A stretch of 64,000 nt of DNA from a candidate division FCPU426 bacterium (GCA_963830915.1 CAWHOE010000042.1:15186-79185), one strand, 5' to 3'; positions 1 through 64,000 are shown, counted from the first letter of the stretch. Translations and numbers: made by a program. Notes: generated by a model from the sequence alone, not told the origin.

Positions 1-1
1 T

Positions 2-1174
2 TACATCATGATTATCGACAAATCCCAATCGTATAAGACCCTTTGCCGCTTGGCGGGTGGCCGGTATCTCAACTACGACCTGGACAGCAAACATCACCTG
101 AATATTTTCGATTATCCCTTGGATGAGATTAAAGAGAAGGAAGGGGAGATCGACCCGGAGCATATTTCCAGCATCATCATGTATTTGGGGGTGGTGCTCG
201 CCAACATCAAGGAAAACCGTATCGAGGAAACGGAGGAATTGGACAAGGCACTGATTCAGGAAGCCGTCAAGCAGACCTACCTGAACACCCTCACTGAGAA
301 CCGGGTGCCTCTTTTAACCGACCTCAAGGAAACACTCTTGAAGAAAGCGGAGGACAAGAAAGTTCCCGCCGAGTTCCAATATCTCTGCCGCAAACAAGCA
401 GAAGTCTTAAAACTTTTCACCGGAAAGGGGATGTACGCCAACCTGACGGACAGGGAATCCACCATCAAAGCGGACAATTCATTCATCGTTTTCGACACGT
501 CAGGCATCAGCGACAACGACAAGAAGGCCGTGGGTTTGGCCGTATTCGTCATTTCCAATTACTGTCTTCAAAAGGCAAAACAGAACAAGGAATTGAACCG
601 GCTCTCCCAACTCGCCATGGACGAGTGCTGGTATTTGGCCCAATACCCGGCTGGTTTAGCTTTCCTTCTTAGAATCGCCAAGACCGCAAGGCATTTGAGA
701 CTTCAACCTATTTTCGCCACCCAGGAAATTGGGGAGTTTTTCGGGGTGAAGGGTGTTGAGGCGATCCTGAAGAACACATCAACCAAAATCCTCCTGAAGC
801 TGGTAGGGGACGACATTGAACACGCCAAAGGCCTGCTCCAATTGAATCCGACCCAAGTGGAAAAGGTCATGAATCTCCATTTGGTAAAAGGAGTCTATTC
901 CCAAGCCCTCATCCACCAGACCCTTCGGCAGGGAATCGTGAATATCTACCCCGACGAATTGGCCTACCACATCGCCACCACTTACGGGCCTGAAGCGGCA
1001 ATCCGTGACCTCTATCTGGACACTTACGCGCCGGATGAGGACCCGGTAGCGACTTTGGGAGCCATCGCCAAGTGGATAGAGGACAAGGAAAACAAAACGG
1101 TTTTAAAACCCACCCAAAAGGATAAAACCGGCCAAACGAGTTCGAAAAAACCGGACGAGGTATTAATGAAATGA
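2..1174 (+). CDS. Conjugative type IV secretion ATPase, VirB4/TrbE/TraC-like, C-terminal part (5' end lies outside window)
   Basis: Frame open from window edge; motifs MDECWYL (DEAW-type Walker B), IFATQ and basic RK segment typical of VirB4-family C-terminal ATPase domain. Confidence 0.6.
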   Translation, partial: YIMIIDKSQSYKTLCRLAGGRYLNYDLDSKHHLNIFDYPLDEIKEKEGEIDPEHISSIIMYLGVVLANIKENRIEETEELDKALIQEAVKQTYLNTLTENRVPLLTDLKETLLKKAEDKKVPAEFQYLCRKQAEVLKLFTGKGMYANLTDRESTIKADNSFIVFDTSGISDNDKKAVGLAVFVISNYCLQKAKQNKELNRLSQLAMDECWYLAQYPAGLAFLLRIAKTARHLRLQPIFATQEIGEFFGVKGVEAILKNTSTKILLKLVGDDIEHAKGLLQLNPTQVEKVMNLHLVKGVYSQALIHQTLRQGIVNIYPDELAYHIATTYGPEAAIRDLYLDTYAPDEDPVATLGAIAKWIEDKENKTVLKPTQKDKTGQTSSKKPDEVLMK

Positions 1175-1767
1175 CTGAACCGAAAAAGGAGGATGAACAT
1201 TCCATTCTTGACCTCATTGAGCAGGAGCCAAAGAAAAAGGGATACACCGGGAAAATCATCATTGGACTCATTGTGGCCGTGGTTGGTTTGGGTTCCACCC
1301 TCTTTTGGGGAAAAACCGCCCAAGTTGTTGATTCAAAGAAGGATGTTTCTGTGGGTAGTTCCCAAACGGTGGGGAAAGACCCCCAATACGGGGACGTAAC
1401 CGACTTCGCGGAGAAGTTCAGCATTATGGCTTTCAACATTAGTTATACGGACATCAACCATCAGGTGGACAAGGTGGCGGGTCTTATGAGTGACAACATG
1501 ATGTCCTATTACCAGGAAGCTTTTTTGGACCCCAAGTGGGTCGCCTTTCTATCGGATAACAAAGCTTATGTCTCCTACCAGCAGATCGACCGGTCGAGCG
1601 TGGAGAACACGGACGGGACCCATTACTGGGTGAAGGTTATCGGGAAGAACCTTTACAACTCGGATGCCAGGGGCCAAGGGTCACAGATTGAATTGCCTTT
1701 CCATTTAGTCGTAGTGGTCAAGAAGGACAACGGAAAACTTATTGTGACGGATTTCCAGAGGTTTTAG
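1171..1767 (+). CDS. Membrane-anchored conjugation-associated protein (single N-terminal TM + periplasmic domain; VirB8/TrbF-like layout, family not certain)
   Basis: ATGA overlap with upstream ATPase gene; TM segment IIIGLIVAVVGLGSTLFW; no catalytic motifs. Confidence 0.3.
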   Translation: MTEPKKEDEHSILDLIEQEPKKKGYTGKIIIGLIVAVVGLGSTLFWGKTAQVVDSKKDVSVGSSQTVGKDPQYGDVTDFAEKFSIMAFNISYTDINHQVDKVAGLMSDNMMSYYQEAFLDPKWVAFLSDNKAYVSYQQIDRSSVENTDGTHYWVKVIGKNLYNSDARGQGSQIELPFHLVVVVKKDNGKLIVTDFQRF

Positions 1768-1769
1768 CC

Positions 1770-3242
1770 ATGGAAGAGAATGTACTTCAAATCAACCCGG
1801 AATTAGCCAGGCGGTGCCTTCAGTCCGCCCATTTGTGCATGGAAACAAACCGGTTCAAAGAAGCCTTGAAGCTTTTTGACGAGATAATCGGAAAACACCA
1901 GCCTCAGAACGTGGAAGCTCACCTGGAATCCGCGAAGATATACGCCATATACAAACAGCCTAATTCCATCCTCAAAGTGATTAACCGGCTTCATAATTTT
2001 TCCCAGAAGACTCCGGAAAGCCTCGTTCTTCTTGCCCGCGCCCAACTTCAGATGAGCCTCTATTCCGATTGTCGGGAAAGTCTAAGGGAGATTTTTACCA
2101 TACAGAGGGATTTTCCTGAGGCAGTGGCTTTGGAGGGGGAATTGTGCATTAGGACGGCGAAATATGAAAGCGCCGTCGAGAAGTTCGAGTCCTTAAGCCT
2201 CCGTTATCCCAAAAATTACAACTATTTGACTTTCCTGGCCGTTTCCCATTTTGCCAGCGGCAAATTCCACCGGACCATCACCCTTTGTACCACCCTCATG
2301 CAAGCAGGGGTTTCAGACCCCAAAATCACCCGGCTTTATGAAATGGCGAAAACAAAAAGACGGCACGAGGCCTTGGGAAAGCTGAAAAAAGTAAAACCAC
2401 TCAAATGGCTGTTTGCCCAACTCTTCGATCCATTCCTGGAAAAGGAAATGAGGGCCGAATCGGAAAGCCAGACCACCCAGGAGGATCTTGTTCAGGAAAC
2501 CTTAGTGGACCACAGGACCGGCCTTTTGAACGATAGGGCGGCGATGCTGCAAATCCCAGCCCTTGCCGCCAGGAGAAAGAACCACTTTTACGTTGCCATG
2601 GCTGATATAGACTTTTTCAAATCCTTTAACGACGTCCATTACAACCACCAGGTCGGAAATTCCGTCTTGAAAGCCTTGGCAAAGGCGGGACAACAAATCT
2701 TCACCAAAAACAAAATTTGGCGTTACGGCGGTGAGGAAATCGTCTGGGTTCTGGACGGGTCAGAAGCCGAAGTCGTCGAAAAAGCCGAACAGTTCAGGAA
2801 GCAATGCGAGGAAAAAGTCGTGGGGGAAGCGAATGATATCAACCAAAAGGAGGACATCCGGCACTTCACGGACGGGTTGGACCATAAGAAGGACGACCCG
2901 TTCCTTATCCATTACCCGGTGACGATCAGCCAGGCCGTTGTGGAATGGGGGGAAGACGGGACAAATCTGGAAGGAATCCTAACGGCGGCGGATCACGGCC
3001 TTTACACGGCTAAGGAAGGCGGAAGGAACACGGTTGTTTTCCGGGGAACCCCCAGGTGCGTTGGGCTCAAGCCGGTCAAGTACACCCCCGAGATGCTTGG
3101 AATCCTTCACAAGTTTAGCGTCAAGAAAGGGTCCTCAAACTGGTGGGCCTATTTGGAGACTGTCGATGAGAAGGCGAAAAACGATGCTTTGGAATATGCC
3201 AGGAACACACTGGCCGACATGGAGGCGTTAAAGAAAAAATAG
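1770..3242 (+). CDS. TPR-like helical N-terminal domain fused to GGDEF (diguanylate-cyclase-like) domain, active-site variant GGEEI
   Basis: DHRTGLLN, FYVAMADIDFFKSFND, RYGGEEIVWVL, AADHGLYTAKEGGRN are GGDEF-family hallmarks. Confidence 0.75.
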   Translation: MEENVLQINPELARRCLQSAHLCMETNRFKEALKLFDEIIGKHQPQNVEAHLESAKIYAIYKQPNSILKVINRLHNFSQKTPESLVLLARAQLQMSLYSDCRESLREIFTIQRDFPEAVALEGELCIRTAKYESAVEKFESLSLRYPKNYNYLTFLAVSHFASGKFHRTITLCTTLMQAGVSDPKITRLYEMAKTKRRHEALGKLKKVKPLKWLFAQLFDPFLEKEMRAESESQTTQEDLVQETLVDHRTGLLNDRAAMLQIPALAARRKNHFYVAMADIDFFKSFNDVHYNHQVGNSVLKALAKAGQQIFTKNKIWRYGGEEIVWVLDGSEAEVVEKAEQFRKQCEEKVVGEANDINQKEDIRHFTDGLDHKKDDPFLIHYPVTISQAVVEWGEDGTNLEGILTAADHGLYTAKEGGRNTVVFRGTPRCVGLKPVKYTPEMLGILHKFSVKKGSSNWWAYLETVDEKAKNDALEYARNTLADMEALKKK

Positions 3243-3279
3243 TTTCGCATTGGTCATTAATTTCAAAAGGAGAAAGAAC

Positions 3280-3621
3280 ATGGGTTTAAAAGTCAGGATT
3301 ACCAGGATGTTTCCCTATGACGGGGAACACACGAAGGCTTTTGTTGGAGCCAAAGTCCAGATATCCGGTCGTGTTTTTGGTTACAACGAATTGACGCTCG
3401 TTAAAAAGAAAGAAGGGAATGGTTTGTTCCTGGGCCTTCCTTCTCGGCCTGGAAGGCAGGAGGGGGAGTATCACGATATTTGTTACATGGACGCGAACAC
3501 GCGAAAAGATATTGAGAAAGTCGCAATCGCCGAGTACGAGAAGAAAATCAAGGAAAGCGCACAGGTGCCCATAGGGGATAACCAAGGAGTGAGGGTAGAA
3601 CGGAGAAAAGTGAAAAGGTGA
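3280..3621 (+). CDS. spoVG: SpoVG-family nucleic-acid-binding regulator (paralog 1)
   Basis: NGLFLGLPSRPGRQEGEYHDICYMDANTRKDIE matches SpoVG core ([25 protein letters not shown]); RBS aaaggag upstream of ATG 3280. Confidence 0.7.
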   Translation: MGLKVRITRMFPYDGEHTKAFVGAKVQISGRVFGYNELTLVKKKEGNGLFLGLPSRPGRQEGEYHDICYMDANTRKDIEKVAIAEYEKKIKESAQVPIGDNQGVRVERRKVKR

Positions 3622-3652
3622 CGGGCGAAATAAAAATCAATGGAGGCAACAA

Positions 3653-3955
3653 ATGGCTTTAAAGATCAGTGTCACTAGGATGTATCCCTATGAAGGGGAG
3701 AATACCCAGGCGTTTTTCGATGTTAAGGTCGCAATATCGAGTTACGAGTTCTTCTTCAACGACCTAACTTTGGTGAAGAAGAAGGATGGCGATGGGTTAT
3801 TTGTGGGTTTCCCATCCAGGCCGGGCAAAAAGGATGGGGAGTATTTCCACTTCTGCAACGCCAACAAGAAAGCCAAGGAAGAGATCGAAAAGGCGGCTGT
3901 TGCGGAGTTTAAAAAGAAATCCAAGGCCAAGGAAACCGCCCCAGCCAAGGAATAA
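3653..3955 (+). CDS. spoVG: SpoVG-family protein (paralog 2) with Lys/Ala-rich tail
   Basis: DGLFVGFPSRPGKKDGEYFHFCNANKKAKEEIE; tandem with paralog 1. Confidence 0.7.
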   Translation: MALKISVTRMYPYEGENTQAFFDVKVAISSYEFFFNDLTLVKKKDGDGLFVGFPSRPGKKDGEYFHFCNANKKAKEEIEKAAVAEFKKKSKAKETAPAKE

Positions 3956-3977
3956 TCCAGGGGTTTTGGAGAGAAGA

Positions 3978-4241
3978 ATGGAAGACAGGAGAAGATGGGA
4001 CCGAAGAAGAAAGGCCCAGGATTGCCTGATGTCAGATAGTCAAATAGCCGATTTGGCGGGGGTTTCCAAACACACCGTTAAATTTTGGCGTCTGGCTGGG
4101 ACCATCCCTTATGTGAAGGTTGGGCGTCACCCGAGGATTTGGCTTTCGGCCTTCCAAAAAGTTTTCCATCAACCTGATCCAAGCGGACCTTGGGAATTGT
4201 CCCCTAAGTTTGGTAAAATACCAAACGGCAAGGGACATTAG
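3978..4241 (+). CDS. xis: Excisionase / AlpA-Xis family helix-turn-helix DNA-binding protein
   Basis: SQIADLAGVSKHTVKFWRLAGTIPYVKVGRHPRIW is an excisionase-type HTH; sits immediately 5' of integrase. The listed ORF 3786-4241 overlaps SpoVG in another frame, so the shorter start is preferred. Confidence 0.55.
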   Translation: MEDRRRWDRRRKAQDCLMSDSQIADLAGVSKHTVKFWRLAGTIPYVKVGRHPRIWLSAFQKVFHQPDPSGPWELSPKFGKIPNGKGH

Positions 4242-4249
4242 GAGGCAGT

Positions 4250-5320
4250 ATGAGCAAGCCTAATGTTCACGGATTGCCCCAACATCTTCGGAGAGATGAA
4301 GGGGGATATTTCCTGGATTTTTTTGTCCAGGAAGAAGGGGTTAAAAAACGTAAAAGGGTGCGTTTGGGACAGATACCTTTGCCTCAGGCAAAGAAGGTCT
4401 TGGCCCAACACATGCAAGAGATCGTTGAAAACAGTTATTTGGCGCAGGATAAGCCGAAGATCACTTTCAACGAAGCCGCCGATTCCTTTATGGATTATTC
4501 GGTGTCCAGGAAGAAAAGTTTTCATAGGGATAAGTATTACGTGGCAAACCTAAAGGCGTTTTTCGGTGACAAGCCTTTGGACAGCCTGAATCTTGACCTT
4601 GCGGAAAAATATCTGACCTGGAGAAGGAAAACCGGAAAACCCAAAGGGGAGGAGATGAAGGCGGCCACGCTCAACCGGGATATTGCCTGCTTAAAAACCA
4701 TCGTGAATAGGGCGAAGTTAAACAGGCAGATTGACAGGAATCCAATCGAGGGGATCAGGTTGTTTAAGGAAATCCCCAGGGATAGGACACTTACCCCGGA
4801 AGAGTTTAAGCAACTCTTGGAATGCTGCCCGCCCCACCTTAAATCAATGGTCGAGTTGGCTTATTACACGGCCATGAGAAAGGGTGAAATCCTAGGGCTA
4901 AGATGGGAACAAGTGGATTTCCAAAAAGGGGTTATTTTTCTTGAGGCGGAGGATACGAAAACTCAAGAAAAGCGGGAAATACCAATTGATGAGAAATTGA
5001 AGCAAATCATCAAGAAGATTCCCAAGACCTTAGGAAGCCAGTTAGTTTTCACTTACAAAGGAAAAAGGCTAACGGCTTGCAGGACCGGGTTTAAAAGCGC
5101 TTGTGAAAAGGCCGGATTGGGAAATTTCCATTTCCACGACCTTCGTCATTGTGCGATAACGAATATGCGCAAAGCGGGGGTGCCGGATTCGGTCATAATG
5201 AGTGTTAGCGGACACAAAACTAACGCGGTATTTCGGCGATATGACAAGATTGATAGGGAAGACCGAAAATTGGCGTTGGAGCGGGTCCGGGAGTTCAATG
5301 ACACCAAGTTTGGAAGCTGA
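4250..5320 (+). CDS. int: Tyrosine site-specific integrase (phage integrase family), copy 1
   Basis: C-terminal catalytic motifs HDLRHCAI, SGHKT, VFRRYDK (R-H-R-Y tetrad); N-terminal SAM-like domain. Confidence 0.9.
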   Translation: MSKPNVHGLPQHLRRDEGGYFLDFFVQEEGVKKRKRVRLGQIPLPQAKKVLAQHMQEIVENSYLAQDKPKITFNEAADSFMDYSVSRKKSFHRDKYYVANLKAFFGDKPLDSLNLDLAEKYLTWRRKTGKPKGEEMKAATLNRDIACLKTIVNRAKLNRQIDRNPIEGIRLFKEIPRDRTLTPEEFKQLLECCPPHLKSMVELAYYTAMRKGEILGLRWEQVDFQKGVIFLEAEDTKTQEKREIPIDEKLKQIIKKIPKTLGSQLVFTYKGKRLTACRTGFKSACEKAGLGNFHFHDLRHCAITNMRKAGVPDSVIMSVSGHKTNAVFRRYDKIDREDRKLALERVREFNDTKFGS

Positions 5321-5501
5321 TTGACACGGGAATGACAAACGCCCTTTTCTGGGCGGGGAAGGAGAGGGATAAAAGTTCGTTTTCCGCTTTAGCTGTAAGG
5401 GTTTTAGAAGATTTAAGAAGAGAAGATCAAGCCAACCATTGCGACCCTCAAAATCTATCGGGAGCAATCCCATGTCGGTTCAAGTCCGACCTCGGGCACC
5501 A
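5321..5501 (+). mobile_element. Integrase-distal junction: conserved int-downstream segment ending in a 30-nt tRNA 3'-end fragment (att core) ...ATGTCGGTTCAAGTCCGACCTCGGGCACCA
   Basis: T-arm GTCGG-TTCAAGT-CCGAC + acceptor 3' strand CTCGGGC + A + CCA. No matching 5' acceptor strand upstream, so fragment only. Same segment repeats at 14474-14654. Confidence 0.6.
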
Positions 5502-5550
5502 ATTTTCTTTTTTCGTTCAACAAAAAAGCTAAAAAATAATTTTTCCTGTG

Positions 5551-5579
5551 AACTTCCGAACTTGTCGGAAGTTTTTTTG
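5551..5579 (+). terminator. Rho-independent terminator
   Basis: AACTTCCG-aacttgt-CGGAAGTT followed by TTTTTT. Confidence 0.6.
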
Positions 5580-5843
5580 TTTGTGTCAATGGCCCTCCCA
5601 ATTGCGAATGACACGCATATGACAAGAATTTCGAAAGAAAAATCTATTGAGGTTATGTGTTTCGGAAAACATTTGTTTTGGGCGTGTAATTAAAAATTAT
5701 TCCCTACAAGACCATAGGGCTCAGTAGACTTTCTGTAACGTGTGCTGGTCGATTTTTTCCCTAATAAGCTTGTCAATTATGCTTGTGCGAAATTAGAATT
5801 TTTATGTTTGCATCTAAAGTTCTTTCGGGTAAAGGACAACGTA

Positions 5844-6107
5844 ATGAGAACTAAGGGATGTAGAAAACTAGGGGCCAAACTATTGACTGTTGGGTTGAAT
5901 TCTGGAAAAGCGGAGCTGTTCCAGGAAGCGGTTGTGGAAATAGTAGAGCAACTTGGTGGGGTTGAAGCCTTTGCGAAGAAAGCGAAAATGTCGGTACGGG
6001 AATTGAAAAGGGCCTTAGCTAGTCGAGAGGCCTTTCAAAGATGGGTGGATATAGCCAAGGTGGTAAAGGCTCTGAGTGAAAGCCGGATGGCATTTTATGC
6101 AAAATGA
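5844..6107 (+). CDS. Hypothetical small protein, possible HTH/antidote-like
   Basis: ORF with RBS; weak resemblance to addiction-module antidote proteins (GGVEAFAKKAKMSVRELKRAL). Confidence 0.3.
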   Translation: MRTKGCRKLGAKLLTVGLNSGKAELFQEAVVEIVEQLGGVEAFAKKAKMSVRELKRALASREAFQRWVDIAKVVKALSESRMAFYAK

Positions 6108-6156
6108 GCAAAATTTCCCGCTATTCAGGATATAACAATAATGTTATATTTAATCC

Positions 6157-6504
6157 ATGAAGGTTGATCTGTTTAGAAGTTCATCGGGGCGGTCGCCCGT
6201 TGAGGATTTTATCAGTAACCTTTCTAAAGAGGATCAGGCCCTTTTTAAGACTATCCATGACGGGATAGAGCGGGAAGGCTTGAAATATCCATACGTTATT
6301 TTCAAACCCTTAGAAGGGAAGCTCTGGGAGATCAAATTTAAGGGTTTGGACGGTTCTTACCGGATTGGCTATGTTTTGGTGACGGGGCCAAAGATGTTTT
6401 GGCTTCATGTTTTTAAAAAGAAAACGCAGAAGATATCCAGGCTGGACTTTGAGTTGGCCTGGAAGCGGATGAAGGAGATTTTGGAATATGAAAAAAACTC
6501 ATAA
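6157..6504 (+). CDS. RelE/ParE-superfamily toxin, phage Gp49-like / HigB-type
   Basis: About 115 aa, Gp49-like (DUF891) composition; 17-nt overlap with downstream XRE-HTH gene. Confidence 0.55.
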   Translation: MKVDLFRSSSGRSPVEDFISNLSKEDQALFKTIHDGIEREGLKYPYVIFKPLEGKLWEIKFKGLDGSYRIGYVLVTGPKMFWLHVFKKKTQKISRLDFELAWKRMKEILEYEKNS

Positions 6505-6802
6505 ACCCTACACGGACGGAAAAGCCTTTTTCCACAAGTTGGAAAAAGACCCTGAAATTCGTATTTTGGTAAAACAGCAAGAAGAAAAGTTTCGCCTTGC
6601 CACTGCGATCAAAAGAGCCCGAGAACATGCAGGATTAAGCCAAGTTGCTTTGGCTAAGAAAATTGGAACCAAACAAAGCGCAATTTCTCGTGCGGAAAGC
6701 GGTGTTTACCGCTCGGTGCCTTCCTTGAGTTTCCTACAGAAAATTGCGGCGGCCTGCGGGGCTCATTTAGGCATTACATTTGATTTCCGTAAGGCCAGTT
6801 AG
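6488..6802 (+). CDS. XRE-family HTH antitoxin (HigA-like)
   Basis: AREHAGLSQVALAKKIGTKQSAISRAESG is a canonical XRE helix-turn-helix; toxin-then-antitoxin order as in HigBA. Confidence 0.6.
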   Translation: MKKTHKPYTDGKAFFHKLEKDPEIRILVKQQEEKFRLATAIKRAREHAGLSQVALAKKIGTKQSAISRAESGVYRSVPSLSFLQKIAAACGAHLGITFDFRKAS

Positions 6803-6934
6803 TATTTCATCGGCCTTCTTTTCCTTGAGCCCCAAAGCCCGCAAAGAGTGTACGCCATTAGTTTGGACGATGAATAAAGTCAATGATCTTATTCATTGGA
6901 CCCCGATTTAAAAAGAGTATAATAAATTCAACCT

Positions 6935-6987
6935 AAGGGGATGGAGTTCTCCCAAAACCGCCAATTCAATTGGACGATGACTCCTAC
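6935..6987 (+). promoter_or_regulatory. Fluoride riboswitch (crcB RNA motif) aptamer
   Basis: GGGGAUGGAGUUCUCCC-AAAACCGCC-...-ACGAUGACUCCUAC matches conserved GGnGAUGGnGUUCnCC / AAACnGC / AUGAnUCCUAC blocks of the crcB motif; TATAAT-like box at about 6915-6922. Confidence 0.85.
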
Positions 6988-7030
6988 TGCATGATGAAAC
7001 ATGCGGTGGGGCCATGTACTAACAAGTCAA

Positions 7031-7056
7031 ACCCGCCGCCCGGCGGGTTTTTTTAT
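7031..7056 (+). terminator. Intrinsic terminator forming the riboswitch expression platform
   Basis: ACCCGCCGCCCGGCGGGT followed by TTTTTTT, lying between aptamer and first ORF. Confidence 0.7.
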
Positions 7057-7098
7057 TTCCCGCCCTTTCATCCTGCAAGTAAATCTTGGAGGCGGGAT

Positions 7099-8316
7099 AT
7101 GACCCACGTTTGGGCGGAAGCTACGTTGTGGATCGGGTTGGCGCTGGTCGCAGTACTCATTTCCATCTGGCTAAAAATTGCCACAGCCTTATCGGAGATT
7201 GTGGTCGGTACGGTGGCACAACTGGTAATCGGGGCCTTAGTAGGTCAGGCTTTTTTAGGCACAAGCGAAAGTTGGATTACCTTCTTAGCGGGTGCGGGCT
7301 CCATCGTTCTGACTTTCCTGGCTGGGGCCGAGCTGGACCCGGTGGTGTTCAAGGCCAAGTGGAAGGAAGCTTCGCTTTTGGGGCTGGTGGCTTTTTTCGC
7401 TCCTTTCCTGGGATGCACGGCAGCCGCCTTTTACCTGCTTCACTGGAATCCTCAGGCCTCTTGGCTGGCTGGCGTAGCCCTTTCCACCACCTCCGTGGCG
7501 GTAGTTTATGCCGTGATGCTGGAACTCGGATTAAACAAGACCGAATTCGGAAAAATCATCTTGGCCGCCTGTTTTATCAATGACCTTGCTACGGTCATCG
7601 CGCTTGGGCTTATCTTCGCGCCATTTACCCTCAAGACTCTCGTCTTCGTGGGTGTCAGCGTTCCTGTCTTTTTTATCCTTCCTTGGCTTACACCCCGGTT
7701 CTTTAAATTGTATGGTGACCGTCCCTCGGAATTGGAAACCAAATACCTCTTGTTCCTCATGTTTGGACTGGGGGCTTTGGCGACTTGGGCCGATAGCGAA
7801 GCAGTTCTTCCGGCCTACCTTATTGGAATGGTTTTGGCAGGAACAGTCGGCAAAGACCATGTCTTGGTACGCCGCTTGCGAACCGTAACTTTTGGACTGC
7901 TGACGCCGTTTTATTTCATTCGGGCAGGTTCCTTCGTATCAGTTCCCGCCCTGGTGGCCGCTCCCCTGGCTTTCGTGGTCCTGCTTTTGGCAAAGATGGG
8001 AAGTAAGTTTGTGGGTGTTTTTCCCGTCACGAAATACCAGGGTTATGCCCATAAAGAAGGAATGTACACAACCCTTCTGATGTCCACGGGGCTCACCTTT
8101 GGCACCATTTCAGCATTGTTTGGATTATCACACCACGTTATCGACCAAACCCAATATTCGTTTTTGGTGGCTACCGTTATTTTGAGTGCGGTAGTGCCGA
8201 CGCTTATCGCCAACGCCTATTTCTTACCGCACTATCTTTTGCCTAAAGTCCACAAACCTGAGGCTGAAGTCGTTCCATTGGCCCCAAATAACTCAGAAAA
8301 CGGAGGCGCTTTATGA
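7099..8316 (+). CDS. Cation:proton antiporter (CPA1/CPA2-type Na+/H+ exchanger)
   Basis: About 12 TM helices; family-typical glycine-rich helices; GGAGG RBS 6 nt upstream of ATG 7099. The listed ORF start at 6970 would run through the riboswitch terminator. Confidence 0.8.
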   Translation: MTHVWAEATLWIGLALVAVLISIWLKIATALSEIVVGTVAQLVIGALVGQAFLGTSESWITFLAGAGSIVLTFLAGAELDPVVFKAKWKEASLLGLVAFFAPFLGCTAAAFYLLHWNPQASWLAGVALSTTSVAVVYAVMLELGLNKTEFGKIILAACFINDLATVIALGLIFAPFTLKTLVFVGVSVPVFFILPWLTPRFFKLYGDRPSELETKYLLFLMFGLGALATWADSEAVLPAYLIGMVLAGTVGKDHVLVRRLRTVTFGLLTPFYFIRAGSFVSVPALVAAPLAFVVLLLAKMGSKFVGVFPVTKYQGYAHKEGMYTTLLMSTGLTFGTISALFGLSHHVIDQTQYSFLVATVILSAVVPTLIANAYFLPHYLLPKVHKPEAEVVPLAPNNSENGGAL

Positions 8317-8732
8317 TTCCCCAAAAAATCCTGGTGGCATTTGATGGTTCGATCCATTCCGAGAAATCTTTTCAATATGCCCTTGAGACGGCTAAACGTT
8401 TTCAGGCTTCCTTGTTAGTGCTTTCCGTTGCCCCGATTCCAGAATTTGACATCGCTGTAGAGATGGAATCGGTGTTGGAATCCGCCCAAGAGCATTTCGA
8501 GGAGCAATTCAAGGATCTGAAAAAAAAGGCCGAAGTGGCTGGGGTTTCCTTGACTACGGAGGTCGTGGTTGGTCATCCCGCCGAACACATCATCCGAAAA
8601 GCAATTGATGAAAAAATCGATTTGATCGTTGTGGGTCATCGGGGCAAGAGCAAGATTGGCGAATGGCTCTTAGGATCGGTAGCTAAACGCGTTTCTAGCT
8701 ATGCTCCCTGTGCGGTCACGATAGTACGATAA
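8313..8732 (+). CDS. uspA: Universal stress protein UspA family
   Basis: ILVAFDGS...IVVGHRGKSKIGEWLLGSVAKRV ATP-binding Usp motif; ATGA overlap with antiporter. Confidence 0.8.
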   Translation: MIPQKILVAFDGSIHSEKSFQYALETAKRFQASLLVLSVAPIPEFDIAVEMESVLESAQEHFEEQFKDLKKKAEVAGVSLTTEVVVGHPAEHIIRKAIDEKIDLIVVGHRGKSKIGEWLLGSVAKRVSSYAPCAVTIVR

Positions 8733-8744
8733 AGGAGGCTGATA

Positions 8745-9125
8745 GTGAGCTTAAGCCAGTTTTTTTTCATCGTCACTGGTGCGTCCATCGGGGCTTTGAG
8801 CCGTTTTGGTTTAGGTCTATGGGTGACCGCTAAATTAGGGTCGAATTTCGCTTATGGTACTTGGTTTATCAATTTGATCGGATCTTTTGTACTGGGATTA
8901 TTTTTGACCCTTCACTTGGACAGGGGATTGTTCCATCCTAATGTTCGATATTTCGTGGCTGTCGGATGGTGTGCTTCCTTTACCACTTATTCGACCTTCA
9001 GTTGGGAGACTTTCCGGTACTTCCAGGAAGGAGACTTTATGAGGGCGGGTTTGAATGTCACCTTGACCTTGGTAGGTTGTTTTTTGGCTTCATGGGGCGG
9101 TGTTGTTGTGGCAAGACTGTTGTAA
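8745..9125 (+). CDS. crcB: Fluoride ion channel CrcB/FluC
   Basis: GALSRF...GTWFINLIGSF...TTYSTFSWE motifs of Fluc family; 4 TM; GTG start with AAAGGAGG RBS. Confidence 0.85.
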   Translation: MSLSQFFFIVTGASIGALSRFGLGLWVTAKLGSNFAYGTWFINLIGSFVLGLFLTLHLDRGLFHPNVRYFVAVGWCASFTTYSTFSWETFRYFQEGDFMRAGLNVTLTLVGCFLASWGGVVVARLL

Positions 9126-9143
9126 AAAGAAGGAGGGCTCAAT

Positions 9144-9515
9144 ATGGACGTTATAGGTAAATGCAAGGTACTCCGCGTTTATGTGGACGAAGAACTGAAG
9201 TGGAAAGGCAAACTCCTTTACAAAGCTATCGTGGATCGGTTGTTGGCGGAAAAAGTGACCGCTGGTGCGACGGTCTTCAAGTGTGTAGAGGGCTTTGGGT
9301 CTTCTTCACATCTTCACACCAGTCGTATCATTGAAGTCATGGAAGAATTGCCCATGATCATCGAAATAGTGGACAAGCCTAATCGAGCCTTGAAGGCCCT
9401 GAACATTATCGAGGAAATGCTTCCAAACCATTGCTTGGTGACAGTTCATGAAACCCAGGTGCTTCATTATCACAAGGCGGACGGCAAGCATACCAAGACG
9501 AAGAAGTGGAAATAA
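9144..9515 (+). CDS. DUF190 (PII-like) protein commonly found in fluoride-riboswitch regulons
   Basis: VLRVYVDEELKWKGKLLYKAIVDRL...GATVFKCVEGFGSSSHLHTSRIIEV...PMIIEIVD matches DUF190 consensus. Confidence 0.8.
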   Translation: MDVIGKCKVLRVYVDEELKWKGKLLYKAIVDRLLAEKVTAGATVFKCVEGFGSSSHLHTSRIIEVMEELPMIIEIVDKPNRALKALNIIEEMLPNHCLVTVHETQVLHYHKADGKHTKTKKWK

Positions 9516-11224
9516 AAATGAAGGATTTTCCGGGTCAGGATGGCAATTCCACGCCAAGCCTCCCGAATGATTCTCGGACTATTTTTACTGAAGCGGGGGA
9601 TATCCTGTCATTTGCGGATTCCATCGCCCGCCGCTGGGGTATTTCAGTTCTTCTACCTCAAATCTATAATTTATCCGAATTTATAAATGAATCCGATTCC
9701 GTGGATGTGGTCTTGTTGGGAAGATTCAAGGCGGGAAAAAGTTCAATCTTGAACGCCTTATTGGGCAGGAATATTTTTCCGGTCGATGTCCTGCCGGCAA
9801 CTGCGGTCATAACCCGCGTGTCCGGCGGGTTGACTGATCACGTGAGTGTTTTGTACAGGGACGGGCACTTGGAAACGGTGCCCTTGAGTGAAATTAAAGA
9901 ATATGTCACCGAAAGGGGAAACCCCCAAAATATCAGGAAAGTCGTTAGGGTTGAAGTTCGTGCGACTGGCTTGCGATCTTTTGGCGGGATTCGGTGGGTG
10001 GATTCGCCTGGTCTCGGAAGCCTGCATGCAAGCAACACCGAAGCGACTTTGGATTGGCTCCCTAGGGTGGGAGCTGCCCTGGTGGCGGTAGCCGTGGATC
10101 AGCCTCTTGGCGAAGAAGATCGGGTTCTTCTTCGCAAACTGGAGGAACAAACCCCGTTTATTGTGATTCTTTTAACTAAGGCCGATCTAATATCTGGAGA
10201 ACAATTGGAATCGGTCGTTCAATATGTCGATTCGCAATTGACAGAGAATTTTGAGAGGGAATTGCCAGTTTTTCCCGTTTCAACCCGACCTGGGTACGAA
10301 GAATCCGTTTCAAGACTTAAAAACAGCCTCCAAGCCAGACTTGGAGGGAACCGCACCAGTGAAGAAAACAAGATTATCCTCTACAAATTAGAAGCCATCC
10401 TGAAAAACTGCCGGGGTTACCTGGGGCTTTCACTCCGAGCCGCCCGTTCCGGGACTTTATCCGGGACGAAGCTTTCCCAAGCCATTGAAGAGGAATGGGT
10501 CTTCCTTTCCACTTTAGAGGATAATTTCCATCTGGTGGTGGATCAGTCAAGTCGTCGAATCCGGGAGTCTCTTGAGAGCTGTTTCGTTTCAAAGTCGCAG
10601 GAGTTGACCCGTAAGCTCCAAAGGGAATTGAAAGAGAAACTTTTGGGTTGGCGGGGAAATTTAGCCGAGGAAAGCAGGTGGTTTCAGGAATGGCTCGATT
10701 CCCAGTTGGTTTCCGAGTTGGACCGATTGGGCCGGGAAAACCAGGATGTTTGGAAGGTCCATGTCCGGAAAGTGGAGGGCGGTCTCAACCGGGATCTCCA
10801 GGCCTTTGGGGACCGGATTTCGATCAAAATTAAGGAAGCCCTTCAATACGAATACGCCGGGACTTCCTTTGAGGCAAAGTCGACCCCTTTGGAAAAGCCA
10901 AGCACCCATCTTGACAGGGTATTTGATACGCCCTTTGAAATCATATGGTTCCTAATTCCAATGCCGGTCTTCCGGGTTCTGGTTCACAGGCATTTCATCA
11001 ATTCCTTGCCGTGGCAGGTCGAAAAACATCTTTACCGTTTATCGTCGGAATGGACGGAGAGAATCATGGATTCCATCCAGGGAATGATGGAAAAGGCCGG
11101 AAAGCATGTTCGGGACGAGTTGGAGTCCCTCGCGAACCTTTTGAAGGAAAGGATGGATGCAAGTGGAAGTATTGAGAAAGATTTGGGCCGATTAGGCGAG
11201 TTGGAGAGTTTAATCCGTTTATGA
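9506..11224 (+). CDS. Dynamin-family large GTPase (bacterial dynamin-like protein)
   Basis: G1 GRFKAGKSSILNALLG, G3 DSPG, G4 TKAD; long helical stalk; start overlaps DUF190 stop (alternative ATG at 9518). Confidence 0.75.
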   Translation: MEIKMKDFPGQDGNSTPSLPNDSRTIFTEAGDILSFADSIARRWGISVLLPQIYNLSEFINESDSVDVVLLGRFKAGKSSILNALLGRNIFPVDVLPATAVITRVSGGLTDHVSVLYRDGHLETVPLSEIKEYVTERGNPQNIRKVVRVEVRATGLRSFGGIRWVDSPGLGSLHASNTEATLDWLPRVGAALVAVAVDQPLGEEDRVLLRKLEEQTPFIVILLTKADLISGEQLESVVQYVDSQLTENFERELPVFPVSTRPGYEESVSRLKNSLQARLGGNRTSEENKIILYKLEAILKNCRGYLGLSLRAARSGTLSGTKLSQAIEEEWVFLSTLEDNFHLVVDQSSRRIRESLESCFVSKSQELTRKLQRELKEKLLGWRGNLAEESRWFQEWLDSQLVSELDRLGRENQDVWKVHVRKVEGGLNRDLQAFGDRISIKIKEALQYEYAGTSFEAKSTPLEKPSTHLDRVFDTPFEIIWFLIPMPVFRVLVHRHFINSLPWQVEKHLYRLSSEWTERIMDSIQGMMEKAGKHVRDELESLANLLKERMDASGSIEKDLGRLGELESLIRL

Positions 11225-11269
11225 GCCGGTTTTGGCATTGGGCGTTCATTACTTTTAAGGAGAAGTTAA

Positions 11270-12544
11270 ATGGCAAAGATATCCTCGGTTAAGGCAATGG
11301 AAATTTTGGACTCAAGGGGAAACCCGACAGTGAGGGTTTGGGCGGAATTGGAAAGCGGCGTGAAGGTTTCAGCTTCCGTGCCTTCCGGCGCTTCCACGGG
11401 AGAAAACGAAGCGGTAGAGCTTCGGGACGGGGACAAGAAACGCTTCGGCGGGAAAGGGGTCCTGAAAGCCGTTGAGAACGTGAACAAGGTGATTGCCTCG
11501 GCTATCAAGGGAATGGATGCGGAGCGGCAGGCGGAGTTGGACCGGCGCATGATCGAGTTGGATGGCACTCCCAACAAGGCCAAATTAGGGGCCAATGCCA
11601 TCCTGGGGGTTTCCATGGCGGTGGCGCGGGCGGCGTCGGTCGAAGCCGAAATTCCCCTTTATTCATATCTTGGAGGAACGGGAGCCGTAAGGCTTCCAGT
11701 TCCCCAGATGAACATCCTCAATGGGGGTAAGCACGCGGACAACAGCGTTGACTTCCAGGAATTCATGGCTATGCCGATAGGCGCTCCCAATTTTACAGAA
11801 GCCCTTCGGTGGGGGGCCGAGGTTTTTCATGCCTTGAGGGGTATCTTGCACCAAAAGAAATATGCGACGGGGGTGGGGGATGAGGGTGGTTTCGCGCCGA
11901 ATTTAAAAAGCAATGAGGAGGCTGTGGAGGTGATTGTCCAGGCCATCGAGGTGGCGGGCTATAAGCCGGGCAGGGATGTCGCCATAGCACTGGACCCTGC
12001 GGCCAGTTCCTTTTACGAGAAAGGGGTTTATGCACTGACCAAGTCAGGGCAAGGGAACAAATCCAGCAAAGAAATGACCGAACTTTACAAGGGATGGGTT
12101 GAGAAATTTCCCATTGTTTCCATCGAGGATGGGTTGGATGAGAACGATTGGGATGGTTTCAAGGAACATACGGCGGTCCTGGGGGGCAAGATCCAGATTG
12201 TTGGGGATGACATTTACGTTACGAACACGAAGTTTATCGCTCGTGGCATCAAAGAAAAAACCACCAATTCAGTACTGATAAAGCTCAACCAGATTGGTAC
12301 GGTCACGGAAACTATTGAGGCTATTCAACTCTGCCGCAAGGCTGGGTGGAGTTATGTCATCTCCCACAGGTCGGGGGAAACCGAGGACGCCTTCATGGCG
12401 GATTTCGCGGTCGCCATGGGGGGTGGACAGATCAAGACCGGATCGGCTTGCCGGAGTGAAAGAATCGCTAAGTACAACCGTCTCTTGGAAATAGAAGCCG
12501 AATTAGGCAAATCTGCGGTCTTCGGTAATCCATTCAAGGAATAG
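11270..12544 (+). CDS. eno: Enolase (phosphopyruvate hydratase)
   Basis: Full-length enolase signature ([31 protein letters not shown]). Confidence 0.95.
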
Positions 12545-12554
12545 GGGAAGGCCT

Positions 12555-13226
12555 TTGGAAAAACACACTCCATACTTCAAGGTTTTGGAAACCATTCAAA
12601 AAAGCCGGGATTGCGGGTTGTGTGTTCTGGAAAAGGGAGCGGTTCATTCCTATTTTGAGGCATTCCTTTACGAGAATGTGAATGACCATGGTGCCCGCGA
12701 AGCCTTGCGGGCTTCCAGGGGTTGGTGCCCGTTTCATGCACACCACTTGATTGGATTCCACGACACCCTTGCACTTTCCATCCTCTTCAAAGAACAGGCG
12801 CTCCTTGCCGGGTATTTTCTTGAGAAACAGATGGAGAAAACACACTTCTTTTCAGAATGGGTCAGCCATGCAAAGTGTCCTGCGTGTATCCAAACCATAC
12901 AGATACGACAGCATTACCTTGCTATCTTGGTGAAGGGATTAATAGAGGAAGAGGAAATGCGTTCGGCTTTTTTTGGGAATTTTCATGTCTGCCTCAATCA
13001 TTTTATGTTGGTAGTGGACGCGCTGTCGGACGATGCCTTCAAGAGGCAATTGGTGGACCGGATGTGGCAACGCCTAGCCGATTTGGCTGGACGACTGGAA
13101 CAATATTGCCAGGACTGCCAGATAAACGCGGCGGGTGAAACTTTCGATTCACCCCACCGCTATGCTTGGAAGGAAGCTGTTGAGACAGTTGCCGGGTTGA
13201 AAGACGTTTTCGAGTCGCCGTTGTAA
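12555..13226 (+). CDS. Cys-rich hypothetical protein (CGLC, WCPFH, CPAC, CLNH, CQDC motifs; metal-binding candidate)
   Basis: ORF immediately after eno, same strand; paired CxxC motifs. Confidence 0.45.
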   Translation: MEKHTPYFKVLETIQKSRDCGLCVLEKGAVHSYFEAFLYENVNDHGAREALRASRGWCPFHAHHLIGFHDTLALSILFKEQALLAGYFLEKQMEKTHFFSEWVSHAKCPACIQTIQIRQHYLAILVKGLIEEEEMRSAFFGNFHVCLNHFMLVVDALSDDAFKRQLVDRMWQRLADLAGRLEQYCQDCQINAAGETFDSPHRYAWKEAVETVAGLKDVFESPL

Positions 13227-13402
13227 TAAGACCCGTTATCGTTTTTGGTTCCCAGAACCCCATAAGTTTTTTCGGGAGATCATCAAAGGAAAAGAAAAAG
13301 TGAGGTGGGGGTGTTACTTCCTATGCCCCTAGGGAAAGTTGCTTTTGAATCTATCCTCAATCCTGGTAAAATGCCAAACAGCAAGGGACATTAGGAGGCA
13401 GT

Positions 13403-14473
13403 ATGAGCAAGCCTAATGTTCACGGACTTCCCCAACATCTTCGGAAAGATAGCGGGGGATATTTCCTGGATTTTTTTATCCAGGAGGAAGGGGTTAGTAA
13501 ACGTAAAAGAGTGCGGTTGGGACAGATTCCTTTGCCTCAGGCAAAGAAGGTCTTGGCTCAACACATGCAAGAAATCGTTGAAAACAGTTATTTGGCCCAA
13601 GAAAGGCCGAAGATCACTTTCAACGAAGCCGCTGATTCCTTTATGGCTTATTCGGTGTCCAGGAAGAAGAGTTTTCATAGGGACAAGTATTACGTGGCAA
13701 ACCTTAAGTCTTTTTTTGGTGACAAGCTTTTGGAGAGCCTGAACCTTGACCTTGCTGAAAAGTATTTAACTTGGAGAAGGAAAACCGGAAAACCCAAAGG
13801 GGAGGAAATGAAGGCGGCAACGCTCAACCGGGATATTGCCTGCTTAAAGACGATTATTAATAGGGCGAAGTTAAACAGGCAGATCGACAGGAATCCAATC
13901 GAGGGGATCAGGTTGTTTAAGGAAATCCCCAGGGATAGGACCCTAACCCCGGAGGAGTTCAAACGGCTTTTGGAATGCTGTCCTTCCCACCTGAAATCAA
14001 TGGTCGAGTTGGCTTATTACACGGCCATGAGGAAAGGTGAAATCCTAGGGATGAAATGGGATCAGGTAGATTTCCAAAAAGGGGTTATTTTTCTTGAGGC
14101 GGAGGATACGAAGACTCAGGAAAAGAGGGAAATACCGATTGATGAGAAATTGAAGGAAATCATCAAAAAGATTCCCAAGACCATAGGAAGCCCGTTTGTT
14201 TTTACCTATAAAGGGAAAAGGCTAACGGCTTGCAAGACCGGGTTCAAAAACGCTTGTCAAAAGGCTGGATTGGGAAATTTCCATTTTCACGACCTTCGCC
14301 ATTGCGCAATCACGAATATGCGCAAAGCGGGGGTGCCGGATTCGGTCATAATGAGCGTCAGCGGACACAAAACCAACGCGGTTTTCAGGCGATATGACAA
14401 GGTGGATAGGGAAGACCGAAAATTGGCGTTGGAGCGGGTCCGGGAGTTCAATGACACCAAATTCGGGACCTGA
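13403..14473 (+). CDS. int: Tyrosine site-specific integrase, copy 2 (about 89% identical to copy 1)
   Basis: Same motifs as 4250-5320; homology begins about 30 nt upstream of ATG (ggtaaaatRccaaacRgcaagggacattaggaggcagtATG). Confidence 0.9.
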   Translation: MSKPNVHGLPQHLRKDSGGYFLDFFIQEEGVSKRKRVRLGQIPLPQAKKVLAQHMQEIVENSYLAQERPKITFNEAADSFMAYSVSRKKSFHRDKYYVANLKSFFGDKLLESLNLDLAEKYLTWRRKTGKPKGEEMKAATLNRDIACLKTIINRAKLNRQIDRNPIEGIRLFKEIPRDRTLTPEEFKRLLECCPSHLKSMVELAYYTAMRKGEILGMKWDQVDFQKGVIFLEAEDTKTQEKREIPIDEKLKEIIKKIPKTIGSPFVFTYKGKRLTACKTGFKNACQKAGLGNFHFHDLRHCAITNMRKAGVPDSVIMSVSGHKTNAVFRRYDKVDREDRKLALERVREFNDTKFGT

Positions 14474-14654
14474 ATGACACGGGAATGACAAACGCCCTTT
14501 TCGGGGCGGGAAAGGAGAAGGAAAAAAGTTCGTTTTTCGCTTTAGCTGTAAGGGTTTTAGAAGCTTTAAGAAAACAAAATCAAGCAACCCATTGCGACTC
14601 TCAAAATCTATCGACCTCACGGTCATGTCGGTTCAAGTCCGACCTCGGGCACCA
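14474..14654 (+). mobile_element. Second copy of int-downstream segment ending in the same tRNA 3' fragment (att core 14625-14654)
   Basis: ATGTCGGTTCAAGTCCGACCTCGGGCACCA identical to 5472-5501; flanks diverge immediately after CACCA. Confidence 0.6.
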
Positions 14655-14684
14655 AATTTCTCCAATTTAAAATATATTATTGAA

Positions 14685-14920
14685 AATTTGGTTGTGCTTG
14701 GACGTAGTCCAAGTACACCATTTATCTTCAATTCTGTGTGGTTGTACCCAGACGACCTGCCTGCCGGAACTTTAGTGAAGGCAGGAGTCTGGGTGCACCA
14801 ATTACATTTGGTTGTGCTTGGACGTAGTCCAAGTACACCAATTTTCGTCTTTGATGAGTGGTTGTACTCAGACGACCCGCCTGGCGTAACTTTAGTGAAG
14901 GCAAGAGTCCAAGCGCGCCA
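14685..14920 (+). repeat. Two tandem copies of a 120-bp repeat, each with a GC-rich hairpin (CTTGGA-cgtag-TCCAAG) and a long nested stem-loop (ACCCAGAC-GA-CCTGCC-[14 nt]-GGCAGG-A-GTCTGGGT) ending GCACCA
   Basis: Period 120 nt (ggttgtgcttgg at 14691 and 14811), about 88% identity between units. Confidence 0.7.
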
Positions 14921-14993
14921 CGCTCCACTTGACATCGAAAAGGAAATGGATAATTATGTATATAGAAGTAAATAACTATATACGGAATTATCC

Positions 14994-15617
14994 ATGCCGC
15001 AAACAACGCCCAAACCAAAAACGTATGAGAAAGCCATCCGGGTCTTTCGAGACCGCGGAGGACTACTTTCGTCCACTGAAGCCCTGCGGGAGGGTATCCA
15101 TCCCAGGGACCTTTATGCCATGCGGGACGGTAAACTGCTGAATCAGCTAAGCCGGGGTCTTTACCGGCTTTCCGATATGCCGTCCCTGGAAAACCCAGAC
15201 ATCGTGACGGTGGCCAGACGGGTGCCGGAAGGTGTCCTTTGTCTTATTTCAGCGCTTGCCATTCATGAACTGACCACCCAAATACCCCATGAGATTTATG
15301 TGGCCCTTGAGATGGGTGCCAGGATTCCACGACTGGAGAATCCACCCATTAGGGTATTCCACTTTTCGGGCAAAGCCTTTACGGAGGGGATCGAGCAACG
15401 AAAGGTAGATGGCATAACCTACAGGGTTTATTCCCGAGAGAAAACCCTGGCGGATTGTTTCAAATACCGGAATGTCGTTGGTATGGATACGGCCCTGGAA
15501 GCGCTCCGCAACTATTGGAGGAGTAAGTGGAAGAAAACGGATGAACTCACGAAATTCTCTAAGATCTGCCGTGTGGAGAGGGTGATGGCACCCTACCTGG
15601 AGGCTATCCAAGAATGA
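14994..15617 (+). CDS. abiEi: AbiEi-family antitoxin / transcriptional regulator (type IV TA, abortive infection)
   Basis: N-terminal wHTH (LLSSTEALREGIHPRDLYAMRDGKL) typical of AbiEi; 4-nt overlap with downstream AbiEii. Confidence 0.7.
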   Translation: MPQTTPKPKTYEKAIRVFRDRGGLLSSTEALREGIHPRDLYAMRDGKLLNQLSRGLYRLSDMPSLENPDIVTVARRVPEGVLCLISALAIHELTTQIPHEIYVALEMGARIPRLENPPIRVFHFSGKAFTEGIEQRKVDGITYRVYSREKTLADCFKYRNVVGMDTALEALRNYWRSKWKKTDELTKFSKICRVERVMAPYLEAIQE

Positions 15618-16552
15618 ACAAGCCCATCGTCAATATGGCGGCCTCGGTGCATCAACGGCTTCTCAATAAGGCCCAAAAGTCGAAGCGCCCATTTAATGAG
15701 CTTCTCCACTATTACGCGATGGAGAGGTTCCTGTACCGCCTATCGCGGTCCAAGTACTCGGAAAAATTCATCCTGAAGGGGGCCCTTCTTTTTACCGCCT
15801 GGGAAGTCGCCGAATCCAGGCCGACCATGGACATCGACCTATTGGGGAAAATGAAGAATGAACCGGGGAGCATAGCCCAAGTCGTGAAGGAGATTTGTGG
15901 TCATGATGATGATCATAATGATGGTCTTCGGTTTGACCCTGCAACGGTGAAAGCGACCCGGATCGTTGAAGGGGCCGATTACCATGGAGTAAGGGTCATG
16001 TTCCTAGCCAAGCTAGCTAACGCCAGGATACCCATGCAGATCGACATAGGTTTCGGCGATCCTCATTCAGGGGGTTCGGTTTCTTTAGTGTACCCAACCC
16101 TTTTGGATCATCCAGCACCCCACCTTAAGGGTTATCGGCCAGAAAACGCCATCGCGGAGAAATTCGAGGCTATGTGCAAGCGTGGAATGACCAATACCCG
16201 GATGAAAGATTTTTTCGACGTTTGGCTTTTGGCGCGCCGGTTCGACTTTGACGGGAGCGCCCTTTCAAAAGCGATCATGGAAACCTTTGCGAGTCGCCAT
16301 GTAGAAGTACCTATGGAGCCAACGGCGTTCGGATCAGGCTTTTCCAGGGATAAGGTCAAAAACGTCCAATGGAAAGCTTTCTTGAAAAAGAGTCGGGCGC
16401 CGCATGCCCCGATGAATCTTGCCGTCGCGGTTAAGGTAATAAAAGGATTTCTAGGTCCCATCGCAAAGACTTTGGCCGAGAAAAAGAATTTCGTCGGGAA
16501 GTGGAAGGCACCAGGGCCGTGGAAAATTCCGAGCGGGCGTCAAAAACACTAA
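15614..16552 (+). CDS. abiEii: AbiEii/AbiGii-family nucleotidyltransferase toxin (DUF1814)
   Basis: N-terminus SVHQRLLNKAQKSKRPFNELLHYYAMERFLYRL and central GFGDPH...Y(R)PE block as in DUF1814 NTases. Confidence 0.75.
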   Translation: MNKPIVNMAASVHQRLLNKAQKSKRPFNELLHYYAMERFLYRLSRSKYSEKFILKGALLFTAWEVAESRPTMDIDLLGKMKNEPGSIAQVVKEICGHDDDHNDGLRFDPATVKATRIVEGADYHGVRVMFLAKLANARIPMQIDIGFGDPHSGGSVSLVYPTLLDHPAPHLKGYRPENAIAEKFEAMCKRGMTNTRMKDFFDVWLLARRFDFDGSALSKAIMETFASRHVEVPMEPTAFGSGFSRDKVKNVQWKAFLKKSRAPHAPMNLAVAVKVIKGFLGPIAKTLAEKKNFVGKWKAPGPWKIPSGRQKH

Positions 16553-16554
16553 AA

Positions 16555-16600
16555 CACAAACCCCTTAGTTATTAAGGGGTTTGTGAAATTTGTAGTTTTC
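16555..16600 (+). terminator. Hairpin terminator after AbiEii (also usable on minus strand)
   Basis: CACAAACCCCTTA-gttat-TAAGGGGTTTGTG, 13-bp perfect stem. Confidence 0.45.
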
Positions 16601-16631
16601 GTGTGTTGGGTCAGGCCTGACCCCAGGTTTA

Positions 16632-16691
16632 ACCGCCTGCCGGAACTTAGTGAAGGCAGGAGTCTGGGTGCACCATGAATTGGTTGTGCTT
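16632..16691 (+). repeat. Third (partial) copy of the 120-bp repeat hairpin, CCGCCTGCCGGAACTTAGTGAAGGCAGGAGTCTGGGTGCACCA + TGAATTGGTTGTGCTTT
   Basis: Near-identical to 14757-14812; together with 14685-14920 brackets the AbiE cassette. Confidence 0.7.
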
Positions 16692-16933
16692 TGCCGTTGT
16701 TGATGTTTTCTATTCGTTGTTTTTATCTGTGCCTCTTGATCCTTCGCTTTTCCTCTCCCCAGCCGATCAAATTGATCCTCGATTTATTATTTTGATAGAA
16801 CGAAATTTCAAGCTAGTTCTCCTCCCTCCATTGATGTTCGATCCCTAAACACCGATATTGAATCTAGGAATAATCAGAAGGACATTCCAAAGACTTGAGA
16901 ATTTTCAGGTCGTTTCAACAAAAGGAGCAGCCA

Positions 16934-17533
16934 ATGAAAGCGAAGGTATTCAGTTGCCTGTTAGTTTCAACCCTGCTCATGGGGTTGGCCGGGATATGCA
17001 AGGCGGATGACGATAACCGGGTCATCAGCAAATTGGGCCAAAACAGCCCTCAGGATCATCTCAGGACCGCCTCGTTCTATTTGGTCTTCAAGGACAACAA
17101 ATCGGACAGCCTTCCCGCGGTGCAATCAGGGGACACTGCCCGCTTCTATTCCAAGGTTTGGGACGGCCTCTATCTGCAGGTCACGACCGAGAACGGGGAT
17201 AGGGGAACCGCTGGTTATATGTTCTCATTTTCGACCGATGAGGCGGGTCTCACCCCCGTGGAAACGAATGAACTCAGGGATGTGCCCTCGCTTCGGGAAA
17301 TTACGGCCGGTGATTTCCGCTCCGATGATAATTTCTCGGTCCGTGTATTGAAGCCAGGTCCCGGTACCCCGAAAGACCGCGGCGCTTTCAGAATGGTCAA
17401 ATATGACGGATTTGACGTGGAGATCAGGGTGTTGGAATTCAGTATCGGCGACGCTGGATTGAAGAATAAGCCTTTCTTTAAATCCCTCTCGACCCTAGTG
17501 ACGGTCAGGGAAAAAGCGGAGAGTACCAAGTAA
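16934..17533 (+). CDS. Secreted hypothetical protein (signal peptide)
   Basis: MKAKVFSCLLVSTLLMGLAGICKA signal; AAAGGAG RBS. Confidence 0.5.
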   Translation: MKAKVFSCLLVSTLLMGLAGICKADDDNRVISKLGQNSPQDHLRTASFYLVFKDNKSDSLPAVQSGDTARFYSKVWDGLYLQVTTENGDRGTAGYMFSFSTDEAGLTPVETNELRDVPSLREITAGDFRSDDNFSVRVLKPGPGTPKDRGAFRMVKYDGFDVEIRVLEFSIGDAGLKNKPFFKSLSTLVTVREKAESTK

Positions 17534-17656
17534 ATACGATATCAACCCAAGGAACCGGTCCGAACCGCGAAAGTTCCGTTCGTACCGGTCCTGGAAGTTG
17601 AGGTCTTGCTTTAATTGAAGAGTGGTTTTTAAAATAAAAGTTAGGGGAGTTTTCAA

Positions 17657-17803
17657 ATGTTATACACGATCGCCGTTATCCTGCTGATCCTTTGGGTATT
17701 AGGTCTGGTCAGTTCTTACACCATGGGTGGGTTCATCCACCTTTTTCTGGTGATCGCCCTCATTGTCATCGTTGTCCGATTATTGCAAGGCCGCAAGTTA
17801 TAA
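17657..17803 (+). CDS. lmo0937-family small membrane protein (48 aa; below ORF-track cutoff)
   Basis: MLYTIAVILLILWVLGLVSSYTMGGFIHLFLVIALIVIVVRLLQGRKL matches the two-helix lmo0937 family pattern; RBS GGGGAG 8 nt upstream. Confidence 0.6.
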   Translation: MLYTIAVILLILWVLGLVSSYTMGGFIHLFLVIALIVIVVRLLQGRKL

Positions 17804-17865
17804 CTCTCCGCGTTATTATTTTCTGCGACAAATGAGCGCCTGAAATCGAAAGGTAGATCGAAACC

Positions 17866-18480
17866 TTGATCCATTGGCTTCAGTCCGTATTGGCCCATGA
17901 CGGCTACGGGATCCTGTTCCTACTGGTGTTCTTGAACGAACTGTGCCTGCCATCGCCCGGCGATAAAACGATGATGGTGGCAGGTTTCCTGGTGGGGAAG
18001 GGTGACCTTTCCTTGTGGGCGGTGATCGGCATCGGGACTGCGGCTGGCTTCCTGGGTTGCGCCCTCGCCTATTGGTCCGGAAGAAGGATGGGGAACCAGT
18101 TGTTGTTAAGGATCAAATGGTTGAGGATCACGCCTGATCGACTCAAAAAGATGGAAGGCTTTTTTGAAAAGTACGGGGCCAAGACGGTATTTTACGCCCG
18201 GTTCGTGGCCTTGCTCCATCCCATCACGGGCCTGTTAGCGGGCATATGGAAAACGCCCCCGCGGCCTTTCCTTCTGTATAACCTTGGGGGTACTTTCGCC
18301 AATGTGATCCTCTATACCCTCGCCGGCCGTTTTTTGGGGCACACATGGGAACTTCACAAAAACAGCATGGGAGCCATCATCCTTTACCTGCTTCTGGTTC
18401 TTTTGACCTATCTATTGATGGGTCTTTATTTGAAACGAGCCCTCCGGAAATTTTTCAAGGAACCTGAACTAACCCCGTGA
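17866..18480 (+). CDS. DedA/SNARE-associated family membrane protein
   Basis: DedA core (GYGILFLLVFLNELCLPSPGD...FYARFVALLHPITGLLAG). Confidence 0.8.
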   Translation: MIHWLQSVLAHDGYGILFLLVFLNELCLPSPGDKTMMVAGFLVGKGDLSLWAVIGIGTAAGFLGCALAYWSGRRMGNQLLLRIKWLRITPDRLKKMEGFFEKYGAKTVFYARFVALLHPITGLLAGIWKTPPRPFLLYNLGGTFANVILYTLAGRFLGHTWELHKNSMGAIILYLLLVLLTYLLMGLYLKRALRKFFKEPELTP

Positions 18481-18509
18481 TCTGGGGCCGGACGATCCTA
18501 TAAGTTGGC

Positions 18510-18540
18510 AAAAAAAGGGGACCCTTTTGGGGTCCCCTTT
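18510..18540. terminator. Bidirectional intrinsic terminator between convergent genes
   Basis: AAAAAAA-GGGGACCC-tttt-GGGTCCCC-TTT. Confidence 0.75.
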
Positions 18541-18552
18541 CGCGTGAAAGGA

Positions 18553-19776
18553 TCAGTCATCCTGGGATGTGGCCGCGTTGTAAGGGTTGCCTTGGGCGTC
18601 GAACAGGTCGAAAGACCCGTCATTCAATCTCAGGACGATCTCCAAAGGCCTGCCGTTGCTCACGTCCGAATACTGGATGCTTTGTACGCCTGAAGCCAGA
18701 TAGATGGGGCTGAAGGCCGAAGGGTCCGCCGTGTCGTACAAGAAGGCGTCACCTTCTCCTGGCACGATCTTGACTGACCGTTTGCCGTCCGGGCTGTTAT
18801 AGGCCGTCTCGCCGGCCTGCTCCTGGCCGCTCACGACCACTGGATCATCCGCGGAGTTGGCGGGGATGTAATTGTCGTCGTTATAGACGTAAAGCTCGCC
18901 GACGTGGTAAGGGTCCTGCCACCACCAATAATTGTCGTTGTAGAAGCACCAGCGGTTAAAGCCGCTGTCGTACCACCACCAACGGCCGTTGTAATTGCGG
19001 GTCCAAAAGAATTGATCCCCCGCGTACCAGCCGTACCAGTGGTATCCCGAATGGTCGATGTAATGGGAATAAGAAAAGCCGCCATCCGTATGCCAATAAT
19101 AATGGTCCCTTTCGGTCTCCACGCGGTTTTCCTGGTCGATCCTCTGCATGTAGGCCGGACGGTTCACGGCCGACATCTGGTTTCGCACTACCGAGCCGTT
19201 GAATTGGCGGGCGGAAACCATCGTTCCCTTGAACGCCTCCCCTTTGGGGCCGGTCCTGGGAGCCCCGATGATCGAATGGGCCCGGTCGGTAGAAACGATC
19301 TCGGACCGGTCGGTGATGTACTTGGGTTCGGTTTTCACGCCTATCTTGGCCATCTTTTGACGGACATAACCGGGCGTATAGGTGTGATGGCGGACCGCCA
19401 CGGCCTCCCTGGCGACAGGCGCGCGAGCGGTATTTGGTTGGCGCACGGGCTGGGATTGGACCGGCGCCGTTCTTTGAAAGGTATGTTGCGCGACCGGAGC
19501 GGTTCGGGTCCTTTGGACCTGCCCGTAAGAAGGCTGGTAGGCCTGGTGATAGCCTGTGCTGGGGCTGGTACGGTTCATCTGGATCCGCACTGGCTGGCGG
19601 AATTGCGCCTGGGCGCGGACCGTTCCTCTACTTCTGGCGATCGTGCTGTTTCCTCTCACTACTCCGACTTTACTATCCTTCGGATTCCCGCCATTTCCAT
19701 CCCTGTCTCCCGCCGCGTAGACGGCGGCCCCCATGGAAAAAGATAAGATCAAAGTTAATACCGTAATTCGTTTCAT
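18553..19776 (-). CDS. Secreted Trp/Tyr-rich hypothetical protein
   Basis: Signal peptide MKRITVLTLILSFSMGAAVYA; central W/Y-rich repeats (WWWYDSGFNRWCFYNDNYWWWQDPYH). Confidence 0.6.
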   Translation of the reverse strand: MKRITVLTLILSFSMGAAVYAAGDRDGNGGNPKDSKVGVVRGNSTIARSRGTVRAQAQFRQPVRIQMNRTSPSTGYHQAYQPSYGQVQRTRTAPVAQHTFQRTAPVQSQPVRQPNTARAPVAREAVAVRHHTYTPGYVRQKMAKIGVKTEPKYITDRSEIVSTDRAHSIIGAPRTGPKGEAFKGTMVSARQFNGSVVRNQMSAVNRPAYMQRIDQENRVETERDHYYWHTDGGFSYSHYIDHSGYHWYGWYAGDQFFWTRNYNGRWWWYDSGFNRWCFYNDNYWWWQDPYHVGELYVYNDDNYIPANSADDPVVVSGQEQAGETAYNSPDGKRSVKIVPGEGDAFLYDTADPSAFSPIYLASGVQSIQYSDVSNGRPLEIVLRLNDGSFDLFDAQGNPYNAATSQDD

Positions 19777-19814
19777 GTTGCCCCTTTAGAAAATGAAGTC
19801 CTGGTAGGGTTAAA

Positions 19815-19828
19815 GCAAGAAACGAGCC
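19815..19828 (-). promoter_or_regulatory. sigma-54 -24/-12 promoter (minus strand GGCTCGTTTCTTGC) for 18553-19776
   Basis: GG-N10-GC spacing, followed by TTTAAC as in the other copies; ATG about 40 nt downstream. Confidence 0.5.
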
Positions 19829-19905
19829 GTTCAAAACATGGCCTCTCATCCCGGGATCGTTATCAAAGGGATAGGAAAGGTCGTTAAACTTCAAATTAAT
19901 AAAAT

Positions 19906-19984
19906 GGATCGTTCGATCGAATCGAGTATGACCAAAAATAGGCTATCAATATGAGAGCGATCAGTTCGATCATTTAACATGGAA
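19906..19984. promoter_or_regulatory. Upstream paired GATC-A/T-tract sites (candidate enhancer/UAS) in the divergent region 19777-20185
   Basis: GGATCGTTCGATCGAATCGAG and ATCAATATGAG-N4-GATCAGTTCGATC. Confidence 0.4.
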
Positions 19985-20185
19985 TTTAGCCGAATACCCG
20001 CTTTATTTATTAATAAAGAGTAGTATGGACACTGTCGGGCGGTTCATCCCCCCTTCCTCCCAGGCCCCGGTGAATGTCTTCAAGGAATCCGGACCAAATT
20101 TTATCGTTTTGGTTCAACCAACTCGGCCCCCTCTACACTCTCACGTTGATCTACCGGCAGGCTGAACCCTGCCCAGGAGCCGAAC

Positions 20186-21814
20186 ATGCGCGTCGAAGAC
20201 CTCGACCTAAAAGAACTTTTGGAATATGACCCATCTGGAGGCAAGATCCGTTTTGCCGGACAAAGAGCCCTGATATTCGACGCCGTTTCCCAGGGGCTCC
20301 TTCGCAAAGAGTTGGTCGCCACCTATGGCGAAAGGATCGCCCGGGGCATCCTCAGCCGCTACGGCTATATCCACGGCCGTCGCCTGGCCGAGACCCTGAA
20401 GAACAAGTTCAACTGGGATACGGAAGAAGACTGGCAAAAGGCCGGAGCCCGGGTCTTTGCCCTGCAGGGATTATTCATGCAGGAGCCCGGCATGCCCATC
20501 GCCTTCGGCATGGAAGGCGGGACCTGGCGTGTTTCCTATGAGGCCGAACAGCACCTGCTCCATATGGGCCGTTCGGACGCCCCTGTCTGCTGGAACTTGT
20601 GCGGGCTCATCAGCGGCTACTTGAGCTACGTCGCCGAGAAGGAAATGTACGCGCTGGAGGACAAGTGCGTGGGCAAGGGCGATACGGCCTGCCACGTGAT
20701 GATCAAGACCGAGGAGGAGTGGGGCGAGATCGCGGGCGGGGAATTGGCGGTTTTCAAACGCATGGGCATCGATGACGCCTTGAAGGACGTCACCAGCTCG
20801 CTGAAGCGCACGGAAAGCGAGTTGCGGGAAAAGACCAGGAAGTTGACCCTCATCGCCAAGATCGAGGAGGACCCGGCGGAACTCATGGCGCGCAGCCCGG
20901 GGATGCGCAAATTGATGGAACTGGCCAAGACCATCGCCGCCATCGATTCCACGGTCCTGATCACGGGCGAGAGCGGCACCGGCAAGGAAAGGGTGGCGCG
21001 GTTCGTCCACGACCATTCGGCCCACGCGGACGGCCCCTTCATCGCGGTCAATTGCGGGGCCATCACCGAGACATTGCTGGAGAGCGAGCTCTTCGGCCAC
21101 GCCCGCGGGGCCTTCACCGGCGCGACCACGGACCGGGCCGGCCTTTTCGAGGCGGCCAACGGCGGGACCCTGTTGCTCGACGAGGTGGGCGAGATATCCC
21201 TGCCCATGCAGGTGAAGCTCCTCCGGGCCATCCAGGAGCGGGAAGTGCGAAGGGTCGGCGAGAACAAGAACCGGCCGGTCAGGGTGCGCATCGTCAGCGC
21301 CACCAACAAGGACCTGTCGATCGAGGTGGCAGAAAAAAGATTCCGGGACGACCTCTATTACCGCCTGAACGTGGTGGAACTGGCCGTGCCGCCCCTGCGC
21401 CAAAGGCGGGAGGACATCCTTCCCCTCGCGCGCCTGCTCCTGGCCGAATCGGCCCTTCAAATGAAGCGCCCCGTGGACGGGATGACGCCCGCGGCGGCGG
21501 ACAAATTGCTGGAATACTCCTGGCCCGGCAACGTGCGGGAACTGGCGAACGCCATGGAAAGGGCGGTGGCGGTTGCCAAGACCAACCGCGTGGACGTGGA
21601 GGACCTGCCCCCCCAGGTGCTTTTGATGACGCCGATGGCTTCCAACCAGGGGGATCCCCGGGCCATGAAGGATGTGGAGAAGGATTGCATCCTGAACGCC
21701 CTGGAAAAAACCGACGGCAACCGCCGGAAAGCGGCGGAATTGATGGGACTGGGCGTGGCGACCCTATACCGAAAACTCCGGGCCTACAAGTTGTTGGATA
21801 AGGTGCAGGAATGA
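20186..21814 (+). CDS. sigma-54-dependent transcriptional activator (bEBP) with XylR-N/V4R-type sensor domain and C-terminal Fis-type HTH
   Basis: GESGTGKE Walker A, GAFTGA sigma-54 contact loop, ESELFGH, C-terminal HTH (ALEKTDGNRRKAAELMGL). Confidence 0.85.
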   Translation: MRVEDLDLKELLEYDPSGGKIRFAGQRALIFDAVSQGLLRKELVATYGERIARGILSRYGYIHGRRLAETLKNKFNWDTEEDWQKAGARVFALQGLFMQEPGMPIAFGMEGGTWRVSYEAEQHLLHMGRSDAPVCWNLCGLISGYLSYVAEKEMYALEDKCVGKGDTACHVMIKTEEEWGEIAGGELAVFKRMGIDDALKDVTSSLKRTESELREKTRKLTLIAKIEEDPAELMARSPGMRKLMELAKTIAAIDSTVLITGESGTGKERVARFVHDHSAHADGPFIAVNCGAITETLLESELFGHARGAFTGATTDRAGLFEAANGGTLLLDEVGEISLPMQVKLLRAIQEREVRRVGENKNRPVRVRIVSATNKDLSIEVAEKRFRDDLYYRLNVVELAVPPLRQRREDILPLARLLLAESALQMKRPVDGMTPAAADKLLEYSWPGNVRELANAMERAVAVAKTNRVDVEDLPPQVLLMTPMASNQGDPRAMKDVEKDCILNALEKTDGNRRKAAELMGLGVATLYRKLRAYKLLDKVQE

Positions 21815-21838
21815 GCCGTTTTCCCAGGGGGTTCCTCC

Positions 21839-22759
21839 GTGGGGAATGAACCCGTCGTCACCCAAGGGTCCGCGCAGGAGAAATCGAAGATCAAGGTCCT
21901 TCTCGCGGAGGATCGGCCGGGAGGCTCGCCCTTTTGGGAACAGATCCTCGCCGAAGTCCCGGACGCGGAAATAGAATTCAGCCTGGTCGAGAAATTCGCC
22001 GATGACGCCAAACACTTCGAGGTCAGGACCCCGGACGTCATCATTCTGGACCTTTCCCTGCCGGCGGCGGGATTGGAGGCTTTTTTATCCGTCTATAACA
22101 CGGCCCCCAACATCCCCATCATCGTCGTGACCGGGACGGACAACCAAAAGTTGGCGGTCCAGGCCGCCCTGGCGGGCGCCCAGGACTGCCTGGTCAAGAG
22201 CGATATCAGCGGTTTCCTTTTGAGCCGTTCAATTCGTTACGCTATCGGCCGTCAAAACCATTTAAAACAACTTAAAGCCGTCTCGGTCATCGACGAATTG
22301 ACGGGCCTCTACAACCGGCGGGGTTTCCTGATCTTGGCCGACCAGCGGATCAAAATGTCCGAACGGACGGGGGAATCCCTCTTCCTGGTCTTCGCCGATG
22401 TGGACGGGTTGAAAGCCATCAATGACACTCTGGGGCACCACGGGGGGGACCTGGCGCTCATGGAAAGCGCCCATGTCCTGAGGGAAGCCTTCCGTGAGAC
22501 GGATATATTGGGAAGATTGGGCGGGGATGAGTTCGTGGCCCTTTTAGCCGACGGCGGGGGGGTCAGTCAAGGATCCTTGAGGGAGAGGTTCCAGGGGACG
22601 GTCCAGGAGCATAATGCCTATCGCACCCGAAGCTTCAAACTTTCCATTAGTATCGGCATATCCCTTTTCGATCCCCGCACACCTTGTTCCATCGGGGACC
22701 TGTTGGATAAAGCGGATAAGGAAATGTACGTGCAAAAAAAGGCGGGGAAGGTCGGGTAA
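21839..22759 (+). CDS. Response-regulator receiver domain fused to GGDEF diguanylate cyclase (PleD/WspR-like)
   Basis: REC: KVLLAEDR...DVIILDLSLP; GGDEF: IDELTGLYNRRGF, RLGGDEFVALL, KADKEMY; GTG start. Confidence 0.8.
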   Translation: MGNEPVVTQGSAQEKSKIKVLLAEDRPGGSPFWEQILAEVPDAEIEFSLVEKFADDAKHFEVRTPDVIILDLSLPAAGLEAFLSVYNTAPNIPIIVVTGTDNQKLAVQAALAGAQDCLVKSDISGFLLSRSIRYAIGRQNHLKQLKAVSVIDELTGLYNRRGFLILADQRIKMSERTGESLFLVFADVDGLKAINDTLGHHGGDLALMESAHVLREAFRETDILGRLGGDEFVALLADGGGVSQGSLRERFQGTVQEHNAYRTRSFKLSISIGISLFDPRTPCSIGDLLDKADKEMYVQKKAGKVG

Positions 22760-22823
22760 AAGAGGCGGTCTGAACGGCCAAAGACTTCTTTTGCGTCTCC
22801 AAAACCCTTATTCGCGGGATGTC

Positions 22824-23537
22824 TTAGTTCAGCAGCGCTGGTAGGTTGAAAAGTAATATTTCGGTTGGTTCCTGCGCGGTGAAAGATACCGCTATTTCCA
22901 CCGAGAACCCCGCCCCATCCCCCACGAGAAGTTGAAGGTCGGCCAGGTCGATCTTTCCTTTGACCACGTGCAGCCAGGCGTTCCGGCCGGGTTTCAGCTC
23001 GTGGACCATATGGTTCCCCTTGTGGATGAGCGTGGAATACATTTCCACGTCCTGGCGTATCTTGAGCGAGTCGTCCTTCCCGTCGGGTGAAGCGATGAGT
23101 TTGAGGATGCCCTTGCGGTCGGCCAGGGTGAAGTGCTTGTTTTCGCCGCCCGGTTCGGCCACGCCAGCGCCCGGCGCGAACCCGCTTTGGAATAGGCGGG
23201 CTTCATCGTCAGGGGAGACGTTCAGGGAAAATTGTTTGACGCCGGCCTGGGTTTCAGCCTGATGGAAATCGCCCGCCCGCATCAAGCCGCTCTTGCCCTG
23301 CTGGGGCCTATTGAAGACCATGACCCCTTCATGGAGGTAGGTCACGATCACCATGTCCTTTTGCGTTTGGAGGACGAAGGTCCGGCCCGGCTTTAGGATC
23401 TCCTCATTGAATATCTTGAGCACTCCGAAACCGTTCTGCAGGGGATCGGCTTGGTTTTCATGATCGAAGGTCATCCAGGTCTTTTGATTTTCTGACTCGA
23501 TATGGCGGCGATCCGCCGATCTTCGGATGGTGATCAT
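22824..23537 (-). CDS. Pirin-family cupin protein
   Basis: MITIRRSADR N-terminus and bicupin layout typical of pirin. Confidence 0.75.
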   Translation of the reverse strand: MITIRRSADRRHIESENQKTWMTFDHENQADPLQNGFGVLKIFNEEILKPGRTFVLQTQKDMVIVTYLHEGVMVFNRPQQGKSGLMRAGDFHQAETQAGVKQFSLNVSPDDEARLFQSGFAPGAGVAEPGGENKHFTLADRKGILKLIASPDGKDDSLKIRQDVEMYSTLIHKGNHMVHELKPGRNAWLHVVKGKIDLADLQLLVGDGAGFSVEIAVSFTAQEPTEILLFNLPALLN

Positions 23538-23971
23538 TTCATTTTCCTTAGACGCTTATTTTCCGGACTAACGCTCCCATTGACGATAGAACCGCTTTTA
23601 AACCCACCGACCAACGCCGACTCCACATCCGGAAAAGACCTTAAAAAAGTGTTGAATTCCAATAGCTTGTAGATATCCGTGACGTCCGGACTCATGCCCG
23701 CCAAGACCAGGTCCCCATTCTGCCCGCGGATCTTCTTGATCTCGCTGATGAAGATGCCCCAGCCGGCGCTGCTGATGTATTCCACGTCCGTCAGGTCGAT
23801 CACCAACTTGAACTTTTTATCGTTCAGGACCGACCGAAAGCGTTCCTCGAACTCGGAAGCCGTGACCGTGTCGATCACACCCTGGACTTTTATTAACGTG
23901 ATCCCTTTGTTTCGCTCGTTTTCGGATATGCCGACCGAAATGTGGCTTTTCCCCCCGTCGATATTCATCAC
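23534..23971 (-). CDS. STAS-domain anti-sigma-factor antagonist (SpoIIAA-like)
   Basis: VIDLTDVEYISSAGWGIFISEI, conserved phospho-Ser region of STAS proteins. Confidence 0.7.
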   Translation of the reverse strand: MMNIDGGKSHISVGISENERNKGITLIKVQGVIDTVTASEFEERFRSVLNDKKFKLVIDLTDVEYISSAGWGIFISEIKKIRGQNGDLVLAGMSPDVTDIYKLLEFNTFLRSFPDVESALVGGFKSGSIVNGSVSPENKRLRKMK

Positions 23972-24020
23972 TTTCGATGTCCCAACCGCGCGTTTTCACG
24001 AGAAGCTTTAAGAAAAAGAA

Positions 24021-24034
24021 GCAAGAAACAAGCC
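24021..24034 (-). promoter_or_regulatory. sigma-54 promoter (minus strand GGCTTGTTTCTTGC) for STAS gene
   Basis: GG-N10-GC with TTGC; about 50 nt upstream of ATG 23971. Confidence 0.5.
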
Positions 24035-24095
24035 GGTTCTTATTGGAAATTAGCAACGAATCAGGCTGGTCTTTGATCGGATTTCATCAATGAAA

Positions 24096-24130
24096 ATCAA
24101 AACGAGAATTGAGGGCGATCAATTTGATCG
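24096..24130. promoter_or_regulatory. Candidate UAS: ATCAAAACGAG-N10-GATCAATTTGATCG shared by divergent STAS and OMP promoters
   Basis: Same paired site recurs at about 10 other promoters in the window. Confidence 0.5.
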
Positions 24131-24205
24131 TTCGCGGTCTATAGAAGAACGCGCCGCGGAACGGAAACCGATTTTTATCCTGACCAGCGGAGGGTTTCTG
24201 GGGGG

Positions 24206-24219
24206 GTATGGAACTTGCT
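24206..24219 (+). promoter_or_regulatory. Degenerate sigma-54-like promoter (GGGTATGGAACTTGC, then TTAACACC) for OMP gene
   Basis: Homologous to the CTTGCTTTAACACC core, 1-nt deletion; GG-N10-GC retained. Confidence 0.35.
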
Positions 24220-24257
24220 TAACACCAATGGTCAAATGTTTTCTTGAGCAAAAATAA

Positions 24258-24836
24258 ATGAATGAAAGAGTGATCATGAAAAGGTTTTCTTTAGCGCTGG
24301 GTTGTTCTTTGCTTTTAACGTTGGGAAGCGGCTTCGCTTATGCCGATGAGTCCGTCTCGCCGGTAGGGCCCACGGTGCGTTTGGGCGTGGAGGGAGGTTT
24401 TAACCTGGCCAACTTGAACGGCGCGAACGTGAATGACGCGGTCGGTTCCCGATTAGGGTTCGTGGGGGGCGCTTTCCTGGGTCTGCCCTTGGGAACGAGC
24501 CTGACGCTCCAGCCCGAGATCCTCTATTCCCAAAAAGGCGGGAAGTACAACGGTAATCCCTATCAACTGGATTATTGGGAGATCCCCATTTTGTTGGACG
24601 TGAACCTGGTGGGGCCTTTGGGCCTGCTGCTGGGCCCTTCCTTCGATTTCAACGCGGCGAGTAACGGTGTGGCCAATATCAACAATTCGGACGTAGGGCT
24701 GGTCGTGGGCGGTCAAGTGAATCTCAGCCGTTTCCTGGTCAGCGGTCGTTATGAAGTGGGCCTGACGAACGTGACCAACAATCAAAGCGTCCAGAATGGG
24801 ACCTTCACCTTCATGGTCGGCCTTTCGTTCATTTAA
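24258..24836 (+). CDS. Outer-membrane beta-barrel protein (OmpW/OmpA-like small barrel)
   Basis: Signal peptide, alternating amphipathic strands, C-terminal FMVGLSFI aromatic terminus. Confidence 0.7.
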   Translation: MNERVIMKRFSLALGCSLLLTLGSGFAYADESVSPVGPTVRLGVEGGFNLANLNGANVNDAVGSRLGFVGGAFLGLPLGTSLTLQPEILYSQKGGKYNGNPYQLDYWEIPILLDVNLVGPLGLLLGPSFDFNAASNGVANINNSDVGLVVGGQVNLSRFLVSGRYEVGLTNVTNNQSVQNGTFTFMVGLSFI

Positions 24837-24866
24837 GTATAAAAAACCCATTTACCACGGAGACAC

Positions 24867-24955
24867 ATGCCGACCTTCAATAAAAAAGCTTTAAAAGAGG
24901 TCGGTATAGTACCGATTTCCAATTAATTCAAATTGGATAATCGGCACAGAGACAC
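24867..24955 (+). repeat. Structured repeat family A, copy 1 (ATGCCGACCTT...AGAGGTCGGTATAGTACCGATTTCC...AATCGGCACAGAG)
   Basis: Four-arm inverted-repeat element shared with 27584, 30560, 56252(-), 62172(+), 62289(-). Confidence 0.7.
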
Positions 24956-25050
24956 AGCTAGCTTTTCCACAAAAAATTTGGTTTTAAATCAAAAATCAAG
25001 TTGTAACTGTGAACTCTGTGAGCTGCCGAAGGCAGCCTGTGGTGAAAAGA
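24943..25050 (+). repeat. Repeat family B module: CACAGAG runs plus hairpin GCTGCCGAAGGCAGC-CTGTGGTGAAAAG
   Basis: Same module at 38176-38285 (GCGCCGCCGAAGGCGGC-CTGTGGTAAAAAG). Confidence 0.55.
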
Positions 25051-25100
25051 TTTTATGTTTCAGTGGTGAATAGGTTTTTTGTGAGGGGAAAGGGGCGGTG

Positions 25101-25709
25101 ATGTCCTACAAAGGCCAAAGTTACAAGAGCCTGATCGGAATGCCGGGATTCAGCGATGAATTACTGGATATCCACTTGAAGCTTTACGAGGGTTACGTCG
25201 CCCATTTCAGTTCCATGATCGATTCCCTGAACAAATCAACCAGGGATCCGGGAATGGTTGAGGAGATCGAACGGGAATTTTCCTGGGAGTTCAACGGTGT
25301 CCGGCTCCACGAGGCTTATTTCGGGAACGTGACGAAGCATTTCAATGTCCTGAACCCAGCCTCGGACCTGGCGTTACAGATCGTCAAGGATTTTGGGTCC
25401 GTGGAAGCCTGGGGGGATGATTTCAAGCGGGTGTGCCTCACCCCGGGGGCAGGCTGGGCGGTCCTGGCCTGGAACCCGGAAGAGAAGAGAATGGTCGATC
25501 TGTGGATCGAGGGGCACGAGGTGGGGCCCCTTTTCTACTGTGTTTCCATCCTGGTCAATGATTGTTTCGACCACGCCTATAGGACCGATTATGGGGACGA
25601 CCGGTCGGACTATACTGACGCTTTCCTCAATGTCATCGACTGGAAGGAAATCCAAAAACGATTCCAAACCGTTATCCAATTGTCGAGAGCTTTTGAGTAT
25701 TCCTTATGA
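25101..25709 (+). CDS. Fe/Mn superoxide dismutase family protein (divergent N-terminal motif)
   Basis: C-terminal DCFDHAYRTDYGDDRSDYTDAFLNVIDWKEIQKRF matches the DvWEHAYY...W-V-NW SOD signature; N-term HLKLYEGY in place of HHxKHH. Confidence 0.6.
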   Translation: MSYKGQSYKSLIGMPGFSDELLDIHLKLYEGYVAHFSSMIDSLNKSTRDPGMVEEIEREFSWEFNGVRLHEAYFGNVTKHFNVLNPASDLALQIVKDFGSVEAWGDDFKRVCLTPGAGWAVLAWNPEEKRMVDLWIEGHEVGPLFYCVSILVNDCFDHAYRTDYGDDRSDYTDAFLNVIDWKEIQKRFQTVIQLSRAFEYSL

Positions 25710-25971
25710 CCAAACGATCCATGAATAGACAAAAAGCTAAATTGATCCGGCGAAAAGTCACCCCTCTGTTGCCTCCACCCCAGAATAAAAGGGAAGGATC
25801 GCTTCCCCAGGAACCTGGTTTCCTCAACGAGGTGGATTGTTATGACGAGGGGATATTGTGGAAGCGTTTCAATGAAACAAGGCTTTCCGCCGCGTCCTAT
25901 AGCCGGGGTTGGCCCCGGTGGTATTCATAGTGGTTCGACCTGATGTTTTTCCATGGCGGAACTGGATAAGC

Positions 25972-27015
25972 ATGGGCCTTTTGATAATGCCATCCTGGGC
26001 CGTTGCCCAAACCCCGACGGCAAGCACCACGCCCGTTCCAAGCAAGAACCTGGTCTATGTGTTGGACAAGATATGGCCCGGGGATGGGACGAACGGGCTT
26101 AGCCTGAAGGACCCGGAAGCCTTGTCCTGCGCTCCTGACGGCTCGGTCTATATCGCCGACACGGGGAACAACCGCATCGTTCAATGGAAACAGGATAAAA
26201 AAGTCATCCGGACCATCGGAAAATTCGGCGCCCAGGCTGATTGGGCCAATCCTCCCGAGTTCAACCAACCCAGCGGCATCCTCATCCATCCTTCAGGCCG
26301 TATTTATGTGGGGGACACCCTTAACCACCGGATCGTGAAGTTGGACGCCGATGGGATGGTGGTGACGGTTTTTGGGGGGCAGGGTTCGGAAACTGGTTTC
26401 TTCAACATGCCGCGGACCATCGCCAATGACCGCTACGGGAATATATGGGTCCTGGATACGGGGAATTCCAGGATCCAGATCTTCAGCGCCATGGGCGAGT
26501 TCCAATTCGCTTGGGGGTCCTTTGGGACGGGTGATTATCAGCTCAATAATCCCATGGGCATGGCCATCAACCCGATCGACCAGGGAATCATCGCCGATAC
26601 GGGCAATTTCAGGTTCGAGGTTTTTAATGACGCCGCGGCCCCGGTCACCCAGGTGGGTTGGTACGGCAATGGGCCCCAGCAGTTCAAAGAGCCCTCGGGG
26701 ATCGCGGTCTCCAAAACGGGTCTAATGGCCATCGCCAACGCGGACCGGGTCGACTTTTATAACGATAACGACGGTGATTTTGAATATATGGGACGATGGA
26801 AACCGGATAGCCATTGGGATAGGTTGAAAACAGGTCCGCGGTTCCGTGGTATCGCCTGTGACCGGAAGAACCGGATCTATGTGACCGACGTCAATAATAA
26901 CTGGTTGGTCCGTCTTAAACCGGTGGACCGATTTAGGGTTCAGGCTACCCCGGAACCATCGCCAACCCCTCCGCCTTCTGAACCATATACCGGGAACGGT
27001 TATCCCATCCGATAA
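25972..27015 (+). CDS. NHL-repeat beta-propeller protein, secreted
   Basis: Repeated ...YIADTGNNRIV / YVGDTLNHRIVK / WVLDTGNSRIQIF blocks; signal peptide from M22 of the listed ORF. Confidence 0.75.
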   Translation: MGLLIMPSWAVAQTPTASTTPVPSKNLVYVLDKIWPGDGTNGLSLKDPEALSCAPDGSVYIADTGNNRIVQWKQDKKVIRTIGKFGAQADWANPPEFNQPSGILIHPSGRIYVGDTLNHRIVKLDADGMVVTVFGGQGSETGFFNMPRTIANDRYGNIWVLDTGNSRIQIFSAMGEFQFAWGSFGTGDYQLNNPMGMAINPIDQGIIADTGNFRFEVFNDAAAPVTQVGWYGNGPQQFKEPSGIAVSKTGLMAIANADRVDFYNDNDGDFEYMGRWKPDSHWDRLKTGPRFRGIACDRKNRIYVTDVNNNWLVRLKPVDRFRVQATPEPSPTPPPSEPYTGNGYPIR

Positions 27016-27102
27016 GTCCGCTATTAAAATTGTCTGATGAGTCAACGCCCGTGAGAAAAAATGATTTATAATTTCCCATCGGTAGGTAATGAAAGAGGGA
27101 AA

Positions 27103-27570
27103 ATGAGGACGAACACCCGAAAAATATTCGGTTTCATTTGTGGTGTCGGACTTATGATCGGATCGGCCGGGTGCGCGGTGACCCTTTATGATTGGCCGGC
27201 GGTCGCTCAAAAGCTGGATGGGGAAGGGTCCTATCCCGCCTTGAATACCAGCGAGGTCTATTTCTTTCTCTCGAAAGAAGCTTTCCCCCCGGACCTCCAT
27301 TGGGTGGAAGTCTGTACGCTCCTGCCGCCCCAGAGATGCGAATGGTCGGATCGGAAGCTGATCAGCGAGTTCCAGGTGAAAGCGGCGGAAAACGGCGCCA
27401 ACGCGGTCATATTCGATTCGGTGAATACGATCAAGACGGAATTCGGTTTCTTTGTTTATACCGGACGCGCCACCTGTTACAGGCTATACAAACAAGACCC
27501 CTCGGAGGATGTGGATCTTAGTTCCTCCCAATACGGGACCCAGGCCCCTAACCTAACAGAAGTTAAATAA
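27103..27570 (+). CDS. Hypothetical lipoprotein
   Basis: Lipobox LMIGSAGC after N-terminal basic stretch. Confidence 0.5.
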   Translation: MRTNTRKIFGFICGVGLMIGSAGCAVTLYDWPAVAQKLDGEGSYPALNTSEVYFFLSKEAFPPDLHWVEVCTLLPPQRCEWSDRKLISEFQVKAAENGANAVIFDSVNTIKTEFGFFVYTGRATCYRLYKQDPSEDVDLSSSQYGTQAPNLTEVK

Positions 27571-27583
27571 AAAACTATTCAGC

Positions 27584-27690
27584 ACAGTGCCGACCTTTAT
27601 ATAAGTAATTAAAGAGGTCGGTATTGTACCGATTTCTTATACATCTATTATTTTGGTGAATCTGTATAAGACACAGAGTCACATGCCGAG
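27584..27690 (+). repeat. Repeat family A, copy 2
   Basis: GTGCCGACCTTT...AGAGGTCGGTATTGTACCGATTTC...AATCTGTATAAGACACAGAG. Confidence 0.65.
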
Positions 27691-27727
27691 GCCGGGCCAA
27701 ATTACCGATATCGTTTATTTCGGGATT

Positions 27728-27904
27728 TTATCTCGTTCCGCTTCGTATGTATTTTTCAGCTTCGAGCCAATCGGTCAATTCATCTCCCGCCTGTTCGATC
27801 CTTCCCCGATTCAAATAACTGTAATAAGCGGCTTCCTCGATCTTCTGGGTGTTATCCACGCTCTTTGAGAGCGGGATGGTTTTCTCTGTTTTCTTATTGA
27901 ACAT
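27728..27904 (-). CDS. DUF2934 small protein (paralog 1)
   Basis: IEEAAYYSYLNRGRIEQAGDELTDWLEAEKYI matches DUF2934 core (AY..WE.RG.P.G.D..DW..AE); start chosen at MFNKKTEK downstream of the sigma-54 site. Confidence 0.65.
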   Translation of the reverse strand: MFNKKTEKTIPLSKSVDNTQKIEEAAYYSYLNRGRIEQAGDELTDWLEAEKYIRSGTR

Positions 27905-27972
27905 AACGACTTCCTTGATCGGATTATGCTGCCCAACCTGTTCGTTACATCGGCTTTTGCTTATCCGTAAAA

Positions 27973-27986
27973 GCAAGAAACGAGCC
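27973..27986 (-). promoter_or_regulatory. sigma-54 promoter (GGCTCGTTTCTTGC) for DUF2934 gene
   Basis: GG-N10-GC; about 57 nt upstream of ATG 27904. Confidence 0.5.
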
Positions 27987-28036
27987 GTGTTTTGATGGGC
28001 GAAAGTACCGAATTTTCACCTTTCATTATTTTTGGC

Positions 28037-28070
28037 GATCAAAACGAGAGGCAAATGTCTTTATTGATCG
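28037..28070. promoter_or_regulatory. Candidate UAS GATCAAAACGAG-N12-TTATTGATCG shared by divergent promoters
   Basis: Motif family as at 24096, 31343, 39674, 50944. Confidence 0.45.
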
Positions 28071-28110
28071 CATCGATGAAATAAATAGTCATGACAGCGG
28101 GAAAACCCGC

Positions 28111-28124
28111 GGCACGTTCCTTGC
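28111..28124 (+). promoter_or_regulatory. sigma-54 promoter GGCACGTTCCTTGC (+TTTAACACCCTCC) for DUF3494 gene
   Basis: Perfect match to TGGCACG-N4-TTGC consensus; 27-nt block identical to 39803-39830. Confidence 0.6.
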
Positions 28125-28188
28125 TTTAACACCCTCCATGGTTTTCGTTCTCAAAACAGAAATCCAAATAATACGCAAGGAAGTTAAA

Positions 28189-28986
28189 GTGAAAAAGTTC
28201 ATAGCTCTTTCGATCATGCTGGCACTGTTCCCGGCGGTCTTTATGACGGGATGTACCGGCTCAACGCCGACAGGTTCAAGCAACAATGGGGGCCCGACCG
28301 CAACACCAACGGCCACACCCATTCCGGGCATTTATTTAACGCCCCAAACCACCCCTCAAGCGCAGGTCTCCCTATTGACCGCGGCTAATTACGTGATCCT
28401 GTCCTACACGGGGATCACCAATAGCGGGCCCAGCACCACCTGCGGGGGTTATGGGGTCTATCCGGATGGATTGACCTCGGTAACGGGTTCTCCCGCGATC
28501 GTGGAGAATTGCGGCGGGGCCATTGATGTGGGCGATGCCACCGCGGATCAGGCCAAAAAAGACCTGGGAACGGCATATACCAACATCGGGAACCGGGTAG
28601 GCGGCGCGCCCATCCCGTCAGGCGCCGATATCGGGGGAACGACCCTGTATCCCGGTCTGTACATTGACAACGGGGACCTGAACATATCCTCCTCGGATTT
28701 GACCCTGGACGCCCAAGGCGACTCGACCGCCATCTTTATCTTCAAGGTTTCGGGCGTACTGACCGTCGCGACCAGCCGAAAGGTCACCCTGGCCAATAAC
28801 GCGAACGCCGCCAATGTCTATTGGTGGTTGACCAAGAACTGTACCTTGAACGCTTCCGTCCAAATGAAGGGGACCATCATGGCTTATACCTCCGTCACCT
28901 TCGGCAACAGTACCGTGCTGACCGGGCGGGCCCTGGCCGAAAACGGGGATGTAACTTTGCTGACCAATACCATTACCCATCCTTAA
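28189..28986 (+). CDS. DUF3494 / ice-binding-like family lipoprotein (beta-solenoid)
   Basis: Lipobox AVFMTGC; ILSYTGITNSG, IDVGDATADQAKKDLGTAY, GTTLYPGLY, NVYWWL, GTIMAYTSVTF, GRALAENGDVTL match the ice-binding-like fold family; GTG start (ATG at 28138 lies before the promoter-proximal segment). Confidence 0.65.
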   Translation: MKKFIALSIMLALFPAVFMTGCTGSTPTGSSNNGGPTATPTATPIPGIYLTPQTTPQAQVSLLTAANYVILSYTGITNSGPSTTCGGYGVYPDGLTSVTGSPAIVENCGGAIDVGDATADQAKKDLGTAYTNIGNRVGGAPIPSGADIGGTTLYPGLYIDNGDLNISSSDLTLDAQGDSTAIFIFKVSGVLTVATSRKVTLANNANAANVYWWLTKNCTLNASVQMKGTIMAYTSVTFGNSTVLTGRALAENGDVTLLTNTITHP

Positions 28987-29016
28987 ACGAAGGTAGAGGA
29001 GAACGTGAGTCAAAGG

Positions 29017-29052
29017 AAAGCGCGGACCAGGCCAAAGCCCGGTCCGCTTTTC
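29017..29052 (+). terminator. Rho-independent terminator
   Basis: GCGCGGACCAGG-ccaaag-CCCGGTCCGC followed by TTTT. Confidence 0.6.
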
Positions 29053-29110
29053 CATATTGAAGGGATTCAAAACTGTTGAACGGGTCTCAAAAATAAAGGA
29101 GGTTTCTGTC

Positions 29111-29401
29111 ATGGGCGCGAAAAGGGACGCTTACGTTGAGGAAATAAAAGGGAAGATCGACCATTGGAACCTGGAGATCGATAAGTTCCAGGCCAAGGCG
29201 GACATTGCCAAGGCGAAGGCCCAAGTCCAATACCTGAAACATATCGAGGAATTGAAGGACAAACGCAAGGAAGTCGAAGCGAAGCTGGATGAAATTCAGC
29301 GGTCCAGCGAAACGGCCTGGGAAGACGTGAAAGCCGGGGCGGATAAAGCATGGAAGTCCATGAGTGAGACGATCAAGATCGCTCGATCCAGGTTCAAATG
29401 A
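29111..29401 (+). CDS. Small coiled-coil hypothetical protein
   Basis: AAGGAGG RBS; heptad-rich KAKAQVQYLKHIEELKDKRKEVEAKLDEIQ. Confidence 0.45.
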   Translation: MGAKRDAYVEEIKGKIDHWNLEIDKFQAKADIAKAKAQVQYLKHIEELKDKRKEVEAKLDEIQRSSETAWEDVKAGADKAWKSMSETIKIARSRFK

Positions 29402-29415
29402 CGATCGAAGGGGGT

Positions 29416-30534
29416 ATGAAAGCCAGGACCAGCAGTTCAAATTCGCTTCTCATTCCTTTTCATTACAAGTCATTGAACATGCGCAACCGTTTTGTCATGG
29501 CCCCCATGACCCGTAATTTCTCGCCCAACGGTATACCCACCGCAGAGGTGGCCGCCTATTACCGACGCCGCGCCGAGGGGAATGTGGGGCTCATCCTTTC
29601 CGAAGGCACGGTCATTAATCGGCCGTCGAGCGCCAACTTGCCGGGTATTCCGCGTTTTTACGGGAAAGAATCCCTGGAGGGCTGGAAGGGAGTCATCGAT
29701 AGTGTCCATGAGGCGGGAGGGGTGATGGGTCCTCAGATCTGGCATGTGGGTATCGGGAGCCCGACCCCAACCGGGAATTGGAAACCCGATGCTCCTGCCG
29801 AGGGTCCCTCAGGCTTGTATGGCCCCAGTCTTTCCAACGGTGTCGCCATGAGCGAGAAGGACATCCAGGACACTATCCAGGCTTATGGGGACGCCGCGGG
29901 CGAGGCCAAGCGGATGGGATTCGATACGGTCGAGATCCACGGGGCCCATGGTTATCTTATCGATGAGTTTTTTTGGGCCGCCACCAATCAGCGGGAAGAT
30001 AGTTACGGCGGGAAGACCCTGCCAGAAAGATCCAGATTCGCGATCGAGGTGGTTGAGGCGGTGCGCCGAGCGGTCGGTGATGAATTCACTGTTATCTTGA
30101 GGCTTTCCCAATGGAAGCCCATGGACTACAAGGCCAAGCTGGCCCAAAACCCCAAGGAAATGGAAGCCTGGCTTGTTCCATTGGCCGAGGCGGGTGTGGA
30201 CATTTTCCATTGTTCCCAGCGCAGGTTCTGGGAGGCCGAGTTTCCTGAATCCAGTCTTAATTTCGCAGGATGGGCCAAAAGGTTGACCGGAAAACCGACC
30301 ATCACGGTGGGCTCGGTGGGTTTGACCGGGGAATTCATCGGCGCTTTCAAAGGCGAGGGCTCGGAAGCCCACTCGACCGATGACGTGATCCGCCGTTTCG
30401 AGAATGGGGAGTTCGACCTGGTGGCTGTGGGCCGGGCGGTGCTGTCCGACCCCAACTGGGTCCTTAAGATCGAGCGGGACCGGTTCACGGAATTGATTGG
30501 GTTCAACCAGGAAGACCTGAAAAGACTGACTTAG
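29416..30534 (+). CDS. Old Yellow Enzyme family NAD(P)H:flavin oxidoreductase (alkene reductase)
   Basis: FVMAPMTR, GLILSEGT, HGAHGYLIDEFF, VGRAVLSDPNW are canonical OYE motifs. Confidence 0.85.
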   Translation: MKARTSSSNSLLIPFHYKSLNMRNRFVMAPMTRNFSPNGIPTAEVAAYYRRRAEGNVGLILSEGTVINRPSSANLPGIPRFYGKESLEGWKGVIDSVHEAGGVMGPQIWHVGIGSPTPTGNWKPDAPAEGPSGLYGPSLSNGVAMSEKDIQDTIQAYGDAAGEAKRMGFDTVEIHGAHGYLIDEFFWAATNQREDSYGGKTLPERSRFAIEVVEAVRRAVGDEFTVILRLSQWKPMDYKAKLAQNPKEMEAWLVPLAEAGVDIFHCSQRRFWEAEFPESSLNFAGWAKRLTGKPTITVGSVGLTGEFIGAFKGEGSEAHSTDDVIRRFENGEFDLVAVGRAVLSDPNWVLKIERDRFTELIGFNQEDLKRLT

Positions 30535-30559
30535 AACTCAAAACGGAAATGTTCTTAAA

Positions 30560-30862
30560 CCACATGCCGACTTCCGATTAAAAAATATTTTAAAGATGTC
30601 GGTATTGTACCGATTTCAAAATTTTATATGGAGAATCGGCACAGAGTCGCACGGAGTCACACGTGCCGCTTTTCAATAGACATAATAAGAATGCGGTATT
30701 GTCCCGATTTCTTTGGCCTTTCGGGCCAAAGGGGACAGAGTTAAGTCTCTTTTTTGTAAATCCCATCAATCCCATTAATCTGTGGCTAAAACATCTTTTG
30801 GTTTAATGTGGAATCAAATCCCAATGTCTTACTCTGTGTGACTCCGTGCGACTCTGTGGTGA
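30560..30862 (+). repeat. Composite repeat: family A copy 3 (30560-30652) plus inverted CACAGAGTCGCACGGAGTCACAC / CTCTGTGTGACTCCGTGCGACTCTGTGG pair flanking about 160 nt
   Basis: CATGCCGACTTCC...AGATGTCGGTATTGTACCGATTTC...AATCGGCACAGAG; second TATTGTCCCGATTTC half-copy at 30693. Confidence 0.6.
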
Positions 30863-30871
30863 AAGCCTTGC

Positions 30872-31051
30872 TTATGGTTCTGTTAGGCTATCCCACACCT
30901 CTTTTTCAGCTTCGGCCCAGTCACACATCTTGTCGCCCGCCTGGGCGTAACGCTCCCGGTTCAAATAACAGTAATAGGCGGCTTGTTCGATCTGTTGGGT
31001 GATCTCAGTCTCGGTCAGCGCGACTTTTTTTTGTTTTGTGTCATCGCTCAT
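30872..31051 (-). CDS. DUF2934 small protein (paralog 2)
   Basis: IEQAAYYCYLNRERYAQAGDKMCDWAEAEKEV; start at MSDDTKQKK. Confidence 0.6.
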   Translation of the reverse strand: MSDDTKQKKVALTETEITQQIEQAAYYCYLNRERYAQAGDKMCDWAEAEKEVWDSLTEP

Positions 31052-31081
31052 TTCGGATCCTTTTTGGGAGTATTCATCATT

Positions 31082-31245
31082 AACCACCAAGGCACCAAGA
31101 CACCAAGAAAATCTTTTTGAAGGTGTTTGAAAAACCAAGAAGGCAATCTAAATGAATCTCTTGTTTGAATTTGTAACTTAAAGAATTTTTCTTCACAAAG
31201 ACTACAAGGGTTTCTTTGTGCCTTGGTGCCTTGGTGGTTCAAATT
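31082..31245. mobile_element. MITE-like element: inverted repeats TTAACCACCAAGGCACCAAGACACCAAGAAAAT / TTTGTGCCTTGGTGCCTTGGTGGTTCAAATT flanking about 105 bp
   Basis: Arms built from CCTTGGTG octamer iterations; second full copy at 52779-52952, solo arm at 45592-45628. Confidence 0.55.
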
Positions 31246-31267
31246 GTGTTTTGGGTTAACAGTGAGT

Positions 31268-31281
31268 GCAAGAAACAAGCC
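31268..31281 (-). promoter_or_regulatory. sigma-54 promoter (GGCTTGTTTCTTGCA) upstream of DUF2934 paralog 2
   Basis: GG-N10-GC with TTGCA; long (about 200 nt) leader containing the MITE-like element. Confidence 0.4.
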
Positions 31282-31342
31282 GAGTCGTTTCGATCCGATC
31301 TTTTGTAATTTGACCCTTTTTCGATGGTTCCATCCCAAGAAA

Positions 31343-31376
31343 ATCAAAACGAGACCGAAACCGATCATTTTGATCG
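31343..31376. promoter_or_regulatory. Candidate UAS ATCAAAACGAG-N9-GATCATTTTGATCG
   Basis: About 95-125 nt upstream of the sigma-54 core at 31468. Confidence 0.5.
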
Positions 31377-31467
31377 GGAAGTCAGCGTCACATACAGGGA
31401 CGCGGGTTCCGCCCCGCAAATATCGACCTTTCTCCTTTGTTCGGTGGGGTGGAGCCGCGCCAGCGGG

Positions 31468-31481
31468 GGCACGTTCCTTGC
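31468..31481 (+). promoter_or_regulatory. sigma-54 promoter GGCACGTTCCTTGC for SPFH/PRC-barrel/H+-ATPase operon
   Basis: Perfect -24/-12 consensus; ATG 31536. Confidence 0.6.
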
Positions 31482-31535
31482 TTTAACACTAACCTCAAGT
31501 CATGGGATCAAATATCTTTCACGGAGGCTTTTGAA

Positions 31536-32465
31536 ATGAGAAACGGAAGTTCTTTTCCGATGTTGGTGTTCTGCGTCATTGTGGCACTCGGCGGCGGTTT
31601 GGCTTATGTAATCTATCTCGGCAATCCATCCAATTTTCCTGTCAGCGTTTTCATCGGGGCACTTACTTTTGCCGCCGCCCTGATAAGCTCGCTCGCGATC
31701 AAGGTCGCGGACCAATGGGAAAGGGTCGTGATCCTGCGTCTGGGCAAGTATCGGTCCCTGGAAGGCCCCGGCCTGTTCTTCATCATCCCCATCATCGACG
31801 ATATCGCCTATTGGATCGACACCCGGGTGATCACCTCCGCCTTCAAGGCCGAGAAGACCCTGACCAAGGACACGGTGCCGGTGGACGTGGACGCGGTGCT
31901 GTTCTGGAAAGTGGTGGATCCCAAGAAAGCGGCCCTGGACGTGGCCGATTACCAGAGCGCCATCCAATGGGCCTCCCAGACGGCCCTGAGGGACGTGATC
32001 GGCAAGACCATGCTCTCCGACATGCTGGAAGGCCGGGAAAAGATCAGCAGCGAGCTCCAAAAGATCATCGATGTGCGCACCGAGCCCTGGGGCATCAACG
32101 TCATCTCGGTGGAGGTGAAGGACGTGCTGATCCCCGCGGCCTTGGAGGACGCCATGTCCATGCAGGCCCAGGCGGAAAGGGAGCGTCAGGCCCGCGTGAT
32201 CCTGGGTGATTCGGAACGCCAGGTGGCGGAGAAGTTCGGGGAAGCGGCCAAGACCTATATCAACAATCCGGTCGCCCTTCATTTGAGGGCCATGAACATG
32301 CTTTACGAGGGGTTGAAGGCCAATTCCACGATCGTCATCGTGCCAAGTTCGGTGGTGGAAACCATGCAGTTGGGAGGGATGGCAGGACTGACGGCCTTGA
32401 CCATGGGTATCGGGCAGGAACAGGCGAACAAAGCGAAGGTTATTGGACCAGGAACCCAAACGTGA
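31536..32465 (+). CDS. SPFH/band-7 (stomatin-like) membrane protein
   Basis: N-terminal TM + SPFH core (QWERVVILRLGKY...TKDTVPVDVDAVLFWKVVDP...) and coiled-coil tail. Confidence 0.8.
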   Translation: MRNGSSFPMLVFCVIVALGGGLAYVIYLGNPSNFPVSVFIGALTFAAALISSLAIKVADQWERVVILRLGKYRSLEGPGLFFIIPIIDDIAYWIDTRVITSAFKAEKTLTKDTVPVDVDAVLFWKVVDPKKAALDVADYQSAIQWASQTALRDVIGKTMLSDMLEGREKISSELQKIIDVRTEPWGINVISVEVKDVLIPAALEDAMSMQAQAERERQARVILGDSERQVAEKFGEAAKTYINNPVALHLRAMNMLYEGLKANSTIVIVPSSVVETMQLGGMAGLTALTMGIGQEQANKAKVIGPGTQT

Positions 32466-32508
32466 AGTCGGCGGTGAAAAGATACTCAAAGCTCGAAAGG
32501 AAATCAAA

Positions 32509-33279
32509 ATGTTGAATAAAGCAAAAAACATGCAGGGTTACAAATTGCACGGCAAGGATGGGGAATTGGGAACGATCCAGGAGTTCTTCTTCGACGACCA
32601 CCACTGGACGATCCGCTATCTGGTGGTTGACACGGGAACCTGGCTCGCTGGCCGACAGGTATTGATCTCTCCCTACGCGGTGACCTCGGTCCAACATGAG
32701 GGAAGATATGTCAGTGTCGAGTTGACCAAAAGGCAGATCGAGAACAGCCCGTCGTTGGAAAGCGACAAGCCGGTCTCGAGACAATTCGAGGAAACCTATC
32801 ACGACTATTACAAATTTCCCGTCTATTGGGGAGGCGCCTTCGCCTGGGGCCCCTATTCCTACATCAACCGCAACCGAGAAAACAGGGAAGAACCTGTAGC
32901 CGCTCATAAGGAGTGGGACCGCAACTTGCGCAGTACGGAAGACGTCACGAACCACCACATCCAGGCCCTGGACGGCGAGGTCGGATATGTCGAGGATTTC
33001 ATCATTGACGACGAGAACTGGGCGATCCGCTACCTGGTCGTCAGTACCAATAATTGGCTGCCGGGAAAACACGTCCTCTTGTCGACCCGCTGGATCCAGA
33101 GCGTGAGCTGGAACGAACAGAAGGTATTCGTCGGCCTGACCAGGGAGGCCATCAAGAACTCGCCTGAGTTCTCGGCCCATTCCCTCCTGACCCGGGAATA
33201 CGAGGTGGGACTGCACCGCCATTACGACCGCCATGGCTATTGGCTTGATGACCTGGAAGTTGTCAAAACCACCCATTGA
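32509..33279 (+). CDS. Tandem PRC-barrel domain protein (paralog A)
   Basis: Two repeats of LxGxxV.D..G..xG.V.DF..D...W.IRYLVV.T..WL.G..VL.S motif. Confidence 0.65.
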   Translation: MLNKAKNMQGYKLHGKDGELGTIQEFFFDDHHWTIRYLVVDTGTWLAGRQVLISPYAVTSVQHEGRYVSVELTKRQIENSPSLESDKPVSRQFEETYHDYYKFPVYWGGAFAWGPYSYINRNRENREEPVAAHKEWDRNLRSTEDVTNHHIQALDGEVGYVEDFIIDDENWAIRYLVVSTNNWLPGKHVLLSTRWIQSVSWNEQKVFVGLTREAIKNSPEFSAHSLLTREYEVGLHRHYDRHGYWLDDLEVVKTTH

Positions 33280-33328
33280 AATGGTCGTTCACCCGCCGTA
33301 CCGCAGTTGAAGTGGAAAGGAACTCTTT

Positions 33329-33649
33329 ATGATGGAAAAAGTCAGGCCGCTGAAAAACTACAAATTATTCGACCGCGCTGGCGTGTTGGGAAAGATCAAG
33401 GAATTCTATTTCGACGATAACCACTGGACCATCCGTTATTGGGCCGCGGGAATGGGAAAACTGCTTTCGGGCAGGGAAGTAACCATCTCACCCTACGAGC
33501 TGGCCGGGGTGAACAAGGGAAACCACCGCATCACGGTCGATCTGGGTAAAAAGCGGATGGAAGAGCGTCTGCCCGCGCGGGATGGACTGGCCGGTCTGCG
33601 CCTGCATTACAAACTCCAGGCTTGCTGGGTCGATGAGATGACCCGTTAA
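33329..33649 (+). CDS. Single PRC-barrel domain protein (paralog B)
   Basis: KLFDRAGVLGKIKEFYFDDNHWTIRYWAAGMGKLLSGREVTISPYEL. Confidence 0.55.
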   Translation: MMEKVRPLKNYKLFDRAGVLGKIKEFYFDDNHWTIRYWAAGMGKLLSGREVTISPYELAGVNKGNHRITVDLGKKRMEERLPARDGLAGLRLHYKLQACWVDEMTR

Positions 33650-33684
33650 AAACGGCCAAAACAAAGTCAAGGAAGGAATGAACC

Positions 33685-34461
33685 ATGCTGAACAAAACCA
33701 AAATTCTGAAGGGTTACAAATTGCACGGCCTGGACGGGGAAATAGGCGAGGTCAATGAGTTCTATTTCGATGACCAGTTTTGGACGGTCCGTTATCTGGT
33801 CGCCAACACGGTCCGGTGGCTTCCGGGACGGCCGGTGTTGATCTCGCCATACGCGCTGGGCGCGGTGGATAAGGAAAACCGGAGCATCACGGTCAAATTG
33901 ACGAAAAAACAGATCGAGGAAAGTCCCTCGTTGGAAAGCGATAAGCCCGTCTCGAGGCAGTTCGAGGAGGCTTACCACGAGCATTACGGTTGGCCTGCCT
34001 ATTGGAGCGGCGTATACGCTTGGGGACCTAATCCATTCATTTTGCCGGGTCGTGATAAACCTAAAAAAAACCTGTTCGGCGGTAAAAGGCCGGACCACCA
34101 TTTACGCAGTACGGATAAGGTGAGCGGATATGTCATCCAAGCGTCGGACGGTGAGATCGGCCATGTCTCTGATTTCATCATCGACGAAGAGACCTGGGCG
34201 ATCCGTTACCTGGTCATCGATACGAGGAATTGGCTGCCCGGAAAGTATGTCCTGGTCTCGACCAAATGGATCGAGCGGGTGAGCTGGGTTGAATCCAAGG
34301 TGTACGTCAATCTTTCCAGGGAGATGATCAAGTCTTCGCCCGAATACACGCCCGAATCCCTATTGACCCGGGATTACGAGATCGGCCTGCACCGTCATTA
34401 CGACCGCCACGGATATTGGGTGGAAGAGGTGGGAGCCGGAAAAAGCGCCCACATTGGGTAG
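33685..34461 (+). CDS. Tandem PRC-barrel domain protein (paralog C)
   Basis: About 65% identical to paralog A incl. SPSLESDKPVSRQFEE and LLTR(D/E)YE(I/V)GLHRHYDRHGYW blocks. Confidence 0.65.
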   Translation: MLNKTKILKGYKLHGLDGEIGEVNEFYFDDQFWTVRYLVANTVRWLPGRPVLISPYALGAVDKENRSITVKLTKKQIEESPSLESDKPVSRQFEEAYHEHYGWPAYWSGVYAWGPNPFILPGRDKPKKNLFGGKRPDHHLRSTDKVSGYVIQASDGEIGHVSDFIIDEETWAIRYLVIDTRNWLPGKYVLVSTKWIERVSWVESKVYVNLSREMIKSSPEYTPESLLTRDYEIGLHRHYDRHGYWVEEVGAGKSAHIG

Positions 34462-34566
34462 ATGGTCGGCGGGGCAGCCCTGCCGTTGGAAGAGGGAGGG
34501 TCCTATGGCAACGATGAGCCGAAAGCCCCGTGAATGGTTTAAAGAAAAAATGATGGGAGATAACCG

Positions 34567-37107
34567 ATGACAGAACAAGAAGGCAAAAAGAAACCTGAGC
34601 CTAAGGCCGGGTTGCAACTGATCCCTCAGGATGACCTGCAAAAACTGCCCCTGGCTGAAGTGGAGAAAAAGTTGGGATCGACGCCCGACGGCCTCACTCA
34701 GGCTGAGGCGCAAAAACGGCTGGCCCAATACGGGCCCAATGAGATCGAGGAAAAAAAGACCAACCTTTTCCTGAAATTCCTAGGCTATTTTTGGGGGCCC
34801 ATCCCCTGGATGATCGAGGCGGCCGTGATCCTTTCGGCGGCGGCGCGCCATTGGCCCGATTTTTTCATCATCCTTCTTCTGCTTTTCGCCAACGCCGTCG
34901 TCGGGTTCTGGGAAGAACACCAGGCGGGCAACGCTATCGAGGCCCTGAAGGCCAAGCTGGCGGTCAAGGCCAGGGTATTGCGGGATGGGAAGTGGACCAC
35001 TCCGCCGGCCAAGGAATTGGTGCCGGGCGATGTCATCCGCCTGCGCCTGGGCGACATCGTTCCGGCGGACGCGCGCCTGCTTTCGGGCGACGAAGTGGAG
35101 GTGGACCAGTCCGCCTTGACAGGGGAATCCCTGCCCGTCGTGAAAAAGTCCGGAGAAGCGGTGTTTTCGGGTTCGATCCTCCGGCAGGGGGAAATTGGCG
35201 CCATGGCCTATGCCACGGGCGGGAACACTTTTTTCGGAAAGACGGCCAAACTGGTGCAGGACGCCCATACCGTCAGCCATTTCCAAAAAGCGGTCTTGAA
35301 GATCGGCGATTACCTGATATTCCTCGCGGTGGCGTTGGTGGCGTTGATCATCATGGTCGCCATATTCCGCGGCGACCCGATCCTCACCACGCTCCAGTTC
35401 GCCCTGGTGCTGACGGTGGCCGCCATCCCCGTGGCGATGCCGACGGTCTTGTCGGTGACCATGGCGGTGGGGGCGCGCCTGCTCGCGAAAAAACAGGCGA
35501 TCGTCAGCAAACTGGTGGCCATCGAGGAATTGGCGGGAGTGGACGTGCTTTGCGCGGACAAGACCGGCACCCTGACCCAGAACAAGCTGACCCTGGGCGA
35601 TCCCTTCTGCCTGGATAAGATCACCCCGGAGCAGGTGATCCTCAACGCCGCGCTGGCCTCGCGTGCGGAAAATAACGACACCATTGACCTGGCCGTCCTG
35701 GGGGGGCTGAAGGACCCAGCGGTCCTGAAGGAATACCAGGTGGCTCATTTCACGCCCTTCGACGCCGTGCATAAGCGCACCGAGGCCACCGTCAAGGATA
35801 AGGATGGAAAGGAATTCAAGGTCACCAAGGGCGCGCCCCAGGTCATCTTGGCCCTGTCGGCGAATGCCTCGCAGGAAAAGCCCGCCGTTGAGAAGGCCGT
35901 CGATGAGTTCGCGGCCCGTGGTTTTCGTTCCTTGGGCGTGGCCCGGGCCGAGGGGGGAGGTCCTTGGCAGCTCCTGGGCGTCCTGCCTTTGTTCGACCCT
36001 CCCCGGGAAGACGCAAAGGAAACCATCGCGACCGCCCTGAAGATGGGCGTGAAGGTCAAGATGGTCACGGGCGACGCGCTGGCCATCGCCAAGGAAACCG
36101 CCAAAAAACTGGACATGGGCGTGAATATCCTGGACGCGGCCAGTCTAGGCGACTCCAAAAAAGAAGAATCGTCGGAGACGGCCGAATCCATCGAGAAGGC
36201 GGATGGGTTCGCCCAAGTGTTCCCCGAGCACAAGTTCCATATCGTGGATGTCCTTCAAAAACGCGGGCATCTGGTCGGGATGACCGGCGACGGGGTGAAC
36301 GACGCCCCGGCGTTGAAGAAGGCCGATTGCGGCATCGCCGTTTCGGGCGCCACGGACGCGGCCCGCGCCGCGGCCTCCATCGTATTGATGACCCCCGGTT
36401 TGTCGGTGATCATCGACGCGGTCAAGGAAAGCCGGAAAATTTTCCAACGGATGAACAGCTACGCCATCTACCGGATCTCCGAGACCCTGCGTGTGCTCTT
36501 ATTCATGACGGCGTCGATCCTGGCGTTCAACTTTTACCCCGTGACCGCCGTGATGATCGTGATGCTGGCCTTGCTCAATGACGGCGCCATCCTGTCTATC
36601 GCCTACGACAACGTAAAATACAAGGATCAGCCCGAGGCCTGGAACATGCGGATGGTCCTGGGAATATCCACGGTCCTTGGCGTCATTGGGGTTGTCTCCG
36701 CTTTCGGTTTGTTTTACCTCGGGGAAAGGGTTTTCCACCTTGACCGTTCCCATATCCAGACGCTGATGTATTTGAAGCTGTCCGTGGCGGGCCATCTGAC
36801 GATATTCCTCACGCGCACGCGCGGCGCTTTCTGGACCATACGTCCCGCGAAGATATTATGGATCGCCGTGCTTGGCACCCAGATCATCGCGACCTTGATC
36901 GCGGTCTATGGTTTCCTGATGACGCCGCTGGGTTGGGGCTGGGCGGGTTTCGTGTGGGGGTACGCGCTGGTTTGGTTCCTCATCAATGACCGGTTGAAAC
37001 TGCTGGCCTACCGGATATTCGATCCCTCGAAAACCGATGTTGGACCAAGGGAAGAGAATCGCAGAGTGGAAAAACTGGGCGCCGAAAGAAGCGCCAGCGT
37101 TGGTTAG
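34567..37107 (+). CDS. P-type ATPase, type IIIA plasma-membrane H+-ATPase-like
   Basis: CADKTGTLTQNKLT phosphorylation site, MVTGD, GMTGDGVNDAPALKKAD, TGESLPV; overall similarity to PMA1/AHA-type pumps. Confidence 0.9.
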   Translation: MTEQEGKKKPEPKAGLQLIPQDDLQKLPLAEVEKKLGSTPDGLTQAEAQKRLAQYGPNEIEEKKTNLFLKFLGYFWGPIPWMIEAAVILSAAARHWPDFFIILLLLFANAVVGFWEEHQAGNAIEALKAKLAVKARVLRDGKWTTPPAKELVPGDVIRLRLGDIVPADARLLSGDEVEVDQSALTGESLPVVKKSGEAVFSGSILRQGEIGAMAYATGGNTFFGKTAKLVQDAHTVSHFQKAVLKIGDYLIFLAVALVALIIMVAIFRGDPILTTLQFALVLTVAAIPVAMPTVLSVTMAVGARLLAKKQAIVSKLVAIEELAGVDVLCADKTGTLTQNKLTLGDPFCLDKITPEQVILNAALASRAENNDTIDLAVLGGLKDPAVLKEYQVAHFTPFDAVHKRTEATVKDKDGKEFKVTKGAPQVILALSANASQEKPAVEKAVDEFAARGFRSLGVARAEGGGPWQLLGVLPLFDPPREDAKETIATALKMGVKVKMVTGDALAIAKETAKKLDMGVNILDAASLGDSKKEESSETAESIEKADGFAQVFPEHKFHIVDVLQKRGHLVGMTGDGVNDAPALKKADCGIAVSGATDAARAAASIVLMTPGLSVIIDAVKESRKIFQRMNSYAIYRISETLRVLLFMTASILAFNFYPVTAVMIVMLALLNDGAILSIAYDNVKYKDQPEAWNMRMVLGISTVLGVIGVVSAFGLFYLGERVFHLDRSHIQTLMYLKLSVAGHLTIFLTRTRGAFWTIRPAKILWIAVLGTQIIATLIAVYGFLMTPLGWGWAGFVWGYALVWFLINDRLKLLAYRIFDPSKTDVGPREENRRVEKLGAERSASVG

Positions 37108-37180
37108 AAGGTTCCATTGGAATCAGGTGTGCCCTCAAAAGGGGTGATGGATGAAGTTAGAAGGACCAAGGAGGCGGTAC

Positions 37181-37552
37181 ATGAAGGGTTTAAGTTTTTT
37201 GATGGTCTCGATTTGGTTGTTAGGAACGGCAGGGTTGGCTTCGGCGCAAACGACGAACGCGCAGGGGCAATTCATCGAAGGCGCGCAAATGTCGAAGGCC
37301 CAGATATGGGGCCGGGTCCATGACCAGATCGCCAGGGTTAACGCGGCCTCCAAAGTGGGCAAGCTGCTCATAGGTGAAGCCGCCTCGCTCCTGGCTCAAT
37401 TGCAGTCGATCAGGGACACGATCAAGGCTGATTACGTCGAGAACGGGAAAAAAGAACTGAGCGACGACCAGAAGATCGCGTTGAATGACATGTTGGATGG
37501 GACCGCCAGAAGTATATCGGACAAGGGCGGGTATCAGTACGCTTCTCCCTGA
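37181..37552 (+). CDS. Secreted hypothetical protein
   Basis: Signal peptide MKGLSFLMVSIWLLGTAGLASA. Confidence 0.45.
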   Translation: MKGLSFLMVSIWLLGTAGLASAQTTNAQGQFIEGAQMSKAQIWGRVHDQIARVNAASKVGKLLIGEAASLLAQLQSIRDTIKADYVENGKKELSDDQKIALNDMLDGTARSISDKGGYQYASP

Positions 37553-37671
37553 ATAGGGGTTTGGTAGGGCCTGAAATTCTCCCGGGCTCGCTGTCCGGGA
37601 GGGCCCTCGTTCAACACAACTTTCCGGCTCTTTTGTTCTTCAAACAATGAAGTCAAACCCATCAAAAAGAT

Positions 37672-37760
37672 TTGCCACAGACGCATGGGATTCATGAGAT
37701 TTCAAAACTGTCATGATTTTAAACTGTTTCTTTGCCCATCCTGTGTGTCCCATGCATCTG
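37672..37760 (+). repeat. Repeat family C (GCCACAGAYSCATGGGAWWCATGWGATTT ... TGTTTCTTTGCCCMTCYTRTGYRTCCCATGCAT) at a convergent gene junction
   Basis: Second copy at 43960-44046, also between convergent genes. Confidence 0.5.
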
Positions 37761-37864
37761 TGGCTGATTTAGCCGTAGCTGTGCTTTTTGTTTTAAAACA
37801 ATAAAATCTTTTGACTTGATCATCTTTGGCATCGGGGTCACGCCTTTCTTGGACGAAAGCGCAA

Positions 37865-38119
37865 CTAAGTGTAGTTTTCATAGGTCCCGTCGGTGACCGA
37901 GGCCACCACGATCTTGTTGACCACTTCTCGAACCCCTCCGATCCCCTCGACCAAGGTATCGATCTCCCGCTTGGTCTTGAAATCGTCCGCGATGCCGGAC
38001 AGGGTGACCAGGCCTTCTTTTACTTGAACGTGCAGTTCGGTGCCCATCTGCCGGATACGGCTTTGGATCAGGGCTTCCAATTGGACATCTTTTGGATCGT
38101 TGTGGTTTCCAGTCGTCAT
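37865..38119 (-). CDS. BON-domain protein
   Basis: HVQVKEGLVTLSGIADDFKTKREIDTLVEGIGGVREVVNKIVV matches BON consensus. Confidence 0.7.
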   Translation of the reverse strand: MTTGNHNDPKDVQLEALIQSRIRQMGTELHVQVKEGLVTLSGIADDFKTKREIDTLVEGIGGVREVVNKIVVASVTDGTYENYT

Positions 38120-38175
38120 GTTGGACCTCTTTTTTTGAACCTTAATGATAAAAAAACTATTAATAACATCTATTC

Positions 38176-38285
38176 ACCACAGAGACACAGAGGGCACAGA
38201 GTAAGGCTTAAAGATTAAGATTTTTCTAATTAAAGATTTACTCTGTGAAACTCTGTGCGCCGCCGAAGGCGGCCTGTGGTAAAAA
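38176..38285 (+). repeat. Repeat family B module (CACAGAGACACAGAGGGCACAGAG ... ACTCTGTGAAACTCTGTGCGCCGCCGAAGGCGGCCTGTGGTAAAAAG)
   Basis: Matches 24943-25050. Confidence 0.55.
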
Positions 38286-38309
38286 GTATTTCCAGTCCTG
38301 AAAAATGAA

Positions 38310-38606
38310 TTACTTGGTTTTATCCGCTGAATCGGGGTGCGACATCATGGGAGAGCCGTAATCGCAATGTCCCCAGGTACAGCCGTCCCGATGGCGGTCC
38401 GTGAAGAAACAGAAAAGAGCGGCCAGGACCAATCCCAGGATCACTCCCTTGAAGATGCCTCCACAGTGACTGCAGCCATGCAGGCCCATGCCGGCCTCGT
38501 GGCTTGAGCAGCATTTTCCGCCGCCCGTCATGAGGCTTTTCGAGGTCTCGTGACGTAACTTTTGATCGGCGATGATGCGGTCTTTTTCTTCTTGCGTGAA
38601 TTCCAT
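38310..38606 (-). CDS. Small Cys/His-rich membrane protein, hypothetical
   Basis: Start MEFTQEEKDR downstream of sigma-54 site; GGGKCCSSHEAGMGLHGCSHCGG then TM helix. Confidence 0.4.
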   Translation of the reverse strand: MEFTQEEKDRIIADQKLRHETSKSLMTGGGKCCSSHEAGMGLHGCSHCGGIFKGVILGLVLAALFCFFTDRHRDGCTWGHCDYGSPMMSHPDSADKTK

Positions 38607-38646
38607 GTTCTCCCTTTCGAGTCTTATTAACTGAGGGATTAATAAA

Positions 38647-38660
38647 GCAAGAAGCAAGCC
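38647..38660 (-). promoter_or_regulatory. sigma-54 promoter (TGGCTTGCTTCTTGC) for 38310-38606
   Basis: GG-N10-GC, TTGC; about 40 nt upstream of ATG 38606. Confidence 0.5.
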
Positions 38661-38711
38661 ACGGGAACGAAGGGTTTATTCCGATATTTTCGGGCTGTTC
38701 GGGAGGGGATT

Positions 38712-38745
38712 ATCAAAATGAGAGTCCGGAGGGTTGTTTTGATCG
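38712..38745. promoter_or_regulatory. Candidate UAS ATCAAAATGAG-N10-GTTGTTTTGATCG
   Basis: Motif family. Confidence 0.45.
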
Positions 38746-38750
38746 ATGGC

Positions 38751-38963
38751 CTATTTGGTTCCGACCACCAAGGGAAGGGGATGGGTCCTGGGACGCCAGG
38801 ATAGGTCCAGCGTGAACACATAGGTCATGATGGCCGTCAGCATCAGGACCATGACGACCCAAAAACGCCAGTCCCGGTGGGCCCGGCGCCAATAAGGGGC
38901 GCGGAATTCAGCGGCCTCCAGTCCCGGATTCAGCGGATGGATCTCATGTTTGTGTTTGGTCAA
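38751..38963 (-). CDS. Small membrane protein, hypothetical
   Basis: 70-aa ORF with one TM (WRFWVVMVLMLTAIMTYVF). Confidence 0.35.
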   Translation of the reverse strand: MTKHKHEIHPLNPGLEAAEFRAPYWRRAHRDWRFWVVMVLMLTAIMTYVFTLDLSWRPRTHPLPLVVGTK

Positions 38964-39085
38964 GGTTTGCCTCTTTCAAGATAGGATAGGGAAGTTAAAG
39001 AAAAAGGGAGCGGAGTCCGATAACAGGGCCCGCTCCCTTGATCCGTTACAACAGACCGGCTCCCGATTTCGGGAGCCGATCAATA

Positions 39086-39334
39086 CTATTGATCCTCGTG
39101 CCACGGATGATCATGACGATATTGGTCGTCGTGATTGGTGTCGTAATCCCACCTGGCGAAGGAATGACCGCGATGATAATTGTCATCATAGTCATGGTCA
39201 TAATGCCAACGAGCGTCATGGGTCTCGATACCGATCCCGATACCGGCCCCATTCGCGTGCGCGTAACAGCCGGCGTTGATGACGCCGAACGCCGCGAAGA
39301 ACAACGAGTAAAAACTGAACACTAGAATCCTCAT
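39086..39334 (-). CDS. Secreted His/Asp-rich small protein (possible periplasmic metal binder)
   Basis: Signal peptide MRILVFSFYSLFFAAFGVINAGCYA; HDARWHYDHDYDDNYHRGH... Confidence 0.4.
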   Translation of the reverse strand: MRILVFSFYSLFFAAFGVINAGCYAHANGAGIGIGIETHDARWHYDHDYDDNYHRGHSFARWDYDTNHDDQYRHDHPWHEDQ

Positions 39335-39391
39335 CGGACACCTCCTGAAAGTTTCAGGATGACGCGAATCCGCCATCCCTTTTAGTCGCCT

Positions 39392-39571
39392 TTAAACGGA
39401 TCGGCTCTTGGGTCCCGCCGCGTACCAGATAATGAGTCCCAAAACCGGCAATAGGATCACCAGAAAGCACCATAGAAACTTGGCCCCTCCGGAAGCGGCG
39501 CTCCTCAAGATCGAGAGGATCGCTCCTATGTCGAGAATGAAAACGATCAAACCAACCAAACCAGTAAACAT
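39392..39571 (-). CDS. PLDc_N-family small membrane protein (59 aa; below ORF-track cutoff)
   Basis: MFTGLVGLIVFILDIGAILSILRSAASGGAKFLWCFLVILLPVLGLIIWYAAGPKSRSV matches ILDI..A....K.LW..L...P..G...Y pattern of PLD-nuclease N-terminal domain proteins. Confidence 0.6.
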   Translation of the reverse strand: MFTGLVGLIVFILDIGAILSILRSAASGGAKFLWCFLVILLPVLGLIIWYAAGPKSRSV

Positions 39572-39615
39572 TTCCCGCCCTCCTTCCGCTGTCGATACGT
39601 CTGCTTGTGGTCAAA

Positions 39616-39629
39616 GCAAGAAGCGGGCC
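39616..39629 (-). promoter_or_regulatory. sigma-54-like promoter (GGCCCGCTTCTTGC) for PLDc_N gene
   Basis: GG-N10-GC; about 45 nt upstream of ATG 39571. Confidence 0.4.
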
Positions 39630-39673
39630 GTGCCGCGAATGGAGCTCTATCCGCCGATCGGTCGTTCTGGAGG

Positions 39674-39708
39674 GATCAAAACAAGAGAAGGGAAGATCAT
39701 TTTGATCG
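39674..39708. promoter_or_regulatory. Candidate UAS GATCAAAACAAG-N9-GATCATTTTGATCG
   Basis: Shared by divergent PLDc_N and LysM promoters. Confidence 0.5.
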
Positions 39709-39802
39709 GGATCATCACCCCGAAACGAGGAAGGGAATGGAAGGGCGGCCTTTTATCGCCATTCCCCTTCATTTTGGGGTTCGGCCCGCCCAGGGACATA
39801 AG

Positions 39803-39816
39803 GGCACGTTCCTTGC
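39803..39816 (+). promoter_or_regulatory. sigma-54 promoter GGCACGTTCCTTGC (+TTTAACACCCTCCATGG) for LysM gene
   Basis: Identical 27-nt block to 28111-28137. Confidence 0.6.
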
Positions 39817-39886
39817 TTTAACACCCTCCATGGATTTCGTCGATGGCTTAGGAATCCAAATTCTGGAATGAAATTAGGGAAATGAA

Positions 39887-40321
39887 ATGAAAAAGACACT
39901 CAAAGCGGGAACGCTCCTCACTTTAGGGGCGGCGGTATTGTTGGTTTGCGGCTGCGCTGGTCCAAAGGTACAGAGCACGGAAGTTCCCAAGGGGCCGGAA
40001 GAGACCCAAGTCGTCAAGGCTGAGGAGCCGGTCCAAGCGGCGCCGGTCGAGCAGAAGTACACGGTCAAAGCCGGGGATACCCTTTGGGCGATCTCGGATA
40101 AAACCGGCATTTACTCCGATTCCTACCAATGGCCTTTGATCTTCAAGGCCGATCGGGACCAGATCCAGGACCCGGACATGATCGTCCCAGGGGAGATCCT
40201 TATCATCAGCCAGGGACAAACGGCACAGCAAGTGGCGCACGCCAGGCAATTGGCCAGCGATACGCCGGCTTTCGTGAAGCATGATGAGCCTCGTACGACC
40301 CTGCCGCTCAATTATTTCTGA
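39887..40321 (+). CDS. LysM-domain lipoprotein
   Basis: Lipobox LLVCGC; LysM YTVKAGDTLWAISDKTGIY...PGEILII. Confidence 0.75.
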   Translation: MKKTLKAGTLLTLGAAVLLVCGCAGPKVQSTEVPKGPEETQVVKAEEPVQAAPVEQKYTVKAGDTLWAISDKTGIYSDSYQWPLIFKADRDQIQDPDMIVPGEILIISQGQTAQQVAHARQLASDTPAFVKHDEPRTTLPLNYF

Positions 40322-40392
40322 TCAAAGATCAAGGGACAGCTCATGGTACTGGGATCCTTCTTTAACAGTCCGGCTGAAAAGGCGGTAAGGCT

Positions 40393-40749
40393 ATGAGCGG
40401 TTTGGTGATCGCGCGGGATTCTGAGAAGAACAAGACCCAAGAAAGCTGGGGTTCGTTGACCTGGATGGCCAACCAGTCCCTGTCGGGAAGTTCCGTGACG
40501 GTCGGGCGGTTGATCCTCTATCCCGGTCTTTCCGATTCCCTTCACAGCCATCCCAACGCCGATGAGGTGATCTTCCTTTTGAAGGGAAGGGTCAGCGTCC
40601 AGATGGGCGGGGCGGAATTCGACCTCCGCCCGGGGGACGCCTTGACCATCCCCTTGAAGCTCGTTCATCGGATCACGAACATCGGCGACCATGAGGCCGA
40701 AATGACCCTTTCCTACTCGTCCGGCATCCGTAAATACACGGCCGAATAA
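40393..40749 (+). CDS. Cupin-domain protein
   Basis: Two-His cupin motifs (HSHPNADEVIFLLKG ... PLKLVHRITN). Confidence 0.65.
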   Translation: MSGLVIARDSEKNKTQESWGSLTWMANQSLSGSSVTVGRLILYPGLSDSLHSHPNADEVIFLLKGRVSVQMGGAEFDLRPGDALTIPLKLVHRITNIGDHEAEMTLSYSSGIRKYTAE

Positions 40750-41960
40750 TGACACCGCCGTCCCCCCCACCGGAAAACTCCCCTCGGTTCGTCCGTTTCG
40801 AGCTGGCGCCCTCGACCATGATCACCCTGGTCGGGGTCATTGCCGGTTTGTGGCTGTTGTTCAAACTTCTCCCTGTTTTCCTCGTGCTGATCGCGGCTTT
40901 CTTCGTGGTGGGCACCCTGAACCCCGCGGTCCACTGGCTTGAAAAAAGGGGGATGGGCCGAAATCTCGCGATCGGGATCGTGTTCGGCTCCCTCCTGATC
41001 GTCGCGCTGGCGGCCGCCATCCTGATCATCCCGGCGCTTTTGGCCCAGGCGACCACTATCCTGGAGCAGGAACCGGTCATGCGCGCCCAATTGGCGGACC
41101 GGCTGTCCGGGTTCCCCTTGAGCGAAGCCCTGGCGAAATGGCTGCGTAATTTCAAATATGGCGGGCCCATCACCACCGCCGGGGCCTCGGCCTTCGCTTA
41201 TTCCATGGAAGCCCTCACCTTCGTCACCTACGCGCTCAGCGCGCTCTTTCTGGGGCTCTATATCATGTTGGACAGGGACCGATTGCGGGGGGGATTGTTC
41301 GCCGTCATGCCCCGGTCCCACCATATCCGCCTTTCCCGCGTCCTGATGAACCTGGAAACCATCGTGGGCGCCTATATCCGTGGCCAAGTCATCACCAGCG
41401 CGGCCATCGGCTTCTTCATCCTGATCCTTTTGATCTGCTGCGGGATCGAGAACGCCCTGGCCCTGGCTGTTTTCGGCTCGGTCGCCGATATCCTTCCTTA
41501 TATAGGGGTCTTCCTGCCTATCGCCGCCGCGGTCCTTTCCGCCGGGTCCCATGGGCCGGTGGTCACCATGGTGGTCCTGGCCTTGATGCTCCTCTATATG
41601 GAATTCGAAAGCAGGATATTGGTGCCCAGGGTCTACGGACAGGCCCTCCGTCTGCCTTCCACGGTGGTGCTCTTCTCGCTCCTGGTCGGGGGAACCTTGA
41701 TGGGCATCCCTGGTTTCCTGCTGTCCCTGCCTTTCGCGGCCGCCATCATGATGCTCATCGATGAGTTGAGGGTCCAATTGCCCGGGGAGCAGGTCCAGGT
41801 GGCGGACGGGATCCAGAAAGAAAAGGACGAAAAGGGCGAGGAAGAATACGAGCGCCGGACCGAGGGGCAGACGGCCCAGGAATCGGCCGCGATCGCGGTG
41901 GAGATCTCGGGAGACCGGGTAAAGGAAGAGAACCAGACCTTGGAAGATAAGGCGTTGTAA
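40749..41960 (+). CDS. AI-2E family transporter (PerM/YhhT-like)
   Basis: 8-TM topology, AI-2E conserved segments; C-terminal acidic tail. Confidence 0.8.
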   Translation: MTPPSPPPENSPRFVRFELAPSTMITLVGVIAGLWLLFKLLPVFLVLIAAFFVVGTLNPAVHWLEKRGMGRNLAIGIVFGSLLIVALAAAILIIPALLAQATTILEQEPVMRAQLADRLSGFPLSEALAKWLRNFKYGGPITTAGASAFAYSMEALTFVTYALSALFLGLYIMLDRDRLRGGLFAVMPRSHHIRLSRVLMNLETIVGAYIRGQVITSAAIGFFILILLICCGIENALALAVFGSVADILPYIGVFLPIAAAVLSAGSHGPVVTMVVLALMLLYMEFESRILVPRVYGQALRLPSTVVLFSLLVGGTLMGIPGFLLSLPFAAAIMMLIDELRVQLPGEQVQVADGIQKEKDEKGEEEYERRTEGQTAQESAAIAVEISGDRVKEENQTLEDKAL

Positions 41961-41984
41961 ATCGGGATAAAAAAGGAGACTCAT

Positions 41985-42779
41985 ATGCAAAGGAACAAAC
42001 GGTTGGAAGCGCTTCAGGAAAAATTGATCTCGATGTCCAAAAAGGTCTACGCGGGCCCTTGGAAAGTGGATAAATTCTCCAAGAACGACCGGGCCAACGA
42101 GATCATCAACAATATCGGGGAAAAGCCGCACGTTTTCGTCATGGGCTGCATCCTGGGCCACCGGATGCACGATGACAAGGGTTGGGAGACCTTGGCTTAC
42201 CTTGAAGAAAGGATCGGCACGCTGGACATCAAGAAATTGAGCCGGTTGACCCTGGCCGACTGGGAAAAGGCCTTCATGAAACCCACGCCCCTGCACCGCT
42301 TTTATTACGAGTCGGCCAGGGACATCCTGGCGGCCATCCAGAGGATCATGAGGGAATACGAGGGCGACGCCTCGCTGATCTGGAGCCATTCCCCCTCCAG
42401 CGCCACGGTGATCAAGCGGTTCCTGGAGTTCGACGGGATCGGCCAGAGGACTTCCACCATGGCCGCCGACATCCTGGCGAGGTATTTCAAGATCACCATG
42501 AGCGACTATTATTCCATAGACGCCACGGTGGACGCGCCCACGAAAAGGGTCCTGGCGAGGATGGGCATCGTGGACTCGAAAAAGCCCATTTACATCCAAC
42601 TGACGATGAGGGAAATGTATCCCAAATATCCTGGAATCTTCGATCCGGTCCTGTGGAATATCTCCAAGTACCATTGTTTCCCGGTCCGGCCGAATTGTTC
42701 GGAGTGCCCGGTCCATGAGCTGTGCCTTTACAGTTTGGAGCATGTCAAGGGATCAGGGACGCTCGTCGGGGCGCGTTGA
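41985..42779 (+). CDS. HhH-GPD superfamily protein with EndoIII-type [4Fe-4S] loop (DNA glycosylase-like)
   Basis: HhH GIGQRTSTMAADIL; C-terminal C-x6-C-x2-C-x5-C (CFPVRPNCSECPVHELC). Confidence 0.6.
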   Translation: MQRNKRLEALQEKLISMSKKVYAGPWKVDKFSKNDRANEIINNIGEKPHVFVMGCILGHRMHDDKGWETLAYLEERIGTLDIKKLSRLTLADWEKAFMKPTPLHRFYYESARDILAAIQRIMREYEGDASLIWSHSPSSATVIKRFLEFDGIGQRTSTMAADILARYFKITMSDYYSIDATVDAPTKRVLARMGIVDSKKPIYIQLTMREMYPKYPGIFDPVLWNISKYHCFPVRPNCSECPVHELCLYSLEHVKGSGTLVGAR

Positions 42780-42782
42780 CCC

Positions 42783-43886
42783 ATGAATAAGCCGGGGAGC
42801 TTTAGGGCGGGTCATGCCTGGGAATCCGCTTTTTTTCTCGCGCTCGCGATCCTTGGCCTCGTGGGATGCGGTTCTGTCCCACTCCGGATTGTTCCCCGGA
42901 CCCTCATTACGAGTTTTCCGCCCGTCAAACCCAGCCTGGTCCGTTTGCCGGTCGAGATCGTCTTTCCCAGCGGCGGCGATCTGCTCCAACATCTTTCCAA
43001 CATGGTCAAGGGAGGCCTGAAGCAGATCATGCCGGACCTGCGCGCCCTTCCCGGTCTGGCGATGGACTCCCACATCGCGGATGTTTGGCAGAAGATGCAG
43101 GAGCCTATCTTCCTGGAAAAGGATACCTGGCTTTTGATCCGTCCCGCGACCCTCGCGGTGGGCTTGATGAGGACCGACCTGAGAAGGGAATCGACCCTGC
43201 GCACGGTCCTGGAGATGACCGCCGAGCCGGAGGTGGTGTTCGGACCCATGCCCTTGGTGACGCCCCAGAAAAGACCGCCCCTTCAGACATTCAAGCCTGG
43301 CCCGGGGATATTCGAGGCGATGAGCAATACAAGGATCAGCTGGGAAGAGGCCACCCAATATCTGCTCGATCCCAGGCTGAAACTCCTTGGCATGGTCTTT
43401 CCCGGGACTGGGGGCCAGAAGGTGACCCTGATGGGTTTCCGGTTCTCAGGGTCGGAGGGGCAAGTGAAGGTCCGGGTGAAGCTCCATTACAACCCGCTGG
43501 TCATCAACTTAGGGGGCAAACCGGCGGACCTGACGGTCTACCTGAGGGGCACCCCTCGCTATCTTCCGAACCAGAGGGTGTTCGATTTTCCGGACCTGGA
43601 CTATGACATCAAGTCGGGCGACCTGGTGATCCAGGTGGCCGACTGGCTGAACAAGGGGGATTTCACCAAGCGTCTGCGCCGATATTTGAGGATACCGATC
43701 GGTCCCAAGTTGGATGAGTTCAAGGCGAGGATGAACAAGGTCCTGAACAGGAGGTTGAGCGAATTCACCCGTCTGAGCGCCCAGGTGAATTCCTTCAGGG
43801 TGTTAGGGGGCTTCGCGGATGATGAGGGCATCGAAATGAGGCTCTCGGTGAAGGGAACAGCCATCCTGGAAGTGAAGTGGAATTAA
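42783..43886 (+). CDS. DUF4403-family lipoprotein
   Basis: Lipobox LGLVGCGS; length/composition consistent with DUF4403. Confidence 0.45.
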   Translation: MNKPGSFRAGHAWESAFFLALAILGLVGCGSVPLRIVPRTLITSFPPVKPSLVRLPVEIVFPSGGDLLQHLSNMVKGGLKQIMPDLRALPGLAMDSHIADVWQKMQEPIFLEKDTWLLIRPATLAVGLMRTDLRRESTLRTVLEMTAEPEVVFGPMPLVTPQKRPPLQTFKPGPGIFEAMSNTRISWEEATQYLLDPRLKLLGMVFPGTGGQKVTLMGFRFSGSEGQVKVRVKLHYNPLVINLGGKPADLTVYLRGTPRYLPNQRVFDFPDLDYDIKSGDLVIQVADWLNKGDFTKRLRRYLRIPIGPKLDEFKARMNKVLNRRLSEFTRLSAQVNSFRVLGGFADDEGIEMRLSVKGTAILEVKWN

Positions 43887-43959
43887 CATGAAAACGAAAA
43901 TTGGCTGAGATGTTATGTGTTTGATTTGAAATATAAGATTTCACACACTTCAAAAAAAT

Positions 43960-44046
43960 TAGCCACAGATCCATGGGATACATGTGATTTTTACAAACGA
44001 CAAATAATAAGAATGTTTCTTTGCCCCTCTTATGCATCCCATGCAT
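43960..44046 (+). repeat. Repeat family C, copy 2
   Basis: TTAGCCACAGATCCATGGGATACATGTGATTTT ... TGTTTCTTTGCCCCTCTTATGCATCCCATGCATGCCGAC. Confidence 0.5.
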
Positions 44047-44078
44047 GCCGACTTGCTATTGGAATGAATGAAGGTTGA

Positions 44079-44426
44079 CTATTTTTTCCGTCGAGGACTG
44101 GGCTTTTTCCCCCGGAAGGCGGCCCAAAGGCTGCCGGCCAGGACCCCAGCGGCTGCCGCGATGGCCATGGCTTTTTTGGGGTTTTCCTCGATGTATCGTT
44201 CGGTTTTCTTCCCATAGTCCTCCAGATGACGCTTGGCGTTATGAATTTTTTTACCCATCCCGTTGGCTCCCCCGAGGAGTCTTTGTACTTTCTTATCGCC
44301 TCGGATGAGGCGCTCCAAGGACATCAACTTATTCTTTCCATCCACTAAATAGCGGCCGACCTTGGTCTTGAGCCCCGCGTTATTGTCATTCGCCATTGTT
44401 TTTTCCAGCCTTTCGTCCCTTTCCAT
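44079..44426 (-). CDS. DUF883 family (ElaB/YqjD-like) membrane-anchored ribosome-associated protein
   Basis: C-terminal ENPKKAMAIAAAAGVLAGSLWAAFRGKK TM anchor and N-terminal coiled coil typical of YqjD/ElaB. Confidence 0.65.
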   Translation of the reverse strand: MERDERLEKTMANDNNAGLKTKVGRYLVDGKNKLMSLERLIRGDKKVQRLLGGANGMGKKIHNAKRHLEDYGKKTERYIEENPKKAMAIAAAAGVLAGSLWAAFRGKKPSPRRKK

Positions 44427-44832
44427 CTTTCACCTCTCCTTTGTTCTTATTCCAGCCCGGCTTTGAAAATCTCAAGATCAAGAACCCCAAAAGCCCGCCG
44501 CCGATCAGGACGAACCCCCGGGGTATGTGGCCGTAATCCACCGCGATGAAGAAAAGGCCGAGGATCAGGAACATCATGCTCATGAAAATGGAAAGAACGT
44601 GGAAGGACGTCCAGAGGAGCCAATTTTGGAATGACTTCTTGTAGCCTTCCAGGTTTTTCTCCGCCTGGTCCTCAATGGCCAGAAGGGTCCTTAAGGATCG
44701 ATGGGCCGCCTTCCAAAGACCGCCGATGATCGAATCGTCCTCGGGTTTTGGGGGCAAGGGGTTGCCGGACTTTTGGACTAGGGTTGGATGGGGGATAAGG
44801 GTCTCCTGAATGAGCGGTCGAACGAATGTCAT
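44386..44832 (-). CDS. DUF1469 / phage-holin-like family membrane protein (YqjE-like)
   Basis: Two TM helices (WLLWTSFHVLSIFMSMMFLILGLFFIAVDY / GFVLIGGGLLGFLIL); gene order with DUF883 mirrors yqjD-yqjE; ATG at 44832 preferred over upstream TTG. Confidence 0.5.
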   Translation of the reverse strand: MTFVRPLIQETLIPHPTLVQKSGNPLPPKPEDDSIIGGLWKAAHRSLRTLLAIEDQAEKNLEGYKKSFQNWLLWTSFHVLSIFMSMMFLILGLFFIAVDYGHIPRGFVLIGGGLLGFLILRFSKPGWNKNKGEVKDGKGRKAGKNNGE

Positions 44833-44851
44833 GAATCTCCTCCTGAATAAA

Positions 44852-44865
44852 GCAAGAACCAAGCC
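44852..44865 (-). promoter_or_regulatory. sigma-54-like site (TGGCTTGGTTCTTGC) upstream of 44386-44832
   Basis: Good consensus but only about 8 nt between predicted TSS and ATG 44832. Confidence 0.3.
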
Positions 44866-45042
44866 ACGGTGCCAGGTCTATTCAGCCCACTGTCCCTTCC
44901 TTTTTTTGCCCTGGTTCCCCAAAGGAACTCAAATGGGGAATGGGCCTATCGTTTTGATCGGGAAGGGTCGGGGGAAGGTTGGGCGGGAAGGAAAGACCGG
45001 CGGAATAGAGAGGATTACGGTCATTCGCGCCGGATCGAGGAC

Positions 45043-45057
45043 GGCATATTCCTTGCA
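45043..45057 (+). promoter_or_regulatory. sigma-54 promoter GGCATATTCCTTGCA for GlsB-family gene
   Basis: GG-N10-GC with TTGCA; ATG 45129. Confidence 0.5.
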
Positions 45058-45128
45058 CTAAAGGGAAGGGTGATCCGGACCCAAGTGGAACGGAACGCGC
45101 ATCAACCATTTCAAAGGGAGCGTACAGC

Positions 45129-45407
45129 ATGAACGATTGGATAGGTTTTCACGGGATGTTCTGGTTTTTCGTCGTGGGCGGTTTGGCCGGTTGGTTGGGA
45201 AGCGTGTTGGTAACCGGCGGGGGCATGGGCGTCTTGGCGGATATCGCGGTCGGCATCGCGGGGGCCATCGTGGGCGGATTCATCGCCAATACCCTCAACT
45301 GGTACGTCTATGGTTTTTGGAGCGTCCTGGGGGTCTCGTTGTTGGGCTCGGTCATTTTGCTTGTTCTTTTCCGGGGCTTTAACGGCAGGCGGGGACTGCG
45401 CTCTTAA
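45129..45407 (+). CDS. GlsB/YeaQ/YmgE-family stress-response membrane protein
   Basis: GWLGSVLVTGGGMGVLADIAVGIAGAIVGGFIAN glycine-zipper helices. Confidence 0.8.
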   Translation: MNDWIGFHGMFWFFVVGGLAGWLGSVLVTGGGMGVLADIAVGIAGAIVGGFIANTLNWYVYGFWSVLGVSLLGSVILLVLFRGFNGRRGLRS

Positions 45408-45591
45408 TCCCGCTTCGAGATTATCAAGATCGATCTCATTTAAAGCCGCCAGGGCTTTCCGCATGGCGGCTTTTCTTTTGTGCCGATGAACCTGACTTCG
45501 ATAAATGAAATAGGGACATTCCCTTATTTTTTTTATTAAAAAGAGATTCATGGGAATGTGTGAAAGTTTAAAAAAAGTAATTAGATTTTGC

Positions 45592-45628
45592 TTTTCTTGG
45601 TGCCCTTGGTGCCCTTGGTGGTTCAATT
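45592..45628 (+). repeat. Solo arm of the CCTTGGTG-octamer inverted repeat (TTTTCTTGGTGCCCTTGGTGCCCTTGGTGGTTCAATT)
   Basis: Same arm as 31214-31245 and 52917-52952; its 3' end (GGTGGTTCAATTGC, 45617-45630) also fits GG-N10-GC. Confidence 0.5.
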
Positions 45629-45656
45629 GCCGTTTTTTGAAAGAAAGAAGGACGCC

Positions 45657-46298
45657 GTGAAAAGAAAAATATTGGTCCTGGCGGCCGCGCTGGCCGTGGG
45701 TGGGTTGGTCTGGAGCGCCGTCGCTTTGAACCGTGATTCCAATGGCCAACCGGGCCAGATCCCCCCCGACTTCCTGCGTGGCTCCCAGGTCTGGGTCGAG
45801 GGCAACTCGTCCCTCCACCGCTATTATTTGAATGTGGAAGGCATCTCCGCCCAGACCGACCTGGAGTCGTCCGGCTCCCTGGCGAAGGCCTTGCTGTCCA
45901 TGGTCCTGGGCCACAAGGGGCATAAGCTGGTCGTCACCCTGCCGGTGAGGGAACTGAAGTCGGGCAATCGGGGGATGGACCAGATCGCCCATGAGAAGCT
46001 CCGGGAAGGGAGATTCCCCAATGTCGTATTCACCCTGGGCGATTATGTGATCAAGGCTTTCCCCGGAAGCCTCACGACCTACGCCCTCCTCGTGTCGGGG
46101 AAACTCAGCATCGCGGGAGTGGAAAAGGACGTGGTCCTGGAGCCCACCATGGTCCTGGGAAGGGACGGTATCAGGATCTATGGAAGCCAGGACGTCTTCC
46201 AAAAAGATTACGGTATTTCCCCCTACAGCGTTGCGGTGGTCATGACCACGGACAACAAGATCGTGGTCCATTACATGATCGTGCTGGGGTTAAGATAG
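45657..46298 (+). CDS. YceI-like periplasmic protein
   Basis: GTG start before signal peptide KRKILVLAAALAVGGLVWSAVA; C-terminal YceI-like beta-barrel blocks. Confidence 0.5.
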   Translation: MKRKILVLAAALAVGGLVWSAVALNRDSNGQPGQIPPDFLRGSQVWVEGNSSLHRYYLNVEGISAQTDLESSGSLAKALLSMVLGHKGHKLVVTLPVRELKSGNRGMDQIAHEKLREGRFPNVVFTLGDYVIKAFPGSLTTYALLVSGKLSIAGVEKDVVLEPTMVLGRDGIRIYGSQDVFQKDYGISPYSVAVVMTTDNKIVVHYMIVLGLR

Positions 46299-46302
46299 GG
46301 TC

Positions 46303-47508
46303 ATGGCCAAACCAAGGAAAAAACCCTCAACCTCAAGTTCGCGCCAAGCCTGGACAGGGGAGAAGCTTTATTTCGAGGGAGATGACTATTTCAATGATGT
46401 CCTGAGAGCCATCCGGGGGGCCAAGCGCCGGGTGGACTTTGAGGTCTATATCTTTGAAAAAGGGGAGCTGGGGGACAGGGTCACCGCCGCCCTGCTTCAA
46501 GCGGCCCAAAGGGGGGTCAAGGTCCGCCTGCTGGTGGATGGCATCGGTTCCCCCCAATGCGCCGACGAATACGGCCCCAGGCTGTCCCAAGGCGGGGTAT
46601 CCTTCCGGGTCTATCGCTTTTTCCCCTCGTTATTCAGGATATTCCCCCGGTTCATCACATCCTGGTTCAACCGCAAGACCTCCCATCGGTTCCGGAGTTT
46701 CCGGTACCGCATGAACCGGCGGGACCACCGAAAATTGATCATGGTGGACGGGGAAAAAGTTTGGCTGGGAGGGTTCAATGTTTCCGACCAGCTTCTGGGG
46801 TCGATCGTGGGGAAAAAGGCTTGGCGGGACACGGGGCTGCGCCTTTCGGGCGTTCGGGAACCGGCGTTCAGGTTGGCCTTCGAGACGGCCTGGTATGACA
46901 AATTCCACCGTAGATCATGGAAGTTCTACCGGCATAAGCTGATCGACCGGCTGTCCCGAAGGACTTCCTCCGACCCCGTTCAGATCAACGCCACCCGCAG
47001 GCTTCGCGGCAAGTTCCATAAGCAATTGCTGGCGCGTCTGGGTTCGGCACGCCGGCGGATCTGGGTCACCACACCCTATTTCGTCCCGGCCTTGCCGGTC
47101 CTGCGGGCCTTGCTGGGCGCGGCCCAGAGGGGCTGCGAGGTGCGCCTGCTTCTCCCTGAAAAATCCGACGTTCCTTTCGTTCGGTGGGCTTCCATGACCT
47201 TTTTTCACGGCCTTCTAAGCGCGGGGTGCCGGATCTTCGAGTACCGCCGAAGCGTCCTGCACGCCAAAACCCTTTTGGTGGATGATTGGGCCCTGGTGGG
47301 CTCGAGCAATTTCAACCACCGTAGTTTCCTGTTCGACCTGGAGGTGGACGTGGTCTTGCGGAGCGCCGCCGCCGTGAGGGCGCTGGAGCGCCGGACGGTC
47401 CATGACTTCGAGCGGAGCGGGGAGATCAGGCTCCCGGGTTTCGAATCGCGTCCCTTTTGGGAAAGGTGCTTGACCCGGATATTTTTCCGGCTTCACCATT
47501 GGTTGTAG
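46303..47508 (+). CDS. Phospholipase D family protein (two HKD motifs; ClsB-like cardiolipin synthase)
   Basis: HRKLIMVDG...GGFN and HAKTLLVDDWALVGSSNFNHRS. Confidence 0.8.
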   Translation: MAKPRKKPSTSSSRQAWTGEKLYFEGDDYFNDVLRAIRGAKRRVDFEVYIFEKGELGDRVTAALLQAAQRGVKVRLLVDGIGSPQCADEYGPRLSQGGVSFRVYRFFPSLFRIFPRFITSWFNRKTSHRFRSFRYRMNRRDHRKLIMVDGEKVWLGGFNVSDQLLGSIVGKKAWRDTGLRLSGVREPAFRLAFETAWYDKFHRRSWKFYRHKLIDRLSRRTSSDPVQINATRRLRGKFHKQLLARLGSARRRIWVTTPYFVPALPVLRALLGAAQRGCEVRLLLPEKSDVPFVRWASMTFFHGLLSAGCRIFEYRRSVLHAKTLLVDDWALVGSSNFNHRSFLFDLEVDVVLRSAAAVRALERRTVHDFERSGEIRLPGFESRPFWERCLTRIFFRLHHWL

Positions 47509-47545
47509 CTTTTTTGTCCGACGGCCGATGAGGGCCTCGCGACTT

Positions 47546-47590
47546 CGATCAAATTGATTTCATAAGATCCATTCGCCATCATTTTGATAG
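47546..47590. promoter_or_regulatory. Paired GATC/A-T sites CGATCAAATTGATTTC ... CATCATTTTGATAG
   Basis: Motif family; upstream of 47706 gene. Confidence 0.35.
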
Positions 47591-47705
47591 AGGAATGACT
47601 CCCCGAAAATAATTATTTTCCGAACCGCCTTCCTTCCGCTTGTTTAATCCCTTCCGACGACCGATAGTGACCCTGTCGAAAAAATCAAAAAAAGGAAAAT
47701 CAAAA

Positions 47706-48104
47706 ATGAAGAATTTTTTGGCGGTCGTGATGAGCTTGTTTTTCTTGACGGCGGTCGGGGTTTCCCGGGCGGAGGAGTCGGCGCTGCAGAACGACAAGGA
47801 CAAGGCGGAGAAGAAGGTGGATGTGGACCAAAAGAACCTCGATAGATCCAATGACGAAATGAAAGCGGATAAAAGCGAGATCAAGAGCCACAACGAGAAC
47901 ATCAGCAGCGAGAAGAAGGAGATCAATAAGGACTCCAAGTCCTTGAAGAAACACCGCGCCAAGAGGGCCAAGAAGATCTCGGCCTTGAAGGATGAGCGCA
48001 AGGAAAACATGAAGATGACCAAGGACCTGGACGCCAGCAAACAGAACTTGGAAAAGACCGATGAGAAGATCGAGGATAAGAAACAGGACGGGGCCGCTAA
48101 GTAA
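47706..48104 (+). CDS. Secreted Lys/Glu-rich coiled-coil protein
   Basis: Signal peptide MKNFLAVVMSLFFLTAVGVSRA then KE-rich heptads. Confidence 0.45.
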   Translation: MKNFLAVVMSLFFLTAVGVSRAEESALQNDKDKAEKKVDVDQKNLDRSNDEMKADKSEIKSHNENISSEKKEINKDSKSLKKHRAKRAKKISALKDERKENMKMTKDLDASKQNLEKTDEKIEDKKQDGAAK

Positions 48105-48132
48105 TCAAAACTTCCTAACTTCAAGTCTCTCA

Positions 48133-48165
48133 AGGGCGGGCCTCAAAGCACCCGCCCTTTTTTAT
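48133..48165 (+). terminator. Rho-independent terminator
   Basis: AGGGCGGG-cctcaaagca-CCCGCCCT followed by TTTTTT. Confidence 0.7.
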
Positions 48166-48205
48166 TGCCGTGTTCGTGGCAAGCGCTTATTGGGGACGGG
48201 ACGAT

Positions 48206-48237
48206 GGATCATTTTGATAGTCCTTAGGATCATTTCG
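48206..48237. promoter_or_regulatory. Candidate UAS GGATCATTTTGATAG-N7-GATCATTTCG
   Basis: About 100 nt upstream of the sigma-54 core at 48332. Confidence 0.4.
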
Positions 48238-48331
48238 CCATGAAAGAGGCCGTCTTCCTCCGGGACCGATCCCGGAACAGGGATTTCCCAGGCCCGCGGA
48301 GGTCCTTGGCCGGTCGGATCGGGTCCGGCGG

Positions 48332-48345
48332 GGCACGATAGTTGC
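48332..48345 (+). promoter_or_regulatory. sigma-54 promoter GGCACGATAGTTGC (+TCTTAAC) for 48411 gene
   Basis: TGGCACG-N4-TTGC consensus. Confidence 0.55.
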
Positions 48346-48410
48346 TCTTAACTGAACAGGGTTAAACGGCCATTCGGTCATTAGCCGATCAAAACTTTAT
48401 CGGAGAAAAC

Positions 48411-49220
48411 ATGAGAACGAGATTTTTGGGCTTCCTGAAATTCGCTGGTGTTTGCGCGTTCCTATTCGTCGTCTCTTTCCTGGCGGGCACGAGGATCCTT
48501 TGCGCCGACCCCACCTTGCTTCACCTGGATTTCCAGGATGGCCAGGGAGGGAAGGTCCATGTGTCCCACGCCAAGCTGGTCCTGGTGGTGGACAATTACG
48601 TCGATAAGAAATACCTGCCGATCGGGGCGGACGGGGGCGTGGATATTCCCCTGGACGCTTCCTGGCTGAGGGCCAATTGGCCGGGCGGAAAGAACAGGAT
48701 CAAGAACCTGGAACGGGTCTATATCTTCCTGAAAGCACCGGGCTACGCCGCCGTCTGCTCGGACCCGATCCATTGGATGGGAACGGAGTCGGACGGTACG
48801 GAGAAGAACGTGGTGATCACCTTCCCCAGAGGCAAGACCGCGGCCATCTCGAAAGGCGACAAATTCTCCATGACCGTGAGTTTCCGCAAGCCGGTCGACC
48901 GTTCGGTGAAGGTTTCCGACGGGAAGGGACATCCCCTCCCGGGAGTCCTGGTGAAGTCCTTCGTTTATTGGTCCAAGACGGATAAAGGGGCATTGAACGG
49001 CGCTGATTTCCTGGGGGTGGGGACAAGCGACGCCGACGGCAAGGTGCCGGTGATCGACGGGGATTTTACCTATGCCCTGCAGGTGACCCGCCCGGAGGTT
49101 GATGGAAAAGCCTCGGGAACCATCCTGGTGGTGAAGAAGTTCGAGGATAAGGACCAGGAAGCCCCCGTCGCTGTGCCGACCGACGGCCCGACGGTGATCG
49201 ATATGCAAAAGGCCCAATAA
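48411..49220 (+). CDS. Secreted hypothetical protein
   Basis: Signal peptide FLKFAGVCAFLFVVSFLAGTRILCA. Confidence 0.5.
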   Translation: MRTRFLGFLKFAGVCAFLFVVSFLAGTRILCADPTLLHLDFQDGQGGKVHVSHAKLVLVVDNYVDKKYLPIGADGGVDIPLDASWLRANWPGGKNRIKNLERVYIFLKAPGYAAVCSDPIHWMGTESDGTEKNVVITFPRGKTAAISKGDKFSMTVSFRKPVDRSVKVSDGKGHPLPGVLVKSFVYWSKTDKGALNGADFLGVGTSDADGKVPVIDGDFTYALQVTRPEVDGKASGTILVVKKFEDKDQEAPVAVPTDGPTVIDMQKAQ

Positions 49221-49232
49221 ACCGACAAAAGG

Positions 49233-49427
49233 ATGGAATTGATGAAATTACTTATGGCTGGGTTGTTCTCCTGCTTTTTACTTTTATACACTGCCTTCGG
49301 GACGGGCTGTGAACCCTATCACCATCACAATGACGTTCGGGTGAATAAGGATGACCCGGACAACCACCATAACCACCAGGGCGGTAATCCTGAGAACATC
49401 ACCGACCACCAAGAGGATAACCATTGA
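49233..49427 (+). CDS. Small His-rich lipoprotein candidate
   Basis: Lipobox-like FGTGC; HHHNDV...NHHNHQGG; short, low complexity. Confidence 0.3.
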   Translation: MELMKLLMAGLFSCFLLLYTAFGTGCEPYHHHNDVRVNKDDPDNHHNHQGGNPENITDHQEDNH

Positions 49428-49479
49428 CCAAAGGAAGACCCTTCCTGGCGCTGGTTCGCGTCAGGAAGGGTCTTGGGTC

Positions 49480-50556
49480 TTACGCCTTCAGGATCACCTT
49501 CAGGGCCTTGGCCTGGGCGGCGTTGGCGAAAGTCTCATAGGCCTTGATCATTTCGGTGAGGGCGTATTCATGGGTGCCCATCTTCTTGGCGTCCAGTTTT
49601 CCCGACACTAATACCTTCAACAACATGGGCGTGGTCGCGGTATCCACCAGCCTGGTGGTGATGGCGATGTTCCTGTCCCAAAGCCTTTCCAGATGCAATT
49701 CCACCGGTTTGCCGTGCACCCCGATGTTCGCGATCCTTCCGCCCGCCCCAATGATGGACTGGCAGGTATCGAAAGAGCCGGGCGTCCCGACGGCCTCGAT
49801 GGCCACATCCACCCCGTCCCCGTTGGTCAAGGCCTTGATCTTTTCCTCCACCTTCTCCAGCTTGAAGTTGATGGTATGGGTAGCCCCGAAGGACTTGGCC
49901 ACTTTGAGCCGGTTGTCGTCCATATCGATCATGATCAGCTTGGCGGGGGAATAGAACTGGGCGGTCAGGAGGGCGGCCAACCCGATGGGGCCGGATCCCA
50001 CGATGGCGACCGTATCCCCGGGTTTCACCTGGCCGTTCAAGACCCCGCACTCATGTCCCGTGGGAAAGATGTCCGACAGCATCACCAGGGCGCCCTCATC
50101 CACGCCCTCGGGGGCGTGATAAAGGCTGTTATCCGCGTGGGGAATGAGGACATATTGGGCCTGGGTGCCGTCGATGGTGTTGCCCAGTATCCAGCCGCCG
50201 TTTCGGCAATGGGAAAACATCCCCTTCTTGCAGAAATCGCATTTACCGCAGGACGTGACGCAGGAAATAAGGACCTTGTCCCCTTTCTTGAAATTGGTGA
50301 CCGCTGTCCCGCATTCCTCGATGACGCCGACCCCCTCATGGCCCAGGATCCTTCCGTCCGTGACGGCCGGTACGTCGCCTTTCATGATGTGCAGGTCCGT
50401 CCCGCAGATGGTCGTGGTGGTGATACGGACGACCGCGTCGGTGGTCTTTCCCAGGACCGGTTTGGGTTTGTCCTCCCAGGCTTTTTGGTTCGGCCCGTGG
50501 TAGACCAGGGCCTTCATGGTGGCGGTCTTGACCTCTTCCTTGATCATCGTGCTCAT
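49480..50556 (-). CDS. adh: Zinc-dependent alcohol dehydrogenase (MDR family)
   Basis: GHEGVGVIEECG, catalytic/structural Zn Cys cluster CVTSCGKCDFCKKG, Rossmann GSGPIGL. Confidence 0.9.
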   Translation of the reverse strand: MSTMIKEEVKTATMKALVYHGPNQKAWEDKPKPVLGKTTDAVVRITTTTICGTDLHIMKGDVPAVTDGRILGHEGVGVIEECGTAVTNFKKGDKVLISCVTSCGKCDFCKKGMFSHCRNGGWILGNTIDGTQAQYVLIPHADNSLYHAPEGVDEGALVMLSDIFPTGHECGVLNGQVKPGDTVAIVGSGPIGLAALLTAQFYSPAKLIMIDMDDNRLKVAKSFGATHTINFKLEKVEEKIKALTNGDGVDVAIEAVGTPGSFDTCQSIIGAGGRIANIGVHGKPVELHLERLWDRNIAITTRLVDTATTPMLLKVLVSGKLDAKKMGTHEYALTEMIKAYETFANAAQAKALKVILKA

Positions 50557-50635
50557 AACGTCTCCCCTCGTTTATTTGGTGCCCGTTCGAATGGTCCGAA
50601 AGGGTTCTGCGACTAATGGATGGGTAGGAATTAAA

Positions 50636-50649
50636 GCAAGAAATGAGCC
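50636..50649 (-). promoter_or_regulatory. sigma-54 promoter (GGCTCATTTCTTGC+TTTAAT) for ADH
   Basis: GG-N10-GC; about 68 nt upstream of ATG 50556. Confidence 0.5.
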
Positions 50650-50943
50650 GACCAAGACCCGGCTTTGTCATGGATCTACATGTCTATCAGCAAAGCGCAC
50701 CTATATATGGACTTTAGTCAATTTGTTAGAAGCACAATCTCCCCCTCTGAAAGAGGGGGAACAAGGGGGAGTTAGTTTTTATAGGTTATTTCGGTAACGA
50801 CTAATACCCCCCTACCCCCCTTTTTCACCCCCATTTCTTCATTTAAAAATCACAAAAATGAGAATGGGGACGTCCCCATGCCCCGTGATATTTTCCCAAA
50901 AGAGGCATGGGGGAATGGGGGTGTCTGTACCTGGTCCTGAAAA

Positions 50944-50977
50944 ATCAAAATGAGGGTCGGAACGATCAATTTGATCG
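50944..50977. promoter_or_regulatory. Candidate UAS ATCAAAATGAG-N9-GATCAATTTGATCG shared by divergent ADH and rhodanese promoters
   Basis: Motif family. Confidence 0.5.
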
Positions 50978-51038
50978 TAATCGATCCCTAAGTTGAGGAA
51001 CGGGGAAGGGTTAAGGGTGTAAACGCTTGGATTCCAAC

Positions 51039-51052
51039 GGTACAGAACTTGC
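51039..51052 (+). promoter_or_regulatory. sigma-54-like promoter GGTACAGAACTTGC (+TTTAACCC) for rhodanese gene
   Basis: GG-N10-GC, TTGC. Confidence 0.45.
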
Positions 51053-51099
51053 TTTAACCCACAGGCAAGTACCTAACAAAATCTCAAGGAGTGAAACGC

Positions 51100-51462
51100 A
51101 TGCCGATATCCAAAGAAGGCGTCAAGGACAGGATGAAGGACCAGAACGTGGTGGTGTTGGATGTTCTGCCCGAGGCCGAATTCGCGAAGCTTCACATCAA
51201 GGGATCGGAAAACTTTCCTTTGAGCCAGAACGTGGCTGAATTCGTCCAGGCAGTCGAGGCTAAATACGGAAAGAATAAGTTCCTCATCACCTATTGCGCG
51301 GACGTGACCTGCAACGCGGGCCCGAACGCGGCCAAGGTCCTGAAGGAAAAAGGCTTCAAAGCCATCGATTACGCTGGCGGGATCAAGGAGTGGTCGGAGG
51401 CTGGTTACCCGACCGAAGGTTCACAAGCGAAGGTTTCAACGGCACCAGCGGCTTCCAAGTAA
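51100..51462 (+). CDS. Rhodanese-domain (sulfurtransferase) protein
   Basis: Catalytic loop ITYCADVTCNAGPNAA with active-site Cys. Confidence 0.75.
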   Translation: MPISKEGVKDRMKDQNVVVLDVLPEAEFAKLHIKGSENFPLSQNVAEFVQAVEAKYGKNKFLITYCADVTCNAGPNAAKVLKEKGFKAIDYAGGIKEWSEAGYPTEGSQAKVSTAPAASK

Positions 51463-51657
51463 ATTATTTTATTAGGCCCCGTGTTTTTCCAAGCGGATGC
51501 GGGCACCCTTAACAATGTCTTGGTTCACCGTGGGGAAGGAATGACCCCCTTAGGACCATTCGGTCGGCTTTTTAAACCGAAAAGCGGTCTATAGGGTTCC
51601 CCGCAAAAAACAATAAAGCCGTGAAAGAGGAAACCATGTTCTTCGTTTTTCAAGAAA

Positions 51658-52149
51658 ATGTTGGTGATGTTTTTGATGATGGGCGGGATGTTTTTGGCGC
51701 CGGCCCTGGCCAAGGCGGATTCGGGATATAGCCCCACCGAATACGGCGGAAATTTCGGCTTAGGGTTGGAGTTCGGCGAGCCTGGATCCTGGGGAGCGAC
51801 GGGAAAGATCTGGCTGGACCGGGATAACGCCTTTCAACCGGCGGTGAAGTTCAATGACGGCGGATCGGCGATCCTCCAATTGGATTATCTATGGCACAAC
51901 TTCGACATCATCAACATGAGGAATTCCAGCGGGGAAATGCCTCTGTACATCGGTGTGGGCGGCAATTTGGTACTTCAAAACACGGTGGAGATCGCGGCCC
52001 GTCTACCCCTGGGAATTTCCTACATCTTCAACAAACGGAATGTCCCGGTGGATATCTATCTACAGGCCGTCCCGACCCTCTGGTTCCCGACCGGGAATAC
52101 CACGGTATTCGATATCTATGGCGAATTGGGTGCCCATTACTACTTCTGA
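51658..52149 (+). CDS. Small outer-membrane beta-barrel protein (paralog 1)
   Basis: Signal peptide; C-terminal ...GELGAHYYF. Confidence 0.5.
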   Translation: MLVMFLMMGGMFLAPALAKADSGYSPTEYGGNFGLGLEFGEPGSWGATGKIWLDRDNAFQPAVKFNDGGSAILQLDYLWHNFDIINMRNSSGEMPLYIGVGGNLVLQNTVEIAARLPLGISYIFNKRNVPVDIYLQAVPTLWFPTGNTTVFDIYGELGAHYYF

Positions 52150-52253
52150 GTTCCTGCTGAAAATGCAAATTAAGGACCATAGGGCGGCCTCTGTTTCGGG
52201 GCCGCCTTATGTTTTTGGCAACCGCGTATCGAAGGTAGCTCAAGGAAAAGAAA

Positions 52254-52760
52254 ATGACGCCTTTCATTAAAAAACTCATGATGGCTTTGGGAGTGATGGG
52301 GATGTTCGTGCTTCCGGTTTATTCCCAAACCGAAACTTCCCAAGAACCTGTGGAAAAGGGAAGTATCGGTTTGGGATTGGAATTGGGCGAGCCTGGCACC
52401 TGGGGCGCTCTGGGCATCATTTGGATCGACCCGACCTTCGCCTTTCAACCGGCGGTCAAGGCCGACAGCGGGGGGAAGATCATCCTGCAAGTGGACGCCC
52501 TCTTGCATGATTTCGGGATATTTCCCATGAAGGCGTCGGACGGCGCCCTGCCTTTATATATCGGGGTGGGATTCGACGGATTGTTTCCCAGCTCCTCGCA
52601 GATGGCCGTCAGGTTCCCCTTGGGCATCTCCTACATTTTCGACAAAGCTAAGGCGCCGTTGGATTTCTACCTGCAGGCCGTACCGACCTATTGGTTCATG
52701 GACTTAGGTCCGACGGGTTGGGATCTTTATGTGGAAGCCGGCTCCCGGTTTTATTTTTGA
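52254..52760 (+). CDS. Small outer-membrane beta-barrel protein (paralog 2)
   Basis: About 45% identical to 51658-52149 (LG.ELGEPG.WGA.G.IW.D...AFQPAVK, PLYIGVG, LGISYIF, YLQAVPT.WF); ends ...GSRFYF. Confidence 0.5.
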   Translation: MTPFIKKLMMALGVMGMFVLPVYSQTETSQEPVEKGSIGLGLELGEPGTWGALGIIWIDPTFAFQPAVKADSGGKIILQVDALLHDFGIFPMKASDGALPLYIGVGFDGLFPSSSQMAVRFPLGISYIFDKAKAPLDFYLQAVPTYWFMDLGPTGWDLYVEAGSRFYF

Positions 52761-52778
52761 TTAAAGGAAGAATTGAAT

Positions 52779-52952
52779 AATTAACCACCAAGGGCACCAA
52801 GTTCACCAAGAACTAATAAAGACTTAAATTGAAAGATTTTGGAAATCGATACGACGCCGACTGCCTTAAATGTTTTCGGTGTTGGTGAATGTTCAAACAA
52901 GTGATTCTTTTTTGATTTTCTTGGTGCCCTTGGTGCCTTGGTGGTTCAATTC
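52779..52952. mobile_element. MITE-like element, copy 2: AATTAACCACCAAGGGCACCAAGTTCACCAAGAACT ... TTTTCTTGGTGCCCTTGGTGCCTTGGTGGTTCAATT flanking about 100 bp
   Basis: Same inverted-repeat family as 31082-31245. Confidence 0.55.
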
Positions 52953-52967
52953 CTATTTTTTGATTAA

Positions 52968-55277
52968 TTGTTTGGAGGACTTATCCCAAAATCCATCGTA
53001 CCCAAAGCTGTCCGCAAGATCGCCATGCTGGGCAGTCATTTGCCCCGTCTTTGCGGCATCGCGACCTTCACGTCCGACCTGAGCGACGCCCTCCAGGGCC
53101 AATCCCCCGATATCGACCTGTTCGTTCTGGCCATGAACGACGGCGAGAAGCGCTACCCCTACCCGGGCCGGGTCCGGTTCGAACTGGCCGAAAGCGACTT
53201 GGCTTCCTACCGTCGGGCGGCGGATTTCCTCAACGTCAACACGGTGGATGTGCTGTGCCTTCAGCACGAGTACGGCATCTTCGGCGGCAAGGCCGGGGGC
53301 CATGTGCTGGCGCTCTTGCGGGAACTGCGTATGCCGGTGGTGACGACCCTTCACACCATCCTGACCGAGCCCAACGAGACCCAGAGAGCCGTCATGGACG
53401 AGATCACCCGTCTTTCCGAACGCCTGGTCGTCATGACCGCCCACGGCGCCGCCACGCTCAAGGAAGTGCACGGGGTATCCGCCGATAAGATCGACCTGAT
53501 CCCCCACGGCATCCCTTACGTGCCATTCGACTGCGTGAACAAGGACCAGCTGGGCGTGGAAGGCAAAAAGGTGCTCCTGACCTTCGGGCTTCTCTCGCCG
53601 GACAAGGGCATCGAGAACGTCATTGAGGCCCTGCCCGCCATCCTGGCCAAGCACCCGGACACGGTCTATATCGTGCTGGGCGCCACCCATCCGCACGTCA
53701 AGGCCAACCACGGCGAGATGTACCGGCTGGGGCTGGAGAACCTGGCCAAGAAACTGGGCGTGGATTCGGCCATCATTTTCCACAACCGCTTCGTCAGCCA
53801 GATGGAACTTACCCAGTTCCTTTCCGCCGCCGACATCTACGTCACCCCCTATCTCAACAAGGAACAAACCACTTCCGGCACCCTGGCCTACGCCATGGGG
53901 TCGGGCAGGGCCGTTATTTCCACCCCTTACTGGCACGCCAGCGAGCTTCTGGCTGATGGGCGGGGAGTGCTGGTGCCTTGGAAGGACCCTACAGCTATCG
54001 CCGCCGCGGTGAACGATCTTCTTTCCAACGACGACAAAAGGCTGGCCATGCGCCGGCGGGCCGCAGACCTGGGCAAGGAAATGCTCTGGCCCGCGGTGGG
54101 GAACAGGTACCTTCGCAGTTTCGAGCAGGCCAGCGGGGAGCATTCGGTCAGGCTTAAATCCGTTTTCCAGGCCAAGACCCTGGTCGAACAACCGGCCGAC
54201 TGGCCCGACATCAAACTGGAACATCTCCAGTTAATGACGGACGAGACAGGCCTGCTTCAGCACGCGGCCTTCAGCGTGCCCCGTTACGAGGACGGCTACT
54301 GTCTGGATGACAACGCCCGGGCCCTGTTGCTGATGACCCTCATCGAGGACTCGGAAGCGGGAAGCGTCAAGGAAACCCGCGCCCTGGCTTCCCGCTATTT
54401 GGCTTTCGTGAATCACGCGTTCAACGTGGAAAAGGGAAGGTTCCGTAATTTCCTGCCCTACTCCCGCCATTGGGTGGAGGAACTGGGTTCGGAAGAAAGC
54501 CATGGGCGGGCCCTCTGGGCCCTGGGGAGCGTGGTGGGCCGGGCGGTCAACCCTGGCCATCTGAGTTTGAGCCGTGACCTGTTCCAATCGGCCCTGCCGG
54601 CGATCCAAAGTTTTTCCAGCCCCCGGGCCTGGGCCTACTCCCTGTTGGGGATCGAGGAATATCTGAGGGCCTTTGACGGGGACCGGGGCGTGCAAAACAT
54701 CCGTAAGACCATCGCGGAGAGACTTCTGGGGCTTTACCAACGAACCAGCGGGTCCAATTGGCCCTGGTTCGAGAATAAGGTGACCTATTGCAACGCCAGG
54801 CTGTGCCAGGCCTTGATCGTCTCGGGAAGTTGGATGGGGGACAAAACGATGCTAGAGGCTGGCCTAGCCTCTCTGACTTGGCTGGCCGGTATCCAACGGA
54901 CGGAGGAAGGCCTTTTCGCCCCCGTCGGTTCCAACGGTTTCTACACCAAGGACGGAGCCAAAGCGATCTTCGATCAACAGCCAGTGGAAGCCTGCGGGAT
55001 GGTCTCGGCTTGCCTGGAAGCGCTCCGGGCCACAGGGGACCGAACGTGGTTGGACCAGGCCCGTCGGGCTTTCAACTGGTTCCTGGGGGAAAACCAACTG
55101 CGCCAATCCCTCTATGAGATCACGACGGGCGGGTGCAGGGACGGGTTACACGCTGAGCGTGTGAACGAGAACCAGGGGGCGGAATCGACTTTGTCGTTCC
55201 TGCTCGCCCTTTGTGAGATGAGGTCCGCCGATGTCGCTGGCGGGGTCGATCCAGACGGACGGAGGACAAGACGATGA
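52968..55277 (+). CDS. GT4-family glycosyltransferase fused to a C-terminal (alpha/alpha)6-barrel-like domain
   Basis: N-terminal GT-B fold blocks (KIAMLGSH..., EX7E-like LAYAMGSGRAVISTPY); C-terminal about 350 aa helical domain; TTG start, ATG alternative at 53025. Confidence 0.7.
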   Translation: MFGGLIPKSIVPKAVRKIAMLGSHLPRLCGIATFTSDLSDALQGQSPDIDLFVLAMNDGEKRYPYPGRVRFELAESDLASYRRAADFLNVNTVDVLCLQHEYGIFGGKAGGHVLALLRELRMPVVTTLHTILTEPNETQRAVMDEITRLSERLVVMTAHGAATLKEVHGVSADKIDLIPHGIPYVPFDCVNKDQLGVEGKKVLLTFGLLSPDKGIENVIEALPAILAKHPDTVYIVLGATHPHVKANHGEMYRLGLENLAKKLGVDSAIIFHNRFVSQMELTQFLSAADIYVTPYLNKEQTTSGTLAYAMGSGRAVISTPYWHASELLADGRGVLVPWKDPTAIAAAVNDLLSNDDKRLAMRRRAADLGKEMLWPAVGNRYLRSFEQASGEHSVRLKSVFQAKTLVEQPADWPDIKLEHLQLMTDETGLLQHAAFSVPRYEDGYCLDDNARALLLMTLIEDSEAGSVKETRALASRYLAFVNHAFNVEKGRFRNFLPYSRHWVEELGSEESHGRALWALGSVVGRAVNPGHLSLSRDLFQSALPAIQSFSSPRAWAYSLLGIEEYLRAFDGDRGVQNIRKTIAERLLGLYQRTSGSNWPWFENKVTYCNARLCQALIVSGSWMGDKTMLEAGLASLTWLAGIQRTEEGLFAPVGSNGFYTKDGAKAIFDQQPVEACGMVSACLEALRATGDRTWLDQARRAFNWFLGENQLRQSLYEITTGGCRDGLHAERVNENQGAESTLSFLLALCEMRSADVAGGVDPDGRRTRR

Positions 55278-56233
55278 CCACCAAGAACGGCTATGAAGTA
55301 TTGTTCGAGCGGCACGGGAAGAACCCCATCCTGACGGCGGACGATTGGCCCTATCCGGTCCATTCGGTCTTCAACGCGGGGGCGACCAAACTTCAGGACG
55401 GCACGACCCTTTTGCTCTGCCGGGTCGAGGACCGGCGGGGGCATTCCCATCTCTGCGCGGCCCGTTCCAAGAATGGTGTGGACGGCTGGGTTGTCGACAA
55501 AGAACCGACCCTTCTTCCCGATCCGGCGCATTTTCCGGAGGAACTTTGGGGCATCGAGGACCCCCGTATCACATTCCTGGCCGAGACCGGCCTGTACATG
55601 GTGGCTTACACGGCCTACAGCAAGGGCGGGCCCGGCGTGGCCCTGGCCGAGACGCAGGATTTTCATGTCTTCAAGCGCTACGGCATGGTCATGCAGCCTG
55701 ATGACAAGGACGCGGCCTTGTTCCCCCGTCGGATCGACGGAAGTTTCGCCCTGATCCACCGGCCCCTGACCGACCAGGGGGCCAATATCTGGATCTCTTA
55801 CTCGCCCGACCTGCAGAACTGGGGTAACCATAAACTGGTCCTGCCTGCCCGCCGGGGGGCCTGGTGGGACGCCAATAAGGTGGGGTTGACCGGGCCATTG
55901 ATCGAAACGACCAGGGGATGGCTGATGCTTTATCACGGGGTGCGCCAGACGGCATCGGGATGTATTTACAGGCTGGGGGCGGCGCTTTTGGACCTAGCCA
56001 ACCCGGAGAAATGCCTGCTCCGGGGTGATTCCTGGATATTCAGCCCCGAGGCCCCCTATGAGCGGTCGGGGGACGTGGCCAATGTGGTTTTCCCCTGCGG
56101 GCAGACCATAGACGAGGATGGGGATACCATCCGGCTTTATTACGGCGCGGCTGATACCAGCATCGCCCTGGCTACCGGGTCCATCCGCCAACTTTTACAG
56201 TGGTTGGATGAGCATGGGCAAATAACGGCCTAA
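55274..56233 (+). CDS. GH130-family glycoside hydrolase/phosphorylase (beta-mannoside phosphorylase-like)
   Basis: ATGA overlap with upstream GT; FNAGATKLQDGTTLLLCRVEDR, EDPRITFL, five-bladed propeller blocks typical of GH130. Confidence 0.75.
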   Translation: MTTKNGYEVLFERHGKNPILTADDWPYPVHSVFNAGATKLQDGTTLLLCRVEDRRGHSHLCAARSKNGVDGWVVDKEPTLLPDPAHFPEELWGIEDPRITFLAETGLYMVAYTAYSKGGPGVALAETQDFHVFKRYGMVMQPDDKDAALFPRRIDGSFALIHRPLTDQGANIWISYSPDLQNWGNHKLVLPARRGAWWDANKVGLTGPLIETTRGWLMLYHGVRQTASGCIYRLGAALLDLANPEKCLLRGDSWIFSPEAPYERSGDVANVVFPCGQTIDEDGDTIRLYYGAADTSIALATGSIRQLLQWLDEHGQITA

Positions 56234-56251
56234 ATTTGAGCCCAGCTGTCA

Positions 56252-56336
56252 TTGTGCCGATTTACCAATGAAATAAATGTATTGGAAATCGGTACTACAC
56301 CGACCTCTTTAATGGATTTATGGGAAGGTCGGCATG
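56252..56336 (-). repeat. Repeat family A, copy 4 (inverted orientation)
   Basis: Revcomp reads CATGCCGACCTTCC...AGAGGTCGGTGTAGTACCGATTTCC...AATCGGCACA. Confidence 0.65.
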
Positions 56337-57268
56337 CGACGAGTGACCGCCGAATAGGCGGTCGATTACGAGGTGGCAACCTCAGTCCGGGATAAGCCTT
56401 TTCACAATCCCTCCCCGTCGCCCGGGTGGATTTATAACGCCGTTATAAATTAAGGGGTCTGAATTATCACGGCGTGGTAATTTCTGATGCCTAACCCCCG
56501 CACCCATACCCCCAAATATTACCGGGTAATAAAAATTGGCAAGTGCCGGTAAATGTGCCGGTCACCGATGACATTAATTGGCAAGTCAAAAGGGGGGATT
56601 GTCGGATACTCCGACAATTAAAATAAGGGAATTTGGTGTATTTTCGAACCCAGCCCCGCTCTTGCCCAGCCGCTGGACAAAAATCCCCCGCTTGCCCCGC
56701 CGCGGGGCCCCTGTGCTGATGGTCCTTTTGCCCCGACTCGGGGCAAAGCAGTTCAGATTCTGAAAAAACTCAAATGTCCGTGACAACATTGAGGTCTTCT
56801 GTAGAGAGGGGTAAGGTGTATACGTCCAAGAGCTGTCAGCTGTTAGCTGTCGACTGCCAGCTGCCGTTAGTGAGCTGTCGACCGTCAACTGTCGACTGTT
56901 GTTCGTTGTCTCTCGGCTATCGTCCGCCCACTTGACCAATAACTTGACCGATCATTAACGAATGCAAAGAGGGAATTGGGTCCAGAGAATTTGAATGTTT
57001 CCGATCCGTAATATTTGGCCCGATGGTAAGAGGACGCTTTGATCAGAACCGTCGTACCACCGCCCCGTTTTTCACGAGAGCTCAGGTCTTATATATCGTT
57101 AAAACGCCCCTTTCTTAAAGGGTGCACTAATTCTGTCCGCTTTTGAAAAGTTCGGAAAACGCTCCCTTCGAAGGATGGATTCCGACAAAAGATATGCCTG
57201 TGAAATTAGTTTTATGTTTTAATGAGCCCCGTTGATTTGGCCATTTACCATTTCGAGGGAGGCTTCTC

Positions 57269-57954
57269 ATGATGTCGTTCCCCAAAGTATCCAGGTTGAC
57301 CATTTGTATTTTGACCCTGTTGGCGTGTTTTTATTTCGCGGGCGGGAAGGCCTATTCACAAGCCGATAAACCCGCCGCCGTGGAAACGGCCGCGCCCCCG
57401 GCGGCACCCGCGCCCCCGCCAGCCTCTCCCTCCATCCCCGATTTCGAGACCAAACTGATCGCGTCAACCCCCCTGGGGTCCTTGTGGACCTGCTTCTCGC
57501 GGGCGTGGTGACCGGGGCCATCGGCGGTCTGGGCCATCGTTTGAGCCTGATGGACGAAGCTCCCTTCGCCGACCTGTCCTGGAGCCAATTGGAACAGAAA
57601 CCCGCCTTCCTGGGTGACATTCTGCTGGGCGTCATTGGGGCCTTCGCCTTCAATTACTTCTTGAAGACCGATACATTCCTCGGTTTCTGGTCCATCGCCT
57701 TATTGGGCGGGTACGGCGGCAAGGCCCTGTTGAACGGCCTGATCACCAAATTCCAACTCTCGGCGGCCCAAGCGGCCCTGAAGAAAACATCCGACGATAA
57801 GGATGAGCTGACGAAGACCCTCAAAAAGGTCCACGACGCGGTGAACACCGCGCCGGCCGCTCTTACCGCGACGGCCCAAGTTGCGGGCCAGACCGCGGAC
57901 CCCCGCCTGGACCTTATCACCCAGGCGCTGAATGAGCATAAATTCCAGGTTTGA
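57269..57954 (+). pseudogene. Signal-peptide/membrane protein split by an apparent frameshift at a C6 run (57469-57480); ORFs 57269-57511 and 57484-57954
   Basis: Upstream ORF has signal peptide + Pro/Ala linker; downstream ORF continues in +1 frame with TM helices; junction at aaCCCCCCtgggg. Confidence 0.35.
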
Positions 57955-57996
57955 TATTGGTGGTTGGCCGTACCTATGAATAAAAACAGGAGGCAT

Positions 57997-58932
57997 ATGA
58001 TGGGTCCGATGAAAATGCTGATGGCGATATTTCTGGTCCTGGGGACGGGGGCCGCGTTCGCGCAGGACTCCACGCCCACCCCCGGCGCCGCCGTGCCGGC
58101 CGCCAAAAAAGCCCACAAGGCCCAGGTCAAGGCCGCCCCAGAGGCGGGCAAGCCCGTCACCGTGACGACCACGACCGATCTGGGAAAATTACGCCGTGAC
58201 TGCATGAGGGTGTTCAACCTGGACGACAGCGGTAAGAACGTGAAGGGCGGGGACAAGAACCAGGTCGTTTTCGATTACAAGAGCCAGACCCCCTTGTGGC
58301 AGTTGAGGAAGGTGGATTTCGGGGACACGGTAACGTTCCATGTGGTGAATTTCGACTCGGGCGTCACCATCCAGATCCTCGCCCAGGTCGTCCAACCGGA
58401 CCTTTCCGCCGTCGCTTCCATGGTCAGTTCCATGAAGAACGCCCAGGGGGTGACGCTCACCTCGGCGAACCCCGTTTCACAAGGGCCCGACCCGGGGGTC
58501 ACCGTCAATCACGTGTCCTCGGTCCCGACACTGGCGACCGGCAAATATATCCTGTACTCCATGATCGTCAACGACGGCAGCGGCCCGACGACCATCAGCA
58601 ATTTCTATAAGGTCCGGGTGAAAGGGGCCATTTTCGAGTCGTCCGTGGGCCTGATGGGGGTCTTTGACGGCCTTTCGTCCCCTTTTACCATCACCCAAAC
58701 CACCCCCGCGATCTTCGCCCATCTGGAGTTCATCCCCGAGCTATTCACCATCCAGGACCTTTCCGTCGCCGGTACGGTCGGATTGGGGACCAACGGTTCG
58801 CAGAATTTGGGGTATTTCTTCGGCCTTTCCTTCCTGTATGGAAGCGACCAACGGTTGGTCCTTTCAGGCGGAACGAGCCTCTGGGCCGACCGGACCTATC
58901 CCACCCTGGCCGTTTCCTTCGCGGGTTTTTGA
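57997..58932 (+). CDS. Outer-membrane beta-barrel hypothetical protein
   Basis: AGGAGG RBS; signal peptide MMGPMKMLMAIFLVLGTGAAFA; C-terminal ...LAVSFAGF. Confidence 0.5.
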   Translation: MMGPMKMLMAIFLVLGTGAAFAQDSTPTPGAAVPAAKKAHKAQVKAAPEAGKPVTVTTTTDLGKLRRDCMRVFNLDDSGKNVKGGDKNQVVFDYKSQTPLWQLRKVDFGDTVTFHVVNFDSGVTIQILAQVVQPDLSAVASMVSSMKNAQGVTLTSANPVSQGPDPGVTVNHVSSVPTLATGKYILYSMIVNDGSGPTTISNFYKVRVKGAIFESSVGLMGVFDGLSSPFTITQTTPAIFAHLEFIPELFTIQDLSVAGTVGLGTNGSQNLGYFFGLSFLYGSDQRLVLSGGTSLWADRTYPTLAVSFAGF

Positions 58933-58962
58933 CGGCGGGTCATCCCTAGGCAAGGTGAGAGA

Positions 58963-59349
58963 ATGGGAAAATTCATCGATGTCATCAAAGAATTCCTCGA
59001 AAAATTCTGGAAAATAGGATTTTGGGGGCGTGTTTTCGTCGGTGTCATCATTTTGATATTGGTTTCAGCTTATTTTTTCAAGATCGCTCAGGTCAAACCG
59101 GACGCGTTCCTGAAATCCCTCGTCGAGATGGCCAGGCCTGCGCCAACCCCAACGCCTGTCCCGAAACTGTCCTTCAAGGACTGCGCGGAAAAATACAAGA
59201 CCTGGAGGGGGAAATCCCAGAAGGCGTTCGATGACCTGACCGTGGATGAAAAGATCGAGAACTGTAAGAAACTGGAAGTGTGCGATAACGGCGAATCGAG
59301 CCTGCAAAAGCAAAAAAACGACAAATGGTCGGAGGGGAAACTGCCATGA
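58963..59349 (+). CDS. Membrane-anchored hypothetical protein
   Basis: One TM (FWGRVFVGVIILILVSAYFF). Confidence 0.4.
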   Translation: MGKFIDVIKEFLEKFWKIGFWGRVFVGVIILILVSAYFFKIAQVKPDAFLKSLVEMARPAPTPTPVPKLSFKDCAEKYKTWRGKSQKAFDDLTVDEKIENCKKLEVCDNGESSLQKQKNDKWSEGKLP

Positions 59350-60314
59350 AAAATCATCTATGGTTGATCCTCCTGTTGGGCCTGGGTCTTTCCCCCGTTT
59401 ACGGCGATTCGGTCTCCGGTTCCATCGATAGTTATAACCAGGCCTTGGCCTTGATCGCCCAAAGCCGGTTCGACGACGCCATCTCCATATTGAACGGGCT
59501 CAAGGAACAACAGATAAATTATAAATATCTCTATGTGACCTTGGGCGACGCGTACGCGGGGAAAGGGGACTACGCTTCGGCCCAGGAAAACATGCTGTTC
59601 TATTTGAACGATATCGGCAATAAAACGGAAGACCCGGAGCGCTATGGGATCGCCCTCGGTCATTATTTGGAGGTCCTGAGCAAATTGAAGGATTGCGCGG
59701 GCGTGGACCTCTATTTCAAAAAATCCCTGGATTCCCCCGTGACGGTCTATGACGACCAGATCGACCGCGTCCAGACCTATCTCGATATAGCGGGTTTCAA
59801 GGGATGCCGCCCCGCGGATAAATTGAGATATATCAAGGAAGGGATCAAGATCCTCGGCTCGCTCGAGGCCTCGGCCTCCCAAAAAACCTGGTTCAATAAC
59901 GACTTTGGGCACGCGCTCATCCTGAAACAGACCTTTTATAACGCCGAAAGCGCGACCAAGGCCGGGGATCTGGCCCTGGCCCACCAGTATTTCCTGAACG
60001 AGAAAAAAATAAACCCAAGCGCCGTGGTGGATTGCAATATTTCCGTTTCCACCAGGCTGTTGGGCGAGAATTACAAGGAGCTGTTCTTGACCCATGTGGA
60101 TCAGGCGGGGGCGGATGGGAAAACATTGGCGGGCTACGCCAAGAACGCCGTCTCTTACTTTGAAAAGGCCTTGTCCGAATTGGAAATGGCGAAACAAGAG
60201 AAGGATTTCCCCAAATATCAGGACAGGTACACGAAATTAGCAAGTTTCGGCCAGTCCTTATTGGATTCTTTTAAGAACAGGGAAGTGGTCAAGAAGTATC
60301 TCGAGGAAAAATGA
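59346..60314 (+). CDS. TPR-like helical repeat lipoprotein, hypothetical
   Basis: Signal peptide MKNHLWLILLLGLGLSPVYG; helical repeat content. Confidence 0.5.
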   Translation: MKNHLWLILLLGLGLSPVYGDSVSGSIDSYNQALALIAQSRFDDAISILNGLKEQQINYKYLYVTLGDAYAGKGDYASAQENMLFYLNDIGNKTEDPERYGIALGHYLEVLSKLKDCAGVDLYFKKSLDSPVTVYDDQIDRVQTYLDIAGFKGCRPADKLRYIKEGIKILGSLEASASQKTWFNNDFGHALILKQTFYNAESATKAGDLALAHQYFLNEKKINPSAVVDCNISVSTRLLGENYKELFLTHVDQAGADGKTLAGYAKNAVSYFEKALSELEMAKQEKDFPKYQDRYTKLASFGQSLLDSFKNREVVKKYLEEK

Positions 60315-60316
60315 GG

Positions 60317-60394
60317 CCTTCCCGGAGAGGGGAAGGTTTTGGGCGTTCATTGGGGTTTGAAAGGGATGTGTCCAAAGGCACATCCCTTTTTTTA
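60317..60394 (+). terminator. Two tandem intrinsic terminators
   Basis: CCTTCCC-ggagag-GGGAAGG-TTTT and GGGATGTG-tccaaagg-CACATCCC-TTTTTTT. Confidence 0.65.
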
Positions 60395-60795
60395 TGCCTA
60401 AATCGAGCGGCCGTCTGTTTTATTAGATATAGACAACCAAAAGGGAAGCGTGCCAGCTCACCCGTTTCAACCGGGTGGTCTTTTTTATTTCCGGGGGTTG
60501 ATCATGTTCGATCGTGGACCAGGATGGGGAAGGGTCCCGCATCCGCTCCACCGCCCTGTTCGATCCCTTGGGCCTGGGGGGCCAGTTCTATGGGTGGTTC
60601 CTTTTTCCCATCCACAAGCTCATTTTCCGGGGCATGCTCCGGGCCATCGTCCGAAAAGCCCAAGCCAAAAAGGGGTCTTGACGCCCTCTGCTGGCCAAGC
60701 GCTACCCGGACCTAAATTTTTGAAATAAGATTACCTTAGCCGTATGATGGTTCATTGCCGATGCTGTGAACATCAACATATTGAAAGTTTAAAAA

Positions 60796-61383
60796 ATGAG
60801 AACCAGACCTACCGTTTATGTGATCGCCGGGCCGAACGGCACGGGCAAGACCACTTTCGCCACGCAGTTCTTGCCCAAGATCGCGGATTGCCGCAATTTC
60901 ATCAACGCGGACCTGATCGCCAAAGGTTTATCGCCCTTCAATGTGGATGCCGCCGCCATGCAAGCGGGGCGTCTATTCCTGGGAGGCATCCAGGAACAGG
61001 TCCGGCGAGGGGCCGATTTCGGGTTTGAAACCACTTTGTCGGGCAAGGGGTACGTGAACTTGTTCAAGGATCTTCGGGCCAAGGGTTATCTCATAAAGCT
61101 TTATTTCCTTTGGATCCCTGGGCTGGCTTTGGCCCTCAAACGGATCGCCGACCGCGTGAGCATGGGTGGTCATGATGTGCCTGCGGAAGTGGTGCAACGC
61201 CGGTTCACCAAAGGGTTGAACAACCTCTTTCAAACCTATATGGAATTAGCGGATTACTCCGCCATATTCGACAATTCTTCTTCCGCTCCAAGGCTGGTGT
61301 TTGAACGGTCCTTAGGCCGTGATAGCATTATTGAACCGAATACTTACGGAATGATCGTCAAGATGCTGGAGGAAAGTAAATGA
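60796..61383 (+). CDS. Zeta-toxin-like P-loop kinase (COG4185-type predicted ATPase)
   Basis: VYVIAGPNGTGKTTFA Walker A at N-terminus, about 190 aa. Confidence 0.6.
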   Translation: MRTRPTVYVIAGPNGTGKTTFATQFLPKIADCRNFINADLIAKGLSPFNVDAAAMQAGRLFLGGIQEQVRRGADFGFETTLSGKGYVNLFKDLRAKGYLIKLYFLWIPGLALALKRIADRVSMGGHDVPAEVVQRRFTKGLNNLFQTYMELADYSAIFDNSSSAPRLVFERSLGRDSIIEPNTYGMIVKMLEESK

Positions 61384-61688
61384 AGCCTTCCAAAAAACAA
61401 AGTCCTTTGAGAGCCTCCAGGGCCGCGAAAGTCGTCAAGGGTCATCCGTCCAAAGAGGGATTGATGGCCGAAAAGGCGTTGAAGATGGCCGTGGCCGGCG
61501 TCATCGAGGAACATCGGCGCCTGGGTTTGCCCATCGCCGTCATGAAGAACGGCAAAGCTGTTTATGTGAGCGTGAATGAAAAAGTACCGGCTCTTTCAGA
61601 GGTTCGAGAACTTCCGGCGCCTTACGCGGGTAAAAAACCCCTGACGGATAGACCGATAAAGAAGGTGAAGCGCAAGGGAATGGCCTGA
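61380..61688 (+). CDS. Small basic protein overlapping the zeta-like gene stop (possible partner/antitoxin)
   Basis: ATGA overlap; 102 aa; no recognised domain. Confidence 0.35.
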   Translation: MKPSKKQSPLRASRAAKVVKGHPSKEGLMAEKALKMAVAGVIEEHRRLGLPIAVMKNGKAVYVSVNEKVPALSEVRELPAPYAGKKPLTDRPIKKVKRKGMA

Positions 61689-62164
61689 CCTAGGGCTTAT
61701 CCTATAGCGGTCCTTTCTGTAGGCCTTGCTCACCGGCTTGACCAATAACTTGACTAATACTTGACTAATAATTTGGGGCAGTTTGTGGTGGATTTCTTCT
61801 TTCGGCCGACCTGCCCATCGACCTGCCCTCCGTAACCTTGGTGAAGGAGGGAGCCTTGGCGTAGGCGGATGGCGTAGGCCGAGGGTGCCCAAAAAACGAG
61901 GAAAATCATTTAGCCTTTTGATGAGGGTGTAGGTTCAATCGTGGGCCAGGTCGGAGGGACCCGATAAACGGAGAAAATCTATTTTCTACGGTTTGGGGGA
62001 CGGCCCCTGTAGCAGAGCCTATCGGCACGCTACAGGGCATGCTGTAAGGGCAACGCCATGAAGTGTGCCCGCAGGGCTCTACTTCATGGGTGGTCCAAAG
62101 GACCAACCACGATTATCTTTATCTATATCGGTGTTCATCGGTGGCTAAATCGATTTTGATGTAT

Positions 62165-62385
62165 CTGTGTCCATGCCGACCTTCATATGATTATTTATTG
62201 AGGTCGGTATAGTACCGATTTCCATATTATTAATTTCATTAGGGGAATCGGCACATCTGTGGCAAAGAATGTCTTACTCTGTGTGACTCTGTGCCGATTC
62301 ACAGAAGAAATAGAAAAATAGGAAATCGGTACTATACCGACCTCTTTAACATATTTTAAAAGATGGTCGGCATGTTAACTCTGTG
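62165..62385. repeat. Repeat family A, head-to-head pair (copies 5 and 6: 62172-62255 plus, 62289-62375 minus)
   Basis: CATGCCGACCTTC...GAGGTCGGTATAGTACCGATTTCC...AATCGGCACA | TGTGCCGATT...GGAAATCGGTACTATACCGACCTC...GGTCGGCATG. Confidence 0.7.
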
Positions 62386-62482
62386 GTTAATTGCTTTTTC
62401 TGCTGTCTGTCAGCTTTTAGCTGTCATCTGTCGACCGTCGACTGCCTTTCCATCTATGGCGAATATTATTTTTAGGACGGTT

Positions 62483-62797
62483 ATGGCTGAAGTCAAGAAA
62501 AGCGCCGGGTCCATCATCCTCAATGGGAAGCAGGCGGATTATTTCCTCCAATGGGATGGCGCGTCCTACCTGGATCTTCAGGTGCGCTGGGCCAGACCCG
62601 GCCTATTCGAAAAGACCTACGACCATTCGTTCATCCTTTCCGACGGCGGGGAAGGGATCAGGGATTGCGATAAGAAATTCCCCGGCCTACGTCCCCTCCT
62701 GGCCAAGCGATACCCTGACTTGGGTCCTATCCTTCTGTTACGGACCTCTCTTTCCCTGCCGCTTGACAGGAACCAGCGTAAGACCGATAATGTCTAA
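62483..62797 (+). CDS. Hypothetical protein
   Basis: AGGACGG RBS before ATG 62483; a degraded homologous fragment lies at about 60600-60720 (CTGGCCAAGCGMTACCCKGAC). Confidence 0.35.
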   Translation: MAEVKKSAGSIILNGKQADYFLQWDGASYLDLQVRWARPGLFEKTYDHSFILSDGGEGIRDCDKKFPGLRPLLAKRYPDLGPILLLRTSLSLPLDRNQRKTDNV

Positions 62798-62831
62798 CTG
62801 AAAGTACAACATTCAATTAGGCAGGCCCCTT

Positions 62832-64000
62832 GTGATCCCTCGAATCCTTGAAAAAAAGCTTCTTTCCACAGCCCGGCAATACCCGATCGTGACGGTCACC
62901 GGTCCCAGGCAATCCGGCAAAACCACCCTGGTCCGGCACGCCTTTCCAAAGCACCCCTATATTTCCATGGAAAATCCCAGCCAGCGCCAACTGGCGATGG
63001 AGGACCCTCAAGCTTTCCTGGCCCGTTATCCTCAAGGGGTCATCCTGGACGAGGCTCAACGCGTACCCGATCTGTTTTCCTATCTACAGGGCGTCGTGGA
63101 TGAAAACCCGACTCCGGGCCGTTTTATCCTGACAGGTTCGGAAAATTTCCTGCTTCTAAGGACCATCTCCCAATCGCTGGCTGGTCGGTGCGGCATCCTG
63201 CATTTGCTACCGCTTTCGCTCGCGGAGTTGGAAGCCCGCGGACCTTATGACCTTGAGAAATCGGGGGTCCTTTCAGGGAAAGGTCTTCATCCGGCCAAGC
63301 GGGTCAAAGCCGGCCGCCAATGGCCGTCGGTCCTTTGGAGGGGTTTTTATCCGGCCATTCACGATAAAAAGCTGGAACCCTCCGATTGGCTGGACCCCTA
63401 TGTTCAAACCTATCTGGAAAGGGATGTCCGGGACCTTCTAAACGTAGGAAACCTGGAGACTTTTGGACGGTTCCTGAGGCTTTGCGCCGGCCGGTCAGGC
63501 CAGCTTTTGAGCCTTTCAGGCCTCGCGACCGATTGCGGCGTCAGCCAGCCGACCGCGCGCCAATGGTTGTCGGTCCTCAAAGCCAGCTTCATCGTCACGC
63601 TGGTGGAACCCTACCACCGCAACTTCAACAAACGGATCATCAAGACACCCAAGCTATATTTCCTGGATACGGGTCTGCTTTGCAATCTGCTGCGGATAAG
63701 CACGCCGGAAAACCTGGCCCAACACAGCCTTCGGGGCGCGGTTTTCGAGACGTTCGTCGCGTCCGAATTAGTGAAGAATTTTATGAACCGGGGATCCCGG
63801 CCTGAATTGTATTTCTGGAAGGATAAGACGGGCCATGAGGTCGATTTTGTGGTCGAGGGGGCCAAAGGTTGTGTCGCCCTGGAGGCTAAATCAGGGGAAA
63901 CGGTCCAGGACGATCTTTTTACCGGTTTGCGTTACTGGAAAAGCCACAACCCTGCCGGGACCAAAGCGATGGTTTTGCTTTATGGAGGCGCCGAAGCCTA
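62832..64000 (+). CDS. AAA+ ATPase with DUF4143 C-terminal domain (3' end outside window)
   Basis: GTG start; PIVTVTGPRQSGKTTLVRH Walker A, ILDEAQRVPDLF Walker B; frame open to window end (absent from ORF track because no stop). Confidence 0.7.
   Translation, partial: MIPRILEKKLLSTARQYPIVTVTGPRQSGKTTLVRHAFPKHPYISMENPSQRQLAMEDPQAFLARYPQGVILDEAQRVPDLFSYLQGVVDENPTPGRFILTGSENFLLLRTISQSLAGRCGILHLLPLSLAELEARGPYDLEKSGVLSGKGLHPAKRVKAGRQWPSVLWRGFYPAIHDKKLEPSDWLDPYVQTYLERDVRDLLNVGNLETFGRFLRLCAGRSGQLLSLSGLATDCGVSQPTARQWLSVLKASFIVTLVEPYHRNFNKRIIKTPKLYFLDTGLLCNLLRISTPENLAQHSLRGAVFETFVASELVKNFMNRGSRPELYFWKDKTGHEVDFVVEGAKGCVALEAKSGETVQDDLFTGLRYWKSHNPAGTKAMVLLYGGAEA

Follow-up and report, generated by a model that had tools for sequence, protein, structure and literature searches.

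A sigma-54 operon encoding a stomatin-type protein, PRC-barrel paralogs, and a predicted P3A proton pump, as a reduced form of a larger bacterial island

Genes of the operon

The window analyzed here is a 64,000-nucleotide stretch of bacterial DNA that carries, at positions 31468 to 37107, five plus-strand genes 3' of a sigma-54 promoter. In order, these genes encode a stomatin-type SPFH protein, three PRC-barrel proteins (PRC2a, PRC1, and PRC2b), and a P3A (plasma-membrane-type) H+-ATPase. An operon of this composition had been proposed in an earlier, sequence-only reading, and every part of it was found. The genes are separated by 43, 49, 35, and 105 nt, a ribosome-binding site is present at each of the five starts, and the cluster appears unsplit, as that reading required: neither a strong internal terminator nor an internal sigma-54 promoter was found. 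On the plus strand, no terminator-like site occurs 5' of 35909, and those within the ATPase gene are weak (stems of 5 to 7 bp with 3 to 4 G-C pairs). The operon probably also includes a sixth gene (37181-37552, plus strand), which has a strong AAGGAGG ribosome-binding site and encodes a 123-aa secreted protein of unknown family with a signal peptide and no Pfam or NCBIfam match. No terminator was found between the ATPase gene and this gene, and a homolog (29% identity) lies 3' of the pump in L034, one of the related loci to which we refer by number. The first convincing terminator-like hairpin, a 9-bp stem followed by the T-run CTGTGCTTTT, is at 37758-37778 (plus strand). Against the closest relative, L087, dN/dS is 0.13 to 0.20 for all four comparable genes, PRC1 included, and all three PRC genes are under purifying selection. 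The PADLOC anti-phage defense models gave zero matches for seven proteins of the locus.

The first gene (31536-32465, plus strand) encodes a 309-aa protein with a Pfam Band_7 match (E 5e-38). Its PDB matches are led by stomatins (PH stomatin, 2e-43; human stomatin, 7e-41), followed by QmcA (8e-31) and HflK (4e-11), and two N-terminal hydrophobic segments can be read from the sequence; a domain closest to stomatins together with an N-terminal hydrophobic anchor places the protein in the stomatin type. In these matches it is like the proteins of known prokaryotic stomatin operons (Pyrococcus PH1511/PH1510 and Escherichia coli QmcA-YbbJ). However, those operons pair the stomatin with an NfeD/STOPP partner, whereas the partners downstream here are PRC-barrel proteins, and no NfeD family member, adjacent or otherwise, was found among the operon or neighbor proteins scanned. 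In L034, the downstream partner of the SPFH gene is an M50 protease with a CBS-like C-terminal region. Judging by the stomatin and HflK/C-FtsH cage families, the window protein could plausibly act as a scaffold that encloses or organizes an enzyme of the membrane.

The three PRC-barrel proteins are indeed paralogous (44 to 61% identity), and two of them are double-domain proteins. PRC2a (32509-33279, 256 aa) and PRC2b (33685-34461, 258 aa) each give two PRC-barrel matches, and PRC1 (33329-33649, 106 aa) gives one; all three genes are on the plus strand, and the PF05239 scores for PRC2a, PRC1, and PRC2b are 44.5, 22.9, and 47.8 bits, respectively, against a cut-off of 21.2. Identity to the L087 ortholog is 98.4% for PRC2a (dN/dS 0.13) and 86% for PRC1 (dN/dS 0.19); a search for PRC1 orthologs beyond L087 found none. 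The tandem proteins represent a distinct and highly conserved family of about 256 aa, here called PRC2, with a mean column identity of 81% over 52 sequences.

What do these proteins resemble? The AF2 model of PRC2b contains two barrels (pLDDT 78, pTM 0.79), and its Foldseek matches include CdpB1/CdpB2 (E 2e-9) and 3htr; the tandem barrel layout of archaeal CdpB1/2 resembles PRC2b overall. Each half of PRC2b also superposes on the cytoplasmic domain of PuhA, the reaction-center H subunit (rmsd of about 1.9 A over 95 residues). Identity with PuhA was considered and rejected: TIGR01150 gives 53.5 and 36.9 bits against a cut-off of 200, the PRC proteins have no membrane helix, and puf and bch genes are absent nearby. 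More broadly, the window PRC2 proteins differ from PuhA, CdpB1/2, RimM, and YlmC in having neither a membrane helix nor photosynthesis or cell-division genes in their vicinity, and the PRC2 family differs from known PRC-barrel proteins in its link to phosphoketolase and ion pumps.

The fifth gene (34567-37107, plus strand) encodes an 846-aa ATPase that matches TIGR01647 (IIIA H+) at 1080.1 bits, against a trusted cut-off of 615.5. The next-best model, IIIB Mg, reaches 358.3 bits and falls under its own cut-off of 610.75. Similarity scores are 738 bits to AHA2 and 656 bits to PMA1, its best solved relatives, versus 284 bits to MgtA, so that the protein does not group with Mg2+ or K+ pumps. The catalytic motifs are complete (TGES at 185, DKTGT at 331, and GDGVNDAPAL at 574), and the proton-path residues N109 (FANAV), R642 (ETLRV), and D672 (LLNDG) align with N106, R655, and D684 of AHA2. 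The likeness to Arabidopsis AHA2 and to yeast and Neurospora PMA1 thus extends to a full-length match, all P-type motifs, and the M2 Asn, M5 Arg, and M6 Asp. Based on its sequence, the ATPase is a IIIA H+ pump, as first proposed, and not a Mg2+ or K+ pump; proton transport is predicted. In contrast to AHA2 and PMA1, which carry a C-terminal autoinhibitory R domain, the window pump has none and ends about 35 residues past its last membrane helix; prokaryotic IIIA members generally lack the R domain. It differs further from these relatives in its genetic setting, a bacterial operon under sigma-54 control that also holds SPFH and PRC-barrel genes.

A related question is whether pumps of this kind carry some other C-terminal module. 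The domain DUF2934 is fused to the P3A pump as a tail in 75 of the 119 closest pump homologs (63%), and it is fused also to a CopA-like pump and to N-ATPase subunit b. In the window, DUF2934 modules are free-standing genes within the same control regions. One of them, a gene call at 30872-31051 on the minus strand, is divergent from the operon control region and encodes a 59-aa DUF2934-like protein that aligns with DUF2934 modules fused to the relatives' pumps (BLASTP E 5e-7 and 2e-4); the Pfam match on the longer open reading frame is weak (E 0.0076, below the cut-off).

The control region

The operon lies behind a sigma-54 (-24/-12) promoter at 31468-31489 (plus strand), made up of the core GGCACGTTCCTTGC (31468-31481) and a conserved TTTAACAC. 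Aligned with TGGCAC-N5-TTGCW, GGGCACGTTCCTTGCT agrees at 15 of 16 positions, the first base being G and not T, and the -24 GG and -12 GC elements are present with the spacing of that consensus. A loose sigma-54 consensus has four matches in the window versus 1.5 expected, which alone is not significant; in contrast, the 22-mer GGCACGTTCCTTGCTTTAACAC occurs in three identical copies (28111, 31468, and 39803) versus 0 expected, which is. L034 and L089 have orthologous promoters about 66 nt 5' of their SPFH genes, and L061 has one 5' of PRC2.

A divergent sigma-54-type promoter, GGCTTGTTTCTTGC, lies on the minus strand at 31268-31281, and its block GCAAGAAACA(A/G)GCC is unchanged across four aligned control regions. 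Between the two promoters, about 95 to 125 nt 5' of the operon promoter, lies a candidate upstream activator sequence (UAS), the inverted repeat ATCAAAACGA-N10-GATCATTTTGATC (31343-31375); allowing at most one mismatch, GATCATTTTGATC has seven matches versus 0.2 expected. This layout of minus-strand promoter, inverted-repeat UAS, and plus-strand promoter recurs in about five bidirectional control regions in the window. The candidate UAS is conserved in L034, L089, and L061, in whose upstream regions the same three blocks are the sole conserved islands, the remainder having diverged.

The candidate activator of this regulon is a sigma-54 enhancer-binding protein encoded 10 kb from the operon (20186-21814, plus strand), with XylR_N, V4R, AAA+, and HTH_8 domains. 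Its Pfam matches include Sigma54_activat (1e-69), XylR_N (6e-26), V4R, and HTH_8, its GAFTGA motif is at 21107, and it is similar over its full length to the V4R regulator MobR, with a score below the MobR cut-off. We assign this protein to the UAS by proximity, and it would bind there. No rpoN was seen among the window open reading frames scanned. In total, the two promoters and the UAS, which are kept in relatives, and a GAFTGA activator in the same window bear out the view of a sigma-54 operon. The same promoter also stands in front of stress-type genes of the window that are unrelated to the operon, among them Ice_binding-like, old yellow enzyme, LysM, cupin, and rhodanese genes. Because the promoter motif is confined to a few related lineages, sigma-54 control does not characterize the wider island described below.

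A mosaic form of a larger island

The five-gene operon is a reduced, mosaic form of a larger, horizontally transferred island found in at least eight named bacterial groups, in which SPFH, PRC, and pump genes are joined to genes for glycogen phosphorylase, phosphoketolase, aldolase, acetate kinase, and PPK2. Co-occurrence was counted, as raw numbers, over 79 genome loci holding a PRC2 homolog, and the pump was scored in the 43 with enough flank. A P3A pump (55 to 92% identity) lies on the same strand 3 to 9 kb 3' of PRC2 in 12 of these 43. SPFH co-occurs with PRC2 in only 7 of the 79 loci, and with both PRC2 and the pump in only three. Phosphoketolase is present in 23 PRC2 loci and directly 3' of PRC2 in 15 of 65; it, and not the pump, is the tightest PRC2 partner. 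Other recurring genes are those for acetate kinase (19 loci), a HAD hydrolase (18), class-I aldolase (16), and glycogen phosphorylase (10). A pump is absent from the 10 kb around PRC2 in most loci, and some of the PRC2 loci sit in unrelated contexts; of four pump-centered loci examined, two lack PRC2; and CopA-like and MgtA-like P-type pumps also travel with PRC2. Thus, the idea that the five genes form a module holds in part: the operon is real, but it is not a self-contained, conserved unit.

The gene order of the island is highly variable. The syntenic relatives of the window locus are L089 and L034, and in L089, whose flanking genes are the same as those of the window, the order is SPFH-PRC2-STAS-AckA-XFP-STAS-pump-PPK2. 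Phosphoketolase, acetate kinase, aldolase, and glycogen phosphorylase genes are all absent from the 64-kb window. How, then, did PRC2b and the pump come to be neighbors? In L087, whose SPFH protein is 96.5% identical to that of the window, the order is SPFH, PRC2a, PRC1, PRC2b, PRC2c, FBA, GlgP, and then an N-ATPase operon. In the window, the spacer between PRC2b and the ATPase gene holds a frameshifted relic of a glgP 3' end (34466-34517, plus strand), with 88.7% nucleotide identity to L087 positions 6846-6898, which are the last glgP codons, directly 5' of the N-ATPase operon. The window adjacency arose by deletion of PRC2c, FBA, and GlgP. Direct PRC2-pump adjacency, part of the gene order that the sequence-only reading proposed to check in other genomes, is a derived state.

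The pump itself has been exchanged. The N-ATPase operon of L087 sits at the position of the window P3A pump and contains, by Pfam, ATP-synt_ab, ATP-synt_DE_N, ATPase_gene1, AtpR, ATP-synt_A, ATP-synt_C, ATP-synt_B, and ATP-synt_ab, that is, subunits beta, epsilon, AtpQ, AtpR, a, c, b, and alpha. This order agrees with the published definition (beta, epsilon, two N-specific genes, a, c, b, and alpha; PMC11738941). N-type ATPases are presumed to be ATP-driven ion pumps (PMC11738941), and their operons have spread laterally (Dibrova et al. 2010, as summarized in PMC11738941). Unlike the P3A pump, they are multi-subunit rotary enzymes and not P-type, and the window contains none. N-ATPase genes also occur within 10 kb of PRC2 in L012, L015, and L108; L032 has only an AtpQ match.

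Proposed function and its alternatives

Based on these observations, we lean toward a model in which a horizontally mobile island serves as an energy-starvation or dormancy unit and the operon is its membrane arm, supporting ATP-driven H+ export when respiration fails. In this model, the XylR_N/V4R activator would respond to a small molecule, bind to the inverted repeat of the UAS some 100 nt 5' of the promoter, and fire both divergent promoters. The P3A pump would then hydrolyze ATP and export H+, thereby maintaining membrane potential and cytoplasmic pH where respiration cannot. In fuller islands, glycogen would be the source of the ATP, which would be made by way of phosphoketolase and acetate kinase; in some versions an N-type rotary ATPase, presumably also an ATP-driven ion pump, would take the place of the proton pump. 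The SPFH protein probably oligomerizes to form a membrane compartment that surrounds or adjoins the pump, with which it and the PRC proteins may be in physical contact. The tandem PRC-barrel proteins most likely act in the cytoplasm as protein-binding adaptors for island enzymes or pumps, or as their regulators. The earlier suggestion of a membrane-energization unit is strengthened by the relatives' glycogen, phosphoketolase, and acetate kinase genes and by the exchange of the pump for an N-type ATPase.

Could the operon instead be one of convenience, its genes being merely co-regulated within a general stress or dormancy regulon, with SPFH and PRC proteins linked to the pump neither functionally nor physically? 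The shared promoter of unrelated stress-type genes, the variable island order, and the many PRC2 loci without any pump are consistent with this, but some kind of pump recurs 3' of PRC2 in many phyla, a near-identical SPFH-PRC block has been kept though the pump type was swapped, and the genes are tightly spaced and under purifying selection; we consider it rather unlikely. The acid-stress unit first suggested, in which the pump would expel H+ leaking in at low external pH as an acid-tolerance determinant of peat or wetland bacteria, fits the predicted proton-efflux family of the pump and the many related loci from metagenome-assembled genomes with SPRUCE, fen, or bog in the isolate name, which we take to be acidic peat and mire sites. 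However, PRC2 with a downstream phosphoketolase occurs in Methylotuvimicrobium buryatense, an alkaliphile, PRC2 with a pump occurs in filamentous cyanobacteria, PRC2 is found in psychrophilic Clostridium species, and an N-ATPase can take the place of the pump. Because the island is linked to glycogen catabolism and substrate-level ATP formation, we favor energy supply over pH alone and regard acid stress as an unlikely explanation.

Two further alternatives concern single components. RimM binds ribosomal protein S19 through its PRC-barrel, and with this precedent the PRC-barrel proteins might be ribosome- or RNA-associated hibernation factors that pair translational shutdown with membrane maintenance; a Ribosomal_S30AE hibernation factor gene does lie near one pump locus. 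This seems very improbable given that the closest sequence and fold matches are to the reaction-center H subunit and archaeal CdpB rather than RimM, and that a Pfam search of the PRC proteins found neither a KH domain nor a RimM N-terminal domain. As for the ATPase moving Mg2+, K+, Na+, or Ca2+ instead of H+, the H+ specificity of prokaryotic clade members is taken here from sequence, and CopA-like and MgtA-like pumps accompany PRC2 as well; yet the H+ model far outscores the Mg2+ model, AHA2 and PMA1 are the best matches of solved structure, and the proton-path Asn, Arg, and Asp are conserved, so that we give this possibility hardly any weight.

A broader version of the energy-starvation model is more doubtful. 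We speculate that the tandem PRC-barrel proteins and DUF2934 might form an accessory system that docks on and regulates P3A, CopA-like (P1B-type), and N-type pumps, the island being a traded emergency power unit. If true, previously unrecognized regulators would act on ATP-driven ion pumps of unrelated architecture, and the whole island would draw on stored glycogen to make ATP by way of phosphoketolase and acetate kinase, and would convert that ATP to membrane potential, in bacteria of many phyla that are not respiring. As had been supposed, the components seem not to have been described together: our literature search found no paper linking PRC-barrel proteins with P-type ATPases or with the island. 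The mycobacterial DosR dormancy and hypoxia regulon, in which stress proteins, a P-type ATPase, and carbohydrate and fermentative enzymes are co-regulated for survival without respiration, may offer an analogy in its gene classes and in that mode of survival. In contrast to that regulon, the regulator in the window is sigma-54 with a V4R activator and not DosR, and the island families are PRC2, SPFH, the P3A pump, and phosphoketolase, spread across many phyla.

Composition of the operon

Five ORFs on the plus strand occupy 31536-37107, as the sequence-only reading had claimed: an SPFH gene (31536-32465; Pfam Band_7, E = 5e-38), the tandem PRC-barrel gene PRC2a (32509-33279; two PF05239 stretches, 44.5 bits), the single-barrel paralogue PRC1 (33329-33649; one stretch, 22.9 bits versus a cut-off of 21.2), a second tandem gene, PRC2b (33685-34461; two stretches, 47.8 bits), and an ATPase gene (34567-37107; Pfam Cation_ATPase_N, E1-E2_ATPase, and Hydrolase). 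The count of three PRC-barrel proteins, two of them double-domain, thus stands. The gaps between the genes are 43, 49, 35, and 105 nt, with a ribosome-binding site after each, and the cluster is not split by strong internal signals, in that we found neither a convincing plus-strand terminator nor a sigma-54 promoter inside it. The five genes form an operon. A probable sixth gene (37181-37552, plus strand), with a strong AAGGAGG site, a signal peptide, and no family assignment, follows with no terminator found between it and the ATPase gene, and a terminator-like hairpin with a T-run lies at 37758-37778 (plus strand). A search for leader RNAs and riboswitches across 27.5-40.5 kb (Rfam, permissive E-values) returned only chance-level microRNA and sRNA matches, and PADLOC gave no match for a defense system at the locus.

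The ATPase was claimed to be a type IIIA proton pump, and the profile scores bear this out: it reaches 1080 bits against the plasma-membrane proton-efflux model TIGR01647 of NCBIfam (cut-off, 615.5) versus 358 bits against the Mg2+ model, which is under that model's own cut-off. Among solved relatives, AHA2 (738 bits) and PMA1 (656 bits) match best, far above MgtA (284 bits). The ATPase has the catalytic motifs TGES (185), DKTGT (331), and GDGVNDAPAL (574), and N109, R642, and D672 align with the AHA2 proton-path residues N106, R655, and D684. The protein ends about 35 residues beyond its last membrane helix and therefore, unlike the eukaryotic plasma-membrane H+-ATPases, lacks their regulatory tail. 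The clade is abundant, with at least 8000 homologues, the best 119 of which are 78-91% identical; to our knowledge, bacterial pumps of this type have hardly been studied.

The SPFH protein is of the stomatin type, given its matches to PH stomatin (2e-43), human stomatin (7e-41), and QmcA (8e-31) and a match of only 4e-11 to HflK. Stomatin operons usually include an NfeD partner; in contrast, no NfeD gene was found among the scanned neighbors of this SPFH gene. In the related locus L034, the NfeD protease slot is taken by a gene (6720-7856) that overlaps the SPFH gene by 4 nt and encodes a membrane protease of the M50 (site-2 protease-like) kind; its CBS-like C-terminal region was read by eye, with weak matches in support.

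The PRC2 proteins belong to a strongly conserved family of about 256 residues with at least 8000 homologues, the best 119 of which are 67-76% identical; mean column identity across 52 aligned sequences is 81%. An AlphaFold2 model (pLDDT 78, pTM 0.79) consists of two PRC barrels, each followed by helices, with a disordered linker between them. Foldseek matched this model to the double-barrel archaeal proteins CdpB1/CdpB2 (E = 2e-9), and both halves individually superpose on the reaction-center H subunit's cytoplasmic domain (rmsd of about 1.9 A over 95 residues), with sequence-level support as well. Because the protein has these barrel folds and neither a membrane helix nor an obvious catalytic motif was found in it, a protein-binding module would fit. 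We know of no function for this 256-residue tandem family. PRC1 has a sole detected orthologue, in the related contig L087 (86% identity), and a dN/dS of 0.19, indicating purifying selection; a scan of metagenome contigs for further orthologues gave only N-terminal domains of PRC2 proteins. Its intact frame, its orthologue, and this dN/dS rule out a decaying fragment.

A sigma-54 regulon

The promoter ahead of the operon, GGCACGTTCCTTGC at 31468, had been called a perfect sigma-54 element; it is a real promoter, and it matches the consensus at 15 of 16 positions. Matches to a loose consensus are not significant alone (4 in the window versus 1.5 expected), and the case is carried by context. 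The 22-mer GGCACGTTCCTTGCTTTAACAC occurs in three identical copies (28111, 31468, and 39803) versus 0 expected. About 95-125 nt upstream of the 22-mer promoters lies an inverted repeat, ATCAAAAYGA-N10-GATCAWTTTGATC, whose core has 7 matches versus 0.2 expected; the operon's copy is at 31343-31375, with counterparts near 24096, 28038, 39675, and 50944. About 60 nt further upstream is a minus-strand sigma-54-like element, GGCTYGTTTCTTGC. These blocks build bidirectional cassettes (minus-strand promoter, inverted-repeat UAS, plus-strand promoter) at 24021-24218, 27973-28124, 31268-31481, 39616-39816, and 50636-51052, and single sigma-54 promoter motifs lie at 19815-19828 (minus strand) and 48332-48345 (plus strand). 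The same three blocks are the sole conserved stretches upstream of the SPFH orthologues in L034 and L089 and of PRC2 in L061; such a footprint in otherwise diverged DNA supports a function for the control region. We infer from sequence that the operon is driven by a conserved sigma-54 promoter belonging to a regulon.

Which genes share this control? Those downstream of the cassettes and promoters encode an outer-membrane beta-barrel, SOD, an Ice_binding-like protein, old yellow enzyme, LysM and cupin proteins, an AI-2E transporter, a rhodanese, and small DUF2934 and PLDc_N proteins; they are stress-type genes. A sigma-54 activator (20186-21814; XylR_N, V4R, AAA+ with GAFTGA, HTH_8) adjoins one of the sigma-54 promoters. 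With five cassettes and one V4R activator, the regulon is compact, and its reconstitution in a heterologous host is possible. Almost no distant locus has the strict promoter, the UAS, or the extended -12 pattern; these are common only to the related lineages L034, L089, and L061, perhaps also L002 and L023. Sigma-54 regulation is therefore lineage-specific, and the promoter is not a property of the wider island in which these genes recur. The Ice_binding-like protein (28138-28986; PF11999) is secreted and lies behind the same sigma-54 promoter, and similar proteins adjoin the island in relatives (L089, 524-2397; L090, 13375-15210).

A reduced and mosaic variant of a larger island

Comparison with close relatives shows the operon to be a trimmed, mosaic form of a widespread island, in which glycogen genes are combined with those for phosphoketolase, acetate kinase, and ATP-driven ion pumps. 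L087 matches 32028-34450 at 88.5% nucleotide identity (SPFH and PRC2a proteins, 96.5% and 98.4% identical) and continues beyond the shared block with PRC2c-FBA-GlgP (FBA, aldolase; GlgP, glycogen phosphorylase) and then a complete N-type ATPase operon, whose gene order and function are as described (PMC11738941). In the window, the spacer before the pump gene holds a stretch of about 53 nt (34466-34517) that is 88.7% identical to the 3' end of L087 glgP; it covers roughly the last 17 codons with a 1-nt frameshift, and the similarity ends at the glgP stop codon. This relic and the L087 order indicate that the PRC2b-to-pump junction is secondary, having arisen by deletion of PRC2c, FBA, and GlgP. 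The same upstream block now precedes different ATP-driven pumps in the two contigs. dS between them climbs along the block from 0.06 to 0.37 to 0.68, as expected for a mosaic. The stomatin and PRC-barrel proteins encoded ahead of the P3A (IIIA) pump are under purifying selection.

Other relatives keep more of the island. In L089, the pump is 91% and SPFH 85% identical, the promoters match, and the flanks are those of the window (Ice_binding upstream; BON, PLDc_N, LysM, cupin, AI-2E, and DUF4403 downstream), and the order is SPFH-PRC2-STAS-AckA-XFP-STAS-pump-PPK2 (AckA, acetate kinase; XFP, phosphoketolase). In L034, with a pump 92% identical, the order is SPFH, the M50 protease, HAD, AckA, PRC2, PRC2, XFP, FBA, STAS, and pump.

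A scan for PRC2 homologues, one genome per species, gave 79 loci in Nitrospiraceae, Chloroflexi, Acidobacteriota, Verrucomicrobia, Planctomycetota, Ignavibacteriota, cyanobacteria, Clostridium, Bacteroidales, spirochaetes, Gemmatimonadales, a methanotroph, and others. In raw counts, 12 of the 43 loci whose flank reaches 9 kb or more have a P3A pump (55-92% identical) on the same strand, 3-9 kb downstream of PRC2, and SPFH (73-89% identical) lies upstream in 7 of 79. By our own reasoning, well under 1% of genomes would place a given gene within 10 kb of such a pump. P-type pumps of other kinds (25-38% identical) occur within 10 kb in 11 cases, 9 of them within about 1 kb of PRC2; five read by eye include CopA-like and MgtA-like pumps. 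In L012, L015, and L108, N-ATPase genes are found no more than 10 kb from PRC2; L032 gives an AtpQ match alone. Phosphoketolase is present in 23 of 79 loci (median identity, 84%) and directly downstream of PRC2 in 15 of 65; acetate kinase (19 loci), HAD hydrolase (18), class-I aldolase (16), glycogen phosphorylase (10), and debranching enzyme (9) recur as well, and Zwf, Pgi, RpiB, TIM, PPK2, a SpoIIAA-like protein, and Na+/H+ antiporters also cluster there. This recurrence argues that the operon components belong to a larger island of variable order, and its horizontal transfer would fit the high identities seen between phyla. The five genes alone do not make up a conserved module; gene order varies, and pump and SPFH occur together at only 3 PRC2 loci. 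PRC2 has no strict tie to pumps, as three of its homologues on long contigs have varied neighbors (copper and ABC efflux, Tat, fucose isomerase).

A SpoIIAA-like gene (PF11964) lies directly upstream of the P3A pump in L034 (15399-15761), L088 (3464-3826), L089 (9572-9934), and L091 (9619-9984) and is absent from the window operon; its product may be the pump's most constant partner. Beside phosphoketolase, L016, L027, and L031 encode homologues (45% identity) of a 70-residue membrane protein of the window (38751-38963, minus strand), which may be another small, unannotated island component.

DUF2934 occurs in 75 of the 119 closest pump homologues (from at least 8000), at the C terminus in examples such as L034 (18639-19535) and L088 (3897-7142). 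It is also fused to the N terminus of a CopA-like pump (L009, 7630-9789) and to the C terminus of N-ATPase subunit b in L087 (10650-11795) and L015. Fusions to three unrelated pump types link the domain to ATP-driven pumps, and a shared module for regulation or docking is a possible role. In the window, the pump has no such domain; two small minus-strand DUF2934-like genes (30872-31051 and 27728-27904), each divergent from a sigma-54 cassette, align with the fused modules. No functional study of the domain turned up in open-access papers or bioRxiv preprints.

Proposed function and its alternatives

Soil, sediment, and persistence biology have long asked how non-growing, non-respiring bacteria hold their membrane potential. 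Together with its relatives, the locus suggests a hard-wired answer, mobile between phyla, in which stored glycogen yields substrate-level ATP for a dedicated ATP-driven ion pump. We posit that the V4R activator would sense a signal, upon which the cell would make the pump; the pump would spend ATP to export protons, so that membrane potential and cytoplasmic pH would be preserved when the cell cannot respire. The stomatin could organize a membrane compartment for the pump, and the PRC2 proteins would serve as cytoplasmic adaptors or regulators, perhaps via DUF2934 modules. We read the operon and island as a likely regulon for stress or dormancy that includes an ion pump; a less probable and more novel reading is an accessory system that unrelated ATP-driven pumps share.

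Could the ATPase carry a different cation? This is unlikely given the gap between the proton-efflux and Mg2+ model scores, the plant and yeast pumps as best solved relatives, and the retained proton-path residues. Could the genes be simply co-regulated, without physical coupling of their products? Many PRC2 loci have no pump, which gives this alternative some weight, and some pump loci have no PRC2, a weak point of our model. The energy-supply component of our model meets a difficulty in the window itself, where no island metabolic gene, and thus no ATP-generating gene, was found anywhere in the 64 kb. Acid tolerance is an alternative role for the operon, as is ribosome hibernation for the PRC proteins.

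Each family in the operon is already known. Their combination had been claimed to be undescribed as a module, and in open-access papers and bioRxiv preprints we found no relevant paper linking PRC-barrel, SPFH, phosphoketolase, and P-type or N-type pumps; papers on Methylococcus and Allochromatium name components separately only. Given this coverage, a prior description of the combination or the island is possible. The locus gives the orphan PRC2 family, beside an NfeD-less stomatin, a concrete, testable context.

Mobile-element hallmarks beside the regulon

To the left of the regulon (8-1174, 3786-5508, 13364-14661, and 14994-16552) lie a TraG-type P-loop protein gene, an HTH_17 excisionase-like gene, two tyrosine integrase genes, and an AbiEi/AbiEii pair. 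The integrase genes are a 1.3-kb direct duplication (90.7% identical) that flanks a cassette with an Na+/H+ exchanger, Usp, CrcB, DUF190, a dynamin-like GTPase, and enolase; CrcB and enolase presumably point to fluoride resistance. Homologues of this enolase at about 80% identity bear names from several phyla, and its position between the two integrases makes it an unsafe taxonomic marker. A similar set (integrase, AbiEii, Na_H_Exchanger, and Usp) adjoins a P3A pump in L090. A tandem direct repeat of 104 nt (14686-14789 and 14806-14909; 87.5% identical) lies just 3' of the second copy of the integrase gene and could be an attachment-site-like or regulatory repeat.
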